Shown here: piece after piece, positions 1 to 64,000 of the stretch | Layout of the letters: each line of letters opens with the position of its first letter | Numbering within the stretch: position 1 is the first letter of the stretch | Assembly: GCA_965226485.1 (NCBI GenBank) | Contig: OZ245363.1 | Coordinates: 2,170,817 to 2,234,816, forward strand | Reading direction: 5' to 3' | DNA length: 64,000 nt | From: Spirochaetaceae bacterium | GTDB lineage: Bacteria; Spirochaetota; Spirochaetia; DSM-2461 | Notes under the pieces: model-generated | The model's input: only the letters and a program-made list of their open reading frames with translations | Told to the model about the DNA's origin: nothing | Databases searched by the model: none | Position numbers and translations under genes: made by a program

Positions 1-150
1 CGGATGCTCCAGAATAATTGCCATTGTTTTTCACAGCTATCTATTTATATAAAAAGAATTAAAGCCTATTCTTAGTTTTGTCTAAGTGTGTACATTCACC
101 TCCCGATTATGAGCGATGGCCGTCGGAAAAACCCCATTTGCCGCATCAAG
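1..150. repeat. Dispersed ~150-bp repeat family C, copy 1 (other copies ~55763-55915 and ~58553-58690)
   Basis: Shared blocks TATCTATTTATA..AAAGA..TTAA.GCCTATT.T(T/C)AGTTT and ACCTCCCGATTAT..GC.AT.G(C/T)CG..GG.AAAA at all three loci. Confidence 0.75.
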
Positions 151-308
151 CAATTTCCTGGCCAGCCCGGTCGGTACAGGAATTCTTGTCAGAGATATCC
201 CGTCTTCAATATCCAGGTTTGGATCAATATTGATAATATGATCGGCCTTGAAAAGCCAGACTTCCAAAGGAGATTGGCCTTCCAGGGATCGGTGAGGAAC
301 CTATTGTA

Positions 309-340
309 TAGTGCCCCGAAGACTGGGGGCTGGGGCACTA
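309..340. mobile_element. 32-bp miniature inverted-repeat element matching the ends of the IS at 5916-7143
   Basis: TAGTGCCCC (309-317) ... GGGGCACTA (332-340); the left 12 nt are identical to the IS end at 5916. Confidence 0.6.
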
Positions 341-636
341 CTTGGGGTAAACATATTCTGGGGCGTTCTCCCCCTCGGTCATTATAAGGCTCGCATGGGG
401 GGCATCACAACGAGATTCACATTGCTAAATTCGCTACACCTGCTACACGAAGACACAAAATTTGGCATGACGAAGTACGAAGAATCTGTTAGTCTTCGGC
501 TCTCAAGCCAGTTTGTAATGATTGCTCTAACACATGACAGCAACGTAGCCAAGCATAAGCTACGTGTTCATTTCATACTGACACAACAATGAAAAAAACC
601 ACGCTAAGAATATAAGTGATGTTTCAGGAGACGCAC

Positions 637-1809
637 TTACCCCAATGGGTCAATATCGACTCCGTAATCCACACCTTCCCAGCCGAATCCATGAAGCTGC
701 ATGAAGTCGTTTCGAAAACCAGCAATATCGGTGAGACTATCGAGATTTTCAGTATTGACCTGTTGCCATAGGTGCTCTATTTTGGTCTGGATATCGGGGT
801 GCATTTCCCAATCATCCATGCGAACGAGGCCTTCTGAATCCCGCATCGTACCATCGGAGCCATAGACTTTCGTAGCCAACAGCCTATACATTTGCTCTAT
901 GCAACCCTCATGGACACCCTTTTCCTTCATTATCTTAAACAGAAGAGAAATATAGAGTGGCACCACGGGTATCACCGAACTCGCTCGCGTTACGAGAGCC
1001 TTATTAACCGAAACGAAGGCTTCCCCCTGGATGCTTGCCAGCCTCGTATTGAGGGCTTTGCTAGACTCTTCAAGGTGTTTCTTTGCAGCACCAATGGTGC
1101 CAGCCCTGTAGACAGGATAGGTAATCTTCGGACCAATATACGTATAAGCCATGGTCTTGGCACCATCGGCCAAGACACCAGCCCTCAACAAGGCATCTAC
1201 CCAGAGCCCCCAGTCTTCTCCGCCCATAACCTTCACCGTATGGGCCTCTTCATCGCCTGTAGCTGGAGCAATTTCAGACTCAGCAACGATGCCTTTCAGG
1301 AAGTCAACGGATTTAGCTTTGTACGTATTTCCAAGTGGCTTGAGTACGGACTTGTAGGTAATGCCGCTATTCGGATCCTTGCGCACCGGAGATGCAATTG
1401 AATAAACCAATAGATCAATCTGTCCAAAGAGATCTTTGATCTTACTGACAACTTCAGTTCGTGTTTCATGAGAAAACGCATCTGCATCCATGCTCACTGC
1501 CGTCAGTCCGGATGCCTTTGCGGCTTCGTCGAAGAATTTATTGTTGTACCACCCTGGGCTTGCGGGCTTGCGCGCAGTGGGTGCCCGCTCAAAGGACACA
1601 TTCAATGTTCCCGCCCCGCCACCAAAGGCAATAGCAATCCGGGTTGCCAAACCATAACCTGTAGATCCGCCTATCACCAAGACACGCTTAGGCATTTCGA
1701 TCTGTTTTTGTTCCTTGACATAGGCAATCTGTTGTTCGATAGATTTCTTCAATCCACCTGGATGGGCAGTCAAGCATACACCGCCGATAATTTTAGGTTC
1801 CAGAATCAT
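637..1809 (-). CDS. fabV: Enoyl-ACP reductase FabV / trans-2-enoyl-CoA reductase
   Basis: LTAHPGG N-terminus, GGSTGYGLA Rossmann motif, YSIASPVR, Y-x8-K (YRAGTIGAAK); last gene of fab operon. Confidence 0.95.
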   Translation of the reverse strand: MILEPKIIGGVCLTAHPGGLKKSIEQQIAYVKEQKQIEMPKRVLVIGGSTGYGLATRIAIAFGGGAGTLNVSFERAPTARKPASPGWYNNKFFDEAAKASGLTAVSMDADAFSHETRTEVVSKIKDLFGQIDLLVYSIASPVRKDPNSGITYKSVLKPLGNTYKAKSVDFLKGIVAESEIAPATGDEEAHTVKVMGGEDWGLWVDALLRAGVLADGAKTMAYTYIGPKITYPVYRAGTIGAAKKHLEESSKALNTRLASIQGEAFVSVNKALVTRASSVIPVVPLYISLLFKIMKEKGVHEGCIEQMYRLLATKVYGSDGTMRDSEGLVRMDDWEMHPDIQTKIEHLWQQVNTENLDSLTDIAGFRNDFMQLHGFGWEGVDYGVDIDPLG

Positions 1810-1810
1810 G

Positions 1811-2233
1811 TCAGTCTTCCTTTTCGCCCATGAGGCAAAGCCACGAAGCCTCGGCTGCTAATTGCTCGCCAACATAGGCCTTTCCGGTTTGGCGGATGCC
1901 CCGGGAGGTCACCTGAACATTAGCGATCTCGAAGCGCACTTCATCACCCGGCACCACCTGCTTGCGAAATTTTGCCTTATCTACCGTTGCTAGGAAGAAT
2001 AGCTTATCCCCCAACACACCGGACTGAGCCGCACCGGCACCTCCGCATTGGGCCATGGACTCTACAAGGATAACCCCAGGTACTACGGGATAACCAGGAA
2101 AATGTCCCTTAAAGAAATAATCATCCTCTGTATATTTTCTGGTACCGACGATGTGATCATCACTCACCTCATCCAATTTGTCTACATACAGAAAGGGCTC
2201 CCTATGAGGAAGCAACTCTTTTATATCTTTCAT
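1811..2233 (-). CDS. fabZ: 3-hydroxyacyl-ACP dehydratase
   Basis: LPHREPFLYVD, FFKGHFPGYPVVPGVILVE motifs. Confidence 0.97.
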   Translation of the reverse strand: MKDIKELLPHREPFLYVDKLDEVSDDHIVGTRKYTEDDYFFKGHFPGYPVVPGVILVESMAQCGGAGAAQSGVLGDKLFFLATVDKAKFRKQVVPGDEVRFEIANVQVTSRGIRQTGKAYVGEQLAAEASWLCLMGEKED

Positions 2234-2243
2234 TTTTTCTCCT

Positions 2244-3491
2244 TTATTCTTTGAATTTCTTATAAATCAGGGCTCCATTATGTCCGCCAAAACCCAAATT
2301 ATCGGACATGACCGCACGGAGTTCCGCCTTGCGCCCAACATTGGGCACGTAATCCAAGTCACACCCTTCGCCTGGGTTCTCAAGGTTAATGGTGGGTGGA
2401 ATGAAGCCATCACGGAGAGCCAAGAGACTGATGATAGACTCAATGCCTCCTGCTCCGCCAACCAGATGTGCCGTCATGGATTTGGTTGAGCTTATCGCCA
2501 TTTTATAGGCATGATCTCCAAAAGTTTTCTTGACGGCCAAGGTTTCTAACGGATCATTGGTGAATGTAGAAGTTCCATGTGCGTTAAGGTAATCTATCTC
2601 AGACGGCTCCATTCCTGCATCTTGCAAGGCCCATCTCATCGCCTTAGCCGGGCCATCTCCTTCTGCGTCGGGACTGGTAAGATGGTAGGCATCGCAACTG
2701 ATCCCATATCCGGCTAGCTCCCCATAAATTTGAGCCCCCCGTTTCAGGGCATGGTTGAGTTCCTCAAGAACCAAGATGCCGGCCCCTTCTCCCATGATAA
2801 AACCGTCCCTATCCTTATCGAAGGGTCGGCTAGCCTTCGTTGGATTATCGTTATAACGCGTAGCCAAGGCCGTAAGTTTAATAAATCCGGCAATTGAAAA
2901 CGGAGTAATGGCCGCCTCCATCCCTCCGGTAACGGCAACATCTATGAGCCCGGAGCGCAAAGCCATCAGTGCATTGCCAATAGAGTCGGTGGACGATGTG
3001 CAGGCGGTTACCACTGCGTAGCAGGGCCCGAAAAACCCAAACCGTATAGCTATATTGGCCATTCCCTCATTAATGATCATCTTGGGGACGGTCATGGGTG
3101 ATATTCCCCGAATGCCCTTTGTTATTAATTGTCGCATTCCTTCCACGACACACTCATTGCCGCCGATACCATTTCCCAGAATCACCCCTACCCTATCAGG
3201 ATCAGCACCGCCTTTGTCTAATCCGGCATCAGCGAGGGCTTCGACGGCACCAGCCATGGCAAATTGAGAAAATCGTGCCATTTTTCTGACATCTTTCTTT
3301 TCCATCCAATTAGTCGGATCAAAATTTTTAACCTCGCCGGCTATTTTGCAGGCATACTCCTCGGTATCGAAAGCCGTGATGGGTTCGATACCGCTCTTGC
3401 CAGACTTGATAGCCTCCCAGGTACTGGGAATATCATGCCCTAGGGGATTGACAGTTCCCAGCCCGGATACGACGACTCTACGACGCTCCAT
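2244..3491 (-). CDS. fabF: 3-oxoacyl-ACP synthase II
   Basis: TACTSS catalytic Cys, NAHGTST, KSMTAHL, GFGGHN. Confidence 0.97.
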   Translation of the reverse strand: MERRRVVVSGLGTVNPLGHDIPSTWEAIKSGKSGIEPITAFDTEEYACKIAGEVKNFDPTNWMEKKDVRKMARFSQFAMAGAVEALADAGLDKGGADPDRVGVILGNGIGGNECVVEGMRQLITKGIRGISPMTVPKMIINEGMANIAIRFGFFGPCYAVVTACTSSTDSIGNALMALRSGLIDVAVTGGMEAAITPFSIAGFIKLTALATRYNDNPTKASRPFDKDRDGFIMGEGAGILVLEELNHALKRGAQIYGELAGYGISCDAYHLTSPDAEGDGPAKAMRWALQDAGMEPSEIDYLNAHGTSTFTNDPLETLAVKKTFGDHAYKMAISSTKSMTAHLVGGAGGIESIISLLALRDGFIPPTINLENPGEGCDLDYVPNVGRKAELRAVMSDNLGFGGHNGALIYKKFKE

Positions 3492-3501
3492 AGATGACCT
3501 C

Positions 3502-4242
3502 CTACATCACCAATCCACCATCAACGCGAATGACTTGTCCGGTAATATAAGACGATAAATCACTCGCAAGAAATAGCACTGTATTAGCGATATCTTCAGG
3601 CAGTCCCATCCTGTCTAAGGGGATGGCCTTGACATAACCTGCCCTTACCTCAGCCGAGAGTTTATCTGTCATGGCGGTTTCGATGAAACCAGGTGCCACG
3701 GCATTCACCCTGACATTGCGTTTCGCTGTTTCCTTGGCTAGGCTCTTTGAGAAACCAATAAGCCCCGCCTTGGATGCCGAGTAATTAGTTTGTCCGGCAT
3801 TCCCCATCTGCCCTACCACCGAGGCCATGTTGATGATACTCCCCGATTTCTGCTTCAATGCCATGAATGCCGAAGCTTCCCTCGATACAAGGAAGGCCCC
3901 TGTAAGATTCACTTTGAGCACCGACTCCCACTGTTCCAAGGGCATTCTAAACACCATTCCGTCTTTCGTGATACCGGCATTGTTCACCACAATATCCAGA
4001 GGACCTACCGTTGTAATACTCTTGATCAACTCTTTCACCTGATTCTCATCGGTGATATTGGTAGAGTGGAAGGTTACAGAGGCACCGCTTGCCGCAGCTG
4101 CCTCCATTTCTCCCTTGAAAGGACCTTCCTCTAGATCGCAATAGTGTATAGATGCTCCTTCCTTGAGGAACTTCATAATGATTTCCTTCCCGATTCCCCG
4201 TGCTCCACCAGTTACTAGAGCGACTTTTCCCTTTAGCATCAT
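3502..4242 (-). CDS. fabG: 3-oxoacyl-ACP reductase
   Basis: TGGARGIG, NNAGITKD, YSASK, VNAVAPGFI. Confidence 0.97.
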   Translation of the reverse strand: MMLKGKVALVTGGARGIGKEIIMKFLKEGASIHYCDLEEGPFKGEMEAAAASGASVTFHSTNITDENQVKELIKSITTVGPLDIVVNNAGITKDGMVFRMPLEQWESVLKVNLTGAFLVSREASAFMALKQKSGSIINMASVVGQMGNAGQTNYSASKAGLIGFSKSLAKETAKRNVRVNAVAPGFIETAMTDKLSAEVRAGYVKAIPLDRMGLPEDIANTVLFLASDLSSYITGQVIRVDGGLVM

Positions 4243-4267
4243 TGACTTACTCCTTTAACTCTATTCT

Positions 4268-4650
4268 GGGGCTGTGTCAGAATGCGCCTTTGGCCCGCAT
4301 GCGGCGTTGGCGAAAAAACCTGAAATGCTCATGTACAACATGTACACTCCGCTTTCAGAACTTTTCGCCGCCTTGCCTGCAGACCAAATCCATCATTCTG
4401 ACCCAGCCCCTGGCCCGCATGCGGCGTTAGCGAAAAAACCTGAAATGCTCATGTACAATATGTACACTCCGCTTTCAGAACTTTTCGCCGCCTTGCCTGC
4501 AGACCAAATCCATCATTCTGACACAGCCCCTGGCCCGCATGCGGCGTTAGCGAAAAAACCTGAAATACTCATGTACAACATGTACACTCCGCTTTCAGAA
4601 CTTTTCGCCGCCTTGCCTGCAGACCAAATCCATCATTCTGACACAGCCCC
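4268..4650. mobile_element. MITE-like element with 16-bp terminal inverted repeats and three tandem 120-bp internal units
   Basis: GGGGCTGTGTCAGAAT ... ATTCTGACACAGCCCC; unit repeats at a 120-bp period; related copies at 13016, 20630, 28858, 44063, 56330. Confidence 0.85.
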
Positions 4651-4695
4651 ATAATACTTAGCTCATTGACTGAATCATAAAATGAGTGGCATGTC

Positions 4696-5676
4696 CTACC
4701 ATATTATATAGTTACCACCATACGTGAGCCCGCCTCCAAACCCAACAGTTAGAATTTTCATTCCACGCTTTAGAAGCCCCTTATCATCCATCTCCGCCAA
4801 GGCCAAGGGGATGGATGCCGAAGAAGTATTAGCGAATTTTTCTATGTTTAGATAGTACTTCTCCATAGGTATTTTTGCCCGTTTGGCGGCGGCGGCGATG
4901 ATACGATAGTTTGCCTGATGAGGTACGATATAATCAATATCGTCAGGTCGCAAGTCATTTCGTTCCATCAGATCGCTAACCACTTCAGTATTCACTCTGA
5001 CCGCAAAACTGTATACCTTCTGGCCATCCATTTTTAAATAGCCCTGCTCCTCAAAGGGTATATCCGAATCGTAGGGAGTCGCCGTACCACCGGCAGACAT
5101 GAACAGGTATTCGGCACCGCTACCATCAGTTCTCAGTATACTGTCCTGAATTCCTGAATCGGATTCGACTTCTCCGAGTATCACTGCACCCGCACCATCA
5201 CCAAATAAAACGGCAGTACTGCGATCCTTCCAGTTTACTATTGCCGAAAGCTTCTCGGCACCGATGAGTAAAACGTACTTAGCCGTTTTTCCTAAAACCA
5301 ATCCTCGCCCAACTTCCAAGCCATAGACAAAACCGGTACAGGCCGCCTTCAGATCCAGAGAACCCACCTGTCCGATAGACAAATCTCTCTGCACCAGATT
5401 GGCCGTAGCGGGGAAATCCTTATAGTCCGGTGTAATACTGGAAACAATGATGAAATCAATGTCATCTTTGGCCAATCCTGCATTGACAATGGCGGATTTT
5501 GCCGCCTCGGATGCCATAAACGCAACCGTTTCCCTTTCCGAAGCTATATAACGAGTTCCTATTCCCGTGTGTGAACGTATCCATTCATCAGAGGTATCAA
5601 GGATTTGTGATAACTCATCATTACTCACACATTTTGAGGGGACATAAGAACCAATGGACAGTATTCCAGCAGCCAT
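4696..5676 (-). CDS. fabH: 3-oxoacyl-ACP synthase III
   Basis: DLKAACTGF, LFGDGAGA, VPHQAN, ANTSSAS, GFGGGLT. Confidence 0.97.
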   Translation of the reverse strand: MAAGILSIGSYVPSKCVSNDELSQILDTSDEWIRSHTGIGTRYIASERETVAFMASEAAKSAIVNAGLAKDDIDFIIVSSITPDYKDFPATANLVQRDLSIGQVGSLDLKAACTGFVYGLEVGRGLVLGKTAKYVLLIGAEKLSAIVNWKDRSTAVLFGDGAGAVILGEVESDSGIQDSILRTDGSGAEYLFMSAGGTATPYDSDIPFEEQGYLKMDGQKVYSFAVRVNTEVVSDLMERNDLRPDDIDYIVPHQANYRIIAAAAKRAKIPMEKYYLNIEKFANTSSASIPLALAEMDDKGLLKRGMKILTVGFGGGLTYGGNYIIW

Positions 5677-5703
5677 TTCATCTCCAAACTCTTATTATTG
5701 CAC

Positions 5704-5732
5704 ATTATTCTTTCAAAGTAGCGAACTGTCAA
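5704..5732 (-). promoter_or_regulatory. Sigma70-type promoter of the fab operon
   Basis: Minus strand TTGACA-N17-AATAAT about 28 nt upstream of the fabH ATG. Confidence 0.6.
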
Positions 5733-5915
5733 CATTGATTTAAGGTGCGGAAGGAATGAAGTTCAGATTCCGGCTGGATTGTTACAACGGCATCATCTCG
5801 ATAGCATGACCATTCAATCCGGTTGGACTCAAACCCTTACCGCATTGTACAGAAAAATCACCTGAAATGCGGCTTCCAAACCCGTCAGCCTCCCAATGTG
5901 CCGTAATCCCTTATA

Positions 5916-7143
5916 TAGTGCCCCGAACTCTGTGTTCACCGCTATACCCGAATGTACAACGGGATATAGCGATTAATTTTTACCCCGGGATTGCGCCACT
6001 GACTGAACCAGGTCTTGCGTTCTTCTGTACCCAGCTTGATTTTCCTCAGGAAGGGGCGCTTCATCCAATACTTGCCGATTATTTTGTCCAGGTCTGTGCG
6101 ATTGATTCCTGCCTCTTCTACATGCGTTGTCATGTCGTTCTTTCGGGCATCCTGGACCCGCCGGGCAATCATGCAGTTATGGTAGTGGCGGTAGAGGGTC
6201 ATGCGCATCATCATCGCACTGGGACACCGGGAAAACTGCACCGTCTCTCGCACATGATTGCAGTTATCTTTGCGTACCTGACGGTCAATGTAATTCACAG
6301 GGAATAGAGGATTGTTTTTATTCCTGAACTCATGTGAGGATATACATTCATGGAGAAAGTATTTTTTGAAGTCCTTGATCTTGGCGAAGGCTCGTGTATA
6401 CGATTTGTGTAGGTCTGTCGTCAATGTCTTCCCGGTAATTTTCTTTTCTTTAAGTAGTTGAATAAGTTCGCTAGCTATATTTCTAAACGATTTCTCAATG
6501 GCCTTCGGGTCGGCTTTTTCTATGGATTCTAGTACCATTCTCCGCTTCTTTTGTGCCTGGGTCATTCTTCCTTTGCGCCTAAGATTGGCAAAACCCATGC
6601 TGTAAATGAACTCGGATTCGGAGCCAGCAAAGATGTTGATATGATGGGGAAAGTACTGGGACTCGGAGAAAGATTCCAGCCCATCGGCGGCCATATCTTC
6701 TTGCAGAGGTAAATCAGGGAGCAGTTCGGAATGAATGGCCTGGCAGCATCTTGCCAGCCGTTCGAATCGGTTCTGAACGGTCTCTATTCTGACGTTAATA
6801 GCACGGCCTATATCGCCCAGCCCTGAAGCGGTGACAAGATGCTCGAAGATCTTTGAATAATCGACAACTTTTTTGGCATAGTAATCAATTGAAAAGGTTT
6901 GATCAGAAAAAGTCCTGCGGCAATTCTTACAGCGGTAACGCTGAACTTGGCCGAAGGCCGATGTTGGATGAAAACCATAGCGAATATACCAATTTTCCCC
7001 GGCGGGAGCCTCGAAATTGGAGCAATCGGGATTGGGGCAGTGTGGAAAAGTCATAACATACCTCCTTAGTAAGTTGTTTCCCTACTAAGGTATGACTTGC
7101 GTTTAGAGGCGATTTACTTCAAAAAACAGGCTTTGGGGCACTG
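5916..7143 (-). mobile_element. Insertion sequence (IS1-like, unclassified), ~1.23 kb
   Basis: Imperfect terminal IRs TAGTGCCCCGAA / TTTGGGGCACTG (10/12) enclosing a single ORF. Confidence 0.65.
5942..7054 (-). CDS. Putative transposase: N-terminal Zn ribbon and HTH, then RNase H-like catalytic domain
   Basis: CPNPDC...RYRCKNC Zn ribbon (InsA-like); acidic motifs AADGLESF, LTTDLHKSY, VNYIDRQVRKD; SD AGGAGG. Confidence 0.7.
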   Translation of the reverse strand: MTFPHCPNPDCSNFEAPAGENWYIRYGFHPTSAFGQVQRYRCKNCRRTFSDQTFSIDYYAKKVVDYSKIFEHLVTASGLGDIGRAINVRIETVQNRFERLARCCQAIHSELLPDLPLQEDMAADGLESFSESQYFPHHINIFAGSESEFIYSMGFANLRRKGRMTQAQKKRRMVLESIEKADPKAIEKSFRNIASELIQLLKEKKITGKTLTTDLHKSYTRAFAKIKDFKKYFLHECISSHEFRNKNNPLFPVNYIDRQVRKDNCNHVRETVQFSRCPSAMMMRMTLYRHYHNCMIARRVQDARKNDMTTHVEEAGINRTDLDKIIGKYWMKRPFLRKIKLGTEERKTWFSQWRNPGVKINRYIPLYIRV

Positions 7144-7244
7144 CATTTGGGTTAACATGAAATGAGAAAATTACGATAAAGAGCCAAAGGAGCTTAAAAA
7201 TTTGGAGGAAATCCGATCATGAGGAGTATTTTTTTGAAAGGGAG

Positions 7245-8654
7245 TTGGGCAGTTTGCTTAAAGATGTGTTCAGAATAGCGTTCGTCAGTGGAAAGCTTGG
7301 AGATGTCGATGGAGTGTCTTTGGAGACTGATAAATGGATAGAGGCCCTATCGGAGCTTGGCCATGAGATTTATACAATTGCGGGTTATTACAAAAATCCT
7401 GTTAGCAAAGTGCCTGCCGAGAGACAGATTCTGCTCGAAAGAATGGGCTTCAATTCACCGGAGCAACGCTACTTCGAACAGCATGTCTTTCCATATCTAT
7501 CCACTCGTCCTCAACATGTTACCAAACACCGCATAGCACAGATTCAGTCTGAGATGGAAGCGGCTGGAGCCGATGTGGCGAATCACCTCTTCGAAATCAT
7601 TAGACAGAATCGAATTGATGTGATAATCGCTGAAAACACAAATGCTATGCCCATGAGCCTGCTTGGTGGCATCGCCGTATATAGGCTGGCCACAATTCAT
7701 AGGGTGGCGACAATCTTTCACCATCATGATTTTTGGTGGGAACGAAGCAGATTCGGAGAGAATTACATCACCCAACTTCTCAACCGTATAATGCCGCCCT
7801 CCGATCTCGGCACCGAGCATGTCGTTATTTCATCTTATGCTGCGCACATCCTGAAATCCATCAAGAGGGTCAATCCATATATAATTCCCAACTGTGAAAA
7901 CTTCGACAACCCCGTCATTAAGGATGAATGGAATTCGGACTTCAGGGATGAACTTGGATTCTCTGCCGACGATCTACTCATCGTTCAGCCGACACGCATC
8001 GTCCCTCGCAAACGTATTGAGGATTCCGTTAGGCTTGTCGGGCGTTTTATTGATTTGAACAAGGATTTAGCTCCCCGTATTAAATTCATTATTTCTCTTT
8101 ACCAGGGGGATGAAGCAGATGATTCTTACGTAGAGAATATCAAGAAGTTGGCACACCAGTACAAGGTTCCCATGTACTGCATATCTGATAGATTATCTTC
8201 CCACAGAGGTAGGGATGAGAATGGGAAAAAGCTCTATTCAACCAGGGATATCCTGTGCCATGCCAATCTGGTCACCTATCTTCCTATTTGGGAGGGATTT
8301 GGCAATGCTTTCCTTGAGGCTGTCGCCTGCCGTGCCCCCATTATCACAACCACCTATCTTGTTTATAAGGTAGACATTCAGGGAGCCGGGTTCAAGGTAG
8401 TTGAAATTCGGAATCGCTATGGCAATGACGGCTCGCTGGAAATACCCGAATCGGTCTTCGGTGAAATGCGGCAATACCTAACTGATCTCGAAATGAAGGA
8501 AGAGGCGGTCGAGCACAACTTCAATGTGGGGAAAAGGGAGTTCGGTCTCAGCCTCCTTAAATCAGGTTTAGAACGTATAATTGATGAATATGAGGATGAA
8601 ATCAAGGCATCCCGCCGCCGATTAGCCAAGAGCATGACTTCCTATTTCGTTTAG
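7245..8654 (+). CDS. Glycosyltransferase family 4 (GT-B), resembling mannosylglucosylglycerate synthase-type enzymes
   Basis: TTG start with SD; HHHDFWWER, QPTRIVPRKRIE, WEGFGNAFLEA GT4 motif. Confidence 0.85.
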   Translation: MGSLLKDVFRIAFVSGKLGDVDGVSLETDKWIEALSELGHEIYTIAGYYKNPVSKVPAERQILLERMGFNSPEQRYFEQHVFPYLSTRPQHVTKHRIAQIQSEMEAAGADVANHLFEIIRQNRIDVIIAENTNAMPMSLLGGIAVYRLATIHRVATIFHHHDFWWERSRFGENYITQLLNRIMPPSDLGTEHVVISSYAAHILKSIKRVNPYIIPNCENFDNPVIKDEWNSDFRDELGFSADDLLIVQPTRIVPRKRIEDSVRLVGRFIDLNKDLAPRIKFIISLYQGDEADDSYVENIKKLAHQYKVPMYCISDRLSSHRGRDENGKKLYSTRDILCHANLVTYLPIWEGFGNAFLEAVACRAPIITTTYLVYKVDIQGAGFKVVEIRNRYGNDGSLEIPESVFGEMRQYLTDLEMKEEAVEHNFNVGKREFGLSLLKSGLERIIDEYEDEIKASRRRLAKSMTSYFV

Positions 8655-8680
8655 ATGGTTTTATCGCCGATAATCGGAAG

Positions 8681-9742
8681 GTGAGAATCGGTTTTTTACT
8701 CATAGCTCCGTTATTATTTCTTTCATTGCCACTACAAGCATTTAGTGAGGATCTGGAAATTCAACCAGGGGATGCCTACATTGAACTGTCCGAAAATGGC
8801 GAGGGATTTGATCTTTACATTCGTGCGGCACCTGGTCTGGGGTCTATTTTGATTACCGAGTCCACAGCCGATCCGCTTAAGCAAGCAGATTCTTTTTCTT
8901 TTCGAGCCTGGGACTACAACCCGATAAACGGAGATGAACGGCGAATATTGAACGGCCAATTTCTCGAATCTTCACAACCTCAGTACTTCCTCTTAGATTC
9001 CTCTCCGGAAGAGAATGCCTTACTCGGAAGTGCGTTTCATATCTATGTGCCATTTCAGCTCACCTATGGCTACCCATGGAGTAGAGAGGGGCAGGTTGAA
9101 GTGCATCGTGGGACATGGCTTAACATCCGTGCATTTGAGAAGCCCTATGCCGACTACAGAGGCAACTGGAAGGACAACCCCTTCATTCTCTCCATGAAAG
9201 AAATGCCGCCACCTCCTATAGAGGAGATAGAGGAAGGGCCAGTGGAAAGCATAGAGGCGGCTGTCGAGCGTATTTCCGAAATTATTGAAGTGGCTCAGGA
9301 GAGCGTCGATGTTGTGCTAGTGGTTGATACGACAATAAGCATGAAAAACGACATAGGATTCATCCGCGAGGCTCTGGTGCCCCTCGTGAAGGAGAAGGTG
9401 GAGGGATTCAAATCTTTCCGTGTTGGCCTTGTCCTTTATCGGGATTACAAGGAAGCTTATCTGACTCGTCACAGTCCGTTCTCCAGCGATTTGAACATAC
9501 TTCAACAAAGACTTAACGAAGTGACGACGGGAGGTGGCCGTGATCTCCCTGAAGCGGTGAACGAGGGCCTCTTCGCTGCCTTGACCGAATATGAGTGGCA
9601 GGCTCTCCAGCGTATAATCATCCAAGTGGGAGATGCCCCGGCACATGAAAAGCCTCGCGGTGCGATAACAGAAGAAATGGTGACTCAGGTTGCAGAAGAA
9701 CTTGGAGTTGAAATATACACGATAAGACTACCCGATAAGTGA
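8681..9742 (+). CDS. Exported protein with C-terminal vWA domain
   Basis: Signal peptide; DVVLVVDTTISM MIDAS-like motif, GGGRDLPEAV, GDAPAH. Confidence 0.85.
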   Translation: MRIGFLLIAPLLFLSLPLQAFSEDLEIQPGDAYIELSENGEGFDLYIRAAPGLGSILITESTADPLKQADSFSFRAWDYNPINGDERRILNGQFLESSQPQYFLLDSSPEENALLGSAFHIYVPFQLTYGYPWSREGQVEVHRGTWLNIRAFEKPYADYRGNWKDNPFILSMKEMPPPPIEEIEEGPVESIEAAVERISEIIEVAQESVDVVLVVDTTISMKNDIGFIREALVPLVKEKVEGFKSFRVGLVLYRDYKEAYLTRHSPFSSDLNILQQRLNEVTTGGGRDLPEAVNEGLFAALTEYEWQALQRIIIQVGDAPAHEKPRGAITEEMVTQVAEELGVEIYTIRLPDK

Positions 9743-10741
9743 CACTCCGATGGCTTTCTTTATTCGCGACAAGGTGATTCTAGCCGTCTGCATAGCCCTG
9801 CGGGCACCATCGGCAAGAATTGCGTCAATCTGAGACTTGTCGGCCATGAGGGATTCATATCTGCTCCTCATTGGTGCGATGTGCTCGTTCATTTTCTCAA
9901 AGAGTATCTGTTTGGCTTCGCCCCAGCCCATGCCTCCCTGGCGGTAGCGTTCTGCCAAGGCCGTCTGCTCCGATTCATCCGCAAAGAGCCGATAAAGGGC
10001 AAAAAGGTTGCAGGTTTCCGGGGTCTTGGGCTCTTCGAGTGCCTGGCTGTTAGTAACGACTCTCATAACAGCTTTCCGAAGCTGTTTTTCCGGAAGGAAG
10101 AGAGGGATGTGATTTCCATAACTTTTCGACATTTTCCTGCCGTCGAGTCCAGGTACGGCCATGGATTCCTCGGTGGTTTTCGCCTTGGGGATGACAAGAA
10201 GTTGTTCCTTGTAATTATGGTTCAGCATAGCGGCGATGTCCTGGGCCATCTCCACATGCTGAACCTGATCCTTCCCGACCGGGACCACATCGGTGTCGAA
10301 CAGCAGAATGTCTGCGGCCATTAGGACTGGATAAGTGTAAAGTCCCATGTTTATCTGATGATCGTCGGGCTGACCTTTTTTATGGTTGCTATCCACAGCC
10401 GCCTTGTAGGCATGGGCCCGATTCATTAATCCCTTGGCGGTGAACGCCATCAGTATGGTACATAGCTCAAAGATTTCAGGGACATCAGATTGTTTGTATA
10501 TAAGAGATTTCTCAGGATTCAGCCCCGCCGCCAGCCAACTCGCCGCTACTTCGTATATGAATGAACGGAGAGTATCAGCATCTTTTACCGTGTTCAACGA
10601 GTGGCAATCAGCAATGAAGAAATATGCAGTGGTTTTACTCGCCTTGGCAATTTCCAGTGCTGGATGGATTGCGCCGAAGTAATTACCTAAATGAGGCATG
10701 CCCGTAGGCTTTATGCCAGTCAGTACGACCTGTTTCCTCAT
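9728..10741 (-). CDS. trpS: Tryptophan--tRNA ligase
   Basis: TGIKPTGMPHLGNY (HIGH), VPVGKDQVQH, KMSKS. Confidence 0.98.
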   Translation of the reverse strand: MRKQVVLTGIKPTGMPHLGNYFGAIHPALEIAKASKTTAYFFIADCHSLNTVKDADTLRSFIYEVAASWLAAGLNPEKSLIYKQSDVPEIFELCTILMAFTAKGLMNRAHAYKAAVDSNHKKGQPDDHQINMGLYTYPVLMAADILLFDTDVVPVGKDQVQHVEMAQDIAAMLNHNYKEQLLVIPKAKTTEESMAVPGLDGRKMSKSYGNHIPLFLPEKQLRKAVMRVVTNSQALEEPKTPETCNLFALYRLFADESEQTALAERYRQGGMGWGEAKQILFEKMNEHIAPMRSRYESLMADKSQIDAILADGARRAMQTARITLSRIKKAIGVSLIG

Positions 10742-10802
10742 GAATCAAGGATTGTACGGTAGTTCTGGAGATGGGTATAGGGGTACTCAAAAAACCTCCA
10801 AT

Positions 10803-10824
10803 TCTTCATAAAATCTTCACAATT
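10803..10824 (+). promoter_or_regulatory. Candidate OmpR-family operator (tandem direct repeat)
   Basis: TCTTCA at 10803 and 10814 (11-bp period) upstream of the response regulator. Confidence 0.3.
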
Positions 10825-10872
10825 CCAGAAAAAACACTAGCCACATGATTAGAAGATCACTAGAATGAAGCT

Positions 10873-11562
10873 ATGGCATGCATATATCTTGTGGAAGATG
10901 AAGATGCAATCCGAGAAGCTGTGATGGGCTATCTACAACTGGTCGATTATGAGGTTTCCGGGTTTGGCAATCTCGCAGACGCAAGAGAAGCGATAGCGAC
11001 ACATCCACCTGATCTTATTTTGATGGATGTCAACCTTCCCGATGGCGACGGATTTTTATTTGCCAAGGAATTGCTTGCAAAACAGTCTATCCCACTTATT
11101 TTTATCTCGGGAAGGGAGTCTGAATCTGATCGAATAACGGGTTTTGAGGTAGGCGGCGATGATTATATCATCAAACCGTTTAGCCCGAAAGAACTCGTTC
11201 TGCGGATTGCCGCAATACTCAAACGCACATCAGAGCAGGAGAGTTTATCAGAATATACCACCTGGACCTTGGATGGCTTCACCCTATGCGCAGACGAACT
11301 TGTCCATAGAGCCACCTTGAATGGGGAGCCATTGAAACTCACCGCCACCGAATGGAAGATCCTTCTTTTTCTCTCATCCAGCAATGGTGCAGTTGCAACA
11401 AGGGAACAAATTCTGAACCGTTGCTTAGAATACACCTTTGAAGGATATGATCGGACAGTCGATACACATATCAAGAATTTGCGTGCCAAGCTTGGTCCAC
11501 CCGAGTGGATAGAGACAGTAAGAGGGTATGGCTATCGATTTACAGGGGAACCGGTATCATGA
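10873..11562 (+). CDS. OmpR/PhoB-family response regulator
   Basis: LVEDE, LMDVNLPDGDG receiver; RTVDTHIKNLRAKL, ETVRGYGY winged helix. Confidence 0.95.
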   Translation: MACIYLVEDEDAIREAVMGYLQLVDYEVSGFGNLADAREAIATHPPDLILMDVNLPDGDGFLFAKELLAKQSIPLIFISGRESESDRITGFEVGGDDYIIKPFSPKELVLRIAAILKRTSEQESLSEYTTWTLDGFTLCADELVHRATLNGEPLKLTATEWKILLFLSSSNGAVATREQILNRCLEYTFEGYDRTVDTHIKNLRAKLGPPEWIETVRGYGYRFTGEPVS

Positions 11563-11615
11563 TCACTCAATCTACATGCTGTTTTCACAAAGTGACCATG
11601 AATCTGATTTTTTTA

Positions 11616-11644
11616 TTGACAAAGATGGTGAAGTCTCATAATAT
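11616..11644 (+). promoter_or_regulatory. Sigma70-type promoter for the outer-membrane protein gene
   Basis: TTGACA-N17-TAATAT. Confidence 0.6.
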
Positions 11645-11788
11645 TGAGAATATGGCTATCGGAGGGATTTGGATATGTTGATTTTTCAACATCCATTGCC
11701 GACAGAGGGAATGGTTATAGTAGTAATAAAAAGAAAACGCCGGGTTCCGGCGTAATATATCATTTCATTGCAAATAGGAGAAAAAGTG

Positions 11789-12958
11789 ATGAAGAGATTC
11801 TTGATTTTAGCCCTCGTGGTGACAATCGCTGGGCTTGCGTTTGCGGAAGTGGATCCTGCGTTTAGTGGGACATTCTCCACTTATTTCGGTTTATCAGTCG
11901 TGGACATGGATGTTAAGAAAGATGTTTCTGACGCGATGAAGCTGGACCTGAATGCGACTATCGATGAGTGGAACACTGTTTCCGTTACCGTAGAAGTGGC
12001 CGATGCTCTCTACTGGGACGACATCAATGATGACAAGAACATTGCAACGAGTAGGCTTGGCACCGATACAACTAAGCTTGCCGTGGCTGGCGACGAGCTT
12101 GACAACAGGCAGGATTATCTCCGCATGGGAGCTTACACCCTGACGACGGATCTGTTTGGTGCTCTTGGCATTAGCGGGCCAGTTGGCTTGAGCCTAAAAC
12201 TCGGTAAATTCGGGTTTGGTGATTCGGCTTCCGTTGTCAATGTAGCGCCTCTTTCCACCAAATCGGCCGATGGCACTAAAGGGACAGATGATGGCCTGAT
12301 CGGCATTGGGTTTGATTTCAAATTCGTTGACAAGGTGACTCTCAGTACCGTTATTTATCCCGAGAACCTGGGTGCTATCGGTGATGACTCAAACAAGAGA
12401 TTTGAAGGTGGAGTCACCCTCAAGGGTGTCGGTATTGCCGATATGCTCGACTTTGCGGCCTATTTCCTTGCATCGGACCTTGATGCTAGGAAAAAGGAAA
12501 ACAAAAAGTCGGATACAAAAGATGACGGCGGAATGAGTGTGGGTGCCAGTGTGGCACTGGGCTTCGGCGATCACAAGGTGGGTCTTGGCTTTCAATATGA
12601 TTTAGATGATGCACTTGCTCCAAATGGCCCCAGATTGCAACTCGATTACTCTGCAAAATTTGGTATCCTTACGGCAGGCCTCTCATACGGAATCGAAGGT
12701 ATTGAAGCATTTGGCGAAAAAAGCAAGGTGAAAGTATCGCTATTGGCGGATGTATTGGATAATTTAAGTATCTTTGGCGGTATCGAATTAGGCGACTTCG
12801 AAAATTTTGATGCGGCTAACATCAAATACGATGCCGGTATTTCCACAGCTCTTGGTTCATTGTCAATTCTATTTGGCATGACTAATAATATGGACTACAA
12901 GGCACCTGAAGATGACTGGAACGATACAATTTACCTGAAATTCAGCACAGCCTTCTAG
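11789..12958 (+). CDS. Outer-membrane beta-barrel protein, Msp/major outer sheath-like
   Basis: SD AGGAG, signal peptide MKRFLILALVVTIAGLAFA, amphipathic beta strands, C-terminal Phe (YLKFSTAF). Confidence 0.75.
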   Translation: MKRFLILALVVTIAGLAFAEVDPAFSGTFSTYFGLSVVDMDVKKDVSDAMKLDLNATIDEWNTVSVTVEVADALYWDDINDDKNIATSRLGTDTTKLAVAGDELDNRQDYLRMGAYTLTTDLFGALGISGPVGLSLKLGKFGFGDSASVVNVAPLSTKSADGTKGTDDGLIGIGFDFKFVDKVTLSTVIYPENLGAIGDDSNKRFEGGVTLKGVGIADMLDFAAYFLASDLDARKKENKKSDTKDDGGMSVGASVALGFGDHKVGLGFQYDLDDALAPNGPRLQLDYSAKFGILTAGLSYGIEGIEAFGEKSKVKVSLLADVLDNLSIFGGIELGDFENFDAANIKYDAGISTALGSLSILFGMTNNMDYKAPEDDWNDTIYLKFSTAF

Positions 12959-12986
12959 GGTAAAACCTAGTTAGACAGCTTTGATT

Positions 12987-13014
12987 ACCCCCGCTATCGA
13001 GCGGGGGTTTTTTT
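12987..13014 (+). terminator. Rho-independent terminator
   Basis: ACCCCCGC-tatcga-GCGGGGGT followed by a T tract. Confidence 0.85.
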
Positions 13015-13015
13015 A

Positions 13016-13092
13016 GGGGCTGTGTCAGAATGCGCCTTTGGCCCGCATGCGGCGTTGCCTGCAAACCAAATCCATCATTCTGACACAGCCCC
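13016..13092 (+). mobile_element. MITE family, minimal 77-bp copy
   Basis: Perfect GGGGCTGTGTCAGAAT / ATTCTGACACAGCCCC IRs. Confidence 0.85.
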
Positions 13093-13224
13093 GTTTTTTA
13101 GATAGTGTCCATTGATTTGCGATATGAGATGCCTATTAGGATTACTTTGTGTATTTTGCAGTTATAGAGGTTGCGCACACCTTGCGTAGCGGATAAAATC
13201 CGTCAATATTGAAGGAGATTTACT

Positions 13225-13878
13225 ATGCGAGGGAATACAATGAAAAAATCAGCCATACGAGTTATTATTATCAGTCACCTATTGATTGTCAGCTGTAGCA
13301 CGGCTCCTCCCAAGCCTGTTCTTTCTGAACCTATTACCCATGAGATTGCCGATCTGAAAATAGTTCTCCGGTTCCTCGATAAAGAAACCCTTGTCGATCG
13401 ACATGGCCGCAATGATGCCAGAATGTATTTGAATCCCTACTATGGCTATCCCGCACTGATCACTAAAATACGCCTATTGGCTTTTGAATTATCGGCCGAA
13501 ACGACTGAGTCAGAGGTTGAATTCAGCCTCGATAAGATCTCCTTGGAGATAGATGATGTACGAGGGAAGGCAAAAAGCCGGGCATATCTTAGAAACACAT
13601 GGAGAATTGTCTCCTTTTCCAAAACCACATTGATGGATTTATTGATGAAAAAAACTCTCTTACCTGATGAATTCCTTGTCACCCCTGATACACCGGTCTC
13701 CGGGTACTTGGTATTTGGAGAGAACTACCCTGAACTCGGAGGTGAGGGGTTATTGAAATTCAAATTAACGACACCTTCAGGGGATGGCGGCCAACTGGAA
13801 ATACCCATCTATTTCAGCGAAGATGGGTCAATAAAAAAAGATTCTGCCGACAATACAGGAATCTTCGGTGAAGATTAG
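13225..13878 (+). CDS. Hypothetical lipoprotein
   Basis: SD GAAGGAG; basic N-terminus, hydrophobic stretch, lipobox LIVS-C. Confidence 0.8.
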   Translation: MRGNTMKKSAIRVIIISHLLIVSCSTAPPKPVLSEPITHEIADLKIVLRFLDKETLVDRHGRNDARMYLNPYYGYPALITKIRLLAFELSAETTESEVEFSLDKISLEIDDVRGKAKSRAYLRNTWRIVSFSKTTLMDLLMKKTLLPDEFLVTPDTPVSGYLVFGENYPELGGEGLLKFKLTTPSGDGGQLEIPIYFSEDGSIKKDSADNTGIFGED

Positions 13879-14009
13879 AGATATGCACAAATACAACAAA
13901 GGGATAATACCCATCAATTCGATTTCTAGCTGAAGAACTTAATTCGCTATATCTGGCATCCAGTGAAGATGTGTGCTTTCCTCCTAAGTATTTCAGCAGG
14001 ACAAATAAT

Positions 14010-14150
14010 GTAAGTCTCTTCAGTTTTATCCGTGCATCCACGGTTGTGAACTTCCAGTCTACTCCCTTCTACATTTCATTATTTCATTGCGAACGAGATT
14101 CCATGCGGCTGTCTCCTTGATATTCAGCCAGCTTCCGTGTATGGGGGCTG
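14010..14150 (-). pseudogene. IS630-family transposase C-terminal remnant
   Basis: Minus-strand translation gives PIHGSWLNI...AAWNLVRNE...VDWKFTTVDARIKLKRL, typical of IS630 C-termini. Confidence 0.7.
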
Positions 14151-14329
14151 TTTTATATTGGGATCTTTTTTCTTGAGTATGACAGTTTGGCAACTCACCC
14201 TCATAAAGAGACTGCGGTGTTATTGTTCGAGCATCTCGTATTTCCGTTGTATCATTCTATTTTATATCAGCTTATTTATATGGTGATTAGCCACCGGGTT
14301 AATAGTACGCCACCGTTGTGAACTCCGTG

Positions 14330-17300
14330 AGAGCTGGCATGGGAGGCACTGAGTTCTGAGTTCTGAGTTTCGCACGGAGGCACGGAGGGCACGGAGGTTT
14401 TTCAAGGCTTTGTCAGCTCCTTTCTTCGTGTCCTTTTTGAACTTTGTGAGATTGAAAATGGCATGGGGTATATAAAAAGTTTCGCACGGAGGCACGGAGT
14501 GCACGGAGGGCACGGAGGTTTTTCAACGCTTTGTTTGCTCCTTTCTTCGTGTTCTTTTTGAACTTTGTGAGATTGAAAATGGCATGGGGTATATAAAAAG
14601 TTTCGCACGGAGGCACGGAGTGCACGGAGGGCACGGAGGTTTTTCAACGCTTTGTTTGCTCCTTTCTTCGTGTTCTTTTTGAACTTTGTGAGATTGAAAA
14701 TGGCATGGGGTATATAAAAAATTTCGCACGGAGGCACAGAGTACACAGAGGTTTTTCAATGATTTGTCTGATTCTCTCTCCATGTTCTTTCCGTTTTCTT
14801 TATGAACTCCGTGAGATCTGAAAATGGCATGGGAGGTACAGAGAATTTCGCACGGAGGCACAGAGTACACAGAGGTTTTTTAAAGATTTGTCTGATCTCC
14901 TCTTCGTGTCCTTTGCGATCTCCGAGAGAGGCAGAATTGTGCACAGAGGTTTTTCAACGCTTTTTCTGCTCCCCCTCCGTGTCCTCTGTGATCTCCGTGA
15001 GATCTGAAAACGGCGTGGGAGGTATAAAGAGTTTCGCACAGAGGCACAGAGGGCTCAGAGGTTTTTAAATCTTTGCCTGCCCCCTCTCCTTGGCCTTTGT
15101 GAACTCCGTGAGAGGCATAGTTTCGAACAGAGGTTTTTCAACGCTTTTTCTGCTCCCCCTCCGTGTCCTCTGTGAACTTTGTGAGATCTGAAAACGGCGT
15201 GGGAGGTACAAAGTGTTTCGCACGGAGGCACAGAGTACACAGAGGTTTTTAAAGCTTTGGCTGCCCCCCCTCCGTGTCCTTTGTGATCTCCGTGAGAAGC
15301 ATAGTTTCGAACAGAGGTTTTTCAACGCTTTTTCTGCCCCCCTCTCCTTGGCCTTTGTGGACTCCGTGAGAGGCATAGTTTCGAACAGAGGTTTTTCAAC
15401 GCTTTTTCTGCTCCCCCTCCGTGTCCTCTGTGATCTCCGTGAGAGCTATAACGGCGTGGGAGGTACAAAGAGTTTCGCACAGAGGCACGGAGGGCTCAGA
15501 GGTTTTTAAAGCTTTGGCTACTCCCCTCTCCTTGGCCTTTGTGATCTCCGTGAGAGCTATAACGGCGTGGGAGGTATAAAAAGTTTCGCACAGAGGCACA
15601 GAGGTTTTTAAATCTTTGCCTGCCCCCTCTCCTTGGCCTTTGTGGACTCCGTGAGAGGCAGAGTTGCGCACAGAGGTTTTTCAACGCTTTTTCTGCCCCC
15701 CTCCGTGTCCTCTGTGAACTTTGTGAGATCTGAAAACGGCGTGGGAGGTACAAAGTGTTTCGCACGGAGGCACAGAGTACACAGAGGTTTTTTAAAGATT
15801 TGTCTGATCTCCTCTTCGTGTCCTTTGCGATCTCCGAGAGAGGCAGAATTGTGCACAGAGGTTTTTCAAAGCTTGGTCTGCCCCCCCTCCGTGTCCTCTG
15901 TGAACTTTGTGAGATCTGAAAATGGCATGGGAGGTACAAAGTGTTTCGCACAGAGGCTCAGAGGGCTCAGAGGTTTTTAAATCTTTGCCTGCCCCCTCTC
16001 CTTGGCCTTTGTGGACTCCGTGAGAGGCAGAGTTGCGCACGGAGGTTTTTCAAAGATTTGTCAGCTCCTTTCTTCGTGTCCTTTTTGAACTCCGTGAGAT
16101 CTAAAACGGCGTGGGAGGTACAAAGAGTTTCGCACAGAGGCACGGAGGGCACGGAGGTTTTTCAAAGATTTGTCAGCTCCTTTCTTCGTGTCCTTTTTGA
16201 ACTTTGTGAGATTGAAAATGGCATGGGGTATATAAAAAGTTTCGCACGGAGGCACGGAGGGCACGGAGGGCACGGAGGTTTTTCAACGCTTTGTCTGCTC
16301 CTTTCTTTGTGTTCTTTTTGAACTTTGTGAGATTGAAAATGGCTTGGGATGTATAAAAAGTTTCGCACGGAGGCACGGAGGGCACGGAGGTTTTTCAAAG
16401 ATTTGTCTGCTCCCCCTCCGTGTCCTCTGTGAACTCCGTGAGATCTGAAAACGGCGTGGGAGGTATAAAGAGTTTCGCACAGAGGCACAGAGGGCTCAGA
16501 GGTTTTTAAATCTTTGCCTGCCCCCTCTCCTTTGCCTTTGTGATCTCCGAGAGAGGCAGAATTGTGCACAGAGGTTTTTCAACGCTTTTTCTGCCCCCCT
16601 CCGTGTCCTCTGTGAACTCCGTGAGATCTAAAACGGCGTGGGAGGTACAAAGAGTTTCGCACAGAGGCACAGAGGGCTCAGAGGTTTTTAAATCTTTGCC
16701 TGCCCCCTCTCCTTGGCCTTTGTGAACTCCGTGAGAGGCATAGTTTCGAGCAGGGTTTTTTCAACGCTTTTTCTGCTCCCCCTCCGTGTCCTCTGTGAAC
16801 TTTGTGAGATCTGAAAACGGCGTGGGAGGTACAAAGTGTTTCGCACGGAGGCACAGAGTACACAGAGGTTTTTTAAAGATTTGTCTGATCTCCTCTTCGT
16901 GTCCTTTGCGATCTCCGAGAGAGGCAGAATTGCGCACAGAGGTTTTTCAAAGCTTGGTCTGCTCCCCTCCGTGTCCTCTGTGATCTCCGTGAGATCTGAA
17001 AACGGCGTGGGAGGTATAAAGAGTTTCGCACAGAGGCACAGAGGGCTCAGAGGTTTTTAAATCTTTGCCTGCCCCCTCTCCTTGGCCTTTGTGAACTCCG
17101 TGAGAGGCATAGTTTCGAGCAGGGTTTTTTTAACGCTTTTTCTGCTCCCCCTCCGTGTCCTCTGTGAACTTTGTGAGATCTGAAAACGGCGTGGGAGGTA
17201 CAAAGTGTTTCGCACGGAGGCACAGAGTACACAGAGGTTTTTTAAAGATTTGTCTGATCTCCTCTTCGTGTCCTTTGCGATCTCCGAGAGAGGCAGAATT

Positions 17301-18665
17301 GTGCACAGAGGTTTTTCAAAGCTTGGTCTGCTCCCCTCCGTGTCCTCTGTGATCTCCGTGAGATCTGAAAATGGCATGGGAGGTACAAAGTGTTTCGCAC
17401 AGAGGCACAAAGGGCTCAGAGGTTTTTAAATCTTTGCTTGCCCCCTCTCCTTTGCCTTTGTGATCTCCGAGAGAGGCAGAATTGTGCACAGAGGTTTTTC
17501 AACGCTTTTTCTGCTCCCCCTCCGTGTCCTCTGTGAACTCCGTGAGATCTAAAACGGTATGGGAGGTACAAAGTGTTTCGCACAGAGGCTCAGAGGGCAC
17601 AGAGGTTTTTAAAGCTTTGGCTGCCCCCTCCGTGTCCTTTGTGATCTCCGTGAGAAGCATAGTTTCGAACAGAGGTTTTTCAACGCTTTTTCTGCTCCCC
17701 CTCCGTGTCCTCTGTGAACTCCGTGAGATCTGAAAATGGCATGGGAGGTACAGAGAGTTTCGCACGGAGGCACAGAGTACACAGAGGTTTTTTAAAGATT
17801 TGTCTGATCTCCTCTTCGTGGCCTTTGCGATCTCCGAGAGAGGCAGAATTGTGCACAGAGGTTTTTCAACGCTTTTTCTGCTCCCCCTCCGTGTCCTCTG
17901 TGAACTCCGTGAGATCTAAAACGGCTTGGGATGTATAAAAAGTTTCGCACGGAGGCACAGAGTACACAGAGGTTTTTCAATGATTTGTCTGCTTCTCTCT
18001 CCATGTTCTTTCCGTTTTCTTTGTGAACTCCGTGAGATCTGAAAATGGCATGGGAGGTACAGAGAATTTCGCACGGAGGCACAGAGTACACAGAGGTTTT
18101 TTAAAGATTTGTCTGATCTCCTCTTCGTGTCCTTTGCGATCTCCGAGAGAGGCAGAATTGTGCACAGAGGTTTTTATATCTTTGCCTGCCCCCCCTCCGT
18201 GTCCTTTGTGATCTCCGTGAGATCTGAAAACGGCGTGGGAGGTATAAAGAGTTTCGCACAGAGGCACAGAGGGCTCAGAGGTTTTTAAAGCTTTGGCTGC
18301 CCCCTCCGTGTCCTTTGTGATCTCCGTGAGAAGCATAGTTTCGAACAGAGGTTTTTCAACGCTTTTTCTGCTCCCCCTCCGTGTCCTCTGTGATCTCCGT
18401 GAGATCTGAAAATGGCATGGGAGGTACAAAGTGTTTCGCACAGAGGCACAGAGGGCTCAGAGGTTTTTAAATCTTTGCCTGCCCCCTCTCCTTTGCCTTT
18501 GTGATCTCCGAGAGAGGCAGAATTGTGCACAGAGGTTTTTCAACGCTTTTTCTGCTCCCCCTCCGTGTCCTCTGTGATCTCCGTGAGAGCTATAACGGCG
18601 TGGGAGGTACAAAGAATTTCGCACGGAGGCACGGAGTGCACGGAGGGTTTTCAAAGCTTGGTTGA
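14330..18665. repeat. Array A: mosaic tandem array of ~45 units (~70 or ~110-120 bp) built from shuffled modules
   Basis: About 45 GAGGTTTTT anchors counted by hand; recurring CTCCGTGTCCTCTGTG / CACAGAGGCACAGAG imperfect inverted pairs. Confidence 0.95.
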
Positions 18666-18943
18666 AGAATAACTCAGCACTGAACATTCATCTATAGTGC
18701 CAGCTCTGCACTATGAGTCCAGCAAGTCATCCAAAGAGCGCAGTTGCCCCCCATCCCCTCTGGATCGTTTTTGTGCTACAATTCAAGGAGGCAGGCCAAC
18801 TCCTCGTGAGTCGGCTTTTTTCTATTTTTGTACGTCCTTTCCTGCACTATTCGATCATCCTGAGTCAAGATATTTTTCTCTTGCCTTGAATGTGGGTATT
18901 ACCTTCTGTGTCCCATGGGACTTTTTACCTTCTGTGCACCTTT

Positions 18944-18975
18944 TATAGTGCCTCGAAGATTTTGGGTGGCTCAAT
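18944..18975 (+). mobile_element. Solo IS-end-like motif (near-identical copy at 61171-61202)
   Basis: TATAGTGCC(T/C)CGAAGATTT..GGTGG.TCAAT shared with 61171 and with the IS end at 5914-5927. Confidence 0.5.
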
Positions 18976-19575
18976 TCGTGGCATCCCACAACTGCGTGAG
19001 GGATTATTATGCATTGTCAGGAAAAGAATTATGCAGTCGGATCCATTGGGCCTCGACCAAGAGTGTTCTGGGTAGAATTATATGGGATTAGCGGGTTTTT
19101 AGCTTAATGAGCCGAAATTGAAACAATGGCATTGAGAGGGGGCGGAGAACTTATAATCACATATTTGTAATTCGTTTTTTCGCCGAAACAACCATGTCAG
19201 CACGTATTTGTTGCCCACCACTAAGCTTCTAGTCACTATATCCACCTTTTCTACAGGTGGACATTTCTTTGTACCATTCACACCGAACTTAAGAAATTTT
19301 GCAGAAATAGCATTGCAGTTTTTTTGTCTTTCATGTAGAATAACATACAGTAGACAAGAATTAGACGGATTTTTTGAGGAATGCTACTTAATGACGACAT
19401 GCTTAAAATGCGTTAAAGGTGTTCTTTGATAGTTGTCAGTTTGAGAAATTGTCTATTAACAGCCTACTGGCCAGGCTATCCTATGGTCACACATGAATTA
19501 AAAATTCGGCTCGCATTCTATATGTATATACAATACAATAGATAACTAGGGTCGAAGTATTCTAAGGAGGAATAC

Positions 19576-20562
19576 ATGAAAAGAGTTTTGTCGGTATTAA
19601 TTATGCTCAGCTTAATTGCGGGCTTTGGTTTTGCCAACGGCGGCAATGAAGCAACGAAAGGGCCAAGTCACGTTACGATTGGAACTGGCGGTGTCACAGG
19701 GGTCTACTATCCCACCGGAGGTGCCATAGCGCAAATTGTCAATCAAAAAAGTGATGAGTACAATCTGCGGGTGACATACGAATCGACCGGTGGGTCTGTT
19801 TACAACGTGAACGCCATCATGTCTGGAGATTTGGAATTTGGGATAGTCCAGTCTGATAGGCAGTATCAAGCCTACGCCGGAACGGCTGATTGGGAAGGCA
19901 AACCACAGGAAAAACTGAGAGCCGTTTTCTCAATTCACCCCGAATCGGTTACCTTGCTCGCCTCTGATGATTCAGGCATTTACAGCCTGAACGACTTGAG
20001 AGGAAAAATTGTCAACATCGGAAACCCCGGTTCAGGACAGCGTGGCAATGCCACAGATATATTGATGGCCGCCGGAATTGACCCCGATACAGATATCAAG
20101 GCCGAAGGGCTCAAGGCTGCCGAAGCGGCGGGTATGTTGCAAGATGGCCGCATAGATGCCTACTTCTACACGGTGGGCCATCCCAACGGTTCATTTAAGG
20201 AAGCGACTGCAGGCTCCACGAAAGTGCACTTTGTCCCTATGGAAGGAGCCCCGGTGGATAAGCTTGTTGGAGAGTATACCTATTATGCAAAATCCATCAT
20301 TCCTGTCATGGCCAACTATCCGGGTTCAACCAATTCCAGCGATGTGCCGTCCTTCGGAGTGAAGGCAACATTCTGCACTTCTGCCGATATCAGCGATGAC
20401 ATTGTGTACGCCATTGTCAAGGAAGTGTTTGAAAATTTGGAAGATTTCAAGAAACTCCATCCCGCCTATGCAATTCTCACAGCCGAGGATATGCTGGCAG
20501 GACTCTCCGCTCCCCTTCATCCTGGAGCAAAGAAATATTTCACGGAAGCCGGATTGCTTTAG
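19576..20562 (+). CDS. TAXI-family TRAP transporter solute-binding protein
   Basis: IGTGGVTGVYYPTGG, STGGSVYNV, GNPGSG, PLHPGAKKY. Confidence 0.95.
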   Translation: MKRVLSVLIMLSLIAGFGFANGGNEATKGPSHVTIGTGGVTGVYYPTGGAIAQIVNQKSDEYNLRVTYESTGGSVYNVNAIMSGDLEFGIVQSDRQYQAYAGTADWEGKPQEKLRAVFSIHPESVTLLASDDSGIYSLNDLRGKIVNIGNPGSGQRGNATDILMAAGIDPDTDIKAEGLKAAEAAGMLQDGRIDAYFYTVGHPNGSFKEATAGSTKVHFVPMEGAPVDKLVGEYTYYAKSIIPVMANYPGSTNSSDVPSFGVKATFCTSADISDDIVYAIVKEVFENLEDFKKLHPAYAILTAEDMLAGLSAPLHPGAKKYFTEAGLL

Positions 20563-20580
20563 TTTTCAATGATAAAAGAG

Positions 20581-20613
20581 CCTCTTTCCCCGCCTTAGAC
20601 CAAGGTGGGGGAG
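20581..20613 (+). terminator. Intergenic stem-loop (terminator or processing site)
   Basis: TCCCCGCCTT-agacc-AAGGTGGGGGA. Confidence 0.55.
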
Positions 20614-20629
20614 GTTCTGAATTTCTTTT

Positions 20630-20729
20630 AGGACTGTGTCAGAATGAGCCTTTGGTCCGCATGTGGCGTTGTCTGCCTGCAAACCAGATCCATCATTCTG
20701 ACCCACCCCCTGGATTCTGACACAGCCCC
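20630..20729 (+). mobile_element. MITE family copy with doubled right end
   Basis: GGACTGTGTCAGAAT...ATTCTGACCCACCCCCTGGATTCTGACACAGCCCC. Confidence 0.8.
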
Positions 20730-20831
20730 ACTGAGATTTCAGTGAGGATTAGGGAAAAGAGACTCCAGAGTTTGCTGGAGACCAAACCGATCAAAAAATT
20801 CGATTCCATAATGAGAAAATGAGAAAAATAT

Positions 20832-22985
20832 ATGCCTGATGATACAAATATTCAAAACGAAAATGCAAATTTTAGGGAAGCTCAGCGAATTGCGGAAGAA
20901 GCCGAAGGTGGTTCTCGGCATATAACGAGAGGCATAGGGAAATGGCTGGTGCCCTTGATCGCCGGGGCTTGGTCTATTTTTCAACTCCTTCTCCCAAGCT
21001 TCATTCTTTTGGAGAGTACCATCGTCCGGGCTATTCATCTGACCTTTGCCATTGTCCTTGTATTTCTAACTAATCCTATGCTGAAGAAAACCCGGAGAAG
21101 TAATTTCTCCAGATACCTTGGTATAAAGGGCCATATAACGGCACTTGACTACTTGACGGCTCTCATCGCTGGTGCAGCGGCGTTCTACTTGGCCTTTGAG
21201 CTGATTATGTCGCAGATAAACCCCAGCTACGCAGGTATAGCATCACGTCAGGGAATTCCGCTCCCTCGTGATGTGGTTTTTGGTGTTTTGCTCACCATTC
21301 TCCTCCTAGAGGCCGCTCGGCGTGCGTTAGGACCGGCCTTGGTCATAGTGGCGCTGTCCTTCATTGTTTACAGCTTCGTTGCATCTAAGATGCCTCTTGC
21401 ATTTAGTTTCAAGAGCGTTTCCATCACAAAATTCATCAGTAAGATGACCATGTCAACCGAGGGAATCTATGGGGTGCCGCTCTATGTGTCGGCGAACATC
21501 GTATTTCTATTTGTCCTGTTTGGTGCCCTACTCGAAAAGGCTGGTGCTGGGCGATATTTTGTTGATGTGGCTTTCAGTCTATTAGGGCGTTTTAGAGGCG
21601 GGCCGGCGAAGGCTGCCGTACTTGCAAGCGGCCTGACCGGTATGATTTCAGGGTCTAGTATCGCTAATACGGTTACCACCGGCACCTTCACCATTCCATT
21701 GATGAAGAAAGTCGGCTACCCTGACTACAAGGCTGGTGCCGTAGAGGTCGCCGTCTCCACCAATGGCCAGCTCATGCCGCCCATCATGGGGGCAGCGGCT
21801 TTTATAATCGCCGAAACTGTCAATATCCCCTATATCGAAGTTGTCAAGGCTGCCTTCATTCCGGCACTGATAAGCTATATAGCTCTTCTATACATAGTTC
21901 ATCTCGAGGCATCAAAACTTGGAATCCGAGGACTCACCAAGGATGAATTACCCCGCTTTCTCCCCACTTTTCTGAGCGGATTACATTTCCTTATACCCCT
22001 CACATTCCTTATTGTAGAACTTGTCATCTTCAGACATTCCCCAAATCTTGCGGCATTTCGGGCTATCATCGCTCTCGCATGCATCATTCCTCTCGAAAAT
22101 CTCTGGCGAGCCAGAAAAAAGGAAGGTCTGAAAGCCGGATGGAAGAAAGCCCTTCTTGAATCATGGAATCAGATATGGGGAGCCCTCGTTGCTGGCGGCA
22201 AGAACATGATGGGCATTGGTGTCGCCGTTGCGGCGGCCGGCATAATTGTCGGCGTGGTCACCTTCGGCTTGGGCGGCATCATCACCGAAGCCATCGAGTT
22301 CCTCGCCGGTGGACGGTTTTTCCTTATTCTCATTATAACGGCCATGGCATCCCTGCTACTGGGAATGGGGTTGCCAACAACAGCTACCTACATCGTCATG
22401 GCGGCTCTTACGGCTCCTGTAATCGTCGAACTTGGAGCCAAGAATGGGGTATTCTTTCCCCTTATCGCTGCCCATCTCTTCGTTTTCTTCTTTGGCATAT
22501 TAGCCGATGATACCCCGCCGGTAGGCCTGGCGGCTTTCGCAGCGTCAGCCATCGCAAGATCCAACCCCATGAAGACAGGTTTGCAGGGGTTTAGTTACGA
22601 CATACGCACGGCCATTCTCCCCTTCATTTTCATGTTTAACACAGACCTGCTACTCCACGAGGTGATTCGGCCTTCCTATGCTGTATGGGTGTTTTTCACA
22701 GCCATGTTTGCCATGTTTGCCTTTGCGAACTTTACCCTAGGCTTTATGCGAGTAGCCTTGAAGTGGTGGGAATACGCTGTATTGGCCTCTATATGCTTCG
22801 GTCTACTCATGCCAAAACTCATTGCAGTGAGACTCTTCAACCCGCTCTTCGGCAACGACAGCCCCTTTGCCACAGGCCGAGGAACCACAGTTCTTGTCGG
22901 AGTCATCGCATTGCTCATATATGCCCTAGTCTACGGTCGACAGTTATGGCGAGAAAAACGAATAACGGGTGTAGCCACCAGTTAA
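20832..22985 (+). CDS. TRAP transporter fused 4TM/12TM permease
   Basis: GGPAKAAV, SGSSIANTVTTG, QLMPPIMGAAAF, LGMGLPTTA, DDTPPVGLAA. Confidence 0.95.
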   Translation: MPDDTNIQNENANFREAQRIAEEAEGGSRHITRGIGKWLVPLIAGAWSIFQLLLPSFILLESTIVRAIHLTFAIVLVFLTNPMLKKTRRSNFSRYLGIKGHITALDYLTALIAGAAAFYLAFELIMSQINPSYAGIASRQGIPLPRDVVFGVLLTILLLEAARRALGPALVIVALSFIVYSFVASKMPLAFSFKSVSITKFISKMTMSTEGIYGVPLYVSANIVFLFVLFGALLEKAGAGRYFVDVAFSLLGRFRGGPAKAAVLASGLTGMISGSSIANTVTTGTFTIPLMKKVGYPDYKAGAVEVAVSTNGQLMPPIMGAAAFIIAETVNIPYIEVVKAAFIPALISYIALLYIVHLEASKLGIRGLTKDELPRFLPTFLSGLHFLIPLTFLIVELVIFRHSPNLAAFRAIIALACIIPLENLWRARKKEGLKAGWKKALLESWNQIWGALVAGGKNMMGIGVAVAAAGIIVGVVTFGLGGIITEAIEFLAGGRFFLILIITAMASLLLGMGLPTTATYIVMAALTAPVIVELGAKNGVFFPLIAAHLFVFFFGILADDTPPVGLAAFAASAIARSNPMKTGLQGFSYDIRTAILPFIFMFNTDLLLHEVIRPSYAVWVFFTAMFAMFAFANFTLGFMRVALKWWEYAVLASICFGLLMPKLIAVRLFNPLFGNDSPFATGRGTTVLVGVIALLIYALVYGRQLWREKRITGVATS

Positions 22986-22988
22986 TCA

Positions 22989-23780
22989 GTGACATTATTC
23001 CTCGACATTGATGGCACCATACTCAATTCAGAGCACCGTCTTCCTGATAGGGTAGCAGAATCAATAAAGAAACTGAACCGCTCTGGTGTATTGATTATCC
23101 TTGCCAGTGGGCGAATATGGAATTCCATCCAACCGCTCTACGACCGCTTGGAGCTTAGCGGTCCCTCAATTTGTTGCAATGGGGCACATATAACCGCCGA
23201 CCCCGATGGGCGATGTATCTATGAAAAAACTATGGATGACCAGGTAAGCCGCTCAGTCATCGCACGGCTCAGAAATCGGGGTTTGGAGTTTCTTGCTTTC
23301 AGAGACGGTGAGCTATTCTATGAGTTTAGGGCCAAGGAAATTGACAGCTATCACAAGCGAGTAAACATACCAGGAAAGATTGTTAATTTTGACAGTTTTA
23401 CAGAATTGAACATCACTAAGGCGGTTGCCCTTGCCGACCATGATCAACTCAGCCAGTTCAAGGACGAGATTGAAAAAGAATTCTCAGAAGAACATCTATA
23501 CGTCACTTATTCCTATCTGACATGCCTCGAAATACTTGCCGGCGGGGTGAACAAGGGCACCGGTATGATGGAAATCTGCCGAATTTGCGGCATAAAGCCG
23601 GAGGAAACCGCCGCTATCGGAGACGGGTGGAATGACCTGCCGCTCCTCAAAACAGCCGGTCAATCCTGGGTTATGGGAAATGCCCCACCGGAGCTTAAAT
23701 CAATGTTTCCCCCAGACCGCATTCTCCCCAATGCCGATGAAGATGGAGCGGTTCAAGCTATGGAGACCCTGCTGGCTTGA
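22989..23780 (+). CDS. Cof-type HAD-IIB hydrolase
   Basis: DIDGT, ASGR, VNKG, IGDGWND motifs. Confidence 0.92.
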   Translation: MTLFLDIDGTILNSEHRLPDRVAESIKKLNRSGVLIILASGRIWNSIQPLYDRLELSGPSICCNGAHITADPDGRCIYEKTMDDQVSRSVIARLRNRGLEFLAFRDGELFYEFRAKEIDSYHKRVNIPGKIVNFDSFTELNITKAVALADHDQLSQFKDEIEKEFSEEHLYVTYSYLTCLEILAGGVNKGTGMMEICRICGIKPEETAAIGDGWNDLPLLKTAGQSWVMGNAPPELKSMFPPDRILPNADEDGAVQAMETLLA

Positions 23781-24484
23781 ATGAATGGCTTAAAAGAGTG
23801 GATGTTGTCTTATGTCGTCCCGAAGGCTCGCTCAATGTCGGAGCCTGTTGCAGGGCGATGAAATCCATGGGTCTTACAAACCTCATATTGGTGTCACCGG
23901 GCACCTTTGACGACGAGGAAATCACGAAGATGGCCATTCATGCCCGGGATGTTTATGGGCGGTCTCGGAGGTGTGAATCATTACAAGAGGCATTGGCCGA
24001 ATCGACTCTGTCGGTAGGTGTAACTCGGCGCCGAGGTGTGAAGAGAAAATGGGTCAGCCTAATTCCCGAAGAGCTTGCCCTACGTGCATCCGAACTCGCT
24101 GGAGGAAGAATTGTCCTGGTATTTGGCAACGAACGGACCGGACTAACAGATGAAGAACTTGCTCACTGCAACCTCGCCTGCCACATTCCATCTTCACCAG
24201 ATTTTCCTTCTCTTAATCTGTCTCATGCGGTTCAGATTATCGCATCAACTTTCTGGAGACAGGCCGCAGGCGACAGGATAGGCCGATATGAACCGGTAAA
24301 CCGTGAAGAAATAACCGACCTGGTTAGGATAATACATGAATCCTTGGATACGATGGAATTCTTCAAAACCGCCGACAGATATTACACAGATCACTATTTT
24401 CGAGACATTCTTACCCGTGCCACCCTAAGCAAGAAAGAAGCCGACTACATGGCAAAGATTTTTCGCAAAATCCAGTATCTATAG
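23777..24484 (+). CDS. trmJ: TrmJ/TrmH-family (SPOUT) RNA methyltransferase
   Basis: NVGACCRAMKSMG, VFGNERTGL, SLNLSHAV. Confidence 0.85.
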   Translation: MNEWLKRVDVVLCRPEGSLNVGACCRAMKSMGLTNLILVSPGTFDDEEITKMAIHARDVYGRSRRCESLQEALAESTLSVGVTRRRGVKRKWVSLIPEELALRASELAGGRIVLVFGNERTGLTDEELAHCNLACHIPSSPDFPSLNLSHAVQIIASTFWRQAAGDRIGRYEPVNREEITDLVRIIHESLDTMEFFKTADRYYTDHYFRDILTRATLSKKEADYMAKIFRKIQYL

Positions 24485-24506
24485 AGTACTCATCACAACA
24501 GCCACC

Positions 24507-27014
24507 CTATACGACGAAGTTAACAAGGCGTTCCGGCACGATTATGAGTTTCTTGATTTTCTTGCCAGACAACCACTTGTTAAGATGCTCATCTGATCGA
24601 GCGAGTTTCTCTAACTCTTCTTCTGAGGTGCCGGCTGAGACAGTTATCTTAGACCTAACCTTTCCGTTAATCTGCAAGACGATTTCCTTTTCGTCATCAA
24701 AGGTAAGAGATTCATCCCATTGAGGATAGCTCTCATAAGCTAGGCTTTCTTGATGTCCAAGCATACGCCACATCTCTTCACCAAGATGGGGCGCATAAGG
24801 AGAAATGGCCAGGACGAAGGGCTCCCAGAGCTTTTTCAGGCATCTTGCTTCCTGATACAACTCATTGATGAAGATCATCATCTGGGCGATGGCGGTATTA
24901 AAATTCAAGGTAGAAGTGTCCTCTCCGACCTTCTTCAATGTCTTGTGCAGAAGCTTTTTCAAGCTCAGGGGCGGCTCATCATCGGTAATCGGCCGTTCGG
25001 CAATGGCCCATACCCGGTTGAGAAATCGATGGACTCCGATGAGACCTTGGGTTTGCCAAGGCATTGAAACCTCAAGGGGCCCCATAAACATTTCGTACAT
25101 CCTCATGGAATCAGCACCGAATTTCTGAATTATCTCATCAGGGTTGATGACATTCTTCAAAGTCTTGGACATTTTGGCGGTAACTTGTTCCAATTCCTTG
25201 CCAGTTGCCGTTTCAATATATCTTCCTCCCGAAAAGGTCACCTCATCGGTGGGGACGAAGGTCTTATCAGCACGAATATAGGCGAAAGAGGTAATCATTC
25301 CCTGGTTGATGAGACGAGTGAAGGGTTCGGAAGTGGACACCAAGTCCAGATCGCGGAGAACTTTGTGCCAAAACCGGGCATAAAGCAGGTGAAGAACCGC
25401 ATGTTCCGCTCCGCCGATGTAGAGGTCAACAGGCATCCAGTATCGTTCCTTTTCCGCATCGACAAATGCGTTTTTGTTTTCCGGATCGATATATCGGAGG
25501 TAGTACCAGCATGAACCGGCCCACTGCGGCATTGTGTTCGTTTCACGTTTCGCTTCTTTGCCGCAGGAAGGGCAGAGACAGTTCACCCAGTGGGAGATTT
25601 CAGCCAGTGGGCTCTCGCCAGTGCCTGTCGGTTCATATCTCTCTACCTCAGGCAAAGTGAGGGGTAGCTCATCTTCGGGCACCGGAACTATCCGGCAGCT
25701 GGGACAGTGAACCAGAGGGATAGGTTCTCCCCAGTAGCGCTGGCGGCTGAATATCCAGTCCCTGAGTCTATAATTAACCGTTTTATAGCCCTTCTTATCG
25801 GCTTGAAGCCGCTCAATTATGACATCTATGGCCTCCTGCTTGCCCAGGCCGTTCAGATAGTCTGAGTTTATATGAGGACCATCACCAACAAAGGCCTCTT
25901 TGCTGATGTCTCCCCCCTGAAGAACTTCGATAATAGGAAGATTGAATTTTCTGGCAAATTCCCAGTCTCGCTGATCATGCCCCGGAACAGCCATAATGCT
26001 GCCAGTTCCGTAGGAAAGAAGGATATAGTCCGATATCCAGATGGGTATTTCCTTGTCATTTACAGGGTTTATGGCATATGCACCGGTGAACACCCCTGTC
26101 TTCTCCTTGGACAAATCCGTGCGTTCCAGGTCACTCTTATAACGGGCCGCCTGGATATAATCCTCGACTGCCGATTTTCTATCAGCAGTACATATCTTCT
26201 TTACAAGAGGATGTTCAGGGGCAAGGACCATGTAGGTGGCACCAAAGAGGGTGTCAGGTCGGGTTGTATAGACTTCCAGATGCTCGGCGACATCACCAGC
26301 GAGGCTGAAAATGACATTGGCCCCTTCAGAGCGACCAATCCAATTGCGCTGCATGGCCTTGATCGATTGCGGCCAGTCAAGGTCTTCCAAATCATTAAGC
26401 AGTTCCTCTGCATAGACGGTGATCTTCAGCACCCACTGGCGGATGTTCCGTCTTTCCACCAATTGCCCGCAACGCTCGCATTTGCCTTCTTTGACTTCCT
26501 CATTCGCCAAGCCGGTTTTGCAACTAGAACACCAGTTAATTGGCATCTTTGCCTCATACGCCAGCCCCTTCTTGTAGAGTTGGAGGAATATCCACTGGGT
26601 CCATCGATAATACTCCGAAGTATGGGTTTGAACCTCCCTGTCCCAATCATAGCTAAACCCCAGACTCTTTATCTGTTTAGTAAAATGCTTGATATTGAAC
26701 TCGGTCGTACTTCGCGGAGGCTTGCCGGTTCTGATAGCATAGTTCTCCGCAGGCAGTCCGAAAGAATCAAATCCCATAGGATGAAGCACCGAGAATCCTT
26801 TCATCCGCAGGTAGCGACAATAGATATCGGTGGCGGTGTACCCCTCAGGGTGGCCTACATGCAAACCAGCACCTGAAGGATAGGGGAACATATCGAGGAC
26901 ATACCGTCGCCTTTCTTGAGGTACAAGGGGATCTTCCTCTACCTTAAAGGTTTTGTTTTCTTCCCAATATCCTTGCCACCGGGATTCTATCTCTCTAAAT
27001 GGATAATTCTTCAT
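24507..27014 (-). CDS. leuS: Leucine--tRNA ligase
   Basis: [30 protein letters not shown]. Confidence 0.98.
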
Positions 27015-27111
27015 AAATGATATAATAGCGATTTACATGGTTCCTGTAAAACATAATGACCATATTTCAAAGGATCATTGATGCATCGAACCTTATTTCG
27101 TGAAGAAATTC

Positions 27112-28701
27112 TCAATATCCATCAGAAAGAGTTCGGTTTATATCCTTCTTGTACAAAGTATCATACACAAATCCCCGGTTTCGCAACTCATCTTTCACCG
27201 ATTGAAGAAATGGGATATATCGCCAAAAAATACTGCGGACTTCTTTGTCCAACCGCTGAACACCTTCCACTTCCTTGGTAACCCAGAGAACATAATCGTC
27301 AAGAAACTGTAGTCTCACTTCGCCTTTGCCATTATTCTTGTCGAAATACTGAAGGTATTCACCTGTCAACCCTTCTTCCATCCAATACTGGGCCGCACTC
27401 TCCTTCGCGACATGCCATCTAAGATCGCCTAAAGCATAGATTACCGCAAGTTCAACATCTTTCGGGAACATTGGTACCGCAATTCTCCCCCGGCTCATCG
27501 CTCGTTTAGTGAATTCGAAGGGCTCCCAACAAATACCTCTGTCACCAAAACATGGCACTATGATTGTATGAGGGACGATACGCATCGTCCTTCTCTTGAA
27601 TGTTCTTTTAAATACGCTATTATCAATTTTCTCAATTTCCGCCATACAGCGTATTACATTTTCTCGCGTTGCAACACGACTGATATTCGAACACATAAAT
27701 CCCTTAGTGAGGAAGGGAAAATGGTTGCCTTGGCGGCCTATACACAGCTTGATAATTTGTCGCAAGCTAGATAACTCATCCTGAACAAGCGATGTATCAT
27801 GGATGTTGCTTTCTTCTATTTGCTCCATCTCATCTTTAATCTTATCGACCTGTCGGTTCGCATCCGTCATTTTCTCTATGCCACTGACAATCTCATTATT
27901 AAGCCTATCTAATTCCTGGAGTTGCCCTATCGCACTCTTCAAAGCTCGCTGTTGATCAGTGTCATAGGTATCTTGGATATTCGGAAAGACAGGATGTGGC
28001 CCATGAGTGAGAATCATCCGAATTCCATCCTCAAGCCTTGATTCAATACCCTCTCGCTTAAGTATTAAGGTATTAACGAGAGAAAATATTGCCTCCTTGT
28101 CCCCTTGGGCCTTATTTAATCTATTCTTCTTTCTGGATTCATTAAGTCCTTTTGAAATTCGCAATTCATCGCTTGCCAAGGGATTTACTTTGCCATCGAT
28201 AATCAGATCCATCCACTCGTCTAAATAATGAATGGGTTCATCAAACCCTTTCCCGGTGATGATCATGGCTATCATGGTTCGCTGTTCATTGTTCAATAAG
28301 GTTGGTAATAAATATGCGTAACGTAAAGCCCACCTTTTCTCAATATTACTACCTCGAAAATTTTTAGCAAGATGTTCAAAAAGAGATCCCCAACTGCCTA
28401 CCAACTGCTGTCTATATACACCCTTCTGTCTAGGATCTGTTTCTCTCAGAAATTTCTGAAGAAGGGAATGGATTTGCTGGGAAATATCTCCTCCACCAGT
28501 GAGTACTTTTGAATAAAATTCCTCCCTCAGCAATACCGGATCAGGTGTTTGCTCAAATTGATCAATTTTTGGGAATTCTTGCGCCAAAAAATTTTCAATC
28601 AAATCAGACTGATCTGTGTCGTCATTGATACTAGGCAACTCTATCTCACCTAAGGGAACATCGTTTAACAGTGCATCAAGTTCTGGATCAAGTGTACTCA
28701 T
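27112..28701 (-). CDS. Hypothetical protein (coiled-coil middle, conserved-looking C-terminal domain)
   Basis: 529-aa ORF co-oriented with leuS, normal composition; no motif recognised. Confidence 0.75.
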   Translation of the reverse strand: MSTLDPELDALLNDVPLGEIELPSINDDTDQSDLIENFLAQEFPKIDQFEQTPDPVLLREEFYSKVLTGGGDISQQIHSLLQKFLRETDPRQKGVYRQQLVGSWGSLFEHLAKNFRGSNIEKRWALRYAYLLPTLLNNEQRTMIAMIITGKGFDEPIHYLDEWMDLIIDGKVNPLASDELRISKGLNESRKKNRLNKAQGDKEAIFSLVNTLILKREGIESRLEDGIRMILTHGPHPVFPNIQDTYDTDQQRALKSAIGQLQELDRLNNEIVSGIEKMTDANRQVDKIKDEMEQIEESNIHDTSLVQDELSSLRQIIKLCIGRQGNHFPFLTKGFMCSNISRVATRENVIRCMAEIEKIDNSVFKRTFKRRTMRIVPHTIIVPCFGDRGICWEPFEFTKRAMSRGRIAVPMFPKDVELAVIYALGDLRWHVAKESAAQYWMEEGLTGEYLQYFDKNNGKGEVRLQFLDDYVLWVTKEVEGVQRLDKEVRSIFWRYIPFLQSVKDELRNRGFVYDTLYKKDINRTLSDGY

Positions 28702-28857
28702 AAATGGATTAACTTCGCCGTAATAAGAAAGATTGAAAGGAAAGGAGCCCTGTGCGTCTGTCGGACCTATGTCTCACAATTCGATTTCTGCCCTTTCTCT
28801 TCAGTCGCATGCCTCTTTCACTGCATACTCCTTCCGAGCCGCCTTTGTTCGTTTTCC

Positions 28858-28958
28858 GGGGCTGTGCCAGAATGCACCTTTGGCCCGCATGTGGCGTTGC
28901 CTTGCCTGCAAACCAAATCCGTCATTCTGACCCAGCCCCTGGATTCTGACACAGCCCC
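28858..28958 (+). mobile_element. MITE family copy with doubled right end
   Basis: GGGGCTGTGCCAGAAT...ATTCTGACCCAGCCCCTGGATTCTGACACAGCCCC. Confidence 0.8.
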
Positions 28959-29296
28959 GGGCGGGGGATGAGCCCAACGGGCCCCCTCTTCTTCGCTATC
29001 GTTTAAGCTACGCTGAAGGTTTTGCCGCCTTGTTTCAGGAATAAATCATCAGAAATCGCCTCGAACACTCAATGTCCGACAGACTCCTAGAATAAATAGT
29101 CGCTAATTCACAGAGTTCCTCATACCTGATGGTGCTATTATACACTCCGAGAGCCTTCTCCACAACTATTTTTGAAAAGATATGATTAGGGAACACTTCC
29201 CCAATGCCCTACTCTGGTAGTCTGCTAACCGGCTCATTGCCAATCGGCGGGGGGAGTAGCGATATTTCCGCTACAATTCCTTGTGCCTATGTCATT

Positions 29297-29669
29297 GGCT
29301 CTTTGAACTACCTTATGGAATAAGATGGAAATAAAGTACTATTTGAAAATGGATGCTAGAGAGCCATATCAGCAAATACATGGAATTGTTACTAGGCCCT
29401 GATCTAAGCATAGACAATGATTGTGTGCATATATATCTGGAATGGCCGCAAGGGAAGTCGGCATTTGCCCAGAATGCGGTACTGTCTGCAAAATTCATGA
29501 CGGAAGAGAAGAGCGGACGTGGAGACATTTGGATACCTGTCAATTAAAGACGTATATTCACGGTCAAATTTCCCGAGTGAAATGTCCTGAATATAAAACC
29601 AAGACGATGAATATTCCATGGGCAAAAGAGACAAGCCGATTCACAGCACAGTTTCAAGCAGTGGCAATT
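29297..29669 (+). pseudogene. ISL3-family remnant (left end plus frameshifted, truncated transposase N-terminus)
   Basis: GGCTCT end; CPECG...HDGREERTWRHLDTCQ...IPWA..SRFT (zf-ISL3 type) split over frames. Confidence 0.8.
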
Positions 29670-29775
29670 GTCCTTATTCCTTCAATACAGAGGAATAAGA
29701 ACAATAATTATGTACAGTCGTTAAATATCATTAGACAAATAAAGCATTACAAATACAATTAACAAAAGGACGCTG

Positions 29776-30716
29776 ATGAAAACAATAGTAGATGACCAGA
29801 ATCACACACACTACAAGCTTCGACTCAGCGAGGTAGAAAAACCTGTGCCAAATGACAGTGAAGTTTTGTTGGAAGTTTTATCTACATCGCTAAATGCAGC
29901 GGACTACCGTTCAATGAAAATGGGGATAATTTCAAGGAAAAAGATAGTCGGATCTGCGGTATCAGGTAGAATAGAATCAGTTGGTAAAAACATCCAATAT
30001 TTCAAACCAGGTGATGAAGTAATCGGAGACCTTACAGATTTCGGATTTGGAGGATTAGCCGAATTCGCTGTAGCTCCTGAAAAAGCGTTCACTCACAAAC
30101 CTTCAAATGTTTCCTTTGAAGATGCTGCAACATTGCCTGTAGTAGCAATAACGGCACTGAAAGCACTGCGAGATAAAGGCAACATTCAAGATGGAAACGA
30201 TGTGTTAATTGTCGGTAGTACGGGCGGTGTTGGCAGCTATGCCTTGCAACTAGGCAAATGTTTTGGTGCAAATGTGACTGCAGTATGCAGTTCTAAAAAC
30301 ATGGAGCAAACAACTTCTTTGGGAGCAGATAAAGTAATAGACTATACAAAAAATGATTTTACAAAAAGTAGCGTTCGCTACGATCTCATTGTGGCAATCA
30401 ACGGCAATTATCCATTATTAGGTTACAGACGCATTCTACATTCAAAGGGCATATATGTTATGGTAGGCGGTACGCTTACCCAGATTTTTAAATCTATATT
30501 TTTCGGTTGGTTATTATCTTTTAGAGGAAATAAAATAAAAAATCTTTCTGCGAAATCTGATTCAAAAGACCTAGAGTACATTTCAAAACTCTTGAATGAA
30601 AATAAATAATGAAAGTCATTAATAAGCGTTACTCACTTGACAAGTCAGCAGAAGCAATGGATTATTTAAGTAAAGGACACTCGCCCGGCAAAGTGATTAT
30701 AAATGTTCAAAAATAA
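29776..30716 (+). pseudogene. NAD(P)-dependent alcohol dehydrogenase / quinone reductase (MDR family), frameshifted near the C-terminus
   Basis: SLNAAD, GSTGGVGSYALQL, LGADKVIDY; the tail KVINKRYSLDKSAEAMDYLSKGHSPGKVII is in another frame after 30609. Confidence 0.8.
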
Positions 30717-30769
30717 TAACGAATGTCCAACAAGACCTAGACTGCATTAGAACTCAACTTAACCAGAAC

Positions 30770-31026
30770 AAAAGAAGGAAAAGAAGCAGAGGAATTGTAT
30801 AATCAAGCCTTTGACAAATTCCAAAAAATATTGAATACGGGGCAATTTCCTGTAATCTTTTATGTATTTTTTCTTATAAGGGAGAAAAAGAACATGGTTT
30901 AAAATATTTGGATATTAGTCTCTCCAAAGATGAAATAATGTAGATTTTGTTCAAAAAAATGAAGATTGGAGATCCTTTCTTGAAGATAGTGATTTTATTA
31001 AGCTGATAAAACAGCATGTAAAATGA
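30770..31026 (+). pseudogene. C-terminal fragment of a TPR protein, multiply frameshifted
   Basis: GKEAEELYNQAFDKFQK / IEYGAISCNLLCIFSYKGEKEHGLKYLDISLSK / DFVQKNEDWRSFLEDSDFIKLI in successive frames. Confidence 0.5.
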
Positions 31027-31157
31027 AGCACGAAAGCACAGTATTTTGTATAAGTAATGGCAGGTAAAGAGGCAACTATTAAGATTTATAGCCTGCCAAA
31101 ACTGCATAGTGGTTTGACAGGAAACTAGTACTAGTCATATAATTTTCCGTTGAGGAT
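31026..31157 (+). repeat. attC-like site (degenerate)
   Basis: AAGCACGAAAGCAC..GTATAAGTAATGGCAGG ... CCTGCCA ... CATATAATTTTCC-GTTGAGG. Confidence 0.5.
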
Positions 31158-31176
31158 ATAAAAAAATAAAAAAACT

Positions 31177-31372
31177 GCATAACAAATCGTTGCACCTGAC
31201 ATCTTTCCGCTTTACTCAACAATGCAACTGAACTCAGCGATATGCAGAGAACTGCAATTGATGATTTTCTTGAGTAAAGGAAGCAAAAATGGTAAAAGAA
31301 AATATAAACAGTGGTTCTTATCCCTTCAATTCAGAGGTATAAGAACAATAATTATACACAGTCGTTGTATGC
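31177..31372 (+). repeat. 196-bp ORF-less attC-like unit, copy 1
   Basis: GCATAAC...GTTGTATGC; internal IRs CTTTACTCAA/TTGAGTAAAG and GTTCTTAT/ATAAGAAC; second copy 33263-33458, partial copy 29670-29728. Confidence 0.75.
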
Positions 31373-31412
31373 AATGTAAAATAACTGACAACCGTAACTT
31401 AATTGGAATAAT

Positions 31413-31784
31413 ATGAGCGGAAAAGCGGAATTTAAAAATGCGGACGAATATTTTGATGCCCAACCCGAAAATGTCAAAAAAATTCTTTTGGAATTAAAGG
31501 AATGTATTCTCAAAGCAGAACCAAATGCAACGGAACTGTTGAATTATAACATTCCTGCTTATGCTTTAGTCGAAAATGGAAAAAGGGAACAGCAGATTAT
31601 GATAGCGGGATATAAAAAACACGTTGGACTTTATCCACACCCAACGACTATGGAAAAATTCGACTCGGAATTGAAAGAATATAAACGAGCCAAAGGTTCG
31701 GTTCAGTTCCCATTAGACAAACCATTGCCGAAAGAACTGATTATCCGAATGATTAAGTATCGAATTGAACTATTAAAAGAGTAA
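31413..31784 (+). CDS. DUF1801/YdhG-like protein (cassette)
   Basis: DEYFDAQP, NYNIPAY, HVGLYP, KGSVQFPLDKPLPKELI. Confidence 0.85.
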   Translation: MSGKAEFKNADEYFDAQPENVKKILLELKECILKAEPNATELLNYNIPAYALVENGKREQQIMIAGYKKHVGLYPHPTTMEKFDSELKEYKRAKGSVQFPLDKPLPKELIIRMIKYRIELLKE

Positions 31785-31793
31785 AAAGACACT

Positions 31794-31857
31794 ACATACA
31801 ACAAAACCTATACGCAATACCCTTCGGGATAGTGCGCATAGGCAAACCGTTGGGTAC
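31794..31857 (+). repeat. attC-like site
   Basis: CATACAAC ... CCTATACGCA-loop-TGCGCATAGG ... GTTGGGTAC directly after a stop codon. Confidence 0.75.
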
Positions 31858-31876
31858 AACTATAAGAAACAAACAA

Positions 31877-32167
31877 GTGACAGAATTAGAACTGATAATT
31901 GACTTGCATAAAAATTCCGAGAAACAAAAGCCAGGTAGCGAAAATGATACGCTAAGAGCACCTGATTTATTGAATCTGCCGACTGACCAAAATTTGAAAG
32001 TGTCCGACATGGGTTGTGGTTCAGGTGGGCAGACGATTTCACTTGCCAAAAATTTGAACGGAAAAATCACGGCAGTTGACTTGTTTCCAGAGTTTTTAAA
32101 TGAAATCAATGAAAAATCACAGAAATTAGGATTGCAGATAAAATCGTTACGCTTGAAAAATCAATGA
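31877..32167 (+). pseudogene. Truncated copy of the class I SAM methyltransferase cassette
   Basis: Near-identical to 33478 onward (DMGCGSGG motif), frameshifted and cut at ~32170. Confidence 0.85.
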
Positions 32168-32224
32168 ATGAATAATCAAGATATCTGCCCGCTTTTTTTC
32201 ATGAAACTCATAGCCTCTACTGTC

Positions 32225-32378
32225 GCAAGCTACCCTGTGTATTCCTGTGACCTCATTGGCTAATTTGCCAACCAGTATTTGCCTGAGGGTAGTTATTCAT
32301 CCAGTCCTGTATTTCCCTGATTTTCTTCTTGCTGTAGCACCCTATATCGCAACCTTTGGGAATGGCTATACGTAATTT
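32225..32378 (-). pseudogene. IS30-family transposase C-terminal remnant
   Basis: Minus strand IPKGCDIGCYSKKKIREIQDWMNNYP matches the IS30 PKG...W.N..PR tail. Confidence 0.65.
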
Positions 32379-32419
32379 CTAAATCCTGCCTACTTCTGAA
32401 AATCCTCGCGGATTTTTAG

Positions 32420-32486
32420 TTTGGTGTGTACTTGCAAAGCTGAGTGCTAAACCACGCAACTACTTATAGCCGAGATCGTTTGCAAC
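32420..32486 (+). repeat. attC-like right arm
   Basis: CGCAACTACTTATAGCCGAGATC-GTTTGCAAC, similar to the right arm at 34341-34371. Confidence 0.6.
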
Positions 32487-32565
32487 ATAGTTGACCGTAC
32501 AAAGTGCAAGATAAAAATTTGAAAATATTGATTAATTTGTATCTTTCGGACTAAAATAATCTAAT

Positions 32566-32778
32566 ATGAGAACCAACGAGACAATAAAGGAGATTCAAAG
32601 ATTACCCATCCAAAAACGGATTCATGTGATTGAAAAAGCTATTCATTCGATTAGTAAACAAGAAGATGTAAACCAGATGGAAAGGGTAGCCGAAGCTTTA
32701 TATGCTGATTACAAATCCGATAAAGAATTGACTGCATTTACAAGCCTTGATTTTGAAGACTTTTATGAAGCAAGGTGA
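32566..32778 (+). CDS. Putative type II antitoxin
   Basis: 70 aa with acidic C-terminus (LTAFTSLDFEDFYE), overlapping the start of a PemK-like toxin. Confidence 0.65.
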   Translation: MRTNETIKEIQRLPIQKRIHVIEKAIHSISKQEDVNQMERVAEALYADYKSDKELTAFTSLDFEDFYEAR

Positions 32779-33110
32779 AGTTTGGCTAATAAATCTTGAT
32801 TCTACAATTGGAGCTGATATTATAAAACAAGACCTACAATAATTGTAAATGATGACTCGTTGGGTAAATTGCCTTTAAAGATCATTGTTCCGATTACGGA
32901 TTGGAAAGACAAACATGAAATTGCCCCATGGATGGTAAAAATAGAGTTATATTCGAAAAATAGGCTGACTAAAATCTCTTCTGCCGATTATTTTCAAGTT
33001 CGTTCTGTGTTACAAGAAAGATTTGTAAAAAACTGGGCAATATTTAAATGATAATAATGGATGAGATAAAGATCGGTTTATCGAGATTTTTGTCGATTAA
33101 AAATGAATAA
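32765..33110 (+). pseudogene. mazF: PemK/MazF toxin, two frameshifts
   Basis: MKQGEVWLINLDSTIGA / IIVNDDSLGKLPLKIIVPITDW...QVRSV..ERF in different frames. Confidence 0.8.
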
Positions 33111-33118
33111 ACTACGTT

Positions 33119-33251
33119 GCAGAACATGATATAGTTAATTGGCGGGCCGGTAGTATGCAAAAGTTATATACTTTTTATGTAAAGCAAATTGTAACTTGAC
33201 ACGGAAGTACTTTGAAATCGCCACCTAACCATAGGCCCATTCGTTGAGAGT
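33119..33251 (+). repeat. attC-like site
   Basis: GCAGAAC-ATGATATAGTTAATTGGCG ... CGCCACCTAACCATAGG..TTC-GTTGAGA after the toxin stop. Confidence 0.6.
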
Positions 33252-33262
33252 ATAAAAAAACT

Positions 33263-33458
33263 TTATAACAAACCGTTGCACATGACATCTTCCCGCTTTA
33301 CTCGACAATGCAGCTAAACTCAGCGATATACAGAGAACTGCAATTGATGATTTTCTTGAGTAAAAGAAGCAAAAATGGTAAAAGAAAAATATAACAGTGG
33401 TTCTTATCCCTCCAATTCAGATGTATAAGAACAATAACTATACACAGCTGTTGAGTAC
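33263..33458 (+). repeat. 196-bp ORF-less attC-like unit, copy 2
   Basis: Co-linear with 31177-31372 and the same length. Confidence 0.75.
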
Positions 33459-33477
33459 AACTATAAGAAACGAACAA

Positions 33478-34260
33478 GTGACAGAATTAGAACTAATAAT
33501 TGACTTGCATAAAAATTCCGAGAGACAAGGACCAGGCAGCGAAAATGATACGCTAAGAGCACTTGATTTATTGAATCTGCCGACTGACCAAAATTTGAAA
33601 GTGGCCGACATTGGTTGTGGTTCAGGTGGGCAGACGATTTCACTCGCCAAAAATTTGAACGGACAAATCACGGCAGTTGACTTGTTTCCAGAGTTTTTAA
33701 ATGACCTGAATGAAAAATCACAAAAGTTAGGATTTGCAGATAAAATTGTTACGCTTGAAAGATCAATGGACGACTTACCGTTCAAAAAGAATGAATTTGA
33801 CCTAATATGGTCAGAAGGTGCGATTTATAACATTGGGTTTGAAAACGGACTAAAAAAATGGAAGGACTACTTGAAAGTCGGCGGCTATTTGGCTGTGAGT
33901 GAAATCACTTGGATAACCCAATCTCGACCAAAGGAAATTGAAGAGTTTTGGAAAGCGGAATATCCTGAAATTGATACTGCTTCTAACAAAATTGGGCAAT
34001 TAGAAAATAATGGCTATTCGACTGTAGGATATTTCTATTTAAGTCAAGACAGTTGGATTGAGACCTATTATAAGCCAATGCAATCAAGGTTTAAGACTTT
34101 TCTGAAACGCAACGACAATTCAGAACTTGCAAGAAAGGTAGTTGAAGATAATCAAGCGGAAATCGAATTGTATCAAAAATTCAAAAATTATTATAGTTAT
34201 GGATTTTACATAGCGAGAAAAAATGAACAAAAGGTAGCACACAACAATGGCTGTACGTAA
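33478..34260 (+). CDS. Class I SAM-dependent methyltransferase (cassette)
   Basis: GTG start; VADIGCGSGG, FDLIWSEGAIY; stop lies inside the following attC. Confidence 0.9.
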   Translation: MTELELIIDLHKNSERQGPGSENDTLRALDLLNLPTDQNLKVADIGCGSGGQTISLAKNLNGQITAVDLFPEFLNDLNEKSQKLGFADKIVTLERSMDDLPFKKNEFDLIWSEGAIYNIGFENGLKKWKDYLKVGGYLAVSEITWITQSRPKEIEEFWKAEYPEIDTASNKIGQLENNGYSTVGYFYLSQDSWIETYYKPMQSRFKTFLKRNDNSELARKVVEDNQAEIELYQKFKNYYSYGFYIARKNEQKVAHNNGCT

Positions 34261-34371
34261 TGCAAGCGAAAGTGCTGATATGAAAGCAATTACATTAAAT
34301 AAACTAACAACTAAACGGAGGGTGAAATGCCTTGAAAGCCCGCACTACGCATGGCCGAGCCCGTTGCACAA
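34237..34371 (+). repeat. attC-like site
   Basis: GCACACAAC-AATGGCTGTACGTAATGC ... GCACTACGCATGGCCGAGCCC-GTTGCAAC. Confidence 0.7.
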
Positions 34372-34415
34372 CATTGTGCCGATAACGAAAACAAGAATTT
34401 TAAAAGTAATTCAAA

Positions 34416-34976
34416 ATGATATATATAATTAGCGGAACATCAAGGTCTGGAAAAACTCTGGCTGCTAAGAAAATGATGGAGCAGTCTGAAATTCCATATT
34501 TATCACTTGACTGGTTGATAATGGGATTTACAAACGGTATTCCTGAATATGGTATTCATGACAAATTATGGCCTAATGAAATTGCTGAAAGATTTTGGGA
34601 TTTCTTTAAAGCTATGCTTGAAAATATGATATGGTCAGAAACTGATTATATCATTGAGGGTGAGGCTGTACTCCCTGAACTTATATATGAATTATTAAAA
34701 AAGCATCCAGATAGGATTAAAGTGTGTTTCGTTGGCTATACGAATGTGAATATAAGTGAAAAGGTTGAGGATGTTTATCATTATAGTAAAGGGAGACATG
34801 ATTGGTTAACTAGCAAATCGAAAGACTATATCGAAAGGCATATAAGCAACATGATTGAATATAGTAAAAAGATAAAAAAATCTTGCAAAAAGTATGGTAT
34901 TAGATATTTTGATAATTCCAGAAAATTCACACAAGTCTTAGATGATGCAATAGAATATTTGATTAAAAAGGAATAG
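34416..34976 (+). CDS. P-loop NTPase / small-molecule kinase-like protein (cassette)
   Basis: N-terminal Walker A GTSRSGKT, IIEGEAVLP. Confidence 0.8.
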   Translation: MIYIISGTSRSGKTLAAKKMMEQSEIPYLSLDWLIMGFTNGIPEYGIHDKLWPNEIAERFWDFFKAMLENMIWSETDYIIEGEAVLPELIYELLKKHPDRIKVCFVGYTNVNISEKVEDVYHYSKGRHDWLTSKSKDYIERHISNMIEYSKKIKKSCKKYGIRYFDNSRKFTQVLDDAIEYLIKKE

Positions 34977-35106
34977 CAATGCGTAAAAAAGTAGCATCTA
35001 GCCACTTCAATGACTTTTTCAGCAAGCCCTACATTTTCCAGGGAATATGAAATTTATACTATTCTAAAAATGGCAGTTGAACTTTTTTTTTTTAGCGGGG
35101 AGCAGT

Positions 35107-35331
35107 GGGCACGCCCTGAAACCCATGCCCCGAAGCGTAATGCATCTTACGCCGGGCACGCCCAGAAATGCATAACCCGAAGCGTGATGCATCTCACGCC
35201 GGGCACGCCCAGTAATGCATCCCCCGATGCGAAATGAATCCCACGCCGGGCACGCCCTGAAACGCATCCCCCGAAGCGGAATGCATCTTACGCCGGGCAT
35301 GCCCAGAAACCCATCCCCCGAAGCGAAATGC
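35107..35331. repeat. Array B1: ~5 units of the 47-bp repeat
   Basis: Unit CGGGCACGCCCAGAAACGCATGCCCCGAAGCGGAATGCATCCCCCGC with variants. Confidence 0.9.
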
Positions 35332-35931
35332 TGTAATCTCGCAAAATATCCTAACCAATCTCCCCATGAATATCTCACACTCAGTTAACTAATTTTTCAC
35401 AACAGATAATCTAATTCTCAATCTCTCCGAACATAAAAAAAGGAGCAGGGCCCACGCAAATGCACACCTACTCCAATCTCAATCCCTCCCCAAAGGGAGG
35501 AACAATCTTGATACTTATTTGTCGGATAGATTTAGAAGAACTTAAAGACTCTGGAAAGGAATTTCCCTGGATCAACCCAGATAGCTGTCCTTGCTGTGGC
35601 GGATGTCGGCTCTGGGGCCATGGATTTGTCCTGAGATATTTCCATGGCTACACCGCAGGGTTATGGCTGAAACGGTACCGTTGTCCCGACTGCCATACTG
35701 TTCATACCTTACGTCCTGAAAAATATTCACTAGGTTTTCAGTATCCCTGGAAATGTCCAGGGTAATCACAATTCCCCATGGATAAGCCAGCCAGGGTAAT
35801 TAAGATTCCCCATACGATACAGCTGAGGGTAATCAAGATTCCCCATAAATCGGCCTCTAGGGTAATCACAATTCCCCACTCCCTTCCGTAGATCATTTAC
35901 AATACTCCTGCAACAAAACGCAGGAGTACAT

Positions 35932-37491
35932 ATGGGATACAGAAGGATGAATATTATCGATTTAAAATGCATTTACAGAAGACTACAGTCGGATCAAAGC
36001 ATAAAGACTATCAGCGAATCCGAAGGTTATGACCGAAAAACAATCAGGCATTATCGAGATGCCATGAAATCCTCCGGTCTGCTTGAATCACCTGATCCAT
36101 CGGAAGAGATCTTGGCGGAAAAGCTCTTTGAACTGCTTCCGAACAACGAACGAAGCAGCCCGATACACGATGAATTCCATCAGCACAAAGATGAGATCAT
36201 CCGGCTCACCACAAGGGAACAGGAGCCTATGAAGCTGAAGAGTGCGTTCATCGTCATCAAGCAAAAGTATGGTCTGGGGGGCAGTTACGAGAGCTTCAAA
36301 GTCTTCTCCCGCAAACATCATTTGACGGTTCCCGGGAAAAAGCAGTTCCCGCGACTGGAGTTGCCGCCGGGAGAGGAGACACAGATAGATTATGGTCGAG
36401 TCGGTTTGCATGAAGAGCCGGGAACAGGTAAGAACCGTGTCATCAATGCCTTCGCAGCCAAGCTTTCCTCCTCCAGGCTACCATTCATAGAGTTTACCTA
36501 TTTTCAGAACCAGGAATCCTTTGTCGGGAGCAATGACAATATGGTTCGTTTTTTTGGCGGAGTCACCGAATACCTGACCATTGACAACCTCAAGTCCGGT
36601 GTGATTAGAGCCGACATATACGATCCTCAGATCAACAAGGCATATGCGGAATGGGCGGAGCATCACGGTACTTTTATCAATCCCTGTATCAAGGCACACG
36701 CCAAAGGGAAGGCCAAGGTCGAAAGGATGATTCCTGAAGCCCGAGAGCTTTTTCGACGATTGAAAGAGCTTCATCCCTCCGCAACTCTCAAAGAGCTCAA
36801 TGAAGAGGCAAAGAAGTGGTGTCTGAATGAGTACGGACAGAAAAAGCATGGGACCACTGGCATCCCGCCTTATGAGGCTTTTATCGATGAAGAGAAGCCT
36901 AAGCTAAAACCTATAAATCCTATTCGCTTTGAGATCCCGGTCTGGAAATCTGCAAACGTCCATATGGATCAGTTTGTCAGTTTTGAGAAAAAGCGCTTTT
37001 CCATGCCCTTGTCCTATCGCAGAAAGATCGTGCACTGCCGACGGGCTGGCAGTCTGGTGAAGATCTATGATGAGAATTATCTCTTTATCAGGCAATACGT
37101 TACTACATCCAGGAAAGTGTACTGTACCGACGGTGATTTCCCGCCGGATCAACGTGCGATGATCAAAGGCGATTACCCGCAGTTTCTGATCGGACGGGCA
37201 GCGGCCTACGGATCTGGATCGAAACAACTTGTGGAACAGATCCTGCGGTCTCATGCATTTATAAACGCCCGTATCGCCAAGGGAATGATCACACTCTTCG
37301 AGCAGTACAAGGACCTGCCGTTGCTGCAAGATGTGTGTAGCAAGGCGGCGACCTTCAAGGTGCGCCAACCGAAGCACTTGAAGATCATGCTGGAAGATGA
37401 AAAGAAACAGAAACACCTGGTATTTGAAGTCCCTCGCTCAACGGCGGGTGAAGCCATGGTCAGAGATATTCGAGAATACATGAGCAATTAA
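35932..37491 (+). CDS. istA: IS21 transposase IstA
   Basis: GEETQIDYG, TIDNLKSGV, KGKAKVER DDE motifs. Confidence 0.95.
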   Translation: MGYRRMNIIDLKCIYRRLQSDQSIKTISESEGYDRKTIRHYRDAMKSSGLLESPDPSEEILAEKLFELLPNNERSSPIHDEFHQHKDEIIRLTTREQEPMKLKSAFIVIKQKYGLGGSYESFKVFSRKHHLTVPGKKQFPRLELPPGEETQIDYGRVGLHEEPGTGKNRVINAFAAKLSSSRLPFIEFTYFQNQESFVGSNDNMVRFFGGVTEYLTIDNLKSGVIRADIYDPQINKAYAEWAEHHGTFINPCIKAHAKGKAKVERMIPEARELFRRLKELHPSATLKELNEEAKKWCLNEYGQKKHGTTGIPPYEAFIDEEKPKLKPINPIRFEIPVWKSANVHMDQFVSFEKKRFSMPLSYRRKIVHCRRAGSLVKIYDENYLFIRQYVTTSRKVYCTDGDFPPDQRAMIKGDYPQFLIGRAAAYGSGSKQLVEQILRSHAFINARIAKGMITLFEQYKDLPLLQDVCSKAATFKVRQPKHLKIMLEDEKKQKHLVFEVPRSTAGEAMVRDIREYMSN

Positions 37492-37507
37492 CAAGAAGGA
37501 GAAAACT

Positions 37508-38275
37508 GTGAAAGAAATGCAAACACTTGAGGCCAATCTTCGTCGGTTGAGAATGCCGGGGATACTGGAGAACCTCGATCTACGGCTCCGGGAAGCTGAA
37601 GATGGCGGACTCGGTTATCTGGATTTTTTGATTCTGCTGATTCAAGATGAGGTTGTAAATCGCGATTCCAACATCCTGAGCAAACGTCTGAAAGTCGGAA
37701 GCTTGAGTCCCAGAATGACTTTTGAGAACTTTAACTACCGGTTCAATATGGCAACCATTCCGCAGCAGACCATCCGGGATCTGGCGACTTGCCGCTTTAT
37801 CAGGGACCATAGAAGTCTGGTTCTGTGCGGCCCTCCCGGAATTGGTAAGACCCACATAGCACAGGCCATCGGTCATGAGGTGTGCCGCCGGGGAGGAGAT
37901 GCCCTATTCGTCAAAACCCAGAAACTTTTAGAGTGTCTGACAGACGACTCCTACCCGAGGAGAGTGGCCCGGTTATGGAAGCAGATCAAGACAATGGACT
38001 TGCTGGTTCTCGATGATTTTGGTTTTCGACGTTATGACTCGAAAGAATCCGAGTTGCTTTATGCGCTGGCAGACGAACGTTTGGGAAGTGGTTCGACCAT
38101 CATCACATCCAACCGTCCGCCGCAAGACTGGTACGGTGTCTTTCCCGATCCGGTCATCGGCGGGGCGGTGCTGGATAGACTGGTTTCCGGTGCTATTAAG
38201 ATCATTGTCGAGGAAGCTAAGTCTTACAGGATGCATGGAGTATTCGGTGAGGGGACAGAGGGAAAAGGCTCTTGA
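37508..38275 (+). CDS. istB: IS21 helper ATPase IstB
   Basis: GPPGIGKTH, LLVLDDFG, ITSNR, AVLDRL. Confidence 0.95.
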   Translation: MKEMQTLEANLRRLRMPGILENLDLRLREAEDGGLGYLDFLILLIQDEVVNRDSNILSKRLKVGSLSPRMTFENFNYRFNMATIPQQTIRDLATCRFIRDHRSLVLCGPPGIGKTHIAQAIGHEVCRRGGDALFVKTQKLLECLTDDSYPRRVARLWKQIKTMDLLVLDDFGFRRYDSKESELLYALADERLGSGSTIITSNRPPQDWYGVFPDPVIGGAVLDRLVSGAIKIIVEEAKSYRMHGVFGEGTEGKGS

Positions 38276-38510
38276 CTTATTATAAAATCGGTTCTACGAT
38301 TTGACTACCGGAAGGGGGTGGGAATTTAAATTACCCTGGGTGGGGAATATGATTACCCTCGACACTGGAAAGAAATCCAATCTTCATTAGAACACAAGCT
38401 CAAGGGTCTCACATTCCGAATAGAGCTATCCCAGCAGTGCCAGCAGTATTGGATGAAAGCACTTCTGTTCCAACGAAAACAAGTTTCTAATTGGCCGGGG
38501 CTATGGTAGG

Positions 38511-38714
38511 ATGTTTGAAGCTCCCATTGGGCTGATCGGGATGAATGTCACTCTTCGTTATGAAAATTACGATCACATTGAGGTTTTCCTGGATGATGAA
38601 CCCAGGGGATATCTTTCCCTTCTCAACGAGCATAGCAATAGTAAAATTCAAAGAGCAACTCACTTTGAAAAGCAAAAAGGGTCTCTCTTTGAGAAGGCTG
38701 CGGGGGATGAATAA
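38511..38714 (+). pseudogene. C-terminal remnant of a Mu-like/DDE transposase (catalytic core deleted)
   Basis: FEAPIGLIGMNVTLRYENYDHIEVF resembles the Mu-transposase C-terminal beta domain; overlaps the ExeA start. Confidence 0.55.
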
Positions 38715-39385
38715 TGGAAAACCTCAGACACTTCTTTGGCTTGAAAAAAGATCCCTTTTCCCAGAATGTTGCGGTTCGGGATTTATACCCTCTGCCAGCA
38801 TTGGACCCCCTGAAACAGAGAGTCAGCTTTGCAGTACAACAAAAGGCTATCACTGTAATTACCGGTGATGTGGGAGCAGGGAAATCCACATGATCATTGA
38901 TGAGGCTCACCTGTTTAAACACAATGTTTTTGCTCAGCTACACACCCTGTTGCAGTTTGACTATGATTCCAAACCGGTTATGCCAAGTTTAGTCGCCCCC
39001 CGTGCGGGGGCGTGGATTGTTGCAGTTTGAATATGATTCCAAACCGGTTATGCCAGTTATCCTATGTGGATAGGACGGATTGATGGACCATCTGATGACC
39101 AGTGTAGCTAGGCCTTTGGCATCACGGGTTTTAGGAAAGAATCATCTGGAATCAATTAAAAGAGAAGTCATGGAGAAATACTTGAATCATCATCTTGCTT
39201 TGGCTGGTTTAGAAAAACCGATATTTGCAGAAAATGCTGTTTATGCGATTCATCAGAAATCGGGTGGCATCCTACGAAGGGCTAATTCATTGGCAAAAGT
39301 AGCTATGCTTGCTACCGCCATGGAAAGGGAAGAGTCTGTTTCTGCTGAACATGTTCGAGTCGCTGCTACAGAGCTTACCCTGTAA
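38707..39385 (+). pseudogene. ExeA-family AAA+ ATPase, internally deleted and interrupted
   Basis: GDVGAGKST fused out of frame to IIDEAH at ~38890; internal stop; C-terminus SGGILRRANSL. Confidence 0.8.
38992..39019 (+). CRISPR. Single truncated type I-C-like CRISPR repeat (not an array)
   Basis: GTCGCCCCCCGTGCGGGGGCGTGGATTG equals the first 28 nt of the common I-C repeat that ends GAAAC; no cas genes or second repeat. Confidence 0.6.
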
Positions 39386-39388
39386 TAA

Positions 39389-39424
39389 CATAATCCGGAG
39401 GGAGGGCCGGATTATGTTCTTTTT
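39389..39424 (+). terminator. Rho-independent terminator
   Basis: Perfect 10-bp IR CATAATCCGG/CCGGATTATG followed by TTCTTTTT. Confidence 0.75.
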
Positions 39425-39486
39425 GAATTGAGAAATTGTCTAACTGATCGTGAAAGGGTTTGGGTGGAATAATTTGAGAAACTACA

Positions 39487-40452
39487 CCGGGTGCACCCAA
39501 AAACGCATGCCCCGAAGCGAAATGCCTCCCCCGCCGGGCACGCCCAGAAACGCATCCCCCGAAGCGGAATGCATCTTACGCCGGGCATGCCCAGAAACCC
39601 ATCCCCCGAAGCAAAATGCATCCCCCGGCGGGCACGCCCAGAAACGCATGCCCCGAAGCGAAAGGCCTCCCCCGCCGGGCACGCCCAGAAACGCATGCCT
39701 CGAAGTGAAATGCATCCCCCGGCGGGCACGCCCAGAAACGCATGCTTCGAAGCGGAATGCATCTCCCGCCGGGTGCGCCCAGAAATGCATGCTCCGAAGC
39801 GGAATGCATCTTACGCCGGGCATGCCCAGAAACGCATGCCCCGAAGCGAAATGCCTCCCCTGCCGGGCACGCCCTGAAACGCATGCCCCGATGCGAAATG
39901 AATCTCACGCCGGGCACGCCCTGAAACGCATCCCCCGAAGCGAGATGCATCTCACGCCGGGCACGCCCTGAAATGCATGCCCCGAAGCGAAAGGCCTCCC
40001 CCGCCGGGTGCACCCAAAAACGCATGCCCCGAAGCGGAATGCATCTTACGCCGGGCATGCCCTGAAACGCATGCCCCGAAGCGAAATGCCTCCCCCGCCG
40101 AGCACGCCCAGAAACCCATCCCCCGAAGCAAAATGCATCCCCCGCCGGGCACGCCCAGAAACGCATGCTTCGAAGCGAGATGCATCTCCCGGAGGGCACG
40201 CCCAGTAATGCATGATCCGAAGCGTGATGCATCTCACGCCGGGCACGCCCAGTAATGCATGATCCGAAGCGTGATGCATCTCACGCCGGGCACGCCCAGT
40301 AATGCATCCCCCGATGCGAAATGAATCCCACGCCGGGCATGCCCAGAAACCCATCCCCCGAAGTGAAATGCATCCCCCGGCGGGCGCGCCCAGAAATGCA
40401 TGCTTCGAAGCGAGATGTATCCCCCGCCGGGCACGCCCTGATACCCATGCCC
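39487..40452. repeat. Array B2: ~20 units of the 47-bp repeat
   Basis: Same unit as B1 and B3. Confidence 0.95.
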
Positions 40453-40454
40453 AC

Positions 40455-40555
40455 CGCAAACGCCCCAAACACCGGCTTTATGAAGTTGGCGGCTTTTTTT
40501 CGTAAGCGAAAAAGGTGATAGCTTTACAAAGTCCGCATGATTCGACTTGTTAGAA
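40455..40555 (-). repeat. Canonical integron attC site (~101 bp)
   Basis: Minus strand TTCTAAC-AAGTCGAATCATGCGGAC...GCCGGTGTTTGGGGC-GTTTGCG, overlapping the gene's TAA. Confidence 0.75.
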
Positions 40556-41053
40556 GCCCTTTTTCATTATGTTACGTATCCTGGCCTTTACAGATGGTGT
40601 TTCAGTTCTCATGGCCATTTCAAAAAGATTCTTCGCTTCTTCCTTGTATTCAGGGTATTGAAGAGAAATTTCGTAGAACCCATTATATGCCCACGCTCTG
40701 ACAAATTTTTTTGTATCTATAAGGCAATTTCGCAGAAACAATTCGACACAATTTTTCTCAGCCTCACCAATCGGCATATAACAAATGCTTTGAAGAATAT
40801 GTAGTTTTGCCTCCCAAGCATGAAAACTCAGAGAAATTTTGTATATAGCAGTCACCTCATCAATATTTAACTTGTGCTTATTTTCAAGATGATGCTTTAG
40901 AAGCCACGTAGCTCCTTTCTCAAATTCTTCATAGCGAGAGAGTTCGATAAGGGAAGCTACAAAATTAGCCTCCTCAGAGTAACGGTTATAAATGACACCT
41001 ATATCACTCGAAGATTTTCCATCCCAAATTTTTAATTCATGTTCAATGCTCAT
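40550..41053 (-). CDS. Hypothetical helical-repeat protein in a gene cassette
   Basis: 167-aa AT-rich ORF; GTTAGAA core site 13 nt before the ATG, attC after the stop. Confidence 0.75.
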   Translation of the reverse strand: MSIEHELKIWDGKSSSDIGVIYNRYSEEANFVASLIELSRYEEFEKGATWLLKHHLENKHKLNIDEVTAIYKISLSFHAWEAKLHILQSICYMPIGEAEKNCVELFLRNCLIDTKKFVRAWAYNGFYEISLQYPEYKEEAKNLFEMAMRTETPSVKARIRNIMKKGF

Positions 41054-41091
41054 ACTCTGATTTGGCTTCTAACTTTGGTTTATGGTAGAAC

Positions 41092-42915
41092 CTACTCCAC
41101 CGTAACGGATTTTGCCAGATTGCGTGGCTGATCAACATCCCGGCCCAGTGCCAACGCACTGTAGTATGAGAAAAGCTGCAAGGGCACCATCATCAGGAAC
41201 GGGGCGAAGAATTCATGAATCTTTGGAACGAACAGTACTTCGTCGGCGATTGCTGCTACTTCTTCATCTCCCTCGGTGCAGAGGGCGATAACAGGGCCCT
41301 TGCGGGATTTGATTTCCTTCATGTTGGAGATGATTTTTTTTCGAAGGTGATCATTTGTGATGATGAATAGGCTGGGGGTGCGTTCGTTGACGAGGGCGAT
41401 GGGGCCGTGTTTTATTTCTGCGGCACTATAGCCTTCGGCATGAATGTAGGCGATCTCTTTAAGTTTTAGCGCACCTTCCAGTGCCACCGAGAGATTTATA
41501 CCCCGTCCAAGGAAGAGAAAACTGTCTGCTTTGTGATATTTCTGAGCGAGTGCCTTGATGCTGTCTGTTTGAGCAAGGATTTGAAGCATCAGTTCCGGTA
41601 ATACCTTCAGGTTGTCGATGAAGCGTTGGCCGTCTTCCTCCGGCATGTGTCGTATCCGTGCCATTTTAAATATGAGCAGATACATGACGGCAAGCTGGCT
41701 GGTGAAGGCCTTGGTTGAGGCCACGGCTATCTCCGGGCCTGAGTGGATGTACACTCCCCCATCGGTTTCCCGCGCTATTGTCGAGCCCACAACATTGCAG
41801 ATGCCGAGCACTCTTGCCCCCTTTCGTTTGAGTTCCCTGACTGCCATGAGGGTATCCAGGGTCTCTCCTGATTGGCTGACCGCAAGATACAGGGTTCCTT
41901 CCTCGACAAGGGGATTGCGATAACGTAACTCCGAAGCCAATTCCGCCACAGCCGGAACACGAGCCAGATATTCCATCAGATATGCTACTACCCGACCGGC
42001 GTAAAAACTGGTGCCGGCGGCGAAAATCACCACCCTTTTGATCCCGAGTAGGTCCTGTTCATTCATATTCAAGCCGCCGAGCATAGCCGTATGCTGGACT
42101 TCATCGATACGTCCGCCGATGGCACGGGCAATTGATTGAGGCTGCTCATATATTTCTTTGAGCATATAATGAGGATATTGCCCCTTTGAAAACTCGTTGA
42201 GTTCCCAGGATATGCGGGTTATCTCCTTGTCTACCGGCTGGTCATGGAGATCGGTAACCGAGTAGTCATGGGCATTAATTTTTATGACATCGCCGTCCTC
42301 AAAGTAGACGACCTGTTTTGTATGGGCAATCATGGCACTCACGTCACTGACAAGGAACATCTCATCATTGCCTATCCCTAGGGCTAGTGGTGAGCCGTTT
42401 CTCGCCCCCACAATCTCATTCGGATGATCCGCATGCATCGCCAGGATGCCATATGTCCCTTGGAGGAAGGTAAGGGCCTTTTTCACTGCATACTCAAGAT
42501 TCCCGTTATAAAAGGATTCAATGAGATGCGCAATGACTTCGGAATCGGTATCCGAGACAAAATTATGTCCTGTTTCTTGGAGCTTGCTTTTTAACTCTTC
42601 GCAGTTTTCGATGATTCCATTGTGACAAATAGCGATTTTACCGCTACAGTCGGTATGTGGATGGGCATTGCAGTCATTCGCGCTTCCATGAGTAGCCCAA
42701 CGGGTATGCCCGATACCCCAATTCCCTGAAACGGTTTCAGGCAGGATTTCCCTGAGCCGGTGCAGCTTGCCTTCTTTTTTGTAGATGATGAGTCTGTTAT
42801 CTACGCCTAGGCATATCCCTGCAGAGTCGTATCCGCGATACTCCAGCCTCTTCAACCCGGCTAATAGGATGTCCGGGGTGTGTTTTGGGCCGCAATAACC
42901 AATAATTCCACACAT
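41092..42915 (-). CDS. glmS: Glutamine--fructose-6-phosphate aminotransferase
   Basis: MCGIIG, GHTRWATHG, VASTKAF, PRNLAKSVTVE. Confidence 0.98.
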   Translation of the reverse strand: MCGIIGYCGPKHTPDILLAGLKRLEYRGYDSAGICLGVDNRLIIYKKEGKLHRLREILPETVSGNWGIGHTRWATHGSANDCNAHPHTDCSGKIAICHNGIIENCEELKSKLQETGHNFVSDTDSEVIAHLIESFYNGNLEYAVKKALTFLQGTYGILAMHADHPNEIVGARNGSPLALGIGNDEMFLVSDVSAMIAHTKQVVYFEDGDVIKINAHDYSVTDLHDQPVDKEITRISWELNEFSKGQYPHYMLKEIYEQPQSIARAIGGRIDEVQHTAMLGGLNMNEQDLLGIKRVVIFAAGTSFYAGRVVAYLMEYLARVPAVAELASELRYRNPLVEEGTLYLAVSQSGETLDTLMAVRELKRKGARVLGICNVVGSTIARETDGGVYIHSGPEIAVASTKAFTSQLAVMYLLIFKMARIRHMPEEDGQRFIDNLKVLPELMLQILAQTDSIKALAQKYHKADSFLFLGRGINLSVALEGALKLKEIAYIHAEGYSAAEIKHGPIALVNERTPSLFIITNDHLRKKIISNMKEIKSRKGPVIALCTEGDEEVAAIADEVLFVPKIHEFFAPFLMMVPLQLFSYYSALALGRDVDQPRNLAKSVTVE

Positions 42916-42964
42916 TTTTATTCCTTTTTAATAGAAATGGCAATTGTCTTGAGTCCTATTATAT

Positions 42965-44005
42965 ATGAACACCATTCATTTTCTAAGGCGTAATGCGGGC
43001 TATTTTGTGGTATTGCTACTGGCAATTTTCTTTTCTTGTGCACCAAATGCCTATATTGAAGGTCCGCCTTACAAGATTGATATTCAGCCTCCAGTGATTC
43101 AATCAGCTGAAGTGTTGGATAATCAAACTATCGAAATGAGATTCGATGAACAGATTAGTTCCGCTATCGAGAATATCGAAATCGAACCGGAATTGGGTAT
43201 TGCGTCTGTCGAATCTGACGAGAAGCGGCTCATCGTTCGGTTTTCGAGTAGCCAGGGAATCGGGGTATCCTATACGATGAGAACTGAGGTAGAAGACCTA
43301 AAAGGCAATTCTCTCTCCTTTCTCTATCAGTTTTCAGGATGGAATCCTCACGTTCCCGAACTACTCATAAACGAAATCAATCCCAGAGGGTCAAAATCTA
43401 CACCCGATTGTGTTGAACTATTCGTACTTACCGACGGGAATCTCGGCGGATTGATGTTTGTTATCGGAACCGAGGGGAATGCCATCGACACATTGGCTTT
43501 CCCCGCTATTGAGATTTCCAAAGGCGACTACATCGTTATTCACACAAAGCCCGAGGGTCTTCCTGAAGAAGTTGATGAACTGGAGGAGGTAAACACTTCA
43601 GGAGGCCGCTTAGCCCTGGAGACAGCCCGCGATTTTTGGATGAGGGATGCGCCTGGTTTGCCGAGCAATAATGGTGCGGTCACTCTATACAAGCGCAAGG
43701 GTGGAGCTATTATCGATGCAGTAATCTGGTCGGACAGAGATGATGTGCCAGGTGAGGATGACCTTGGGTGGACCTCAACATCCTTCCCCTGGGTGCAGGA
43801 AATCGGCTTGCAAGGAGAGTGGCTAGCAGACGGAGACATTCCTCTGCCGTCCGAAACACTGCCTGTCGGCAGTTCTACAGCCACTCGTTCCCTATGTCGT
43901 GGTTCTATTCCCCACGATAGTAATGCGCCTGATGATTGGCACACAGTTCCTACGCGAGGGCAAACATTCGGTATGATCAACATCGATGAGGTGCATGAGC
44001 CATAG
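42965..44005 (+). CDS. Lipoprotein with Ig-like and lamin-tail-like domains
   Basis: Lipobox IFFS-C; LLINEINP..DCVELF, GDYIVIH, LPSNNGAVTLY. Confidence 0.7.
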   Translation: MNTIHFLRRNAGYFVVLLLAIFFSCAPNAYIEGPPYKIDIQPPVIQSAEVLDNQTIEMRFDEQISSAIENIEIEPELGIASVESDEKRLIVRFSSSQGIGVSYTMRTEVEDLKGNSLSFLYQFSGWNPHVPELLINEINPRGSKSTPDCVELFVLTDGNLGGLMFVIGTEGNAIDTLAFPAIEISKGDYIVIHTKPEGLPEEVDELEEVNTSGGRLALETARDFWMRDAPGLPSNNGAVTLYKRKGGAIIDAVIWSDRDDVPGEDDLGWTSTSFPWVQEIGLQGEWLADGDIPLPSETLPVGSSTATRSLCRGSIPHDSNAPDDWHTVPTRGQTFGMINIDEVHEP

Positions 44006-44062
44006 GAGATGTCGGACTTTGCCCAGCTGGGGGGGGGCCCTTTTTTCTCTCTCGGGGGAGGG

Positions 44063-44101
44063 GCAGAATCCAGGGGGAGGGTCAGAATGATGGATTCGGT
44101 T
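44063..44101 (-). mobile_element. MITE family partial copy
   Basis: CAGAATCCAGGGGGAGGGTCAGAATGATGGATT matches the doubled end of other copies. Confidence 0.6.
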
Positions 44102-44154
44102 CTGCTCGCCGGACTGGGTTTTATTCCACCAGGTTTTGCGGTGAAGAATTTAGA

Positions 44155-44964
44155 TTAAGTCTGGCATTGTTGTAAGAAAAGGCTATTGGGGAAAATTTTT
44201 TGTGCCTCTTCACAGAAGTGTGCGGATTTATCTTTGTTTTTTAGTTTCCTATGTGCTTGAACTAGGCTCAAATAAGCCCTGAACCGTTCGATATCACTCA
44301 AATCTGGGCGGGAAATCAATTCAGTTAGCCGCCTTACAGCTTCCTGAGGGTTTCCGCCGGATGCCTTAGGAGCATGTATCTGTCCTTGTGAGCTGATAAT
44401 CACGGATAAGGCATTTTCGGGGTTTATGGCGATGGCCTTATTCGACCATTCCTTAACATTTGGAGCCATCTTTATTATACCGCCCAGGCCCTTAGTGGCC
44501 ATCCAGGCAGAGCCCGCATCGGCGAGAACCCTGTATCCGTCGGCACTTTCGTAAAGGTCCAGGGATTGCTGGACCAGTTCCATGGATTTCTCGAAATGAA
44601 CTCGTGCGCGAGCTTTATCCTTGGCGCGAATTCTTGAGGGAGCCAATAAAACCGCCCTGCCCCGGGATAGTTCGATTTGTGACAGTAAGTAGCTTCGCGC
44701 TGCAACATCTTCGATGGCATTGAAGTCGGTCTCAACCTGGTCAAGAAGAGACATGGTTCTCTCGAGTTGAATCCGCTTGGCCCACAACTCAACGGCGACT
44801 TGCAGAAACAAGTCCATCCCCCTGTCCTTGAATTTCCGATCTTGATCACTGAAGTCCTGAAAAGGAGTGTCGTCAGCGAACACTCCATGAATTGGGTAGA
44901 GTAGGGCGAAAATAAATAGGGTCGTGGCAAAGATGCGAATAGCATTTCTTTTATGATATGGCAT
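44155..44964 (-). CDS. Exported TPR-like protein
   Basis: Signal peptide; helical repeats (AIAINPENA); overlaps the RND permease stop. Confidence 0.75.
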   Translation of the reverse strand: MPYHKRNAIRIFATTLFIFALLYPIHGVFADDTPFQDFSDQDRKFKDRGMDLFLQVAVELWAKRIQLERTMSLLDQVETDFNAIEDVAARSYLLSQIELSRGRAVLLAPSRIRAKDKARARVHFEKSMELVQQSLDLYESADGYRVLADAGSAWMATKGLGGIIKMAPNVKEWSNKAIAINPENALSVIISSQGQIHAPKASGGNPQEAVRRLTELISRPDLSDIERFRAYLSLVQAHRKLKNKDKSAHFCEEAQKIFPNSLFLQQCQT

Positions 44965-47900
44965 CGACAATCAGAACCTCCTTCTTCTTCTTAGGCTTTC
45001 TGTCAAATAGAACTCCGTAGAATGCGGGTATAAACACAAGGGTGGCTAGCGTGGAGAATAGCAATCCGAAGATGATAGTCCCGGCCATTGGTCCCCAAAC
45101 AACGGATTCGCCGCCAAGACCAAGTGCCGTTGGGGTAAGCCCAGCAATAGTTGTGAGGCTGGTCAATAAGATGGGCCGCAGTCTTGTCTCTGAAGCCGTC
45201 AGCACGGCATCCGTTATGGCATCACCATTTTTGCGCCGTTCGTTGATGAAGCTGATCAGGACAATGGCATCGTTGACCGCTATACCGGCCAGGGCTACAC
45301 CCGCATAGATGACGGGGATGCTAAACATTGTGTTCGTCGTTATCAGGAAAATCAGCACACCGGAGAATGCGAGGGGCACCGAAAACAGAATAAGAAAAGG
45401 CTGGCTATAACTCTTGAACTGGGTGCCGAGAATTATGTATATCAGGAAGACCCCGATAAGGAATATCCTTAGAATCTGGGTGAGCAGATTATTGAACTCG
45501 GCGAATTCACCGCCGATGGAAAACTCCACATTTGGATAACGGTTAGCGAATTCGGCTTCATACATCGCCTTTATCCGTGCATTGATGGCCGAAATGCTTT
45601 CCTTTGTGTAAGTGTCGGCCGTTACCGTTACTTCCCGTCGGCCTTCATAGCGTTTTATAGCCGCAAGAGAGTCTCCGCTTTCAATGCCCGCAACAGAGGA
45701 AAACGGAATTGAAATTCCCGCTGGAGTTGGTATGCGCAACTGGCTCAATATGCCGGGGTTGAATTTCTCCGAGTCGGAGAATCGCACCACGACATCCAGT
45801 GTTTCATTATTTTTGAAAAATGTCGTGGCTTCAATTCCTTCCACTGAGGCCCTGAGATAGCTTCCTATTGATGATACAGACAAGCCATAGGATGAGGCTC
45901 TTTCTTCATTAATCCGGACTACCAGCTCCGGTGTTCCGGGTTCGTAGTTATCCTCAATATTGAAGACCACTTCCTCATTTGCCAGTTCGCTACGTATGCG
46001 ATCGGATATAATTAAGAGTTCGGAATAGCTATCACCGAAGATCCTGAACGAGAACGGAGGATCAGTGGGTGGCCCGCTAATCGCCTTCCTGAATAGTATT
46101 TTGTCAGGACCAGGGATGTCTTCTGTCATTTTTCTCGTTTCAGCCATGATGGCGGTAATTGACCGTTCACGGCCCTCCGCATTTTCGGTGAGGTCGACAA
46201 CGATTTGAGCCACGGCGGAGCCTTCTGAATTGCCGGTTTGGCCGGAGAGGAATCCAACGGAGGTGTTGACGGCACTTACCTCCCCGTTGCCGACTAAAGG
46301 GATGAGTCTCTCTTCGAATTTAGAGGTTATTTGATCGGTTCGGTCCATGGGCGTTCCGGGGGGCATCGTGATATCTATGTAGAACACAGTGTTATCCTCT
46401 CCACTGAAGAGGTCTTGTTGAAGAAATGGAATCAGCCCGAAGGAAGCAACCATGAAGAGGAGGGTAAAGGCTACCGTCAGTCTCCTTCTTTTATATGTGA
46501 TTCCCGAAAAACGTCGAAATGCCTTGCGAAATATGTTGAATATTCGCTCTGGTTTCTTCTTTCTCTTACCGATCGGCCAATCTGAGTAGTGAGACGGGAG
46601 AAACACCAGGGCTTCGGCGGTGGAAGCCACCAATGCGATAGTTACGGTGAGAGGTATGACTCTCAAAAATTTCCCCATGGTTCCAGGTACTATCATCAGA
46701 GGAAGAAAGGCGGCCACCGTAGTCGCCGTGGCCGCAATAACGGGAATGGCCACCTGGTTTGTTCCCTTAACTGCCGCATCATGGAGATTAAGACCCTGCT
46801 GGCGGTAGCGGAAACAATTCTCGGTGATGACGATGGCGTGATCTACGATGAGCCCTAGAACGAGAACCATGCCGAAGAGGGTGTTCGTATTGAAAGTTTG
46901 ACCCGTGGCTTCGAGAAGTATGAACGTAATGGCAAAAGTAACCGGTATGCCTAATGCCGTTATCAGCGCATTCCTAAGGCCAATAAACAGGTAGAGTATG
47001 ACAATCAGGAAAATTAGACCGAAAACAGCATTGTTCAGAAGTATGCGAATACTGGATTGTATTGGATAGGAAGAGTCGTTGAGATAGCTTATTTCTATGT
47101 CGTCAGAGATTCTATCATCCCATTCCTCCTTCACTTTTTTGACTTCTTTGATGATGCGGATTGAATTGCCCTTGGGAACCTTTGTAATCCGAATGGTGAT
47201 GGCGGTTTCTCCATCAAGACGCACCCTTTGTCCATCCTTGTCGTATTCCTCGACTATTTGGGCTACATCCCGAACCCGGATGAGTCCGGAGGCCTCTGTA
47301 GCCTGGCGGATTACAACCTCGCCAAAGGCTGTAATATCATCGACTTCCCCCACCGTGCGTACAAGGTAGTTTCTCGTATCGGTATTCAAGGTTCCACCGG
47401 GGACATTCACATTTCGCGACTGCACCGCCCGCACGAGTTCGTCCAAAGATATGCCGCGAGCCTCAATATCCGCTCGGTCCGTGGAAAGAATTATCTGTCT
47501 ATCACGGTCTCCGATGATGGTTACACCCTGAACCTCTCTTATCCTGCGCAATGGATCGACCAGGCGTTCAGCCGATTTAACTAACTCATCATATCCGACA
47601 TCCCCTGAGAGAATAATTTCGATAACAGGAGCAAAATCGTTGGAGGAAAATGTATTTACGGATGGATTCAAGGTATTTTCCGGTAAATCAACTTTGGAGA
47701 ATCTGGTGTTTACATCGGTATAGAGTTTGTCGAACTTGTCCTGATTGATTCCATCATCAAAACGAATGTTGACTATTCCCACCCCCTCGGAACTTAAGGA
47801 ACTAACAGCGTCCAGTTCATCCAGCCCCTGCATTTCTTCTTCAATTGGAATGACAACCTGTTGTTCAATTTCTTCGGCGGATACACCGGGCCAGGGAACC

Positions 47901-48043
47901 ATTATATTGACGAAGTAAAACGGAACCTCGGAAAACTGCTCCTTGGGCATGCGGTAGAGCGTCAGGGAGCCAATAACGAGTATGGCTATCATGAGGATGT
48001 TTACAAAAACGGGGTTTGCAACCGAGAATTGACCTATTCTCAT
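44951..48043 (-). CDS. RND efflux permease (AcrB/CzcA family)
   Basis: 1030 aa; LGLIVDHAIV, GIAVNDAIVL, RLRPILLTSLTT. Confidence 0.95.
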   Translation of the reverse strand: MRIGQFSVANPVFVNILMIAILVIGSLTLYRMPKEQFSEVPFYFVNIMVPWPGVSAEEIEQQVVIPIEEEMQGLDELDAVSSLSSEGVGIVNIRFDDGINQDKFDKLYTDVNTRFSKVDLPENTLNPSVNTFSSNDFAPVIEIILSGDVGYDELVKSAERLVDPLRRIREVQGVTIIGDRDRQIILSTDRADIEARGISLDELVRAVQSRNVNVPGGTLNTDTRNYLVRTVGEVDDITAFGEVVIRQATEASGLIRVRDVAQIVEEYDKDGQRVRLDGETAITIRITKVPKGNSIRIIKEVKKVKEEWDDRISDDIEISYLNDSSYPIQSSIRILLNNAVFGLIFLIVILYLFIGLRNALITALGIPVTFAITFILLEATGQTFNTNTLFGMVLVLGLIVDHAIVITENCFRYRQQGLNLHDAAVKGTNQVAIPVIAATATTVAAFLPLMIVPGTMGKFLRVIPLTVTIALVASTAEALVFLPSHYSDWPIGKRKKKPERIFNIFRKAFRRFSGITYKRRRLTVAFTLLFMVASFGLIPFLQQDLFSGEDNTVFYIDITMPPGTPMDRTDQITSKFEERLIPLVGNGEVSAVNTSVGFLSGQTGNSEGSAVAQIVVDLTENAEGRERSITAIMAETRKMTEDIPGPDKILFRKAISGPPTDPPFSFRIFGDSYSELLIISDRIRSELANEEVVFNIEDNYEPGTPELVVRINEERASSYGLSVSSIGSYLRASVEGIEATTFFKNNETLDVVVRFSDSEKFNPGILSQLRIPTPAGISIPFSSVAGIESGDSLAAIKRYEGRREVTVTADTYTKESISAINARIKAMYEAEFANRYPNVEFSIGGEFAEFNNLLTQILRIFLIGVFLIYIILGTQFKSYSQPFLILFSVPLAFSGVLIFLITTNTMFSIPVIYAGVALAGIAVNDAIVLISFINERRKNGDAITDAVLTASETRLRPILLTSLTTIAGLTPTALGLGGESVVWGPMAGTIIFGLLFSTLATLVFIPAFYGVLFDRKPKKKKEVLIVDAIS

Positions 48044-49149
48044 CAGTATTCCTCACCATCATTTATAATGGTTGTCGTTATGCCTACTTCAGGGCTTAGA
48101 GATGCAAGACCGCTTGTGATCAATATGTCACCCGATTCCAGGCCAGAGAGAACTTCGATTCGCTCTCCTAACTGGTTTCCCGTATCAATGCGCCGGAGTT
48201 TGGCCGCACCATCCACATCGACATAGACGAATTTCTCACCTCCACGAATGAAAATCGCCGTCACCGGGGCGATTATGTGGTCAATCTCCCCCATGGCTTC
48301 AATCGCCACATCAACGGACATACCGGATTTGAGTCTATCATTCTCAAGTGGCTTCCAGTTCACGATGACCGTAAAACTTCCCGTGCTGTCGTCACTGCCG
48401 GCGGATACGGCACTCACCCATCCGGTGCGGGGAAGTCCATCATTGCCTGTTATTTTAACCCTTGCATTTTCCCGAACCAATAGTATTTGCCCTTCCCCAA
48501 TGCTTACTTCAGCCTGATATGCCGAGTAATCGACGACGCGGGCAATACGGGTACCTCGGGAAACATAGTTGCCGACTCCTAGTCCCCGGCCCTTAGCGGC
48601 GATGGCCCCGGAAAAAGGGGCCTTTATGAATGTGTTCTCATAGGCATCTTTTGCCGTAGAGAGGGCCGTCTTAGCGGTGAGAAAGCGACTGTAGGTTTGG
48701 CTAAATTGGAGTTCGGAGATGCTGTTCTTATCCTTAGAACGCTTGGCAGCCTCATACTCCAGTAATACCGTTTGAAATTGCCCCTCCGCAGACTCCTGAT
48801 TTTGGGCCGCCAAGGTGTTTTCTATGATTAAAAGAACATCTCCTTCCCGCACATTGTTGCCGAGGCGAAAATGCAACTCCTGTATGAGGCCTTCGGTTTC
48901 ACAGATTATCCATGCTTCTCTAATTCCTTCTACCACGCCCGCACTACGAATTTCCTCTACGAGAAAACCGCTAGCGACTATAACTCCCTCAACGGCGATA
49001 TTCCTTGGTTCCTGGCCCACGGCTTTTGGTGTCGCTCCTGCCTTGCTGTCGGGCTTTCTTGAACAGGCAGTCATTGACAGGGCAAGAACTGCGGTAAATG
49101 CGAAGATTGTGATTTTTCTTATATTGATCATATGGTTATTTATACTCAT
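48043..49149 (-). CDS. RND membrane-fusion (periplasmic adaptor) protein
   Basis: Lipobox MTA-C; lipoyl half motifs, IKAPFSG, LKSGMSV. Confidence 0.9.
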   Translation of the reverse strand: MSINNHMINIRKITIFAFTAVLALSMTACSRKPDSKAGATPKAVGQEPRNIAVEGVIVASGFLVEEIRSAGVVEGIREAWIICETEGLIQELHFRLGNNVREGDVLLIIENTLAAQNQESAEGQFQTVLLEYEAAKRSKDKNSISELQFSQTYSRFLTAKTALSTAKDAYENTFIKAPFSGAIAAKGRGLGVGNYVSRGTRIARVVDYSAYQAEVSIGEGQILLVRENARVKITGNDGLPRTGWVSAVSAGSDDSTGSFTVIVNWKPLENDRLKSGMSVDVAIEAMGEIDHIIAPVTAIFIRGGEKFVYVDVDGAAKLRRIDTGNQLGERIEVLSGLESGDILITSGLASLSPEVGITTTIINDGEEY

Positions 49150-49242
49150 TAAGAAAACTCTGTCAAATGGAGTTGTGAATCTACCAGGCTAAAGGGCATC
49201 TCTAGGAAAGCCATTTCGTTCATCACTTGGAAAGGACTGAGC

Positions 49243-50898
49243 CTATGGGGTATTTTGAGACAGGGGGGAAAACTCTTTGAACGTCGCTTTGAACGCCGTA
49301 TGGAGAAGTTGCTGAGTATATGGATGCTCTGGATGATTGAGGAGCCGCTCCGTTACACCAGCTTCGACGATTTTACCATTTTTCATCACGGCGATAGCAT
49401 GGCAGAGATTGCGTATCAAAGCCATATCATGACTTATGAATATGTAGGTAAGGTTATGGTGGCTTTGAATGTCTTTAAGGAGTTGAACAACCTGAAACTG
49501 AATGGTTCTGTCAAGAGACGAGGTGGGCTCGTCCAGGATGAGCAGCCGAGGCTTGAGAATCAGTGCCCTTGCGAGTGCAATGCGTTGCCGCTGTCCGCCG
49601 GAGAATTGATGTGGATAGCGGTCACGAAGATCAGGGTCTAGCCCTACCTCTTCCATGGCTACCTGGATAAGGTTTTTCCTCTCCGATTTGCCGACAATTT
49701 CATGTATCTCAAGACCCTCTCCTATGATGCGCTCAATGGTCATTCTCGGACTCAACGAACCGAAGGGGTCCTGGAATACAATCTGTATCTGCCGCCGAAA
49801 TGGGCGCATCTCCTTGCGATTCAATCCTGAAATGGACTTGCCATCAAACAGGATGCTCCCCTGACTGTTTTCGAGGCGCAAAAGAGCCTTGCCCAAGGTG
49901 GTTTTTCCAGACCCACTCTCTCCAACTATTCCCAGGGTCTGCCCTTCTCTCACCTGTGCACTAACGCCATCGACGGCTTTTATGTGACCGACGACATGAC
50001 GGAAAAGGCCTCGCTGAACGGGAAAATGCACCTTAAGATCGGAGAACTCTATCAGGAAAGGCCGACTCTCATCGGATACGGGATATTCTTCATTGGGCTC
50101 GGCATTCAAAAGCATACGGGTGTATTCGTGCGTTGGATGAGCGAATACGTCTTCTGTGGCACCAGTCTCGACAATAAAGCCATCCTGCATCACCGCTATC
50201 TGTCCGGCGAAATGTTTCACTATGCCCAGATCGTGAGTAATGAATAAAACGGCCATGCCTGTTTCAATCCGTAACCGATTTATCAGCGCAAGCACCTCGG
50301 CCTGCACGGTAACATCCAATGCGGTGCTAGGTTCGTCCGCAATGAGTAGGCGGGGACCGTTCATCATCGCCATGGCAATCATCACACGCTGGCGCTCTCC
50401 GCCGGATAACTGATGAGGATAGGCATTTAGGCGTTCTTCGGCTTTTCGTAAACCAACATGGTTCAGCCATTTCAAAGAAATAGGGGTGGCCTGTTCCGGC
50501 TTGAGGCCCTGATGAAGAAACAAAGACTCATTCAGTTGCATTTTGATACTGTGTAATGGATTGAGAGAGGTGAGCGGTTCCTGGAAAATCATGCCAATCG
50601 CCGACCCCCTCAGACTTCTCATATGGGCCTCATCGGCATCAAGGATGGAAATACCCTCGAAACGAATAGCCCCACCTGTGTAGGCTACCAGAGATTCGGG
50701 CTGAAGCCGCAGAATGGATTGTGCTGTCACGGTTTTCCCCGAACCGCTCTCACCCACCAGGGCCAGGGTTTGGCCCGCGGAAAGGGTTAAATCTACACCA
50801 TGCACAACTTCGTTGATTTTATCGTCCTTCTTGAATCCTATGCGCAAATTGCGAATTTCCAGGAGGTTTCCCGGCTGGGAGCGGCATTGATCGTTCAT
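49243..50898 (-). CDS. yejF: Peptide ABC transporter double ATPase
   Basis: Two GESGSGKT motifs, YPHQLSGG / YPHQFSGG. Confidence 0.85.
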   Translation of the reverse strand: MNDQCRSQPGNLLEIRNLRIGFKKDDKINEVVHGVDLTLSAGQTLALVGESGSGKTVTAQSILRLQPESLVAYTGGAIRFEGISILDADEAHMRSLRGSAIGMIFQEPLTSLNPLHSIKMQLNESLFLHQGLKPEQATPISLKWLNHVGLRKAEERLNAYPHQLSGGERQRVMIAMAMMNGPRLLIADEPSTALDVTVQAEVLALINRLRIETGMAVLFITHDLGIVKHFAGQIAVMQDGFIVETGATEDVFAHPTHEYTRMLLNAEPNEEYPVSDESRPFLIEFSDLKVHFPVQRGLFRHVVGHIKAVDGVSAQVREGQTLGIVGESGSGKTTLGKALLRLENSQGSILFDGKSISGLNRKEMRPFRRQIQIVFQDPFGSLSPRMTIERIIGEGLEIHEIVGKSERKNLIQVAMEEVGLDPDLRDRYPHQFSGGQRQRIALARALILKPRLLILDEPTSSLDRTIQFQVVQLLKDIQSHHNLTYIFISHDMALIRNLCHAIAVMKNGKIVEAGVTERLLNHPEHPYTQQLLHTAFKATFKEFSPLSQNTP

Positions 50899-51914
50899 CA
50901 GGATGCCTTTCGGGGGTCAAAGGCATCCCGCACGGCCTCACCGATGAATACCAGAAGGGTAAGAACGAGTGCCAGAACAAAGAATACCGACAATCCCAGC
51001 CAAGGTGCCTGCAGGTTGGCCTTGGCCTGTGCCAACAGTTCTCCAAGAGAAGGGGACCCGGGAGGCAGTCCGAAACCAAGAAAATCCAGGGCTGTGATGG
51101 AGGTGATGGCACCGCTTAGGGTGAAGGGCATAAAGGTGAGAGTCGCCACCATCGCATTGGGAAGAATGTGGCGGTAAATGATCTTCATATCGGAAAGCCC
51201 CATGGCCTTAGCCGATAGAACGTACTCGAAATTCCTCACGCGCAGGAATTCCGCCCGTACCACGCCGACGAAACTCATCCAACTGAAGAGAAGGAATATG
51301 CCGAGAAGCCACCAGAAATTAGGCTGTACCACGCTGGCAAGGATGATGAGGAGGAAGAGGGTCGGCAGGCTTTTCCACACCTCGACGAACCGCTGCCCTA
51401 AGATATCAAGTTTTCCGCCATAATAGCCCATGAATGCCCCTGCCGATGTGCCAACCAGCGATGATACCAGTGTGAGGGTGAGGCCGAAGAGAACCGAAAC
51501 ACGAAACCCATAGATTATACGCGCCATCACATCTCGCCCCCTGTCATCGGTTCCGAGGGGATTCTCCCTCGTCGGCGGCGATGGTGCGGGGCTGGGCAGG
51601 TTGTAGTTGATTGTTGTATAGCTGAAACGGATGGGGGGCCAGATCATCCAACCATCCTTTTCAATAAGACTCGTCACATACGGATCACGGTAATCAGCGG
51701 TTGTCTCGAACAGACCGCCGAAGGCTGTTTCTGGATAATCTTTGAAGACGGGAAAATAGAGCCGACTCTGGTAGCCGAGGACTATGGGTTTGTCGTTGGC
51801 CAGAAATTCGGCAAAGAGACTGACGAGGAACATTGTTCCGAATACCCAGGCCGATATAAGCCCTAACTTGTTGCGCTTGAATCGCCTTAACCGTTCGGCC
51901 CCGAGTGCATCCAT
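50898..51914 (-). CDS. yejE: Peptide ABC transporter permease
   Basis: SLFAEFLANDKP, LGTDDRGRDV, RDAFDPRK. Confidence 0.88.
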   Translation of the reverse strand: MDALGAERLRRFKRNKLGLISAWVFGTMFLVSLFAEFLANDKPIVLGYQSRLYFPVFKDYPETAFGGLFETTADYRDPYVTSLIEKDGWMIWPPIRFSYTTINYNLPSPAPSPPTRENPLGTDDRGRDVMARIIYGFRVSVLFGLTLTLVSSLVGTSAGAFMGYYGGKLDILGQRFVEVWKSLPTLFLLIILASVVQPNFWWLLGIFLLFSWMSFVGVVRAEFLRVRNFEYVLSAKAMGLSDMKIIYRHILPNAMVATLTFMPFTLSGAITSITALDFLGFGLPPGSPSLGELLAQAKANLQAPWLGLSVFFVLALVLTLLVFIGEAVRDAFDPRKAS

Positions 51915-51915
51915 C

Positions 51916-53019
51916 CTAGACTCTCCTTCTTTCGAAATCGATACGTGGATCGACTATGGTGTACATGAAATCGGAAATCAAACTCATCGCTAAACCCAGA
52001 AGAGTTGAGATGTAGAGAGTGCCGAAGATGACCGGATAATCCCGCTGCATTACGGCCTCGAAACCCAAAAGCCCAAGTCCATTGAGGGAAAAAATAGTTT
52101 CGATAATCACAGAAGAAGTGAAAAGCATGGAAACAAAGGCACCGGGAAAACCGGCGATGATGAGGAGCATGGCATTGCGGAACACATGGCCGATGAGTAT
52201 TCGGTTTTCGGAGAGCCCCTTGGCTTTTGCCGTCATTACATATTGCTTGCCTATCTCATTCATGAATGAGTTCTTCGTCAATAAAGTGAGGGACGCAAAG
52301 CCCCCGATGAGCATGGCCATGAGTGGGAGGGTTAAATGCCAGAAATAGTCGACAATCTTCATCCCCAGGCTTAGATTCTTCCAGTGGGGAGACACCAGCC
52401 CTCGAAGTGGAAAGATGGAGAGGAAGGATCCCCCGGAAAATAGGACAATAAGCAAAATAGCAAACAAGAATGATGGAACGGCATTCCCGAATACTATCAA
52501 CGCACTGGTCCATCGATCAAAGCGCGACCCGTCACGAATGGCCTTTCGTATACCCAGGGGAATGGACACGAGATAGACGAGGAGTGTGGTCCAGAGTCCA
52601 AGAGAAATCGACACTGGCATGCGTTCGAGCACAAGATTCACAACGGAACGAGCCTTGAAGAGACTGTCCCCAAAGTCGAAGAGGATGTAGTTACGGAGCA
52701 TGTGGAGGTACCGGATATGAAGAGGCTTGTCAAAACCGAATTGCCGTTCGATTTCCGCTATCACCTTCGCATCCAGACCTCTGGCACCCCGGTATGAATT
52801 CGCCGGGCCGTTGTCGGTGGAGTCTCCTGTGCCGGATTCCTGTTGGCCTGTTCCGGAGATGCGTTCCATGGCCATATTGGATGTGAGGCCCTGGGCGTTA
52901 GCTATGAATTGGTCTACCGGACCACCCGGAGCGATCTGAACGATGAAAAAGTTCAACGTGATCACCGCCCAGAGGGTGGGCAAGATTAACAACAGTCTTT
53001 TGAGGATATATGTCGCCAC
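51916..53019 (-). CDS. yejB: Peptide ABC transporter permease
   Basis: [34 protein letters not shown]. Confidence 0.9.
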
Positions 53020-53023
53020 TTTG

Positions 53024-54919
53024 CTAGAGACGGGACTCTTTGGCGGGGTCTATCCACCAGGTGTTCAATCCATCGCTATATTTCGGTTTAATGGCCGGGC
53101 GGCTAAACTTGTCCCAATAAGCCACCCTGGTTGTGGGGGCGTGCCACTGAAAAATTCCGTAGTAATTCCATTGGAGCACCCTGTCTAAGGCCCTGCCCCA
53201 ATTCAGTAATTCGGCGTTGTTGTTCTGGTTGGCAACAATGCCTTCGATGAGATAGTCAATCACCGGATCGGTTACACCTGAAGCATTATATGTGCTGTCG
53301 ATGAACTCGGAATGCCAGGCAAGCTGAAGGGAAGAATCGGGATAGAAACTCCCCCCTGAGGGGCGGGAAGCCATGTCGTAATCCAGTTTCCGAATTCTGT
53401 TGATATATTGAGTTGTATCGATGAGACGGAGTTGGAGATCGACACCGATTTTTTTAAGATTCTCCTGGAAAGGTATGGCAATACGTTCGCTGACAGGGCT
53501 GACCATTATGAGTTCCAGCTCTAAGGGGGCACCACTATCGGCGTTCACCATTTTTTGGTCTTTCAAAATCCATCCGGCTTCGGAAAGGAGATTGATTGCC
53601 TTGGCCATTTGCTCACGGACATTGCCCGAACCGTCGGAGACGGAAGGCTGAAATTCCCGGGTGAATACTTCCGGGGGTATCTGGCCGCGCACACTCTCGA
53701 TGATTTCCATCTCTTCTGATGAGGGAATTCCGAATGCCTCGAAGGGGGTTCCCTGGAAATAGCTCCTTGTTCGACTATATTGGTTATAGAAGAGATTTTT
53801 GTTCAGCCATTCAAAGTCCATCATGTAACTTAATGCCTGCCTTACCCTTCTATCGCTGATCTGCTCCTTTTGGGTATTGAAGACAAAGCGCTGTATGGGC
53901 GGGGGAGTGTCGTCGGGCAATTCCTCTTTAATGATATATCCGGCATCGAAATTGGGGCCTGTATACTGAGTTGCCCATTGCTTTGCGACATTCTCTATTC
54001 TTAAATCTATCTCGCCGGCTTTCAAGGCTTCGAGTTTGACTACTTCGTCACGGTACATATCGTAGCGGATATATTCGAAATTTAAGGTTCCCTTTATGAC
54101 CGGAATATCCATTGCCCAATAATCCCGCAGTCGTTCATATTCCACATACTGCCCCATGGCATAATCTGATACCACATAGGCCCCACTTCCCATTGGTGGT
54201 TCCAATAATGGTTCGGTGAAATCCTTCCCCTCCCAGAACTGGGGCGGCAGAACGGGGGTGCCCCCAAGAGAAATCAGAATGTCCTTGCTACCTTCGCTGA
54301 GTGAGAATTTCACCCGCCCCTCATCAAGAGCCTCGACGGATGATACGGTTTCATAGTAGGTACGAAACTGAGGAACTCCTTCACGTAAGAATTTATTGAA
54401 GGAAAAAACAACGTCTTCGGCTACTATGGGCCGACCGTCTTGATGCCGTGCCTCAGGGCGAAGGTGAAAGATTATCCATGTATAATCGGGGGAATACTCT
54501 ATCTTCTGTGCGATGAGCCCGTAATACACTTCAATTTCGTCCTCACTTTGCGTAAGGAGAGTGTCGTAGAATCTTTCTGCTCCAGGTGCTGAATCACCCC
54601 GCCTCGCATAGCGATGAAAGCTATCGAAGGTGCCGGTGCCTGCCATCACGATGGTGCCGCCTTTGGAAGCCTCGGGATTCACATATTCGAAGTGAGTGAA
54701 GCCATCGGGATATTTGGGTGTGCTACGCAGGGAAATAGCATGGGTGACGATAAATCCATCGGCATTGATCTCTTCAACGGGATTAGGGGGCACCTCCCGA
54801 TTTGGATCGGCCACAGCGGCAGTGCCTTTAGCTTCAGGTGCTTCCTGATCGGGTACCTTGCGGGGAGAGCAAGCACTGAATAGTGACAAGAGAAGCATTC
54901 CCAATAACCACGATTTCAT
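53024..54919 (-). CDS. yejA: Peptide ABC transporter solute-binding lipoprotein
   Basis: [37 protein letters not shown]; lipobox FSA-C. Confidence 0.88.
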
Positions 54920-54932
54920 TTCATGTTCCTTT

Positions 54933-55077
54933 AGGGCACCTCCAGGTAGACTTTAAAAACTCCCATTTTTCCTGACTCGAGCTTCTCCGCCTACCTGTGC
55001 GTGTCCGATGCAGACAGGGCACAGGCAGGCAAAAATCTCTTCGTCAATTTCCTGAAGCTGTTTTTTGGAGGCCCCCT
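54933..55077. mobile_element. Small MITE-like element upstream of yejA
   Basis: Imperfect IRs AGGGCACCTCCA / TGGAGGCCCCCT (10/12); internal CCTACCTGTG...CACAGGCAGG palindrome. Confidence 0.45.
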
Positions 55078-55199
55078 TTAATGTGAGCATAGAACACCTG
55101 ACGCAATGAGTCAAACTGCATCATGAAATCTAAATGGAATTCGCCCTGGCAATCTGGGGCTGGCTATCTCATTATAGGGAACCTCTAAAGTCTCTTTCA

Positions 55200-55396
55200 A
55201 AACTAACATTGTGCTGTTAAGACTAATCGAAGATTTTGTCCCGCCCATCAACGAGAATCGAGCCGTTACAGGAAGAAAAGCTTACGCCATGATGCCGTGC
55301 ATCAGAGCTTTTCTAGCCAAACCGTTTTTCAAACTTGAATCCAATAGAGATCTTATTCTTCGATTACAACGGGATTTATTTTTTAAGGTGGAATAA
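55200..55396 (+). pseudogene. IS5/IS1182-like transposase N-terminal (DUF772-type) remnant
   Basis: TGRKAYAMMPCIRAFLAKPFFKLESNRDLILRLQRD; AGGGAACCTCTAAA end-like motif just upstream. Confidence 0.5.
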
Positions 55397-55493
55397 GAAA
55401 CATAGTCGATTCTTATTAATAAGACTTCATTTTCATAGGTATATGAGGGGTGAGTTTCTAGTGCTGAAATAGGCTTATTTATTCATTGTTTTT

Positions 55494-55562
55494 AAACGCT
55501 GAGATCGCTGAGATCGAAGAGTAATTTCTTTTCTCTGCGTAACTCTGTGTTCTCAGCGGTTT
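55494..55562. repeat. REP-like hairpin
   Basis: AAACGCTGAGA ... CTCTGTGTTCTCAGCGGTTT. Confidence 0.5.
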
Positions 55563-55762
55563 CAAATTCCTTACACCACCACCTCGTCAGTATTTTATAT
55601 GTTAAAGTAAATTGTGTCCTATGTCGGCAATACTTTGCTTAAGTGCAGTGAAGATTCTACAGTATACTCACTTGCCCGAATCAGAAATAGCGGCATAGCC
55701 TATTAAAGAAATAATTCTGGTGTCTCATTTTTGGTATCATCGGCGAAGAATGTCCTGAAAAG

Positions 55763-55915
55763 GAATGTTCCAGAGAAATTGCCAATGTTTTTCATGTTTA
55801 TCTATTTATAGAGAAAGATGTTAACGCCTATTTTTCAGTTTTGTCTTAGTGTGTGCTTTTACCTCCCGATTATGGGCTATGGTCGCAGGCAAAACCACAT
55901 TTGCCGCCTCAAGTC
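55763..55915. repeat. Repeat family C, copy 2
   Basis: Aligns by eye to 1-150 and 58553-58690. Confidence 0.75.
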
Positions 55916-56329
55916 CCTCCTGGACTGTTACATCAGCCTACCCAGCATTTGTTCAACTCCCTTTTAACAAGGTATGAGAGCATGACAGCAAAAACATGGC
56001 CACGCGTTGATCCCTCTTTCCGCACGAATACAGGGCTTAAGTTCCAGGTAGCCACGTTTTCAGATTGAGACTTTCCTGCTGAAATTTTTCATAAAGACTC
56101 ATAAATCATGGGTGCCATATTGCATTTACACAAGAAGTTAATTCCGAAGTCCGACAGACTCCTAGAAATAGCGTGTCCTGGTCGCACGCCGTAATGAGAA
56201 CCAGGCAGACGAAGAAATTCACTGCATTGAATATCTTCAAGTCTGAAGAAAATAATTGAAGCATGTCCGAGAAGAGTTCTTGACAATGCTCGCAGGAGAA
56301 TGTGACCATCTCACTTAAGCTTTTTGTTT

Positions 56330-56491
56330 GGGACTGTGTCAGATTCCAGGGGGTGGGTCAGAATGATGGATTTGGTCTGCAGGCAAGGCGGCGAAAAGTT
56401 CTGAAAGCGGAGTGTACATGCTGTACATGAGCATTTCAGGTTTTTTCGCCAACGCCGTATGCGGGCCAAAGGCGCATTCTGACACAGCCCC
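56330..56491 (-). mobile_element. MITE family copy (one internal unit, doubled end), reverse orientation
   Basis: GGGACTGTGTCAGATT...ATTCTGACACAGCCCC; internal part is the reverse complement of the 4268 unit. Confidence 0.85.
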
Positions 56492-56516
56492 TATGTGCAA
56501 GAAGCGTGGAGAACCA

Positions 56517-57509
56517 ATGAAACCAATGACCGTACTGCTAACCGGCGGATCCGGCTTTCTCGGATCGCATATCGCCGAACAGCTCTGCCAGGATGGATGC
56601 AGAGTCCGTGCCATCGTCCGAATGACAAGTGACACGTCGTTTCTGGAAACACTCAACAGCACAGAAATCATCAGGCTTTCTATGGCCGATACCCATGGTG
56701 TACGTGAAGCGGTAGAGGGGGTTGATGCGATTATTCACTCAGCCGCAGTGCTCAAGGCCACACACGAGGAAACCTTCAAAAAGGTCAATGTTGATTATAC
56801 AATCAATCTCCTCGATGCCGTATCGCAAACCGGAACCAAGTTGAAGCGGTTTGTCCATATTTCCAGCCTTGCCGCCGTTGGCTCCAGTGGCACGGGTGAA
56901 ATCATCCGCAATGATGCCCCCGCTACCCCGCTCACCCGTTATGGGAAGAGCAAACTTGCCTCGGAACAGGCCGCTAAAAGCAAATCGGATCACATTCCCA
57001 TCACAATATTGCGTCCTGTCAGTCTTTATGGACCGCGAGACAGGGCTACTCTGACGATGTTTAAATGCGTTAAACATCGTCTCTTGCCCTATCTCAGTTC
57101 ACCGCATACCCGAATCATGCTTCTCTACGGGCCCGATTTTGCCCGTGCATGCATTCAAGCGATTCATGCAAACGTCCCTAGCGGGTCATCCTATCTTGTC
57201 GACGATGGACAAGTCCACACTTGGGAAGAGCTACTCTCTACGATAGAATCAATTATGGGGAAAAAGGCATGGGTTCGCTTCACCATTCCCCGTCCACTTA
57301 TCGTTGCCGTGGCCACTGCTTTGGACATGTATAGCAAATTAGCTAAGAGGGCATTTATGCTTTCCCGGGACAAGCTTCAAGAACTCTGCGAAGAATTCGT
57401 CACAGATGGAGAAGATGCCTGTACCAATCTCAAGTGGAGACCAAAGACACATATTAGAGAAGGGTTACTTCACACTTTGGATTGGTATAGAAAAAATGGC
57501 TGGTTATAA
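56517..57509 (+). CDS. NAD-dependent epimerase/dehydratase family protein
   Basis: TGGSGFLG, HISSLAA, YGKSK, RPVSLYGP. Confidence 0.9.
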   Translation: MKPMTVLLTGGSGFLGSHIAEQLCQDGCRVRAIVRMTSDTSFLETLNSTEIIRLSMADTHGVREAVEGVDAIIHSAAVLKATHEETFKKVNVDYTINLLDAVSQTGTKLKRFVHISSLAAVGSSGTGEIIRNDAPATPLTRYGKSKLASEQAAKSKSDHIPITILRPVSLYGPRDRATLTMFKCVKHRLLPYLSSPHTRIMLLYGPDFARACIQAIHANVPSGSSYLVDDGQVHTWEELLSTIESIMGKKAWVRFTIPRPLIVAVATALDMYSKLAKRAFMLSRDKLQELCEEFVTDGEDACTNLKWRPKTHIREGLLHTLDWYRKNGWL

Positions 57510-57676
57510 CACATCCTTATCTTATTAACTGTGTGATGTAAGCAATTGGAACATTCGTAATTAAGACAAGAAGCTGATTCCCCAGTCTTGCCGTGTAAGT
57601 TGAGCTATTACTACAGTGACGTAAAAAAACCAGGCCAGAAAAATCCAACCGGATTTTTTATTGTCACACTGTAATT

Positions 57677-57997
57677 CTATTCTATCGACAATACACGGGA
57701 AAGGGCGACAGATCGCTTGCGGTTGTTGACTTCTACTTGGACCTTGTTCGCAAAAATACCGAGAACCGTCGCTTCTACAACTTTGTTAGTCGGACTACTC
57801 TGTTTGAACGAGATAGTTTGCCCAATTTTAATCTTATTCCTCAACTTACTTGCGTCTTGTTCTTTCAATGTCCGTTGAACAGCTCTTTCCTTCAACCGAA
57901 GCTCTATAGCGACTTCATTTTTCAATATCTTTAAGTCTGGAACACTCAAAGATCCGAGGACATTCGCAAATTTTAATGCTTTTCTAGGTCTTGCCAT
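57677..57997 (-). CDS. Small basic hypothetical protein
   Basis: SD AAGGAG, consensus promoter upstream; K/R-rich, helical N-half and beta-rich C-half. Confidence 0.75.
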   Translation of the reverse strand: MARPRKALKFANVLGSLSVPDLKILKNEVAIELRLKERAVQRTLKEQDASKLRNKIKIGQTISFKQSSPTNKVVEATVLGIFANKVQVEVNNRKRSVALSRVLSIE

Positions 57998-58029
57998 ATG
58001 TTACTCCTTAATTATAGCGTATGAAATAT

Positions 58030-58058
58030 ACTATATTAAAATATTGTTTAATGGTCAA
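58030..58058 (-). promoter_or_regulatory. Sigma70-type promoter
   Basis: Minus strand TTGACC-N17-TATAGT. Confidence 0.6.
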
Positions 58059-58552
58059 GAAATATAGAATAAAAAAATTCCACTATGGTGAAATTCTTCT
58101 GAAAAGACCACTTGTTGGGGCCCTCAAAAGCAGTTTTCGGAGGCTGACAGCACCGTAACAGCCTGGAGATATTGTCAAAAGCTATGGATAGGATGAAAAA
58201 AAAGCCAATCCTCTTGTAAAATAATAGTGTTCAAACCAATGCAATCGGGAGGTATTCTATGGATAAAGAAACTACCACAGGAACAGAATTTTGTAAGAGA
58301 GCGACAGATGGTCTTCGCAGGGAATTGTATTACGGGAGGGAACTCGAAATATGCTTCAGTGGGCACTGAAACACGAGAGTGAAGAACATCTTCAGAAACA
58401 CTCTCAAACCGATAAAATAGTCATCGTCTTGCTGTTCGCAATGGCTATCATCCCGTAAAGGAAGATTGTCACCGGCATAGGTCCAATGCCTGTCAAAGTT
58501 CCTCGGGGAGATAACCGAGAAGCGGGTCCATATAGAGAGAAGCCATTTACAG

Positions 58553-58690
58553 CGGATGTTCCAGCGGAATTGGTACTGTTTCTCATAGCTATCTATTTAT
58601 ATCAAAAGATATTAACGCCTATTTTTCAGTTTCGTTTCAGTATGTACTATTACCTCCCGATTATAAGCTATAGTCGTCGGCAAAATCACA
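58553..58690. repeat. Repeat family C, copy 3 (abuts array B3)
   Basis: Aligns by eye to 1-150. Confidence 0.75.
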
Positions 58691-61102
58691 GTGAAATGCC
58701 TCCCCTGGCGGGCACGCCCAGAAACGCATGCTTCGAAGCGGAATGTATTTCCCGGCGGGCACGCCCAGAAACGCATGCCCCGAAGTGGAATGCATCCCCC
58801 GCCGGGCACGCCCAGAAACGTATGCTTCGAAGCGGAATGCCTCCCCCGGCGGGCACGCCCAGAAACGCATGCTTCGAAGCGGAATGCCTCTTACGCCGGG
58901 CACGCCCAGAAACGCATGCTTCGAAGCGGAATGCCTCTCACGCCGGGTGCGCCCAAAAACGCATGCCCCGAAGCGTGATGCCTTCCCCGGCGGGCACGCC
59001 CAGAAACGCATGCTTCGAAGCGGAATGTATTTCCCGCCGGGCACGCCCTGAAACGCATGCTCCGAAGCGGAATGTATCTCCCGGCGGGCACGCCCAGAAA
59101 CGTATGCTTCGAAGCGGAATGCATCTTACGCCGGGTGCACCCAAAAACGCATGCCCCGAAGCGTGATGCCTTCCCCGGCGGGCACGCCCAGAAACGCATG
59201 CTTCGAAGCGGAATGTATTTCCCGCCGGGCACGCCCTGAAACGCATGCTCCGAAGCGGAATGTATCTCCCGGCGGGCACGCCCAGAAACGTATGCTTCGA
59301 AGCGGAATGCATCTTACGCCGGGTGCACCCAAAAACGCATGCCCCGAAGCGTGATGCCTTCCCCGGCGGGCACGCCCAGAAACGCATCCCCCGAAGCGGA
59401 ATGCATCCCCCGGCGGGCACGCCCAAAAACGCATGCCCCGAAGCGAAATGCATCCCCCGGCGGGCACGCCCAGAAACGCATCCCCCGAAGCGTGATGCCT
59501 CCCCCGCCGGGCACGCCCAAAAACGCATGCCCCGAAGCGGAATGCATCCCCCGGCGGGCACGCCCAAAAACGCATGCCCCGAAGCGTGATGCATCCCCCG
59601 GCGGGCACGCCCAGAAACGCATGCCCCGAAGCGAAATGCCTCCCCCGCCGGGCACGCCCAGAAACGCATGCTTCGAAGCGGAATGCCTCCCCCGCCGGGC
59701 ACGCCCAAAAACGCATGCCCCGAAGCGTGATGCATCCCCCGGCGGGCACGCCCAGAAACGCATGCTCCGAAGCGGAATGCTTCCCCCGGCGGGCGCGCCC
59801 AGAAACGCATGCCCCGAAGCGTGATGCCTCCCACACCGGGCACGCCCAGAAACGCATCCCCCGAAGCGTGATGCCTTCCCCGGCGGGCACGCCCATAAAC
59901 GCATCCCCCGAAGCGGAATGCCTCTCCCGCCGGGCACGCCCAGAAACGTATGCTTCGAAGCGGAATGCCTCCCCCGCCGGGCACGCCCAGAAACGCATGC
60001 TTCGAAGCGGAATGCCTCCCCCGCCGGGCACGCCCAGAAACGCATCCACCGAAGCGTAATGCATCTTACGCCGGGCACGCCCAGAAATGCATGCTTCGAA
60101 GCGGAATGTATCCCCCGGCGGGCGCGCCCAGAAACGCATGCCCCGAAGCGAAATGCATCCCCTGGCGGGCACGCCCAGAAACGCATGCCCCGAAGTGAAA
60201 TGCATCCCCCGGCGGGCACGCCCAGAAACGCATGCCCCGAAGCGAAATGCATCCCCCGGCGGGCACGCCCAGAAACGCATCCCCCGAAGCGTGATGCCTC
60301 CCACACCGGGCACGCCCAGAAACGCATCCCCCGAAGCGTGATGCCTTCCCCGGCGGGCACGCCCAGAAACGCATGCTTCGAAGCGGAATGTATTTCCCGC
60401 CGGGCACGCCCTGAAACGCATGCTCCGAAGCGGAATGCCTCTCCCGCCGGGTGCACCCAAAAACGCATGCCCCGAAGCGGAATGCCTCCCCCGCCGGGCA
60501 CGCCCAGAAACGCATGCTTCGAAGCGGAATGCATCCCCCGGCGGGCACGCCCAGAAACGCATCCCCCGAAGCGGAATGCATCCCCCGGCGGGCACGCCCA
60601 GAAACGCATCCCCCGAAGCGAAATGCATCCCCCGGCGGGCACGCCCAGAAACGCATGCCTCGAAGCGTGATGCATCTCCCGGCGGGCACGCCCAGAAACG
60701 CATGCTTCGAAGCGGAATGTCTCTTACGCCGGGCACGCCCAGAAACGCATGCTTCGAAGCGGAATGCCTCTTACGCCGGGCACGCCCAGAAACGCATGCC
60801 CCGAAGCGTGATGCATCCCCCGCCGGGCACGCCCAGAAACGTATGCTTCGAAGCGGAATGTATCTCCCGCCGGGCACGCCCAGAAACGCATGCCCCGAAG
60901 CGAAATGCTTCCCCCGCCGGGCACGCCCAGAAACGCATGTCCCGAAGCGGAATGCCTTCCCCGGCGGGCACGCCCAGAAACGCATGCCCCGAAGCGTGAT
61001 GCCTCTCACGCCGGGCACGCCCAGAAACGCATGCTCCGAAGCGTGATGCATCCCCCGGCGGGCACGCCCAGAAACGCATGCTCCGAAGCGTGATGCATCC
61101 CC
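58691..61102. repeat. Array B3: ~51 units of the 47-bp repeat
   Basis: Continuous 47-bp periodicity over ~2.4 kb. Confidence 0.95.
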
Positions 61103-61276
61103 TCCAAGTGCGATTTCACCCAGATACCTCAAGATTACCCATCATAGATAATCTGTTTCCTGTATTAGGCTATAGTGCCCCGAAGATTTGGGGTGGTTCA
61201 ATAGATGGATGCATGTGTTTGCTCTCTACCACTAAGCTTGAGGACACTATAAGAGGTATAAGGAATCTTCTGCAAA

Positions 61277-61505
61277 GATGGTGAATTCGTTGGATGCTAC
61301 ATGAAAATGAAGGATTTTGTTCTTTTTTCATCCACAGCATCTGGCAATAACCCTGAAACGGGGATGTCGCTACTCACCTCGGTGATGAGCAATGAGCCGG
61401 TTAACAGGCTCCCAGTTTAAGGCACTGGAGAGAAAAGTCCGCCCCAAAGAGGGTCACCCAGATATTGATTTCCGAATTTACGGAAAACGAGATATTGCGT
61501 GAATT
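61277..61505 (+). ncRNA. Probable group II intron domain I fragment (IIB/CL-like), truncated
   Basis: GGATGCTACATG...CATCCACAGCATCTGGCAATAACC.TGAAACGGG..GTCGC...GAGCAATGAGC...CAGTTTAAGGCACTGG.GAGAAAAGTC...AAACGAGAT resembles, from memory, IIB intron DI; no RT or domain V/VI seen. Confidence 0.4.
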
Positions 61506-61517
61506 AGAAATTGCGAA

Positions 61518-62981
61518 TTACAACTTCAGAGACTTCATTCCTTGCATCTTGGAACGCAGAATTTTCCCACAAATTTCGATGGGATGGCTTCGAATCGACT
61601 CATTAATCTTTATTAGTTCATCATCATCCACTTCCAAATCTTTTGGAAAAATGGCCCCTAGGTCTTCTGGCCCCACTGCGGACATGAACTCCTTTAGAAG
61701 AGGAATGCAACTATTTGAAAACAGATAATTTCCATATTCGGCCGTATCAGAGATAACCCGATTCATTTCATAGAGCTTCTTCCTACTTATAAGATTAGCG
61801 ATGAGCGGAAGCTCATGAAGAGATTCATAGTAGGCAGATTCTTCCTTGATGCCCGATTCCACCATCACCTCAAAAGCTAATTCAATACCAGCTTTTACGA
61901 AGGCTACCATAAGTGTGCCTTCATCAAAATAGCTTTGATAGGGAAGTTTTTTAGTTCCGGAGATTCTTTCAAAGGCCACCGCACCTGTTTCTTCCCGCCA
62001 TGCCAGAAGGTCTTTATCTCCATTGTTCCAGTCCAACATCATCGTCCGGGAGAACTCGCCTGAAAGGATATTATCCATGTGCTTCCTATATAAGGAAGCC
62101 AGGAGAGCCTTGAGCTGTTCCGAAAGCGTGTGGGCACGAACTTTGGCCGAATTCGATAATCGGTCCATCATATGAGTGATTCCGCCATGTTTAAGGGCTT
62201 CGGTAATGCCTTCCCACCCGAATTGAACTAACGAGGCGGCATGTTTTTCTTCAATGCCGAATTCTATCATTTTATCATAGCAGAGAAGGGTGCCACTCTG
62301 GAGCATACCGCAAAGGATTGTTTGTTCTCCCATGAGATCAGACTTAACCTCGGCGGTAAATGAAGAAGCAAGTACACCAGCATGATGCGATCCCAAGCCG
62401 ACCGCATAGGCCTTGGCGATTCCCCATCCCTTGTGTTCAGGGTCATTGAGTGGATGAACAGCGATCAAAGTGGGAACACCAAATCCGCGCTTATACTCGG
62501 CACGCACTTCCGACCCCGGACTCTTGGGGGCTATCATGATGACGGTTATATCGTCACGAATTTGAATGCCTTCTTCCACAATGTTGAAACCATGTGAATA
62601 ACCAAGAACCGCCCCCTTCTTCATGAGAGGCATGATTTTTTTAACCACGGAACTGTGTTGCTTGTCAGGAGTGAGATTCATCACCACATCGGCCTTCGGT
62701 ATAAGCTGATCAAAGGATCCCACCTCAAAACCATTGTCTATGGCACTTTGCCAAGATTGCCGTTTCTCACTGATGGATTGTTCCCGAAGGGCATATGCGA
62801 CATTCATGCCGCTGTCTCGAAGATTGAGTCCCTGGTGCAAACCTTGGGCACCACAACCGAGGATAACAATCCTCTTATTCTCAAGAGCCTGCATCTCATT
62901 AAATTCATTCACACTCATGAAGCGGCAAACTCCAAGCTGTTGAACTTGTTCTCTAAATCGAAGCGAATTGAAGTAATTCAT
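61518..62981 (-). CDS. ilvC: Ketol-acid reductoisomerase, long (class II) form
   Basis: MNYFNSL start with SD; [25 protein letters not shown]; ~487 aa. Confidence 0.95.
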
Positions 62982-63033
62982 AATATCATCTCCAGACAAT
63001 GTAGCTGAATTGTAAAGACAATTATAGAGAGAG

Positions 63034-64000
63034 TCAATTCCCTATTGTCGCGAGCATCACGGCCTTGATTGTGTGCATTCTATTCTCTGCCTGATCGAAT
63101 ACCGCGGATTGCCTTGAGCGGAATACCATGTCACTGACTTCCATGGAATCTAGCCCATGTTCGTCGAATACCCTCTTCCCTATTATTGTTTCGGTATCAT
63201 GAAAGGCCGGAAGACAGTGCATGAATAACGCCTGAGGATTACCTGTTTTCTCCATCAGGCCTGAATCAACCTTGTAGGGCCGAAGTAATGCTATCCGTTC
63301 GGTGAACTTATCCTCTTCGCCCAGGGATGCCCAAACGTCGGTATAAATCGCATCGGCACCGTTGACCCCACTGGCTATATCGTCGGTAACAACAATTTCC
63401 GCCCCGGTCTGAGTCGCCGTGTGCCGGGCATAGCCGATGATTTCCTCCGCCGGAAATAATTCTGATGGAGAAACGGCAGAGAAGGAGATACCCGTCTTTG
63501 CCGCACCTATCATTAAGGAATTTCCAATGTTGTTGCGGGCATCACCGACGAAAGCAATTTTCATATCCGAAAAGGGCTTCTTGAGCCGCTCCTTAAGAGT
63601 CATCATATCGGCCAGTATCTGAGTGGGGTGGTAGAGATCGGTCAGGCCATTCCACACAGGAACTCCCGCATGTTTCGCGATAAGCTCGACAGTTTCCTGA
63701 TGGAAGCCTCTAAACTCTATGCCGTCATAATAACGGCCAAGAACCTTGGCCGTATCCTCGATGGATTCCTTTTTGCCCATCTGGCTATTCGTCAGGAAAG
63801 TTACATTGCCACCTTCATCATGTACGGCAACCTCGAAGGCACAACGGGTGCGTGTGGATGCTTTCTCGAAAATTAGAATTATGTTCTTGCCTTCCAGCCC
63901 CTTCCCGCGAATGCCAGCAAGTTTTTCGGCCTTCAGGGATATGGCGTAATCAATTAAGAAGAAGATCTCCTCGGAACTGTAATCACGTAACGCTAAAAGC
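63034..64000 (-). CDS. argF: Ornithine carbamoyltransferase (5' end beyond window)
   Basis: [33 protein letters not shown]; frame open to the window edge. Confidence 0.95.

Follow-up and report, generated by a model that had tools for sequence, protein, structure and literature searches.

The closest described systems are the REP, BIME-2, and REPIN elements, extragenic palindromes that can be reiterated in tandem with linker DNA to form mosaics of a few motif types (PMC3733652, PMC6006769). Few noncoding satellites of kilobase size with a higher-order organization have been documented in bacteria, in large part because assemblies from short reads are interrupted at such loci. The locus described here, designated array A, lies in a 64,000-nucleotide stretch of Spirochaetaceae DNA (the window; contig OZ245363.1) and represents a kilobase bacterial satellite caught changing between near-identical strains. 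We consider it probable that array A is a REP/BIME-like palindromic element that was amplified into a species-specific noncoding satellite by unequal recombination or slippage; its behavior may be called REP/REPIN- or BIME-like, with the term REP-type used by analogy only.

Array A (14316 to 18662, + strand) is composed of 44 head-to-tail units in a single orientation, as defined by TRF, anchor counts, and AT skew (-0.17 to -0.23), the + strand being T rich. The initial annotation had recognized a genuine array but had placed its limits at 14330 and 18665, and its count of about 45 anchor-led units agrees with that obtained here. The anchor GAGGTTTTT occurs in 42 exact + strand copies from 14394 to 18532, with one copy elsewhere in the window and approximately 0.95 expected by chance. 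With the addition of two variant anchors, GGGTTTTTT (16753 and 17122), there are 44 in all. A leading partial unit (14316 to 14393, + strand), identical in the second strain described below, consists of a C-rich arm that is truncated (GTGAACTCCGTGAGA), a spacer of variant sequence containing TTCTGAG twice, and the first G-rich arm. This is followed by four long units of 112 to 124 bp (14394 to 14871, + strand). The first three are of a T-rich variant type, with the C-rich arm decayed to CTTCGTG or CTTTGTG and the G-rich arm containing at most four CACGGAG blocks, and the fourth carries a 12-nucleotide insertion in its head. The main body (14872 to 18531, + strand) comprises long (102- to 124-bp) and short (70- to 74-bp) units that mostly alternate, as seen from TRF periods and unit order, forming a higher-order repeat of approximately 184 bp with a 369-bp super-periodicity; TRF periods across the array were 112 to 124, 183 to 184, and 369 bp. 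Array A closes with the last unit (18532 to 18662, + strand), its end falling beyond a G-rich arm and within the next head, GGTTTTCAAAGCTTGGT.

The head modules quoted in the initial annotation are present in array A, but its description of a shuffled satellite with freely recombining heads and tails was not borne out. A long tail was found in 24 of the 25 units with CAA/TAAC-type heads, and a short tail in 17 of the 19 with AAA/TAAAGA/ATAT-type heads, a tight linkage (Fisher p = 4e-9) within a mostly strict long-short alternation. Mosaic variant units also exist, and therefore some exchange between units has occurred. The head sequence next to the GAGGTTTTT junction varies, but the junction itself is nearly invariant, and the 15-mer CACRGAGGCACRGAG is present in 27 copies, all on the + strand and all within array A (0.3 expected). 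With head-to-tail units, a multiunit period, and strain differences that are insertions or deletions of whole periods, array A is a satellite with a higher-order long-plus-short repeat. Neither of two further accounts of the sequence was retained: treating the array as a BIME-like alternating inverted structure, in which the head is an inverted copy of the spacer, gave alignment scores at shuffle level, and methyl-CpG decay as the origin of the R/Y polymorphism was rejected as only 12 of 49 transitions were at CpG and transversions were nearly as common.

Array A is real. An independent 3.52-Mb circular contig (L001; ERZ25069865) carries it with the same boundaries, words of the array are present in at least six public runs, and the flanks in the window and L001 are nearly identical, a few patches excepted. 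The two near-identical strains differ in unit number, with 44 in the window and 54 in L001. The first 24 units are identical, and the differences beyond them are insertions of 553, 184, and 185 bp, corresponding to three, one, and one long-plus-short pairs, together with a few converted units. It is very unlikely that an assembler inflated or misjoined a short repeat. Tandem repeats are error prone in assembly; however, two assemblies from different samples share boundaries and leading units and differ in length only by whole pairs, unit variants are present in the DNA contigs of four runs at many times the depth of the flanks, and the name format of one contig (ctg6097_24x_c) hints at a long-read assembler. 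Three related genomes retain the TrpRS, response regulator, OMP, and lipoprotein block beside the array locus, and in these the array, the hairpin, and any tandem repeat are absent from the locus. A search of JGI metagenomes with an array-specific spacer pattern returned 62 single matches, none of which was array-like, consistent with chance.

No coding potential could be attributed to array A, in agreement with the initial annotation, as the longest ORF is 154 amino acids, stops occur in all frames, and its ORFs have no Pfam match. Searches of the window and 17 foreign loci against Rfam gave no match at the gathering threshold and none that was usable at E <= 10 (the best subthreshold match scored 24 bits against a threshold of 90), a tRNA/tmRNA scan returned nothing, and a scan for sigma-70 promoters and terminators gave counts at or below the shuffled expectation. 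It is scarcely credible that array A is a repetitive protein gene, a CRISPR array that has degenerated, or an antitoxin array of the type III toxI kind. Like toxI and CRISPR arrays, it consists of short, structured, noncoding tandem repeats in which a conserved sequence is regularly spaced, and a weak match to CRISPR-DR43 was obtained on the - strand (21 bits; threshold, 35). Unlike them, it has units of 70 to 124 nucleotides in 44 copies and no unique spacers. Every module recurs, as the initial annotation had noted when setting CRISPR aside. No cas or toxN-like gene was found nearby or among the window ORFs scanned; the gene downstream, 900 bp from the array, encodes a TAXI-TRAP binding protein and not a toxN-family endoribonuclease. 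Stops in every frame and the lack of Pfam matches likewise argue against a protein gene.

The building block of array A is a hairpin with a 5' arm of TTTCG and one to four CACRGAG heptads at 9-nucleotide spacing and a complementary 3' arm ending in GTGAGA. A full unit boundary folds as TTTCG and three CACRGAG heptads in 9-nucleotide phase, a loop, and the complement, and short units retain a single heptad in the G-rich arm. The loop of 25 to 30 nucleotides corresponds to what the initial annotation called anchor and head. The imperfect stem CTCCGTGTCCTCTGTG/CACAGAGGCACAGAG that it reported is indeed complementary, but the family-typical hairpin spans the unit boundary and not the tail spacer, with a G-rich arm, the head as loop, and a C-rich arm, closed by TTTCG...GAGA. 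The best-preserved full hairpin (16361 to 16443, + strand; 52.6 bits with the model built from foreign phyla) reads TTTCG-CACGGAG-G-CACGGAG-GG-CACGGAG-G, a 25-nucleotide loop, and CCTCCGTG-T-CCTCTGTG-AA-CTCCGTG-AGA, with a minimum free energy of -48.2 kcal/mol on the + strand and -41.9 kcal/mol on the - strand. Hairpins across the head and across the spacer fold about equally well. Those across the head match the order found in the family (TTTCG and a G-rich heptad arm, the loop, and then a C-rich arm with (C/A)GA(A/G)A at the 3' end), whereas the reverse arm order of the across-spacer alternative was never seen among solitary family copies. Adjacent arms show no better pairing than arms combined at random, so the pairing test is uninformative as to which hairpin forms, and there is no sign of selection for particular arm pairings.

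This building block belongs to an intergenic hairpin family dispersed over many bacterial phyla. A 16-mer scan gave 130 matches, 86 of which continue with RRAG (approximately 2 expected) and 49 of which have a complementary arm within 170 nucleotides; the stems extend past the searched core with compensatory pair changes. Membership of the array hairpins is as shown by the scores of a covariance model, R1, which was built from 17 dispersed intergenic hairpins of Planctomycetota, Verrucomicrobiota, Bacteroidota, and Leptospira and contains no array sequence. R1 recognizes 27 hairpins in array A (27 to 57 bits, E = 5e-6 to 3e-15, model positions 1 to 87), the top-scoring being at 15216 to 15299 on the + strand (57 bits, E = 3e-15, full model length), as well as hairpins of Bacteroides finegoldii and Gemmatirosa outside its training set (50 to 52 bits). 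Over the remaining 60 kb of the window, the sole family copy is a solitary, diverged intergenic hairpin at 55490 to 55566 (no strand assigned; 26.3 bits, E = 1.4e-5) with CGCTGAG/CGAAGAG heptads in 9-nucleotide phase.

A core of approximately 20 to 30 nucleotides is common to Planctomycetota, Verrucomicrobiota, Lentisphaerota, Bacteroidota, Gemmatimonadota, and Spirochaetota. Carriers among the Bacteroidota include human-gut Bacteroides, where the hairpin sits between gmd and fcl. Several copies occur per 8-kb locus in other phyla, and tandem arrays of the hairpin were found in Pirellulales (218 bp, 8.2 copies) and Thermoguttaceae (138 bp), with one planctomycete array running to the end of its contig. 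The heptad block is present unpaired in mosaic repeat clusters of Victivallaceae, and in Burkholderia, locus L178 consists entirely of a (GCACGGAGG)n minisatellite. The 20-mer core had no match in 2.9 million viral contigs, giving no sign of a phage vehicle. A full-text literature search with 12- to 17-mers of the core and its variants returned no relevant paper, and no family member is among the REP tables of Quentin 2018 (PMC6006769); the matching hairpins across phyla are thus undescribed in the literature searched. REPs are lineage specific and this core is widely conserved, which points to a putative common partner or vehicle, and the presence of the hairpin in genetically tractable Bacteroides makes a binder or mover of the element directly testable. 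Conservation of the 20-nucleotide core across phyla implies a putative sequence-specific partner, so that a function of the hairpin element, if not necessarily of array A, is likely. A bolder reading, which we regard as doubtful though not negligible, is that array A is the most extreme known case of an undescribed cross-phylum palindromic class with a dedicated partner, in which array formation is active and not passive slippage. Such a class would be defined by 9-nucleotide-phased CACRGAG heptads with GGAGG on one arm and CCTCC on the other, its candidate partner would be an HUH nuclease, a nucleic-acid-binding protein, or the ribosomal anti-Shine-Dalgarno end, and it would have an intrinsic tendency to form kilobase tandem arrays, independently in Spirochaetota and Planctomycetota.

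The signs of transcription of array A are weak. Short array-derived contigs are present in three metatranscriptome assemblies in which the adjoining lipoprotein gene is at zero depth, but their depth of 3 to 5 is summed over 20 to 40 collapsed copies and so corresponds to approximately 0.1 to 0.2 per copy, compared with 20 for the OMP gene, and DNA carry-over is a possible source. Raw ncRNA-seq runs sharing the sample label, from which the organism is almost absent, contained approximately 11 array reads, in both orientations. It seems unlikely that array A functions through a + strand transcript, in which each unit would give a long hairpin followed by U5-6. Such a transcript could act as a repeated terminator or insulator separating the lipoprotein/OMP genes from the TAXI-TRAP operon, or as a multihairpin RNA that titrates an RNA-binding protein or RNase. 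Such a role is favored by the co-orientation of every unit with both flanking genes, for which the + strand is the sense strand, and by GAGG followed by T5 directly 3' of the G-rich arm in 42 of the 44 units, the best-conserved segment. The + strand also scores higher with R1, and each hairpin folds more stably on it than on the - strand by 3 to 4 kcal/mol, as most mismatches are G.U compatible, but C-to-T decay of the + strand would account for this bias equally well. Intrinsic terminators have a G+C-rich stem, a loop of 3 to 8 nucleotides, and a U-tract immediately 3'. The U-tract is present here, but the loops are of 24 to 29 nucleotides and the terminator scan reported no + strand unit. 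An RNA role is also at odds with the lack of any Rfam match, the absence of the T-run elsewhere in the family, other arrays included, and the existence of related species without array A.

No Y1_Tnp domain was found among the 36 window ORFs scanned against Pfam (a subset of those in the window) or among 111 ORFs lying no more than 700 bp from hairpins in other phyla, and no DNA-binding or transposase family recurred in either set; the neighbors scanned beside the hairpins or arrays of other phyla were housekeeping genes only, with no transposase or RAYT. The flanks of array A and of the 47-bp arrays have one 32-nucleotide motif in common. The foot of the hairpin stem is TTTCG/CGAAA or GAGA, with no GT[AG]G or CGTC tetranucleotide. 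The proposal in the initial annotation of a REP-type hairpin amplified into a satellite is thus upheld insofar as the foreign-phyla model recognizes the array hairpins, but the GTAG/CGTC tag is missing and no linked RAYT was found among the ORFs scanned. It is similarly improbable that array A is a DNA-level platform of phased binding sites, with CACRGAG every 9 bp in inverted blocks, for which a nucleoid protein, topoisomerase, HUH nuclease, or partition-type protein could be the binder; gyrase at BIME-2 and SopB at sopC are analogues. Phased heptads and the core in at least six phyla argue for a sequence-specific partner, and a platform is further favored by the unpaired heptad block in Victivallaceae, the pure minisatellite in Burkholderia, and the independent recurrence of hairpin arrays in Planctomycetota. 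Against this, no candidate protein was found in the ORFs scanned, the two near-identical strains are 10 units apart in copy number, and related species manage without the array.

Under the preferred reading of an amplified palindromic element, one hairpin and its neighboring DNA would have been duplicated in tandem in this lineage, the short unit would have arisen as a deletion derivative of the long unit, and the long-plus-short pair would then have become the unit of further amplification. The pattern of strain differences suggests that misaligned units undergo unequal homologous recombination, gene conversion, or replication slippage, through which the array grows, shrinks, and homogenizes, with the hairpins probably favoring slippage. 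Array A probably has no function of its own and is most likely selfish or neutral DNA that is tolerated at a synteny breakpoint. The initial annotation had considered a structural RNA, a protein-binding platform, or a recombination substrate possible; the present results tend toward no function at the level of the array. Counting against a lack of function, a 4.3-kb insert is costly in a 3.5-Mb genome and yet persists in at least two strains, the GAGGTTTTT junction is near invariant amid varying heads, the better + strand fold is also compatible with selection acting on a + strand RNA, and array contigs appear in metatranscriptomes where the lipoprotein gene does not.

Compared with the REP, BIME-2, and REPIN elements of Escherichia coli and Pseudomonas, the hairpin family likewise consists of extragenic imperfect palindromes, dispersed at high copy number in some genomes, that lie between genes in any orientation and differ in copy number among strains. 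It departs from them in having stems of 25 to 35 bp built of 9-nucleotide-phased heptads, whereas REPs are simple palindromes of 20 to 40 bp, in lacking their typical GTAG/GTGG or CGTC foot, and in sharing one 20-nucleotide core across phyla, whereas REPs are normally lineage specific; RAYT, the cognate of REPs, was not found beside any hairpin copy examined. Clusters of BIME-2 in E. coli are not known to exceed about a dozen REPs, and array A, with 44 units over 4.3 kb, is far larger. Like cyanobacterial STRR heptamer repeats and bacterial minisatellites, it contains short heptamer or nonamer tandem motifs in noncoding DNA, but here the nonamers form two complementary hairpin arms and the tandem unit is a hairpin with its linker. 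Array A resembles higher-order-repeat satellites such as eukaryotic alpha satellite in its head-to-tail units, its higher-order long-plus-short periods of 184 and 369 bp, its older diverged units at one edge with homogenized units inside, and strain differences of whole higher-order units, and differs from alpha satellite in being bacterial, only 4.3 kb long, built of hairpins, and without a centromere role.

Array A, a noncoding tandem array on the + strand, begins at ~14316 in a truncated C-rich arm and stops within a head at ~18662. Between 14394 and 18532, the + strand carries 42 copies of the anchor GAGGTTTTT, against a single copy in the rest of the window (~1 expected by chance). With two GGGTTTTTT variants counted, the array comprises 44 units, confirming the anchored array described at this location in the initial annotation. 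Tandem Repeats Finder returned periods of 112 to 124, 183 to 184, and 369 bp, and AT skew was -0.17 to -0.23, the + strand being T-rich. The units align into four parts: a junction (GAGG and T5), a variable head of ~18 nt, a C-rich arm built from three heptads (CTCYGTG-N-CCTYTGTG-NN-CTYYGTG-AGA), and a tail that differs between long (L) and short (s) units. Long units (102 to 124 nt) end in a 28- to 29-nt spacer (e.g., TCTGAAAAYGGCRTGGGAGGTAYAAAGWG) and then a G-rich arm, TTTCG-CACRGAG-G-CACRGAG-NN-CWCRGAG; short units (70 to 74 nt) end in a 7-nt spacer and one heptad. The unit order is LLLLsLsLssLLsLsLsLLLLsLsLsLsLsLsLsLsLLsLsLsL; therefore, the main body is a long-plus-short higher-order repeat of ~184 bp. 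In 41 of the 44 units, the head type predicts which tail follows (Fisher p = 4e-9), so the earlier proposal that heads and tails recombine freely was overstated, but mosaic unit variants are evidence of some exchange.

When TTTCGCACRGAGGCAC was scanned over 185,579 species genomes (596 Gb), at least 109 stretches matched, with several hundred matches expected by chance by our own arithmetic. Among the matches listed, RRAG follows TTTCGCACRGAGGCAC in 86 of 130 (~2 expected), and a complementary arm lies within 170 nt in 49. The hairpins are near-perfect, 25 to 35 bp, and are arranged as TTTCG, three CACRGAG heptads in 9-nt phase, a loop, the complement, and then CGAAA. They are intergenic, with neighboring genes in every orientation, and their hosts among the matches listed are Planctomycetota, Verrucomicrobiota, Lentisphaerota, Bacteroidota, Leptospira, and one acidobacterial MAG. 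Compensatory pair changes were found in the stem outside the searched core (at position 23, 17 C-G and 16 A-U pairs). A plasmid BLAST search added copies in Bacteroides finegoldii (between gmd and fcl; positions 1995 to 2068 of locus L177) and a Gemmatirosa megaplasmid, as well as a pure (GCACGGAGG)n minisatellite in Burkholderia. In the latter (Burkholderia stagnalis, locus L178, ~1940 to 2140), the GCACGGAGG nonamer run is flanked by runs of related 8- to 9-mers (GACGCGGAG and ACACGCAG); thus, the hairpin arm motif also occurs as a plain minisatellite.

A covariance model built solely from 17 foreign hairpins matched, over the full model length, 27 array A hairpins (27 to 57 bits), as well as the previously unseen Bacteroides and Gemmatirosa copies, and a solitary diverged hairpin at 55490 to 55566. 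The matching topology runs from the G-rich arm through the head as loop to the C-rich arm, straddling the boundary between units. The stem proposed initially, across the spacer, folds equally well, but its arm order is reversed and was never found in solitary copies.

Tandem arrays of this hairpin were also identified elsewhere. A Pirellulales genome carries an array of 218 bp by 8.2 downstream of a response-regulator gene, and a Thermoguttaceae MAG carries a 138-bp-unit array extending to the contig end. Large mosaic repeat clusters in Victivallaceae include the G-rich block as one of their modules. In Pirellulales STL-PLA33 (locus L100, 1953 to 3758), each 218-bp unit contains a CACRGAG hairpin and a GTAG-containing palindrome (CCCGTAGCATCGCTG...); thus, the new hairpin was coamplified with a classical REP-type motif. 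Of 111 ORFs located no more than 700 bp from a hairpin, none encodes a transposase; they serve diverse housekeeping functions. The commonest Pfam family among these hairpin-adjacent ORFs was GDP-mannose dehydratase (3 of 111, at three further loci), and the gmd neighborhood is possibly a conserved hairpin position. The 20-mer hairpin core was absent from 2.9 M viral contigs. The window contains an IS21 element and one ORF weakly resembling a transposase; no HUH-Y1 gene was found among the 36 window ORFs scanned against Pfam.

The lipoprotein gene beside array A has identical coding in L001, an independent 3.52-Mb circular contig from a second assembly of a near-identical strain (ERZ25069865), which carries the same array with the same flanks. 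L001 has 54 units versus 44 in the window; units 1 to 24 are identical, and the extra blocks of 553, 184, and 185 bp correspond to 3, 1, and 1 long-plus-short pairs, alongside a few converted units. The flanks are identical outside a few divergent patches; therefore, change by whole higher-order units in array A outpaces point mutation. That the array is an assembly artifact is very improbable; its unit variants were also present in DNA contigs of four public runs, at depths far above flank depth. In runs X1/X2, additional DNA contigs extend over the left junction (14182 to 14351; 14237 C>T, depth 60 of 79), and a loose end at 14351 links the array start to other upstream sequence (TACGCCCCAAAACTCAGGGGCAAAAGAAAA); further arrays of this type may exist in the genome or in coresident strains.

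Three other genomes encode lipoprotein homologs (83, 57, and 55% identity) within the same TrpRS/response-regulator/OMP/lipoprotein block, and no array, hairpin, or tandem repeat was found at the lipoprotein locus in any of the three. Array A is species-specific, and synteny breaks where it lies. The three loci encode members of Pfam families that take their names from Treponema pallidum proteins, which suggests a Treponema-like spirochete.

Other variation was seen in the window. A 120-bp tandem repeat at 4291 to 4650 (three copies) has one copy fewer in L001, a second copy number polymorphism between the strains. Approximately 59 differences between the strains at 5500 to 7000 cluster on a 370-amino-acid ORF (5942 to 7054, - strand) with a weak IS1/ISL3 transposase N-terminal match and no Pfam family, and the following 6 kb is identical, suggesting a recombination patch or fast-evolving gene. 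Noncoding arrays of 47-bp units (GC up to 0.66) lie at 58695 to 61102 (51 copies), 39496 to 40452 (20 copies), and 35107 to 35331 (4.8 copies). The IS21 element (istA and istB, 35932 to 38275; 33-bp terminal repeats at 35756 to 35878) sits between the latter two, as if inserted into one array, with a low-GC island (0.33 to 0.40) just upstream at 29 to 35 kb. Array A, the 120-bp repeat, and the three 47-bp-unit arrays together occupy ~8 kb of the 64-kb window, a share of tandem-repeat DNA unusual in a bacterium. The flanks of array A and of the largest 47-bp array share nothing but a 32-nt + strand motif, TATAGTGCCYCGAAGATTTKGGGTGGYTCAAT, found in the window only at 18944 to 18975 (280 nt past array A) and 61171 to 61202 (70 nt past the 47-bp array).

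Within array A, the longest ORF is 154 amino acids, in line with the initial annotation that no long ORF spans it, and none of the six longest matched Pfam. No tRNA was found; no Rfam family reached its gathering score, and relaxing the limit to E <= 10 added nothing credible. That the array is a CRISPR, toxI, or coding sequence is scarcely credible. A role for + strand RNA, as a reiterated hairpin-U5 terminator or insulator or as a sponge, is unlikely. The + strand folds better by 3 to 4 kcal/mol per hairpin because mismatches are mainly G.U compatible, and it scores higher with the foreign-hairpin model; the commonest change is C>T, and the bias is compatible both with a constraint on the sense-strand RNA and with C-to-T decay of that strand. 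Pairing between neighboring arms is no stronger than that of arms combined at random, giving no visible sign of pairwise selection, and promoter-like and terminator-like sites are not enriched. Metatranscriptome assemblies contained array fragments of 68 to 127 nt at word depth 3 to 5 (adjacent lipoprotein gene, 0; OMP gene, 20), a low per-copy signal because collapsed copies inflate depth, and DNA carry-over is possible. Raw ncRNA-seq contained ~11 array reads, in both orientations. In four metatranscriptome assemblies, no gene of the stretch was represented more highly (depth ~6 to 29) than that at 11768 to 12958, encoding a porin-like 396-amino-acid signal-peptide protein ending ...STAF, without a Pfam or NCBIfam family. 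At 18795 to 18821 (+ strand), 130 nt past the array, a terminator-like hairpin, GCCAACTC-CTCGT-GAGTCGGC followed by T6, was read by eye (one A.C mismatch; unlisted by the terminator scan) and could mark the 3' end of a + strand transcript spanning array A. A DNA-level binding platform is likewise doubtful.

Array A is probably a higher-order satellite that grew from a REP/BIME-like palindromic element and is tolerated without being used; amplification would have proceeded by unequal recombination, conversion, or slippage. Searchable literature yielded no paper containing the hairpin core strings, and Quentin et al. (2018; PMC6006769) do not include the family in their REP tables. The hairpin resembles REP/BIME elements in behavior but falls outside strict REP membership on the foot motif (GTAG/GTGG or CGTC). 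Tandem repetition of REPs along with linker DNA is already known (PMC3733652); what is new in array A is its scale, higher-order organization, heptad-built stem, and cross-phylum core conservation.

Follow-up and report, generated by a model that had tools for sequence, protein, structure and literature searches.

The DNA analyzed here, referred to as the window, is a stretch of 64,000 nucleotides from a 3.5-Mb Spirochaetaceae bacterium genome. Within it, positions 29665-34985 form a block of 35% GC in a chromosome of 48% GC (0.33-0.36 between 30 and 35 kb, 0.42-0.54 in the flanks), in agreement with the AT-rich region of the original prediction. The + strand carries every gene of this block, and imperfect hairpins ending at GTT lie between the genes. 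The encoded functions are typical of cassettes: an MDR/zinc-dependent alcohol dehydrogenase, a DUF1801 protein, a SAM-methyltransferase, a toxin-antitoxin pair and a P-loop protein, with Pfam matches for all but the antitoxin-like ORF and the P-loop protein. An integron cassette consists of a promoter-less gene and, after it, an imperfect palindrome that folds as single-stranded DNA. A tyrosine recombinase cuts and rejoins this palindrome within a GTTRRRY box, at G|TT.

Gene and cassette content of the block

At the left edge of the array, the 5' fragment of an ISL3-family IS (29297-29664, + strand; Pfam Zn_ribbon_ISL3, E=7.6e-11) begins with an IR-like GGCTCTTTGAAC, continues through ~80 N-terminal transposase codons, and is then cut. 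This fragment is multi-copy by metagenome depth, and a search for a matching right end found none. A gene neighboring the array carries a TP_1001_2nd Pfam domain, in keeping with a spirochete host. The first cassette (29720-30760, + strand) encodes the dehydrogenase, which is split by a frameshift into two pieces (29776-30609 and 30606-30716) that both match Pfam ADH_N, ADH_zinc_N and ADH_zinc_N_2; in run X5, a variant with an additional A after 30603 restores the frame. At the end of this cassette the attC is reduced to its 5' half (GTCCAAC AAGAC CTAGACT..., 30733-30760). Next come the debris of a broken ORF, TPR-like when the sequence is read by eye, and then an attC (together 30741-31155, + strand). 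A perfect TTGACA-18-TATAAT promoter match (12/12 in a promoter scan) lies within this attC at 31114-31143.

A non-coding unit with GTT at both sides, termed YX, is present in two copies on the + strand (31149-31366 and 33243-33452; repeat D3, 87% identical) with different neighbors on the left and on the right. Copy 1 comprises a short leader, 24 nt (31189-31212) with 23/24 identity to a cassette start in Deferribacteraceae V6Fe1 (L077), a segment at 31251-31277, and a site of the type we name X-site below (31289-31366). Alignment with recombinase-bearing loci of other genomes identified 31251-31277 as the last 8 codons and stop of a recombinase gene (TAIDDFLE*). The DUF1801 cassette (31364-31855, + strand; ORF 31413-31784; Pfam DUF1801, E=5e-14) starts with GTTGTATGC, complementary to its own R'' ACATACAAC at 8/9 positions.

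A methyltransferase cassette is present in one truncated and one full copy. The truncated second copy (31849-32171, + strand) has 94% identity between 31849-32133 and 33450-33734 (repeat D2), with homology starting exactly at GTT. It is truncated by debris from 32172 onwards that, with an orphan attC recognized by fold and scan, extends to 32484; the debris has a depth of 4-6 times baseline in runs X1 and X2, and its minus strand resembles, by eye, a C-terminal transposase fragment. The toxin-antitoxin cassette (32476-33249, + strand), whose attC was recognized by scan and fold, encodes an antitoxin-like protein of 70 aa (32566-32778) and a frameshifted PemK/MazF-like protein (32775-33051; weak Pfam PemK_toxin match, E=0.003). 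The full SAM-methyltransferase cassette (33450-34369, + strand; ORF 33478-34260; Pfam Methyltransf_11 and Methyltransf_25, E=4e-15) has a start complementary to its own R'' at 7-8/9 positions, and its protein is 65% identical to one in a KSB1 MAG (L002), where it also lies behind an X-site. The last cassette (34363-35031, + strand) has no attC and encodes a 186-aa protein (ORF 34416-34976) with the P-loop sequence GTSRSGKT, which had no match in a Pfam search and was a singleton in clustering. The block ends with a 47-nt segment (34985-35031) that, according to depth and loose ends, recurs beside a tRNA 3' end in metagenomes.

Five junctions have ordinary attC architecture

About eight junctions ending in GTT, five of attC type and three X-sites, lie within 5.3 kb; the array junctions of the original prediction are real, and its count of about seven is slightly low. 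attC architecture was present at 31036-31155, 31796-31855, 32340-32484, 33119-33249 and 34237-34369, and at the last four we could read the R''-5 nt-L''...L'-spacer-R' geometry and obtain bottom-strand folds. The 60-nt site at 31796-31855 (R'' ATACAAC, 5-nt spacer, L'' CTATACG, L' CGCATAG, R' GTTGGGT; GTT at 31849-31851) has a bottom-strand fold with z=-2.8. The orphan site at 32340-32484 reads GGCTATACGTAAT...ACTACTTATAGCC GAGATC GTT, and that at 33119-33249 (131 nt) has its GTT at 33243-33245. The site at 31036-31155 (~120 nt, GTT at 31149-31151) has a degenerate R'' and has homologs in L080 (10908-11049) and L093 (3551-3680). The 133-nt site at 34237-34369 (R'' GCACACAAC, AATGG, L'' CTGTACG ... 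L' CGCATGG, R' GTTGCAC) belongs to a family also found in L077 and L078. This last hairpin, ACAACAATGG..TAATGC...GCACTAC.CAT.GCC..CCGTTG, had been described as non-standard; it follows the standard layout, and because five junctions have ordinary attC architecture the hairpins given that description are in fact standard. Bottom-strand folding of the junctions into R- and L-box hairpins, on which the original prediction depended, was found at the attC-type sites.

In these folds the spacers between the R and L boxes are left unpaired. The L stems contain mismatches and bulges, and free-energy folds do not fix the identity of the extrahelical bases. attC identity here rests on manual geometry, folding and homology, and Rfam holds no attC family. 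A crude geometric attC scan matched 3 times within the 5.3-kb block and 3 times over the remaining 58.7 kb of that strand, a real background; stronger evidence comes from cassette duplicates that break exactly at GTT. The two copies of the methyltransferase cassette start at the same GTT (31849 and 33450) although the site in front of each is different, and the junctions therefore act like crossover points at G|TT; both this cassette and the YX unit occur in differing contexts with the breakpoint at GTT. Co-oriented genes, GTT-ended hairpins and duplicates breaking at GTT together support the cassette array that had been proposed.

A position near 40455 had also been put forward as a canonical attC. 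We rejected this candidate: a 47-bp tandem repeat (39496-40452) has its final unit there, and a terminator-like hairpin comes next. The genome is rich in further repeats, both interspersed and tandem.

The X-site and its associated recombinase in other genomes

The remaining three junctions, which were not singled out in the original prediction, are by their sequence a distinct conserved site of about 70 nt, here named X-site. The copies in the window (repeat family D4) measure 58-78 nt, end in ...ACAGTC|GTT, and lie at 29665-29722 (+ strand, 5'-truncated), 31289-31366 and 33375-33452. Copy 1, which conforms to the cross-phylum pattern, has the hairpin GTCCTTATTCC...GGAATAAGAAC followed by AATAATTATGTACAGTC|GTT (29720-29722), and its DNA fold has -10.1 kcal/mol and z=-4.5. 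The pattern consists of an 11-bp stem ATTGTTCTTAT/ATAAGAACAAT, an imperfect GC-rich extension, AAYTATRYAC, 4 nt and GTT, and all three window copies match it. The pattern leaves the 5' arm unconstrained at six positions; across 59 unique copies, five of these positions are paired in 93-97% and the sixth in 66%. The junction is observed at GTT, 4-8 nt past the inverted motifs. To our knowledge, described attI sites are unlike this strong hairpin.

Searching with the X-site returned 76 places at about 72 loci in more than 10 phyla. Conservation at these loci extends up to GTT, with divergence and a GTTRRRY-type sequence beyond it. At about 30 of the 76 places a full or partial recombinase gene ends 43-47 nt upstream, and the X-site starts about 20 nt past its stop codon on the sense strand. 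The X-sites of the window are orphan sites, with the last 8 codons of this gene left in two copies and nothing in the third.

The X-site-linked recombinase is an Xer/IntI-like protein of 277-283 aa (typically 278 aa) without the IntI-specific insertion of about 35-40 aa near patch III (the I2 helix), which is held to be essential for attC recognition (PMC8138268). Aligned to VchIntIA, it passes directly from residue 207 to residue 249, skipping the I2 insertion at 208-248. With the IntI model TIGR02249 (cutoff 265) it matches in two stretches and reaches 202-213 bits, and it is above cutoff on the NCBIfam XerA/integron-integrase model NF040815. The gene and its 3' X-site form a unit of roughly 1 kb bounded on both sides by G|TT, the left end being G|TTATACAT in at least four different contexts, and many deletion derivatives retain both unit ends. 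The gene stands at the array start beside core genes in at least five lineages, and the unit is also found mid-array behind an ordinary attC. Canonical attCs separate the genes downstream of the recombinase in L078, L080, L093 and L077; L081 ends at the recombinase and the L083 locus ends within large cargo genes. True IntIs, insertion included, are abundant in the phyla that carry the recombinase: L093 has a true IntI and a recombinase-like gene in one array, and in L020 a true IntI lies directly behind an X-site.

Discussion

We consider it highly probable that the block at 29665-34985 was acquired horizontally as part of an integron-type cassette array and has since degraded. It would then be a CALIN, the name given to clusters of attC sites that lack an integron-integrase. 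Such arrays are frequent (Cury et al. 2016, PMC4889954), and Treponema phagedenis, in which attC sites and cassettes have outlasted intI (Wu, Doak & Ye 2013, PMC3607928), provides a spirochete precedent. As in CALINs (PMC4889954), the attC-type sites lie less than 4 kb apart between co-oriented promoter-less cassettes with no integrase nearby, and the likely origin is an integron that lost its integrase end. Five attC-type sites and three X-sites in 5.3 kb exceed the two or more attCs at spacings below 4 kb expected of such an array, and no integron integrase lies within 4 kb. Reading of ORF translations and tblastn (E<=1) found no tyrosine recombinase or recombinase pseudogene in the 64-kb window, in support of the predicted integrase-less state. 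The components of a complete integron (an intI with the insertion, an attI next to it and a Pc promoter) are not found in the window, where the ISL3 fragment occupies the upstream end. In contrast to CALINs as described, three of the eight junctions are a conserved recombinase-linked site, with short 3' gene remnants left. Capture across phyla, as originally proposed, is supported insofar as modules are common to several phyla: the methyltransferase is found in a KSB1 MAG, attC types of the window turn up again in MAGs, Deferribacterota among them, and in arrays from other phyla, and the X-site is similarly widespread; nothing points to the Bacteroidota as donor.

An ordinary acquired island, with REP- or MITE-like repeats or terminators as its intergenic palindromes and no relation to integrons, would fit a genome rich in other repeats, and some of the hairpins fold freely no better than shuffled sequence. 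However, homology breaks exactly at GTT, the R''/R' and L''/L' geometry is present, and the same site families adjoin true integron integrases and sit within arrays of other phyla, and we regard this explanation as very improbable. It is somewhat easier to imagine, though still improbable, that the X-site works at the RNA level, perhaps as a 3'-UTR element or in read-through control between the recombinase gene and the cassettes, and not as a DNA recombination site. Its position just downstream of the stop codon on the sense strand is consistent with this, as are two mutually exclusive hairpins with one arm in common and the L083 variant, whose main hairpin is kept on the sense strand only through four G-T wobbles. 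Against an RNA role, other variants have C-A mismatches on the sense strand, an Rfam search with the X-site gave no match even at E<=1, no T-run follows the hairpin, conservation ends exactly at GTT with GTTRRRY-type sequence next, and solo X-sites persist without the gene, including in the window. Continuing activity of the array, with an integrase elsewhere in the genome working in trans on the cassettes, appears unlikely. The window covers 64 kb of 3.5 Mb, the attCs at 31796-31855, 33119-33249 and 34237-34369 look intact, and the duplicated cassettes and YX units attest to past recombination. Yet a second complete genome carries the array at 99.7% identity, two metagenomes show it unchanged, and no excision joints at GTT sites were seen in metagenome (Logan) contigs, which omit rare variants such that low-frequency excision would escape. 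Two frameshifted genes, a truncated cassette, IS debris, and several degenerate or missing R'' boxes or attCs are further marks of decay. We therefore prefer to interpret the array as a static remnant that has no integrase.

The X-sites are the truly unusual junctions, those of attC type being ordinary, and the linked recombinase may be cassette cargo or the integrase of an insertion-less integron-like platform. We tentatively entertain the second option, without favoring it: a working integron-type integrase without I2, with the X-site as its primary recombination site, an attI equivalent just 3' of a co-oriented gene, an arrangement known from Treponema-type integrons. The X-sites of the window would in that case each denote a platform in decay or a platform end that was copied, rather than a cargo cassette. 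Consistent with this are five independent lineages (L078, L080, L081, L083-L092 and the diverged L093) in which the gene has core genes or a tRNA on one side, a co-oriented array or defense-gene island on the other, and no attC upstream, the canonical attCs downstream in four loci, the profile-model scores, the conservation that stops at GTT, and the deletion derivatives that keep both ends. However, the roughly 40 aa held essential for attC recognition are absent (PMC8138268), true IntIs are abundant in the same phyla, including the one within the L093 array and the one behind the X-site in L020, a unit mid-array behind an ordinary attC is cargo-like, and first place in an island beside a tRNA is also the usual position of genomic-island integrases.

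Known systems resemble the recombinase and its site in part. Like IntI (VchIntIA, PDB 2A3V; TIGR02249), it has catalytic motifs of the form HxLRHSFATHLL...LGH...IYTH, a ..NP.DDF tail at the C-terminus, a crossover at G|TT and, as for attI, a conserved site adjoining the gene; unlike IntI, it skips residues 208-248 and scores below the TIGR02249 cutoff. Related arrays in other genomes resemble Treponema integrons (PMC3607928) in having the integrase co-oriented with the cassettes. The Treponema IntIs, treated there as true integron integrases, are larger, judging by a T. succinifaciens gene span of about 1.2 kb, whereas the X-site-linked recombinase has 277-283 aa and no IntI insertion. Its best sequence matches are XerA/Xer proteins (PDB 4A8E, 5HXY; NF040815), which are of similar length with no extra domain; their sites, however, are of dif type, two arms around a 6-8 bp spacer, with no known link to cassette arrays. 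Delta-attI-type cassettes of mobile integrons are reported (PMC12901181) to have a partial attI-type site in place of the normal attC and show that platform-end sequences can be copied into arrays; as presented there they belong to class 1 resistance integrons with IntI1, and differ from the present case in sequence, host range and recombinase.

In this genome the recombinase genes have been deleted, with their final 8 codons still in front of two X-sites and no trace of them at the other, and the ISL3 fragment has taken the place of the original upstream sequence. On the remnant reading, the array would no longer be able to rearrange alone and would be kept as cargo, its expression relying on internal promoters such as the consensus match at 31114-31143. 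If the X-site-linked recombinase is indeed an integrase, many CALINs of anaerobic-sediment phyla, including the ancestor of this array, would represent a second, unrecognized kind of integron platform. A weaker version would also be new: the recombinase and true intI genes may both move as G|TT-bounded cassettes in this pool.

A decaying integron-type cassette array

The AT-rich block is a cassette array of the integron type, now decaying and missing its recombinase end or ends. It is a CALIN (a cluster of attC sites without a nearby integron integrase), for which there is a precedent in Treponema phagedenis (PMC3607928). GC content at 29.0-35.0 kb is 0.33-0.36, versus about 48% for the 64-kb window. 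The low-GC block is flanked on the left by a 529-aa gene adjoining leuS, and on the right by a 47-bp tandem array and then glmS. All of its ORFs are on the + strand. A frameshift divides an MDR/zinc-dehydrogenase gene in two (29776-30609 and 30606-30716); next come the remains of broken ORFs (TPR-like by eye only, on reading of the sequence), DUF1801 (31413-31784) and the 5' part of a SAM-methyltransferase gene that starts at 31849. These are followed by an antitoxin-like ORF of 70 aa together with a PemK/MazF-like ORF that is frameshifted (32566-33051), a full methyltransferase (33478-34260) and a P-loop protein of 186 aa (34416-34976). On its left the block adjoins an ISL3 transposase fragment of about 80 codons with a Zn_ribbon_ISL3 match.

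Reading, folding and a geometric scan identified the standard attC layout at five junctions of the block. The 60-nt site at 31796-31855 consists of R'' ATACAAC, a 5-nt spacer, L'' CTATACG, a loop, L' CGCATAG, a 6-nt spacer and R' GTTGGGT, and its two spacers are unable to pair with each other. The hairpin at 34237-34369, which the original prediction regarded as non-standard, has ordinary attC architecture (GCACACAAC AATGG CTGTACG TAATGC ... GCACTA CGCATGG CCGAGCCC GTTGCAC). The same plan is found at 33119-33249, 32340-32484 and 31036-31155, the last with a degenerate R''. At 40455, where a canonical attC had been placed, the 47-bp tandem repeat (39496-40452) ends with its last unit and a terminator-like hairpin comes next; no attC is present there. 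The long attC sites had unremarkable z-scores in free folding, as expected when only the hairpin base is conserved. A free-energy scan for AAC...GTT hairpins was unspecific: it chose coding sequence of high GC content and overlooked genuine sites. The geometric scan performed better, yet with background: on one strand it gave three matches in the 5.3-kb block and three in the other 58.7 kb.

What decides that these are cassette junctions is positional evidence. The methyltransferase cassette is present twice at 94% identity, starting at 31849 behind the DUF1801 attC and at 33450 behind a different type of site (the X-site, described below), and the homology begins exactly at GTT. A non-coding unit of 210-220 nt ending in an X-site also occurs twice (31149-31366 and 33243-33452), with GTT at both ends and different neighbours. 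In addition, the first bases of a cassette complement the R'' of the attC that belongs to it (GTTGTATGC with ACATACAAC; GTTGAGTAC with GCACACAAC), which is the expectation for a cassette linearised at the G|TT crossover point.

A perfect sigma-70 consensus (TTGACA-18-TATAAT) at 31114-31143 lies within an attC and is directed into the array. An internal TGTAACTTGACAGG motif is common to many long attCs of the cassette pool, for example those at loci L078, L093 and L100. Together these sequence features suggest that promoters may be carried by attC sites.

A conserved site shared across phyla

Three junctions of the window (29665-29722, 31289-31366 and 33375-33452) share a single element, GGTTCTTATCCCTYCAATTCAGAKGTATAAGAAC AATAAYTATACACAGYY|GTT, which we refer to as the X-site and which forms a strong hairpin (fold z -3 to -4.5). 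A degenerate search pattern with approximately 21.5 specified bases, for which the estimated number of chance matches is well under one, located 25 loci in a collection of species-representative genomes and a further 47 in metagenomes. The 25 loci of the genome collection lie in metagenome-assembled genomes of KSB1, Marinimicrobia, Cloacimonadota, Spirochaetota, Desulfobacterota, Bacteroidota, Verrucomicrobiota, Calditrichota, Ignavibacteriota-type and further lineages, and in one isolate, Desulfothermus okinawensis. Aligned copies are conserved as far as GTT, and then diverge into GTTRRRY-type sequence.

At approximately 30 of 76 X-sites, a tyrosine recombinase gene in the same orientation ends 43-47 nt upstream. 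They include full-length copies, truncated copies and copies with an internal deletion that spares both ends. In the two non-coding units of the window only the last 8 codons are left (TAIDDFLE*, compared with NPIDDFFD*), and no recombinase remnant was found at the leftmost X-site copy (29665-29722).

Pairing between the X-site arms was analysed in 59 unique copies, a biased sample as they were derived from the search pattern, which left the 5' arm unconstrained. Of the six unconstrained positions, five are paired with the 3' arm in 93-97% of the copies and one in 66%, the latter with a G-A mismatch in 17 copies. An extension of the stem contains two conserved mismatches between C-G pairs. Diverged copies anchored by the recombinase gene carry compensatory changes that keep the main hairpin (C-G to G-C in L078, and two positions in L077, Deferribacteraceae V6Fe1). 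In these diverged copies one motif occurs three times, twice direct and once inverted, allowing a possible second hairpin that uses the same 3' arm. This second hairpin is possible in the consensus, L077, L080 and L083; L078 lacks it, and in L081 the 5' flank pairs with the tail. A single fold was therefore rejected, as the diverged copies back the main hairpin and several of them also the alternative sharing its 3' arm, so that they single out no one fold or strand. A dif-like core site, suggested by a pair of inverted motifs 8 nt apart, was also discarded, the junction GTT lying 4-8 nt outside the last motif, as was a small ORF across the X-site (peptide MIKEKYKQLFLSLQFGG...), whose frame differs between copies. 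Rfam contains no match to the X-site, and a tRNA search gave no hits.

An IntI-like recombinase family without the IntI insertion

The X-site-linked recombinase is 277-283 aa long and contains the domains Phage_int_SAM_4 and Phage_integrase. It scores 227-235 bits against NCBIfam NF040815 ("site-specific tyrosine recombinase/integron integrase", the XerA model; cutoff 220), and 202-213 bits against the integron-integrase model TIGR02249, under the 265-bit cutoff and with the match split into two stretches. Its best matches among solved structures are XerA (4A8E, 5HXY). Aligned with VchIntIA (2A3V), the protein skips from residue 207 to 249, indicating that it is without the approximately 40-aa IntI-specific insertion. 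This insertion is considered essential if attC sites are to be recombined. It has been described as "not fully conserved" within the integron-like subgroup (Smyshlyaev et al., PMC8138268), and the non-IntI recombinases near attC in complete genomes available in 2016 were judged not to be IntI (Cury et al., PMC4889954).

The family is very large, with more than 7,900 proteins at E<=1e-30 among 8,000 candidates scored; the best 120 clusters listed are 72-100% identical. Members include proteins of Hippea maritima (strain DSM 10411) and Deferribacteraceae V6Fe1, both of which have an intact unit. Plasmid relatives have an identity of just 47-57%. The family name comes from annotation pipelines, and we found no paper in the literature describing its biology.

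Recombinase genes and true intI genes as G|TT-bounded units

Comparison with other loci showed the recombinase gene in two types of setting. In L013, L018, L024, L052/L059/L068, Hippea (L074) and V6Fe1 (L077) it lies behind an ordinary attC whose R' doubles as the unit's conserved beginning (G|TTATACAT or GTTATGC), and the upstream contexts vary. The recombinase unit therefore behaves as a cassette. At L078, L080, L081, L083-L092 and the diverged L093, no attC was found upstream of the gene, which has a platform-like position: after a tRNA in L078, beside divergent core genes in L080, and after a glycosyltransferase gene in L083-L092. Downstream of the platform-like recombinase (L078, L080, L083-L092, L093) are co-oriented accessory genes (TIR/ThsB-like, restriction-modification, MmeI-like), and canonical attCs of approximately 130 nt separate the accessory genes in L078, L080, L093 and L077. 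This check for downstream attCs excludes L081, where the sequence ends at the recombinase, and L083, where it ends within the cargo genes.

The array in the window is linked to these loci by several similarities. The attC at 34237-34369 is homologous to sites in L077 and L078, and that at 31036-31155 to sites in L080 and L093. The 24 nt GTTGCACCTGACATYTTTCCGCTT at 31189-31212 are identical at 23 of 24 positions to a cassette start in V6Fe1 (L077 11921-11944). A KSB1 genome carries the methyltransferase cassette at 65% protein identity, likewise directly behind an X-site.

True integron integrases are part of the same cassette pool. One of them, a 321-aa IntI with the signature insertion, lies 55 nt beyond an X-site in L020 (Salinivirgaceae), and the same phyla contain many members of this IntI family. 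The intI genes of L020, L093 and L097-L101 (Cloacimonadota, Marinimicrobia and Bacteroidota) begin with a conserved G|TTATCGGTAAGATTTTGGAG immediately after attCs that vary, and they have cassettes in the same orientation on both sides; the L020-type unit has at its other end a hairpin finishing ...CTTAT|GTT. From its sequence context, intI thus looks as if it were a cassette itself. The order in L093, on one strand, is a recombinase-like gene, five cassettes, IntI, two cassettes and core genes. Since true IntI is present in the pool, ordinary IntI activity can account for the cassettes.

State of the array and its surroundings

The same array is present at 99.7% identity in a second complete genome (3.52 Mb, ena:ERZ25069865:ctg6097_24x_c) and unchanged in two metagenomes, in which no contig joined GTT sites. 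A low-depth metagenome variant has an extra A after 30603, which restores the dehydrogenase frame. Metagenome depth shows 29293-29754 and 32065-32526 to be multi-copy, consistent with IS debris. The possibility that the array lies inside a complete ISL3 element (right inverted repeat near 35063-35085) was rejected, as depth is single-copy there and the left fragment is multi-copy. A contig from metagenome run X2 joining 29290 to 35107, a candidate empty-site allele, was uninformative, with one side anchored by 27 nt in a highly repeated unit; a paralogous neighbouring locus does not account for this join. At the right edge, 47 nt (34985-35031) recur on other contigs of the same metagenomes, once directly before a reverse-complemented tRNA 3' end, and may be an old attachment-site remnant.

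Other repeats and mobile elements surround the block. The 47-bp GC-rich unit (GGGCACGCCCAGAAACGCATCCCCCGAAGCGAAATGCATCTCACGCC) forms large tandem arrays at 35107-35331, 39496-40452 and 58690-61102, with metagenome depth in the thousands and related flank sequences at 29227-29285 and 61345-61402. Inserted DNA divides a single array into the first two of these. This insertion (35332-39500; IS21, other IS and AAA-ATPase gene fragments at 38545-39385) is recent, because it is missing from the second complete genome, of related strain L001. Its IS21-family element (35756-38365; istA 35932-37491, istB 37508-38275, multiple 22-nt terminal repeats) sits within a DUF6431-type ORF (35460-35765). Approximately 4.4 kb of non-coding tandem repeats at 14300-18700 (units of 92-184 nt, rich in GCACGGAGG and CTCCGTG) have a strongly negative AT skew and lack long ORFs. 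A REP-like interspersed palindrome of approximately 100 nt (28855-28960, 4264-4650, 13010-13092, 20631-20729, 44053-44101, 56330-56491) is very abundant in metagenomes, with depth in the thousands. A 370-aa ORF with an N-terminal zinc-ribbon (5942-7054), transposase-like on reading of the translation only, lies amid fatty-acid synthesis genes.

Implications

By itself, the window provides a useful though ordinary further case of a spirochaete with a cassette remnant that lacks an integrase. Beyond the ordinary is the X-site, unusually conserved across phyla. Its tie to a large insertion-less IntI-like recombinase family also goes beyond this, as does the finding that both the insertion-less recombinase gene and true intI behave as G|TT-bounded units. 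The X-site is a cross-phylum marker tying integrase-less arrays to this family. If the family does recombine cassettes, integron detection would change, since current tools demand the insertion, as would the picture of the step from Xer to IntI. If instead the recombinase is cargo only, it would still show that genes for recombinases, among them true intI, move around as cassettes, and such cassette-borne recombinase genes would help to account for the spread of integron platforms across phyla.

Follow-up and report, generated by a model that had tools for sequence, protein, structure and literature searches.

The window analysed here, a stretch of 64,000 nucleotides, contains a short repeated unit that has no open reading frame of its own, lies among small genes, and is followed by a different gene at each of its copies. 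The locus therefore raises the question of what such a gene-less unit is, where its non-coding DNA came from, and whether it moves or acts by itself. A preliminary description, made from the letters of the window, regarded the unit as an empty, chimeric cassette and suggested that it might be a mobile promoter or small RNA cassette, an attC-targeting MITE, or an adaptor between two attC classes. In our main reading, to which we give a probability of roughly 70%, the unit consists of two adjacent gene-less integron cassettes that have been inherited as one block in a decaying cluster. The evidence is presented below for the edges of the unit, the array that contains it, its two halves, and their relatives in other genomes and metagenomes.

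Results

Copies and edges of the repeated unit

A repeat search of the window returned a direct repeat of 226 nt (31166-31391 and 33252-33477, 87% identity) and a 58-nt family with three members at 29665, 31309, and 33395, in agreement with the two full copies and one partial copy first described. Scanning with both arm patterns found no further occurrence in the window beyond the repeat copies, and none was expected from shuffled sequences. According to the alignment and the raw sequence, similarity between the copies starts directly after the G of GTTGAG (G31149 and G33243) and stops at the G of the next GTT (G31364 and G33450). The units delimited in this way, A and B (Table 1), are approximately 88-92% identical and have the G/TT crossover of integron cassettes at both ends. 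GTTGAG precedes each copy, as had been noted, but the A-rich stretch that had been treated as an outside spacer is by alignment part of the unit, which is therefore slightly wider on the left than in the coordinates first given. The partial copy ends at G29720/TT and is followed by a medium-chain dehydrogenase/reductase (MDR) pseudogene cassette.

The genes behind the three copies differ, as first described: an MDR pseudogene (29776-30717), a DUF1801 gene, and a methyltransferase gene. When the ORFs of both full copies were compared, none was common to units A and B; a 64-aa ORF at 31222-31416 is present in copy A only and crosses two junctions. The earlier view of a gene-less cassette bounded by cassette junctions is thus supported by the lack of a common ORF and by the G/TT edges. 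Folding of both strands gave two independent hairpins, again as proposed, with stability z-scores of -2.3 to -4. A circular metagenome contig of 3.5 Mb (L001) contains this array as well, with 99.6% identity, so the repeat did not arise by misassembly. A neighbouring gene belongs to the Pfam family TP_1001_2nd, a hint, and no more, at a spirochaete.

A perfect sigma-70 consensus (TTGACA-18-TATAAT) is located at 31114-31143 on the plus strand, 6 nt before the G/TT at which unit A starts. Transcripts from this promoter would start at the first bases of the unit and read into the DUF1801 gene; at copy B, only TTGACA is kept.

A decaying cassette array

The copies are embedded in a low-GC island (29.66-35.0 kb; 35-40% against about 48%) of co-directional small genes. 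The MDR gene is frameshifted near 30609, and the mazF-like toxin gene of a toxin-antitoxin cassette (32766-33051) has stop codons. To the left is an ISL3 remnant that matches NCBIfam transpos_ISL3 (4.6e-15, profile positions 9-80 of 370) and Pfam Zn_ribbon_ISL3; its outer end is presumably an IRL, judging from what is generally known of ISL3 ends. The transposase frame of this remnant breaks off at codon ~80, precisely at the point where the partial copy, and with it the first hairpin site, begins. This ISL3 stump marks the truncated head of the cassette array. No tyrosine recombinase or integrase gene was detected in the 64-kb window, and an integrase may have been lost recently with the array head beside the stump. 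Because of the frameshifted MDR gene, the stop codons in the mazF-like gene, and the ISL3 stump, we regard the array as a decaying cassette cluster without a local integrase.

Heuristic attC searches found one canonical attC only in the window array and a dozen in other loci. The one in the window belongs to the DUF1801 cassette and, with spacers of 5 and 6 nt, was used as the canonical reference within the array. The two methyltransferase copies are 94% identical over 31849-32133 and 33450-33734, and their homology starts exactly after the G of the preceding sites, which are GTTGGGT (the DUF1801 attC) and GTTGAGT (the end of unit B). Since the homology begins after the G of both sites, the right end of the unit is a genuine crossover point.

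Several other repeats were observed in the window. The segment 32168-32560 abuts the end of the truncated methyltransferase copy at 32167 and is 3-5 times deeper than its flanks in Logan contigs, which suggests that another repeated element is inserted there. To the right of the cassette array are GC-rich 47-nt tandem repeats and an IS21 copy. The tandem arrays (35107-35331, 39496-40452, and 58695-61102) have up to 51 copies, and the first two are a single array split by a 4.2-kb insertion, which contains a DUF6431 ORF and IS21 istA/istB (35460-38275) and is absent from the 99.6%-identical contig. Approximately 4.3 kb at 14372-18659 consist of 121/184-nt tandem repeats with no long ORF and a strong AT skew (-0.2). 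The unit of a 120-nt repeat in three copies (4291-4650 and 28880-28960) resembles the sequence where the cassette array borders the chromosome; this repeat is possibly of a dispersed, intergenic type.

Table 1. Coordinates of the repeated unit, its parts, and neighbouring features in the window
Feature	Position	Strand	Details
ISL3 remnant	29300-29664	+	IRL-like end GGCTCTTTGAAC at ~29300; N-terminal 80 codons of transposase at 29421-29664
Partial copy	29657-29720	+	3' fragment: hairpin site alone, without ATATAAAC box; CM R1 64.7 bits, E 6e-13
Unit A	31150-31364	+	215 nt; full copy, edges at G/TT
Unit A left half, 'empty' cassette	31150-31239	+	CM R2 85.2 bits
Unit A attC R'' GCATAAC	31177-31183	+	
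Unit A attC L'' GTTGCACCTG	31189-31198	+	followed by loop
Unit A attC L' CAACTGAAC	31225-31233	+	followed by spacer TCAGC; crossover G31239
Unit A right half, mini recombinase cassette	31240-31364	+	CM R1 85.9 bits
Last recombinase codons, IDDFLE and stop	31257-31277	+	six codons and stop
Shine-Dalgarno-like AAGGAAG	31277-31283	+	
ATG	31289-31291	+	
ATATAAAC box	31303-31310	+	
Right-half hairpin	31314-31346	+	followed by right arm AATAATTATACACAGTC; crossover G31364/TT
attC of DUF1801 cassette	31796-31855	+	60 nt; R'' ATACAAC, R' GTTGGGT, crossover G31849
Truncated methyltransferase cassette copy	31850-32167	+	homology with full copy 33451-34363
Unit B	33244-33450	+	207 nt; full copy, edges at G/TT
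Unit B empty cassette	33244-33325	+	attC from R'' TTATAAC at 33263; R' box GATATAC; CM R2 81.4 bits
Unit B mini recombinase cassette	33326-33450	+	hairpin 33400-33432; crossover G33450/TT; CM R1 74.9 bits
Array genes			MDR (frameshifted), DUF1801, methyltransferase (one truncated and one full), antitoxin and mazF-like toxin, P-loop protein

The left half contains a canonical attC

The left half of unit A is composed of 27 A-rich bases (31150-31176) and a complete canonical attC, whose R' box reads GATATGC in place of GTTATGC. The model CM R2 is specific to this attC family, and the dozen attCs from other loci were too few and too diverse for MAFFT alignment into a general attC model. Whether the unit is an ordinary attC was therefore judged by homology and pair counts rather than by a standard covariance model. 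The canonical structure (R box, 5-nt spacer, L box with one extra base, loop, and 6-nt spacer) was 82.6% paired across five sequences, compared with 17-36% in slid controls. The sole break in the R boxes of these five is the T>A change (GTT to GAT) in both window copies. The bases after the G (ATATGC or ATATAC) are otherwise complementary to their own R'' and resemble the TTATAC start of the recombinase cassette described below.

Positions 31152-31237 match free-standing gene-less cassettes in two other, unrelated metagenome arrays (L034 7964-8048, 81% over 86 nt, E 1.6e-17; L018 1573-1644, E 1e-14). Both are properly terminated (GTTAGTT and GTTAGCA) and followed by gene cassettes. The attC of a gene cassette in L040 also matches the left half. 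From these sequence matches, the left half is most likely what remains of a gene cassette after gene loss.

A derivation of the left arm from the recombinase coding region (VTPH...RHSFATHLLEQG) was considered as well. Its alignment with L012 scored 29 (shuffle mean 18.5, maximum 30), an nhmmer profile of the 3' third of the recombinase gave no match in the window, and the idea was dropped because free-standing attC homologues were found.

The right half resembles a gutted recombinase cassette

The right half of unit A has a degenerate 5' end (ATATGCAGAG versus TTATACATAA in relatives), which is followed by the tail of a recombinase reading frame, a possible translation start, and a hairpin (Table 1). 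It matches the 3' end of a recombinase gene in the locus L007 (blastn, 88% over 84 nt, E 1.9e-17). Logan contigs from runs holding the window organism have GTTATACATAA joined directly to 31250, and 31250-31364 occurs at approximately 10 times the flanking depth. The best-conserved stretch between the copies runs from the recombinase tail to the ATG (1 mismatch in ~56 nt); it is also the deepest bin in metagenome contigs, which hints at selection on it.

Gene-less minis with different deletion junctions are present in L011, L016, and L018. Where the recombinase gene is retained, it is usually damaged, by internal deletions in L003, L015, L024, L031, L036, and L039 and by a frameshift in L012. 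Internal deletions in recombinase cassettes are thus recurrent and independent, and 31240-31364 in the window is, by its sequence, one more internally deleted recombinase cassette. The apparent chimera is then two neighbouring cassettes, an empty attC cassette followed by a gutted recombinase cassette. The chimeric description holds in that the left part is of the canonical attC type and the right part of a site type that recurs in the array; the left part is nevertheless not just an arm but a whole attC with homologues of its own.

A 277-aa recombinase as the probable parent

The intact parent recombinase has 277 aa (L007 and L017). It scores 227 bits on NCBIfam XerA_Arch (cutoff 220), and the closest solved structure is XerA. 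On the IntI model TIGR02249 it reached 201.7 and 214.6 bits, below the cutoff of 265, and because this match falls into two stretches, the enzyme is considered to lack the extra domain of IntI; the neighbour of the hairpin site in L008 scored 470 bits on the same model. The left edge of gene plus site is a G/TTATACAT junction behind attC sites of various kinds, so the recombinase gene and site are themselves a cassette. At 80% likeness or more, the gene body was absent from runs holding the window organism, in which the module is approximately 8-10 times deeper.

The recombinase is 56% identical to integrases heading rAID-1-type Bacteroidales arrays and to TnpF on Acinetobacter plasmids. Homologues in Chryseobacterium and Parabacteroides have an ATAAAC-type box just 3' of the gene. 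Two Bacteroidota plasmid homologues (L041 3831-4120 and L042 3828-3910; 53-56% identity) have such a box together with structured repeats 3' of the gene, and the one in L042 is followed by Tdi1 and SMI1/KNR4 immunity genes, as in a rAID-1-like array. A limited literature search found no description of the cassette-borne 277-aa recombinase or of its cross-phylum site.

True intI genes were also observed in similar settings. In L008, an intI gene (676-1755) has G/TT sites on both sides; behind it come a Shine-Dalgarno sequence and a short ORF, which starts with ATG and crosses a palindromic site. L017 contains two internally deleted intI copies (6510-6836 and 1194-1460), each with the first ~12 and last ~20 codons and the site. 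Judging from these arrangements, the intI genes in L008 and L017 seem to behave like cassettes and to decay in the same way as the 277-aa recombinase. L011 was examined as a possible complete integron and rejected; the nearby recombinase is XerC-like, not IntI.

The hairpin site recurs in at least eight phyla

Scanning a genome collection with the right arm gave 13 loci, three of them complete chromosomes, labelled Leptospiraceae, Verrucomicrobiota, Cloacimonadota, Spirochaetota, Salinivirgaceae, Gammaproteobacteria, Desulfothermus, and Melioribacteraceae; a metagenome scan added 26 loci. The ~70-nt hairpin site is nearly identical in these 39 loci from at least eight phyla, a tally in which MAG lineages are the labels of the records and the right arm is ascertained by the search pattern itself. 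In at least 20 loci, the site is directly 3' of a tyrosine recombinase gene ending in TTEIYTHVSKKAIDKIKNPMDDFF and a stop codon. Unrelated cassettes use it as their 3' site in L004, L010, L013, and L040. Since conservation begins at ATATAAAC in these cassettes carrying other genes, ATATAAAC is the likely R''. Neither half of the unit matched any viral contig, and the plasmid collection gave no DNA match.

The hairpin stem was 88% paired in 34 copies, compared with 36-54% when slid. Covariation in the stem is slight, since the copies hardly differ and the search pattern itself fixed the right arm. The distances from the stem to the AAC and GTT boxes are 4 nt versus 17 nt, and no R''/R' pairing was found in minimum-free-energy folds; as an attC, the site at the 3' end of the unit is non-canonical. 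After the G, 31 of the 34 copies go on with TT, followed by a purine in 30, which corresponds to the usual TTRRRY junctions of IntI products. The true IntI of L008 (470 bits) directly adjoins a hairpin site. On the basis of the junctions, the site is probably recognised by an IntI.

Discussion

Two gene-less cassettes in one block

We propose the following history for the unit. The left cassette would have lost its gene, leaving a short A-rich 5' stretch and a complete canonical attC. In the right cassette, an internal deletion would have removed the recombinase gene, and the 5' end, the last six codons, the RBS with its ATG, and the 3' site would have stayed. A T>A change in the crossover triplet between the halves then presumably turned GTT into GAT. 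The block could have been moved or copied passively by an integron integrase acting at the upstream site and the hairpin site; the GAT change may help to hold the halves together, and the block itself would be without function. We consider it most likely that the unit is cassette debris of a passive kind.

The joint form spans the junction in the two window copies, which are ~10% apart, and in further contigs (31166-31274 and 31179-31285), and the internal crossover triplet is GAT in every joint copy. Each half also occurs alone in the same samples, and one contig leaves the unit at 31243. A junction-spanning pattern (CTCAGCGATATRCAGAGAACTG) had 0 matches in the metagenome scan, and the joint form has so far been seen in the window lineage and Logan contigs only. 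The recurrence of the joint form together with the separate halves is consistent with a fusion in which the internal site was lost. Experiments with IntI1, however, show that a change of the second base of GTT is tolerated (PMC2811028, results on T2). The GAT triplet need not, therefore, inactivate the internal site, and co-inheritance of the halves could reflect duplication of the block.

The preliminary description had concluded from the different downstream genes that the unit moved or recombined independently. The copies of the unit and of the methyltransferase are similarly diverged (~90% and 94% identity), so they may stem from one multi-cassette duplication. Such a duplication, with a later insertion of DUF1801 at the G/TT of the unit, explains the layout as well as independent movement does. 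Site-specific recombination is favoured either way, since the duplication has its left boundary at a cassette junction. The suggested role as an adaptor between two attC classes is likewise replaced by two neighbouring cassettes, the right one a deletion derivative of a recombinase cassette.

Alternative readings

Among the other explanations, a role in expression is possible, but we consider it rather unlikely. The right half would provide an RBS and a short leader ORF that runs through the hairpin and across G/TT, the next cassette would be translated by coupling, and the unit might contain a weak promoter. A GGAG-like motif 6-13 nt before the ATG is kept in at least 20 copies although the stop-to-ATG sequence varies, and in 22 of 36 distinct copies, among them one with an in-frame 3-nt deletion (L011), the frame opened by the ATG continues across the junction without a stop. 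Both window copies, however, have deletions of 1 nt, after which the ATG no longer shares a frame with the remaining leader, and stops interrupt the leader in several other copies (L020, L026, and L034). The leader stop is often located no more than ~30 nt from the following start codon; the distal frame of unit A terminates in an ATGA that overlaps the start of DUF1801. The sequence behind the intI gene of L008 has the same design, with its short ORF (MIK...) crossing a palindromic site that ends in G/TT, and ORF-11 at attI1 and short ORFs in attC sites are precedents (PMC8876359, sections 3.1-3.2). As for transcription, a weak promoter-like TGACA-16-nACAAT occurs at the same place in both copies, but it matches the consensus at 9/12 positions only, and such matches are common (34 found vs 20.6 expected). 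The sole match in a metatranscriptome search was a DUF1801 homologue, with none over the unit. With only these weak 9/12 matches inside the unit, the earlier idea of a mobile promoter cassette finds little support.

Somewhat less probable still, and in our estimate doubtful, is a non-autonomous mobile element. According to this explanation, the hairpin site is cognate to the 277-aa recombinase, a relative of the rAID-1 integrases, and both form a self-contained cassette-borne module that has become distributed over integron arrays in at least eight phyla; the minis would descend from it as non-autonomous derivatives and be moved in trans to attC crossover points, much as a parent IS mobilises its MITEs. 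The position of the site directly 3' of the recombinase gene in most loci fits this idea, as do the recurrent internal deletions that keep both ends, a pattern of non-autonomous derivatives. The geometry of the site is unlike attC, the recombinase is without the IntI extra domain, its 56% identical relatives head co-directional low-GC immunity-gene arrays (bioRxiv 10.1101/471110), and an ATAAAC-type box also follows the gene in the Chryseobacterium and Parabacteroides homologues. Against it, the site is abundant in runs holding the window organism where the recombinase gene body (at least 80% likeness) is absent, unrelated cassettes use the same site as their 3' end, and the TTRRRY junctions after G are typical of IntI products. 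Moreover, a bona fide IntI adjoins the site in L008, and neither terminal inverted repeats nor target duplications are seen. If this explanation were true, a second, nested recombination system related to the Bacteroidales rAID-1 arrays would parasitise integrons, and both kinds of integrase (IntI in L008 and L017, and the 277-aa recombinase) would behave as cassettes themselves.

A small regulatory RNA cassette is improbable. The hairpins are stable, and gene-less sRNA cassettes are known in Xanthomonas (cited in PMC8876359, section 2.4.3). Rfam, however, gave no match to the unit at the gathering score or at E<=1, no terminator-like site was found in the unit, the metatranscriptome match covers the DUF1801 homologue and not the unit, and the hairpins are accounted for as recombination sites. 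The attC-targeting MITE fares no better, as the ends (TTGAGG... and ...CACAGTCG) are not inverted repeats and the flanks are the G and TT of recombination sites, without duplication.

That the unit is a single long ordinary attC with two hairpins in its centre, the outcome that the preliminary description had set as its own refutation, is extremely unlikely: a RYYYAAC-like box does stand at its left end and GTT at its right end, but the outer arms are unpaired on either strand, the two hairpins are independent, the left 69 nt alone are a complete attC with free-standing homologues, and the right 125 nt share homology with a different cassette, coding remnants lying between the two parts.

Relation to known systems

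ORF-less integron cassettes have been recovered from oral Treponema and environmental metagenomes (PMC8876359, section 2.4.3). The present unit is like them in having no ORF, cassette junctions at its bounds, a 3' recombination site, and a place in the array of a probable spirochaete. Unlike them, its non-coding DNA has a traceable origin, namely a near-bare attC and an internally deleted recombinase cassette, and promoter activity is not strongly predicted in the unit. Fused cassettes such as blaOXA-10/aadA1 and blaGES-1/aacA4 likewise move as a single cassette, with the 3' site of the second partner in use (PMC8876359, section 2.4.4). In the fusions described, the first attC has been lost in part or completely and two genes are retained (PMC8876359, section 2.4.4), whereas the unit has a full first attC with a single altered base (GTT>GAT) and no gene in either partner. 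The window array resembles a CALIN, an attC cluster without an integron integrase (PMC4889954), in its co-directional cassettes and attCs and in the absence of an integrase from 64 kb. It differs in that its head was removed beside the ISL3 stump, and the absence of the integrase refers to 64 kb of a 3.5-Mb genome.

The leader shares with ORF-11 and ORF-18 at attI1 and with the short ORFs of attC sites (PMC8876359, sections 3.1-3.2) a Shine-Dalgarno sequence, an ATG, and a short ORF through the site into the next cassette; unlike these, it belongs to a cassette-borne site conserved across phyla and is frame-broken in the window copies. The rAID-1 arrays (bioRxiv 10.1101/471110) are comparable in that their heading integrases are 56% identical to the parent recombinase and that the window array is also low in GC (35-40% vs 48%). 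Their proteins have 347-368 aa, and the 277-aa recombinase lacks their N-terminal extension. In contrast to rAID-1, it is located inside arrays with G/TT on both sides, these arrays hold canonical attCs and, in L008, a true IntI, and the window itself has no recombinase. As in MITEs, recurrent internal deletions drop the enzyme gene and keep both ends, and copies are numerous relative to intact parents; unlike MITEs, there are no terminal inverted repeats or target-site duplications, and the ends are site-specific recombination junctions. The unit therefore falls within described kinds, that is, ORF-less or fused cassettes (PMC8876359) and integrase-less attC clusters (PMC4889954). It is instructive but fairly ordinary integron debris, not a new kind of element.

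Implications

The unit makes the history of this part of the genome readable as one in which two cassettes lost their genes, a single base changed where they meet, and copies were made inside an array in decay. It also shows that gene-less cassettes can be followed back to the cassettes from which they came. The hairpin site is nearly identical from Spirochaetota to Gammaproteobacteria and has a built-in translation start; standard attC models may miss its geometry. Should the site prove unusually efficient, or should a recombinase of its own serve it, this would matter for two questions, namely how cassettes pass between phyla and how integrase-less clusters remain dynamic.

Follow-up and report, generated by a model that had tools for sequence, protein, structure and literature searches.

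Spacer integration within and outside CRISPR arrays

During normal CRISPR adaptation, the two strands of the target are attacked at staggered positions and the repair of the gaps leaves a direct duplication (PMC6519985). In type I-C systems, the prespacer overhangs are cut by Cas4-Cas1-Cas2 precisely upstream of 5'-GAA-3' (PMC6519985). In the type I-B system of Haloarcula, motifs within the repeat set the size of the duplication, which shifts when the spacing of these motifs is altered (PMC4872114). Integration also occurs outside of arrays: in the type I-E system of E. coli, off-target integration by Cas1-Cas2 is reported by Nivala, Shipman and Church to give rise to neo-CRISPR loci (Nivala et al., 2018, as cited in PMC7054753, PMC6698737 and bioRxiv 10.1101/148544). 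These events were obtained in E. coli over-producing the integrase and were proposed as an origin of new CRISPR arrays, and natural cases are few and circumstantial (bioRxiv 10.1101/148544). Lone CRISPR-like repeats are known from mobile elements as RNA anti-CRISPRs (Racr), among which the type I-C RacrIC1 is active (PMC10651486).

The locus described here lies in a 64-kb stretch of DNA (the window) from the chromosome of a member of the Spirochaetaceae, with leuS, glmS, ilvC, fatty-acid synthesis genes and transporters. The named relatives of its GlmS belong to the Spirochaetaceae and comprise symbionts of marine invertebrates. A transposon gene of this window carries, at 38948-39055, a direct repeat of 38 bp enclosing most of a type I-C CRISPR repeat, and the site is probably the fossil of an ectopic spacer integration by type I-C Cas4-Cas1-Cas2. 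As in the neo-CRISPR loci of E. coli, a spacer-sized insert is found at a non-CRISPR chromosomal site between the copies of a direct duplication of the target. Unlike them, the site belongs to a natural genome without over-expression and to a type I-C system with Cas4, and is a single case; its prespacer would have come from a CRISPR array, and its duplication of 36-38 bp, though of roughly repeat length, exceeds the 32-bp repeat by 4-6 bp. The repeat sequence, the length of the spacer and the cut just upstream of GAA resemble canonical type I-C adaptation (PMC6519985), whereas the insert sits elsewhere than in the leader-proximal repeat and what is duplicated is no CRISPR repeat.

The duplicated segment and its host gene

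The gene belongs to a group of mobile elements whose main features are as follows:

35747-38364, plus strand: IS21-family element, with istA at 35932-37491 and istB at 37508-38275
38503-39490, plus strand: element fragment present at the locus, with a 47-nt tandem array abutting its right end
38714-39385, plus strand: pseudogene for an ExeA-like ATPase (AAA_22, TIGR03015-like), from a transposable element present in several copies

The original prediction placed the insertion in a transposon gene. The gene indeed belongs to a multicopy element and is ExeA-like, but it is a badly damaged fragment and not a gene that is intact apart from the insert. It has lost 205 bp between the Walker A and Walker B motifs (junction 38889/38890) and carries a nonsense change (CAG>TAG) at 39071, and the element is considered truncated on its 5' side at 38503 because intact copies of the family run on upstream with other sequence. 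Just upstream, the IS21 element sits in another repeated element, as empty-site contigs skip 2618 bp, and the locus is therefore a graveyard of mobile elements. Arrays of the 47-nt tandem repeat are found on both sides of the whole cluster.

Within the pseudogene, the site is organised as follows, X being the 38-nt segment TGTTGCAGTTTGA[C/A]TATGATTCCAAACCGGTTATGCCA:

38948-38985, plus strand: first copy of X, with C at 38961, continuing the reading frame of the exeA-like Walker B segment before it (..LLQFDYDSKPVMP)
38986-39017, plus strand: insert, made of AGTTTA (38986-38991) and bases 1-26 of the type I-C repeat (38992-39017)
39018-39055, plus strand: second copy of X, with A at 39031; the reading frame runs on into the ExeA-like C-terminal part (LLQFEYDSKPVMPVILCG, then stop)
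for comparison, the uninterrupted exeA segment: ...ACACCCTGTTGCAG...GGTTATGCCAGTTATCC...

The whole site reads ...cacaccc / TGTTGCAGTTTGACTATGATTCCAAACCGGTTATGCCA / agtttagtcgccccccgtgcgggggcgtggat / TGTTGCAGTTTGAATATGATTCCAAACCGGTTATGCCA / gttatcc..., slashes marking the limits of the parts. The predicted 38-bp direct repeat, with copies 70 bp apart and a single mismatch (C at 38961, A at 39031), is seen both in the sequence itself and with the repeat finder (family D3). X is confined to these two sites in the 64-kb window, where shuffled sequence yields none, and no second repeat-insert-repeat of this geometry occurs in the 64 kb once tandem arrays are set aside.

The 32 nt between the two copies consist of AGTTTA followed by GTCGCCCCCCGTGCGGGGGCGTGGAT, which corresponds to the first 26 bases of the repeat. 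The next two bases, TG (39018-39019), may be counted either as the start of the second X copy or as bases 27-28 of the repeat, so that the match is unambiguous over 26 nt and reaches at most 28 of 32; counting the shared TG, the predicted AGTTTA plus 28 nt of a type I-C repeat from its first base is correct. The repeat stops four bases short of its end, TTGC standing in place of AAAC, and the insert thus lacks a complete 32-nt unit with its 3' ATTGAAAC handle. When up to three mismatches are allowed, the 26-mer remains single in the 64-kb window, which therefore holds no CRISPR array in the sense of at least two regularly spaced repeats. Similarly, no cas gene was found within the 64-kb window, and neither the CRISPR-DR families of Rfam nor any other Rfam family matched at 38850-39150.

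Read on the minus strand, the insert is (A)ATCCACGCCCCCGCACGGGGGGCGAC followed by TAAACT(T). Depending on the shared TG and on A38985, it measures 32-35 nt and the duplication 35-38 bp; if the insert was trimmed next to a PAM, these sizes become 33-34 nt and 36-37 bp. The exact boundaries, within these ranges, are our reconstruction.

The site was also compared with public contigs. Run X1 (Logan contigs) is from the same strain: every sampled word (100%) of a housekeeping stretch of 9.9 kb is present in it, at a depth of about 18. The exeA family occurs there at a depth of 190-270, which corresponds to 10-15 copies; a 60-mer spanning the 205-bp deletion has a depth of 128, i.e., about seven copies. 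Family contigs from X1, from a sister strain (run X2) and, in one case, from run X7 omit exactly the 70 nt; these are paralogous copies in the same strain and its relatives, not the same locus, and they provide the allele without insert. Overall, the insert is missing from at least 10 other copies of the element. The A found at 39031 is the dominant variant of the family in the same strain. The mismatch between the X copies may have arisen by a later mutation; as both C and A occur among family members, two paralogues could instead have contributed the two copies.

The sequence 38948-39017 was absent from all public contig sets searched, including X1; the left junction had no exact match in the metagenome contig collection, and no RNA read of a related host species was found at the insert site. 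The silence of X1 is uninformative on this point, because the other copy-specific variants of the pseudogene are missing from its Logan contigs too and such contigs lose rare variants of multicopy families.

A probable spacer cut from a type I-C repeat

The full repeat unit, GTCGCCCCCCGTGCGGGGGCGTGGATTGAAAC, is a very common type I-C repeat. When one genome per species was searched for exact matches to its first 26 bases, these were found in more than 118 public loci from many phyla, nearly all of them regular arrays with a period of 66-67 nt, and 1057 of about 1380 copies continue with TGAAAC. One of these arrays (L038) adjoins cas8c-cas7-cas4-cas1-cas2. Because of these regular arrays and of the adjoining cas genes, the repeat is a genuine type I-C repeat, in agreement with the original prediction. 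In other genomes, 15 copies of the repeat that stand alone were compared, none of which has a direct repeat around it, providing no second case, and the off-target interpretation rests on a single event.

The host lineage itself encodes such an array. When X1 was searched with a single public repeat unit, a 6009-nt contig (depth 18.7) was found to end in three repeats, two of which are identical to the 32-nt unit, along with 96-nt spacer contigs at depths of 16.9 and 2.8. An array with the identical repeat is thus present at host depth (16.9-18.7), confirming that the repeat occurs in the organism or its community, and the minority spacer of depth 2.8 hints at a recent change of the array. In another X1 contig, of 1931 nt and depth 23.8, a single repeat differing at three positions follows an AT-rich, leader-like sequence. 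This leader and repeat also lie at the end of a 12,535-nt contig of X2, which has symbiont depth. Some 1.8 kb upstream of its repeat, that contig exhibits a 50-nt match (84% identity) to type I-C cas4, i.e., at the canonical cas4-cas1-cas2-leader spacing also seen in L038. The same cas4 piece is found in X1 at a depth of 22.8, the evidence for cas4 being this single 50-nt match at 84%. Neither cas1 nor cas2 was seen in the host-lineage contigs. None of the best 120 matches to a Spirochaetia type I-C Cas1 came from the contig of the window, a result that carries no meaning as this protein is too conserved and too numerous.

The insert has the length expected of a spacer. Among 1232 spacers from arrays with the exact repeat, 86% measure 32-35 nt, with a mode of 34 (33, 34 and 35 nt representing 20%, 43% and 21%, respectively), and the 32-35 nt of the insert fall in this range. 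It also ends where a PAM-directed cut is expected. Indeed, the top strand of the repeat ends with ...GTGGATT/GAA/AC and the plus strand of the insert with ...GTGGAT(T), just before the GAA of the donor repeat; in arrays, the minus-strand sequence of the insert is preceded by GTTTC, i.e., by a TTC PAM. Since a cut before GAA leaves ...GGATT-3', the insert would measure 33 nt with the shared T, or 34 nt if A38985 is included.

Similar pieces were found as ordinary spacers in natural arrays. Metagenome contigs were scanned for repeat ends followed by AATCCACGC, in search of spacers derived from repeats, and 17 of the 18 matches were located inside type I-C arrays, where they represent 14 distinct spacers, several of them reverse-complemented type I-C repeats. 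The clearest example is L131, where 18 repeats alternate regularly with spacers of 34 nt. One of these spacers (34 nt) consists of bases 1-28 of the array's own repeat in reverse complement, followed by GTGCGC. A spacer of L135 resembles the repeat of its own array without the loop, and those of L125, L128, L133, L134 and L127 look like other type I-C-type repeats. A hairpin energy of -9.9 kcal/mol or lower was obtained for 6 of the 14 spacers and for 18% of the controls (p = 0.03); as this energy discriminates weakly, sequence identity, as in L131, was relied on to recognise repeat-derived spacers. By its sequence, the insert of the window is of the same build as the L131 spacer. With the spacers of L131, L135 and L125, among others, it shares a reverse-complemented repeat starting right after TTC and about 6 nt of neighbouring spacer, but those were integrated at the proper position of an array whereas the insert lies in a transposon gene. 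A limited literature search retrieved no description of repeat-derived spacers in type I-C arrays, and an earlier one may exist.

AGTTTA is taken to be the tail of a donor spacer. Neither for the L131 spacer nor for the insert was the donor spacer found nearby; AGTTTA followed by the repeat is absent from the contigs of X1, and AGTTTA ends neither any of the four spacers recovered from X1 nor any of the 1232 public ones.

Proposed integration and competing explanations

The site could have formed as follows. A prespacer would have been taken from a type I-C array, consisting of 27 bp of repeat and the final 6-7 bp of the preceding spacer, its repeat-side cut just upstream of the 5'-GAA-3' (TTC) PAM releasing a fragment of 33-34 bp. 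Instead of the leader-proximal repeat, its two 3'-OH ends would have attacked opposite strands of an exeA-like copy at positions separated by 36-37 bp. The filling of both single-stranded gaps would then have duplicated this stretch, giving target copy, spacer and target copy, i.e., a one-spacer "neo-CRISPR" that most likely has no function today. We infer Cas1-Cas2 to have done the joining and an array of the host to have been the donor. A target duplication around the insert is expected in this scheme, because gap repair follows a staggered integration into two strands.

Beyond the PAM-side 3' end of the insert, the target continues with 5'-GTTGC, which shares four of its five bases both with GTCGC on the top strand of the repeat and with GTTTC on the bottom strand; this likeness to canonical attack sites, expected by chance in about 3% of cases, is only suggestive. 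The main misfit is the size of the duplication, 35-38 bp against the 32 bp of the type I-C repeat and the expected ruler length. By extension from Haloarcula, a site devoid of repeat motifs might not have to yield a 32-bp duplication. The target has no convincing likeness to a leader-repeat junction. Short resemblances between the target and the repeat (GTGGAT at 39066-39071, GGATTGA at 39077-39083 and, in X read as reverse complement, ATTCAAAC) were considered and dropped, because matches of 6-8 nt to a 32-nt repeat are expected by chance within about 120 nt.

A template switch during replication or repair (microhomology-mediated, MMBIR-like) would account more easily for the size of the duplication, as it yields copy, insert and copy at any lengths. 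Having copied X, the nascent exeA strand would have moved to a CRISPR array, taken about 32 nt from it, returned to the start of X through the TG microhomology and recopied X. Two bases, TG, are indeed common to both sides of the right junction, and AGTTT also occurs inside X, which could make the first 5 nt another short stretch copied from a template. However, this mechanism gives no reason why a CRISPR repeat should be the donor out of 3.5 Mb, and explains neither the spacer length of the copied piece, nor the exact coincidence of its end with the position before GAA at which Cas4 cuts (PMC6519985), nor the presence of identical-type pieces as regular spacers in arrays; we consider it unlikely. 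Still less likely is an artefact of assembly or polishing, by which the 70 nt would not exist in the DNA of the organism. The absence of 38948-39017 from every public contig set, same strain included, and of the junction from metagenome contigs would fit such an artefact, as would the location among multicopy elements, where assemblies are least reliable. However, the contig of 3,497,169 bp crosses tandem arrays of several kb and was therefore most probably built from long reads, and the absence from Logan contigs is expected given that the other copy-specific variants are missing as well. A k-mer shortcut through the array would need the full repeat and is impossible here because only 28 of its 32 nt are present, leaving no 31-mer in common with a real array, and the junctions are unique. 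Nor would an artefact be expected to imitate a PAM-trimmed prespacer. The assembly chimera through a self-targeting spacer, one of the origins initially put forward, is disfavoured by the same long contig and the same 28 nt.

Another origin put forward at the outset was a scar of CRISPR self-targeting. A host spacer matching the exeA segment would have recombined with its protospacer, or gene conversion would have taken place between the two, bringing a part of the array into the gene and disabling the element. A multicopy mobile element is a plausible target for CRISPR, the host has a type I-C array, and the X copies differ in the way family variants do, as if one of them came from a spacer. 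Yet no 5'-TTC PAM, for which a check had been proposed initially, lies beside the duplicated segment on either strand (ACACCC precedes X on the plus strand and GATAAC on the minus strand). The proposed search of the host arrays retrieved the identical repeat in X1 but no spacer for X, which is matched by none of the four recovered X1 spacers (an incomplete set for the host) and by none of the 1232 public spacers. Moreover, a copy derived from an array would bring the whole 32-nt repeat beside its spacer, not AGTTTA and 26-28 nt, and at least 10 other copies of the element were left untouched. Finally, the copy is also dead through three other lesions, i.e., the 205-bp deletion shared by about seven copies, the 5' truncation and the stop codon. 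We consider such a scar unsupported and very improbable. The least credible reading is that of a solitary repeat acting as a transposon-borne Racr against type I-C immunity. Like Racr, the site exhibits a lone CRISPR repeat outside an array, in a mobile element, and the hairpin part of the repeat is intact. Unlike Racr, this repeat is truncated by its last 4 nt, has no dedicated promoter (the upstream promoter-like matches being weak, at 9/12) and is found within the coding sequence of a single broken copy, without conservation among the other copies (at least 10), which lack it; the flanking duplication would be needless for a Racr gene. Aberrant integration by Cas1-Cas2, also among the initial suggestions, is thus favoured on account of the spacer length, the PAM-placed end, the precedents in natural arrays, the target duplication and the array and cas4 match of the host lineage.

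For the genome itself, the insert is a further lesion in an already dead transposon fragment and an effect on the cell is unlikely. Off-target integration is known from the laboratory, and the site most likely adds a natural example. A clean natural type I-C scar would offer a recognisable donor, a PAM-defined end and a measurable stagger. We tentatively propose, as a possibility that falls somewhat short of probable, that it records how, in nature, a type I-C integrase gave rise to a one-spacer "neo-CRISPR" and that type I-C arrays are in general sources of prespacers, because every type I-C repeat holds its own PAM (GAA/TTC) at its 3' end. If this is true, spacers derived from repeats land inside arrays, L131 being one of several examples, and in rare cases at other chromosomal sites. 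Such spacers, cut from type I-C repeats and kept in type I-C arrays, may be relevant to CRISPR autoimmunity and array turnover: they would target every unit of a matching array, and autoimmunity, array decay and conflicts between elements with type I-C arrays could all be affected.

An ExeA-like element with an internal deletion and its probable multiplication

The ExeA-like gene, a pseudogene of a multicopy transposable element, lies in a cluster of transposons of which the following parts were delineated:

35332-35746 and 38365-38501: element interrupted by IS21, with a DUF6431 ORF at 35460-35765
35747-38364: IS21-family element (istA, 519 aa; istB, 255 aa)
38889/38890: junction of a 205-bp internal deletion in the ExeA-like gene, in the Walker A to Walker B interval

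The exact 60-mer spanning the deletion junction reached a depth of ~128 in the same-strain run, compared to ~18 for single-copy DNA, and thus about seven copies of the element carry the deletion; a defective derivative of the ExeA element seems to have multiplied. Taken together with the 70-bp insert, the deletion brings the gene back into frame, with a net change of -135 nt, which is probably due to chance. The empty IS21 site is seen in contigs from both the same strain and its sister strain, which join 35746 to 38365 with seven shared bases, likely the target duplication, and the interrupted element is itself repeated (depth ~61).

Tandem arrays and a low-G+C stretch

Several tandem arrays and a compositionally distinct stretch occur in the window:

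4291-4650: separate 120-nt repeat, 3 copies
14372-18659: 4.3-kb tandem array with 121/184/369-nt periodicity
33397-34260: methyltransferase gene
35107-35331: 47-nt G+C-rich tandem repeat, 5 copies
39441-40452: same 47-nt repeat, ~20 copies
58695-61102: same 47-nt repeat, ~51 copies

Copies of the 47-nt repeat are 83-86% alike and form arrays that border the transposon cluster on both sides and are found again 19 kb away, with a depth of 900-1400 in the same-strain run compared to a single-copy depth of 18; the long ORFs spanning them are probably spurious. The 4.3-kb array exhibits a strong AT skew and many GCACGGAG/GCACAGAG motifs. Adjoining the transposon cluster, positions 28000-36000 present a G+C content of 0.35-0.42, compared to ~0.48 elsewhere, and a positive AT skew; this stretch, which harbors the methyltransferase gene and unannotated ORFs, may be a horizontally acquired island.

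Type I-C repeats in the host lineage and in other genomes

Same-strain and sister-strain contigs from outside the window were compared with two public loci (L069:228-302 and L038:4097-7016), and the host lineage seems to possess a pair of I-C CRISPR loci. The first holds the exact repeat in an array, one spacer of which is present in only ~15% of the population (depth 2.8 versus 17-19). The other lies downstream of a cas4-like match and, in the same strain, consists of a leader-like sequence followed by a single repeat with three mismatches, which may represent an emptied array. The sequences 3' of the last repeat at both loci appear ~67% alike.

The same repeat also occurs as a lone copy, identical in both, in two deltaproteobacterial MAGs, L001 and L068 (minus strand). 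It ends after ...GTGGATT, is followed by AGGGGCC and is devoid of flanking duplication. These orphan repeats are of a different kind from the duplication-flanked insert of the window.

Spacers derived from the repeat itself

Reverse-complemented I-C repeats are present as spacers in natural type I-C arrays on metagenome contigs, having been taken from the point directly after the TTC that the repeat itself contains in its 3' end:

L131:1-1193, position 959 of the reverse complement, minus strand: regular 34-nt spacer made of the array's own repeat (28/28) plus 6 nt
L135, L125, L128, L133, L134 and L127: further loci with spacers that appear to be of this kind

No earlier description of repeat-derived I-C spacers was found in the literature searched. 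A spacer of the type seen in L131 should target all units of any matching array.

Follow-up and report, generated by a model that had tools for sequence, protein, structure and literature searches.

The sopC centromere of the F plasmid is built of 12 copies in tandem of a 43-bp repeat, and every copy contains an inverted-repeat site for SopB. In proteobacteria, the REPs of the REP/BIME and REPIN group each form one imperfect hairpin; they mostly alternate in orientation and are linked to a RAYT transposase. The BrickBuilt elements of Porphyromonas gingivalis are minisatellites inside a MITE and are built of 23-nt units (Klein et al. 2015, PMC4596501). In a systematic survey, only 2.7% of bacterial satellites are longer than 1.5 kb, and dispersed families of long non-coding repeats are given for 1 of 119 species, Leptospira interrogans, with repeats of 46, 37 and 69 nt (Subirana & Messeguer 2019, PMC6749651). 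We analysed a stretch of 64,000 nucleotides from a Spirochaetaceae bacterium, called the window below. An earlier note, made from the sequence alone, had described in it a palindromic satellite with a 47-bp unit, present at three loci. The arrays of this unit are the following.

35107-35331, + strand: array B1, 4.8 units, cut at unit position 37 (TRF and unit listing).
About 39487-40475, + strand: array B2, 20 full units and a degenerate terminal unit at 40429-40475 (TRF and unit listing).
58691-61102, + strand: array B3, 51.2 head-to-tail 47-bp units (TRF and unit listing).

TRF gave a period of 47 for B3 at 58695-61102 (51.2 copies, 86% matches, 0% indels; consensus unit GGGCACGCCCAGAAACGCATGCCCCGAAGCGGAATGCATCCCCCGGC) and the same period for B2 at 39496-40452 (20.4 copies). 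With the 4.8 copies of B1 this makes ~76 units in the window, the number given before, all on the + strand and with 0 indels. According to the unit listing, the first unit of B3 is partial and the last one a hybrid. A 20-mer derived from the unit, with up to 3 mismatches allowed, had 72 matches, all on the + strand and none outside the arrays, with 0 expected by chance. The distance between the dyad cores of neighbouring B3 units is 47 bp in 50 of 50 intervals. The period, the confinement of the matches to the arrays and the uniform spacing confirm that the 47-bp satellite exists. Its GC content is 0.66, against ~0.45-0.49 in the flanks and ~47% in the surrounding genome region. The units adjoin directly, without spacers, and are thus head-to-tail units of the size range of a minisatellite or VNTR (about 10-100 bp).

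The families of L. interrogans are similar in that they belong to a spirochaete, are intergenic and non-coding, repeat one unit at several loci and have a period that is not a multiple of 3 (46 versus 47). They differ in size: among the satellites listed they measure 316-713 bp with 4-18 copies, whereas here we find 2.4-4.5 kb and 51-95 units. The L. interrogans genome has 35% GC and the arrays here have 66% (PMC6749651). Because the composition differs, homology between the two is unlikely. The earlier proposal that GC-rich, non-coding satellites of several kb, present at several loci, are unusual in bacteria agrees with this survey.

Tandem repeats are known to cause assembly errors, and long - strand open reading frames traverse the array. 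Both points would favour reading it as an assembly artefact, a degenerate CRISPR array or a protein-coding repeat. However, the array has the same junctions in three independent assemblies and in independent runs, and the left junction is spanned by Illumina-derived unitigs from independent runs. The depths of variant-specific unitigs (~1x, 2x, 3x) agree with the copy numbers in the window. The array resembles a CRISPR in its regular period, partly palindromic repeat, GAAAC motif and single orientation, but it has no spacers, its point substitutions are spread across 31 of the 47 columns, and the window contains no cas genes. Near the array in L019 lies the true CRISPR locus of the species, of type II, whose 36-nt repeat GTTGCGGGTTGAACCATTTTTCAAAGCGATTATACT recurs with a 66-bp period and is unrelated to the 47-bp unit; a link with this CRISPR-Cas9 locus was considered and rejected on that ground. 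A protein-coding tandem repeat should have a period that is a multiple of 3 and an open reading frame with homologues or domains. The period of 47 is not divisible by 3 and the arrays lie between genes. The 668-aa - strand frame in the array has no homologues among 5.8 billion proteins and only noise-level matches in Pfam. The arrays are thus non-coding by each of these measures. The artefact, CRISPR and coding explanations are already refuted for practical purposes, and we give them a negligible probability.

The surroundings of the arrays contain several further features.

35332-39486, unstranded: 4.15-kb mobile insertion separating B1 from B2 (Pfam, inverted repeats, absence in L021).
35932-37491 and 37508-38275: istA and istB of an IS21-family element inside this insertion (Pfam).
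39387-39428: second terminator-like hairpin, upstream of B2 in the inserted DNA (consensus scan, predicted).
40472-40499, + strand: terminator-like hairpin and T-run directly after B2 (consensus scan, predicted).
58552-58690, + strand: left boundary of B3, the end of a truncated IS4-like element of the DDE_Tnp_1 family (alignment).
61103-61517, unstranded: unique right flank from B3 to the ilvC stop codon, conserved in same-species contigs.

The 4.15-kb insertion ends in imperfect TGTA...TACA terminal inverted repeats, with a score of 32 against a shuffled mean of 18; this score was reached by 3 of 500 shuffles. Its Pfam domains are IstB and the Mu-transposase C-terminal domain, and the IS21 inverted repeats lie at ~35754-35776 and 38342-38364. 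At the same locus in L021 the insertion is absent and there is one unsplit array of 21 units. Units 1-4 of B1 are identical to units 0-3 of this array, and the terminal units of B2 are identical to its terminal units. Because a closed genome of the same species carries a single array at this place, B1 and B2 are, as judged from the aligned units, the left and the right part of one ancestral array. Thus, two of the three loci proposed earlier are one array cut by an insertion. The same orientation (+ strand) holds throughout, but only 2 loci are independent. With 2 independent loci in the window, the 47-bp unit forms a family.

The IS4-like segment at the left of B3 aligns closely with the left end of a full 1.88-kb IS in L019, and its junction with B3 is also present in L022 and L023. 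The right flank is also where, at ~61250, a full IS4-like element is inserted in other strains, with duplication of TTATAG. The neighbours of the arrays are ilvC, ORF106, an epimerase gene, glmS, ORF167, ORF186 and a methyltransferase gene. The arrays occupy intergenic DNA at the 3' ends of genes, and both loci are downstream of - strand genes. Other repeats in the 64 kb are IS21, IS4-like and ISL3 fragments and a second satellite of 4.3 kb. A dispersed palindromic element of 120 bp is also present in the window.

We compared the arrays between strains. The window has 51 units in B3, against 95 at the locus L022 of a closed genome and 42 in L023, while the flanks are shared or near-identical and the neighbouring ORF106 protein is identical. 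In the window and L022, identical units line up in four collinear runs (9, 7, 2 and 2 units), with block indels of up to 21 units between them. In L019, a block of 5 units is duplicated and 4-5 terminal units are missing. The array formed by B1 and B2 has 21 units in L021 and ~25 in the window, with identical end units and a reshuffled interior. The length differences are mostly whole units or multi-unit blocks with conserved edges, as expected from recombination or slippage. Such variation in mainly whole-unit steps at a conserved locus is typical of a minisatellite or VNTR. Higher-order structure in B3 is limited to one duplication of 4-5 units and one of 2 units, and the identity of its units showed no lag periodicity.

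The unit had been described as constant scaffolds alternating with three short slots, each drawn from a small set of alleles in a combinatorial way. The allele sets were confirmed for the two short slots: positions 21-24 carry GCCC in 25 units, GCTT in 20, CCCC in 16 and GCTC in 6, and positions 31-33 carry GGA in 33, GTG in 17 and GAA in 17. The third slot has 20 alleles and not four. The scaffolds are not constant: variation affects 31 of the 47 columns, with 6 forms of the core and 10 of columns 11-20. Nor do the slots vary independently, since linkage is strong, as between columns 23-32, 42-43 and 43-46. The mean r2 drops from 0.27 for columns 1-2 nt apart to 0.025 for those more than 20 nt apart, and all four gametes are present in 69 of 105 column pairs. 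Because linkage decays with distance within the unit, the slots are mostly shared point variants combined as recombined haplotypes, not free combinations. The 38 minor alleles comprise 22 transitions and 16 transversions; 20 are common to both loci and 18 are private. The nested palindromes of the earlier description are all there: GCATGC occurs in 49 units and GCTTCGAAGC in 20, and GGGC..GCCC is present as well. A G-quadruplex or i-motif was also considered. It was set aside, as the - strand G-runs are broken in many units by common slot variants and are not conserved.

Taken together, we regard the array as a member of a lineage-specific family of non-coding minisatellites (VNTR-type satellite DNA) in the chromosome of a marine Spirochaetaceae, evolving by point mutation and in-register unequal recombination or slippage, and we estimate the probability of this reading at about 0.6. 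Units would be gained and lost by replication slippage and/or by unequal homologous recombination between misaligned units. A small number of old point substitutions, for the most part C>T and G>A, may underlie the slot pattern, and crossovers inside the unit or short conversion tracts would reshuffle them. Each array would then partly homogenise its own flavour. As neutral or selfish DNA, the arrays may be kept and may spread in this genome, which also contains many IS elements and other repeats, and they may be tolerated landing sites for IS insertion. Most likely, they would have no dedicated cellular function. The earlier note had named as contrary to its proposal a variation that point mutation and slippage explain, in which structural covariation, transcription and a binding partner are all lacking; this is largely the outcome here. 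Several observations count against the minisatellite as purely neutral DNA. The unit length is kept tightly (0 indels in ~76 window units), and the arms of the core are steady, with symmetric variants. The recurrence of the allele sets genome-wide and a total of ~1,000 units also count against the preferred reading, since so many units need a means of seeding new loci and none was identified.

This total comes from k-mer depth. The pooled depth of the array in DNA relative to single-copy sequence was ~3,400:1 in run X1 and 2,600:1 in run X2. Such depth suggests ~1,000 units genome-wide, and 2,600-3,400 times the single-copy level implies many further loci. The arrays may thus make up perhaps 1-4% of the 3.5-Mb genome. 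They are restricted in distribution: exact-pattern scans of GTDB genomes, JGI metagenome contigs and IMG/VR found no arrays, and the isolated exact matches were chance occurrences in coding or unrelated DNA. The unit had no match in blastn searches against plasmids and phages. In a relative with 90% IlvC identity, the syntenic spacer is 276 bp of unrelated DNA and is free of the array, and 21-22 kb from each of two related genomes contain no tandem repeats.

The abundance of the units could also mean that a dedicated mobile or templated system (MITE-borne, of REP/RAYT type, rolling-circle or RT-templated) carries or produces the arrays and seeds them around the genome. The same allele sets are seen genome-wide in pooled unitigs, across the ~1,000 inferred units. 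At other loci, array units are joined to different repeats, for example the 120-bp element, as seen in unitigs and in metatranscriptome contigs, and one other locus has the 11-mer AGCGGGGAGCA in common with the left flank of B1. IS ends abut the arrays. Like BrickBuilt, the arrays consist of spacerless units, are intergenic and many-copied and are restricted to a species. However, the leader and tail of BrickBuilt are conserved, their ends are inverted repeats and the element has promoter activity, whereas the two loci here lack common flanks, inverted repeats and an evident promoter. The search for a shared leader or tail or inverted repeats around the two loci gave scores at or below the shuffled means. 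The REP, BIME and REPIN elements are likewise high-copy, GC-rich, partly palindromic and located at gene 3' ends, and some REPs are IS targets. Here the units are all direct (72 of 72 matches on the + strand), no stable hairpin is supported by compensation, and there is no RAYT in the window. The 64-kb window contains no genes for RT, HUH/RAYT, Nop or rolling-circle Rep proteins, and the strain differences are whole-unit blocks that resemble recombination or slippage. The idea of iterative templated synthesis is therefore not borne out, and we consider any dedicated mobile or templated system very unlikely.

We also assessed whether the unit could be a protein-binding site. In this explanation, it is a dyad site (GGGC-N2-GCCC, perhaps with GCATGC, TTCGAA and ATGCAT) for a dimeric DNA-binding protein, and the array is a centromere-like, nucleoid-organising or titration platform in which the fixed spacing of 47 bp (~4.5 helical turns) would set the phasing of the protein. 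In the core, G1, G3 and C8-C10 are invariant and G2 is nearly so. Among 62 distinct units, the pair 4-7 is CG in 56, UA in 4 and UG in 2 and is never unpaired, so that a compensatory C-G to T-A change is present. The core variants GGGTGCACCC, GGGCGCGCCC and GGGCATGCCC retain or improve the dyad symmetry, and 3 of the 4 variant forms of positions 4-7 are perfect palindromes (hypergeometric p ~0.03, an estimate). The L022 units with the flipped core GGGCGTGCCC preserve the same duplex site in the opposite orientation. This symmetry hints that selection may act on a symmetric site. The unit length is also strict: pooled unitigs from four samples contain no indels at 5% or more, as in the window, and the length variants in L022 are three 45-bp units and one 46-bp spacing. 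The arrays resemble sopC-type centromeres in their direct repeats of ~45 bp, short putative dyad motif and fixed period. They differ in being chromosomal, in occupying more than one locus, in having no adjacent genes of parA/parB type and in a copy number that varies between strains.

Other observations count against such a platform. The centre of the core is asymmetric in 49 of the 62 distinct units, and the commonest core has a central A.C. In the 64-kb window, no par gene or other candidate binding gene adjoins either locus. Outside the arrays, ~60 kb of the window contain no solitary core, and neither do 21 kb from a relative; a regulon model was rejected for this reason. One locus varies from 42 to 95 units between strains, the arrays are missing from related species, and IS elements interrupt and truncate them. 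We therefore treat a binding platform as possible but unlikely.

The earlier note had also proposed a processed RNA array. Transcription could be - strand read-through from ilvC or glmS-ORF167, since both loci are downstream of - strand genes, giving a G/U-rich RNA that would form unit-length pieces or an R-loop or terminator-like insulator. Three consensus units fold more stably on the - strand than on the + strand (-87 versus -51 kcal/mol), and a scan predicted that some - strand units look like weak intrinsic terminators. Two independent metatranscriptomes (X18, X32) contain short contigs of array sequence, and the few small-RNA read pairs in run X16 have a uniform orientation. However, the minimum-free-energy folds consist mainly of pairing between units, and the consensus helices from RNAalifold are weak on both strands. 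Pairing in the candidate hairpins amounts to 62-73%, and a slid control does equally well. In three candidate helices, pair counts showed no compensatory changes except at core pair 4-7. Rfam gave no match across the window at gathering thresholds and none in the array at E<=1, and ARAGORN found no tRNA or tmRNA. The promoter scan found nothing convincing leading into either array.

The reads point the same way. The pooled array to single-copy ratio in metatranscriptomes X18 and X32 is ~6-10:1, and in metatranscriptome contigs the array is ~300-600 times rarer than its copy number in DNA would predict. Per unit, the RNA is hundreds of times below that of the neighbouring genes, which trace DNA or read-through would fit. 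Small-RNA runs X15-X17, in which the organism is nearly absent, gave 0 to 7 array reads, the 7 coming from ~876 million letters, and runs X11-X14 gave none. This low signal is evidence against abundant RNA and not proof of silence. With no Rfam family, weak folds, no compensation in the hairpins and so little RNA, the evidence is against a processed RNA array, and we think a transcribed function for the arrays very improbable.

Long non-coding satellite families are considered rare in bacteria, and this genome is an unusual case, in which arrays of one 47-bp unit reach 2.4-4.5 kb and two further repeat families occur within these 64 kb. The birth, spread and turnover of satellites in a compact genome can be studied here in a natural system, for which several strain alleles are already at hand. 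For this spirochaete, which is uncultured and possibly host-associated, the arrays are very fast strain markers. Short-read assemblies break at them, and in at least one public annotation long open reading frames are called inside them. On the evidence of unit length and core symmetry, there is also a slim chance that the 47-bp unit is a phased recognition module, whose hundreds to thousands of copies would form a chromosomal loading or titration system, centromere-like or nucleoid-organising. Selection would then act on the unit length and the core symmetry, and the copy number would drift freely. If the strict length and the symmetric core do reflect protein binding, the arrays would be a new kind of chromosomal organising element.

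Tandem Repeats Finder (TRF) delimits three runs of the 47-bp unit in the window:

35107-35331, + strand: array B1, period 47, 4.8 copies
39496-40452, + strand: array B2, period 47, 20.4 copies
58695-61102, + strand: array B3, period 47, 51.2 copies, 86% matches, 0% indels

The 47-bp satellite proposed in the earlier note is real. Besides the TRF period of 47, the distance between successive cores (the dyad GGGC-N2-GCCC of the unit) is 47 bp in 50 of 50 intervals of B3. A unit-derived 20-mer, with up to 3 mismatches allowed, has 72 matches, all on the + strand and all inside the arrays, against a chance expectation of 0. Written out, the units align in perfect register. The GC content of the array is 66%, compared to about 45-49% in its flanks. 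The allele sets listed in that note for two short slots (short variable positions of the unit) were recovered in our unit tally, as were its palindromes. Its constant scaffolds were not: 31 of the 47 columns are polymorphic and 16 invariant, and 62 of the 74 full units are distinct. The third slot holds 20 alleles instead of a small set, and the slots are linked rather than freely combined. An assembly artefact is ruled out for B3 by independent Illumina-type unitigs and by depths that match copy number. The flanks are covered by unitigs of runs X1, X2, X6 and X4, those of X1 and X6 also running across the left junction. Variant-specific unitigs in X1 have depths of about 15, 27-31 and 42 at a single-copy depth of 16; the depth of 42 belongs to a two-unit variant present three times in the window.

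The arrays were said to occupy three loci. It turned out that there are two, and B1 and B2 are one array. The closed same-species genome (ENA ERZ25069865 ctg6097_24x_c, 3,522,747 bp) carries 21 units in one unbroken array, flanked by the 186-aa and the 167-aa ORF. Its first four units are the B1 units of the window, and its last ones, down to the degenerate terminal unit, are those that close B2. The window has 4,155 bp inserted into this array after unit position 37, and eight unit bases, read directly from the unit listings, are missing at the junction. The insertion contains:

35332-39486: the whole insertion, a composite of mobile DNA with inverted ends TGTA...TACA; the closed genome lacks it
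35460-35765: DUF6431-like ORF
35754-35878 and 38316-38364: multiple 20-33-bp terminal repeats of an IS21-family element (istA/istB)
39387-39418: strong terminator, preceded by two unannotated ORFs

The terminal inverted repeats are imperfect (score 32, shuffled mean 18; 3 of 500 shuffles reached this score). B3 also borders on mobile DNA. In all strains its left border is formed by a 140-bp remnant, the truncated end of a diverged IS4-like copy, and the junction is identical in all same-species contigs examined. In some strains a complete 1.88-kb IS4-like copy (DDE_Tnp_1, inverted repeat CGGATGTTCC...) lies about 150 bp to the right of B3 with a TTATAG duplication (10836-12713 of contig L019; 2693-4570 of L022, the B3 locus of the closed genome). 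It is not in the window, where its insertion site corresponds to about 61250, between ilvC and B3.

The window is otherwise an ordinary bacterial chromosome with fab genes, trpS, leuS, glmS, ilvC, argF, an RND pump and ABC transporters; no RT, HUH, Nop, ParB or cas genes were found in its 64 kb. Its LeuRS has named relatives that are all marine or host-associated Spirochaetaceae (Spirochaeta sp. LUC14_002_19_P3, 79% identity; S. isovalerica, 72%; the spirochaete endosymbiont of Olavius algarvensis, 71%). Both array loci are intergenic, at gene 3' ends. B1/B2 lies between the 186-aa ORF and the 167-aa ORF, the latter downstream of glmS, and B3 has the ilvC stop codon (61518) on one side and the promoter region of a 106-aa ORF on the other. 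This ORF (57677-57997, - strand) belongs to no Pfam family and is kept beside ilvC in a relative. A promoter-like site, TTGACC-17-TATAGT, stands at 58058-58030, and four RNA-labelled runs hold contigs matching the ORF at roughly 92-94%. A possible acquired island is the low-GC stretch at 29000-35000 (GC 0.33-0.40 versus about 0.48), in which lie an ISL3 zinc-ribbon fragment (29421-29762), an ADH, a DUF1801 protein and a methyltransferase. The same-species contig L020 is without about 1.9 kb of it (31361-33252), and past 35003 runs into different sequence.

Between strains the arrays differ mostly by whole-unit blocks. B3 has 51 units in the window, 95.0 over 4,458 bp in L022 and 42 in a second strain (L023, a 3x-coverage contig whose unit sequences may hold errors). 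Between the window and L022, stretches of 9, 7, 2 and 2 units are identical and collinear, with block indels of up to 21 units between them. L019 carries a duplicated 5-unit block and is missing 4-5 terminal units that the window has. In B1/B2 the end units are identical between strains and the interior is largely reshuffled. A minisatellite would behave in this way if it evolved by slippage in register or by unequal recombination. The variation inside the window agrees with this reading. Of the 38 minor alleles, 22 are transitions and 16 transversions, C>T being the most frequent change; 20 are common to both loci and 18 private to one. Linkage between variable columns drops with distance, from a mean r2 of 0.27 at 1-2 nt to one of 0.025 beyond 20 nt, and all four gametes occur in 69 of 105 column pairs. 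Pooled unitigs of four samples carry the same alleles genome-wide at frequencies that differ from the window: the genome-wide majority has A at position 43 with C at 46, whereas B3 favours CCCCCGG, and the TT allele of slot 1, common in B3, falls below the 5% listing threshold. Allele sharing, linkage decay and differing frequencies together indicate that the slot-wise combinatorial look is old polymorphism recombined within units and partly homogenised per array.

As an array, the unit is absent from every collection searched: GTDB (185,579 species genomes) gave 3 isolated chance matches, JGI metagenome contigs gave 14 isolated matches, all in unrelated sequence, and no array was found in GTDB, IMG/VR, plasmids or phages. 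A relative with 90% IlvC identity keeps the order argF-ilvC-ORF106-epimerase, and its spacer between ilvC and the 106-aa ORF has no array and consists of 276 bp of unrelated sequence. TRF found no tandem repeats in 21.4 kb of this relative or in 22.5 kb of a second one. The satellite is therefore young and confined to the species-level lineage of the window. Contigs of the related species L018 and L024 measure 2.12 and 2.52 Mb, compared to the 3.52-Mb genome of the window's species. These smaller sizes, and the lack of tandem repeats in the 21-22 kb of each relative, fit the view that repeats and IS elements have recently expanded in the lineage. Pooled over all unitigs at least 85% like the unit, array depth peaks at 55,700 in X1 (single-copy depth about 16) and at 40,300 in X2 (about 15), values that overlap between short unitigs could inflate 2-4 fold. 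Allowing for this and assuming one genome per sample, we infer about 1,000 units genome-wide (roughly 800-3,500), or some 40-160 kb.

Other repeats accompany the satellite:

14372-18659: array A, a second satellite of about 4.3 kb; periods about 121, 184 and 369 bp; 74-88% self-similar; unrelated to the 47-bp unit
4291-4650: three tandem copies of a 120-bp dispersed element with a long internal hairpin
56346-56491, - strand: the same element
13016-13092, 20631-20713, 28854-28942 and 44070-44105: short forms matching only its two end segments

Array A contains GCACRGAGG sub-repeats. The L020 interval matching 14142-18915 is only 832 bp, so array A is also hypervariable. The 120-bp element looks MITE- or REP-like (hairpin MFE -51 kcal/mol on the - strand). 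In metatranscriptome contigs no other part of the region is represented as strongly (depth up to 244 in X18). Small-RNA reads of run X16 match the element, and contigs from other loci connect it with 47-bp units.

Several known identities were rejected. A protein-coding repeat does not agree with a period not divisible by 3; long - strand ORFs arise because the unit is GC-rich and stop-free, and the 668-aa one has no homologue among 5.8 billion proteins and only noise-level Pfam matches. A CRISPR array would contain spacers, and there are none. The species' type II CRISPR-Cas locus (cas9 of 1141 aa, cas1, cas2; L019 1-7000) lies just past the right end of the window, beyond argF, and its repeat is an unrelated 36-mer, GTTGCGGGTTGAACCATTTTTCAAAGCGATTATACT, in about 33 copies with a 66-bp period. 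Nor is the array MITE-borne in the manner of BrickBuilt, as its flanks have no inverted repeats and are not common to both loci. Rfam gave no match, and consensus folds are weak on both strands. In the 17-20/34-37 stem the double change was never seen, and the slot2-slot3 helix is 62% paired, equal to a control slid by two columns. Pooled array depth in the metatranscriptomes X18 and X32 reaches 46-58 at its peak, compared to 5-8 for the 106-aa ORF; this array-to-neighbour ratio of 6-10, against 2,600-3,400 in DNA, is a crude measure from contig depth and speaks against abundant RNA only, not against all transcription. The small-RNA runs contain almost none of this organism.

The main rival explanation is that the arrays are a protein-binding platform. 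Unit length is held very tightly, which is odd since homopolymer runs in the unit should favour indels. Length variants are rare: L022 has one 46-bp spacing and, within 4835-9292, three consecutive 45-bp units that lost 2 bp (AACGCATGC to AACATGC) and have the core flipped to GGGCGTGCCC, in an otherwise 47-bp array. This block shows that such variants can arise and amplify locally. In the window the GGG and CCC arms of the core are invariant. Core pair 4-7 passes from C-G to T-A via a T.G intermediate and always stays paired. Of the four variant forms of positions 4-7, three are perfect palindromes, and a further form, found in L022, is an exact flip of the core site. By our own estimate each oddity is of modest significance (p about 0.01-0.04). 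A dimeric protein-binding site would be predicted to show these features, and descent from a few master units could produce them too. No candidate binder genes are encoded nearby, and the core was not found as a solitary site outside the arrays, either in about 60 kb of the window or in 21 kb of a relative. We consider a binding platform unlikely. Most likely, at a probability of roughly 0.6, the arrays are neutral or selfish DNA carried by a genome that is rich in IS elements and permissive towards repeats.

Among described kinds of repeat, the arrays come nearest to the dispersed non-coding satellite families with long repeats. A survey covering 119 bacterial species found such families only in Leptospira interrogans, with 46-, 37- and 69-nt repeats, and satellites longer than 1.5 kb made up only 2.7% of the bacterial satellites in it (PMC6749651). 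L. interrogans is a spirochaete too, and the 47-bp family shares all the defining features of this kind that were tested. It stands apart by its larger scale, with arrays that reach 2.4-4.5 kb and a total of perhaps about 1,000 units, by its GC-rich unit and by its extreme strain turnover. No sign of a new molecular mechanism has emerged so far. The 47-bp satellite is a striking case in the architecture of bacterial genomes and is useful for marking strains.
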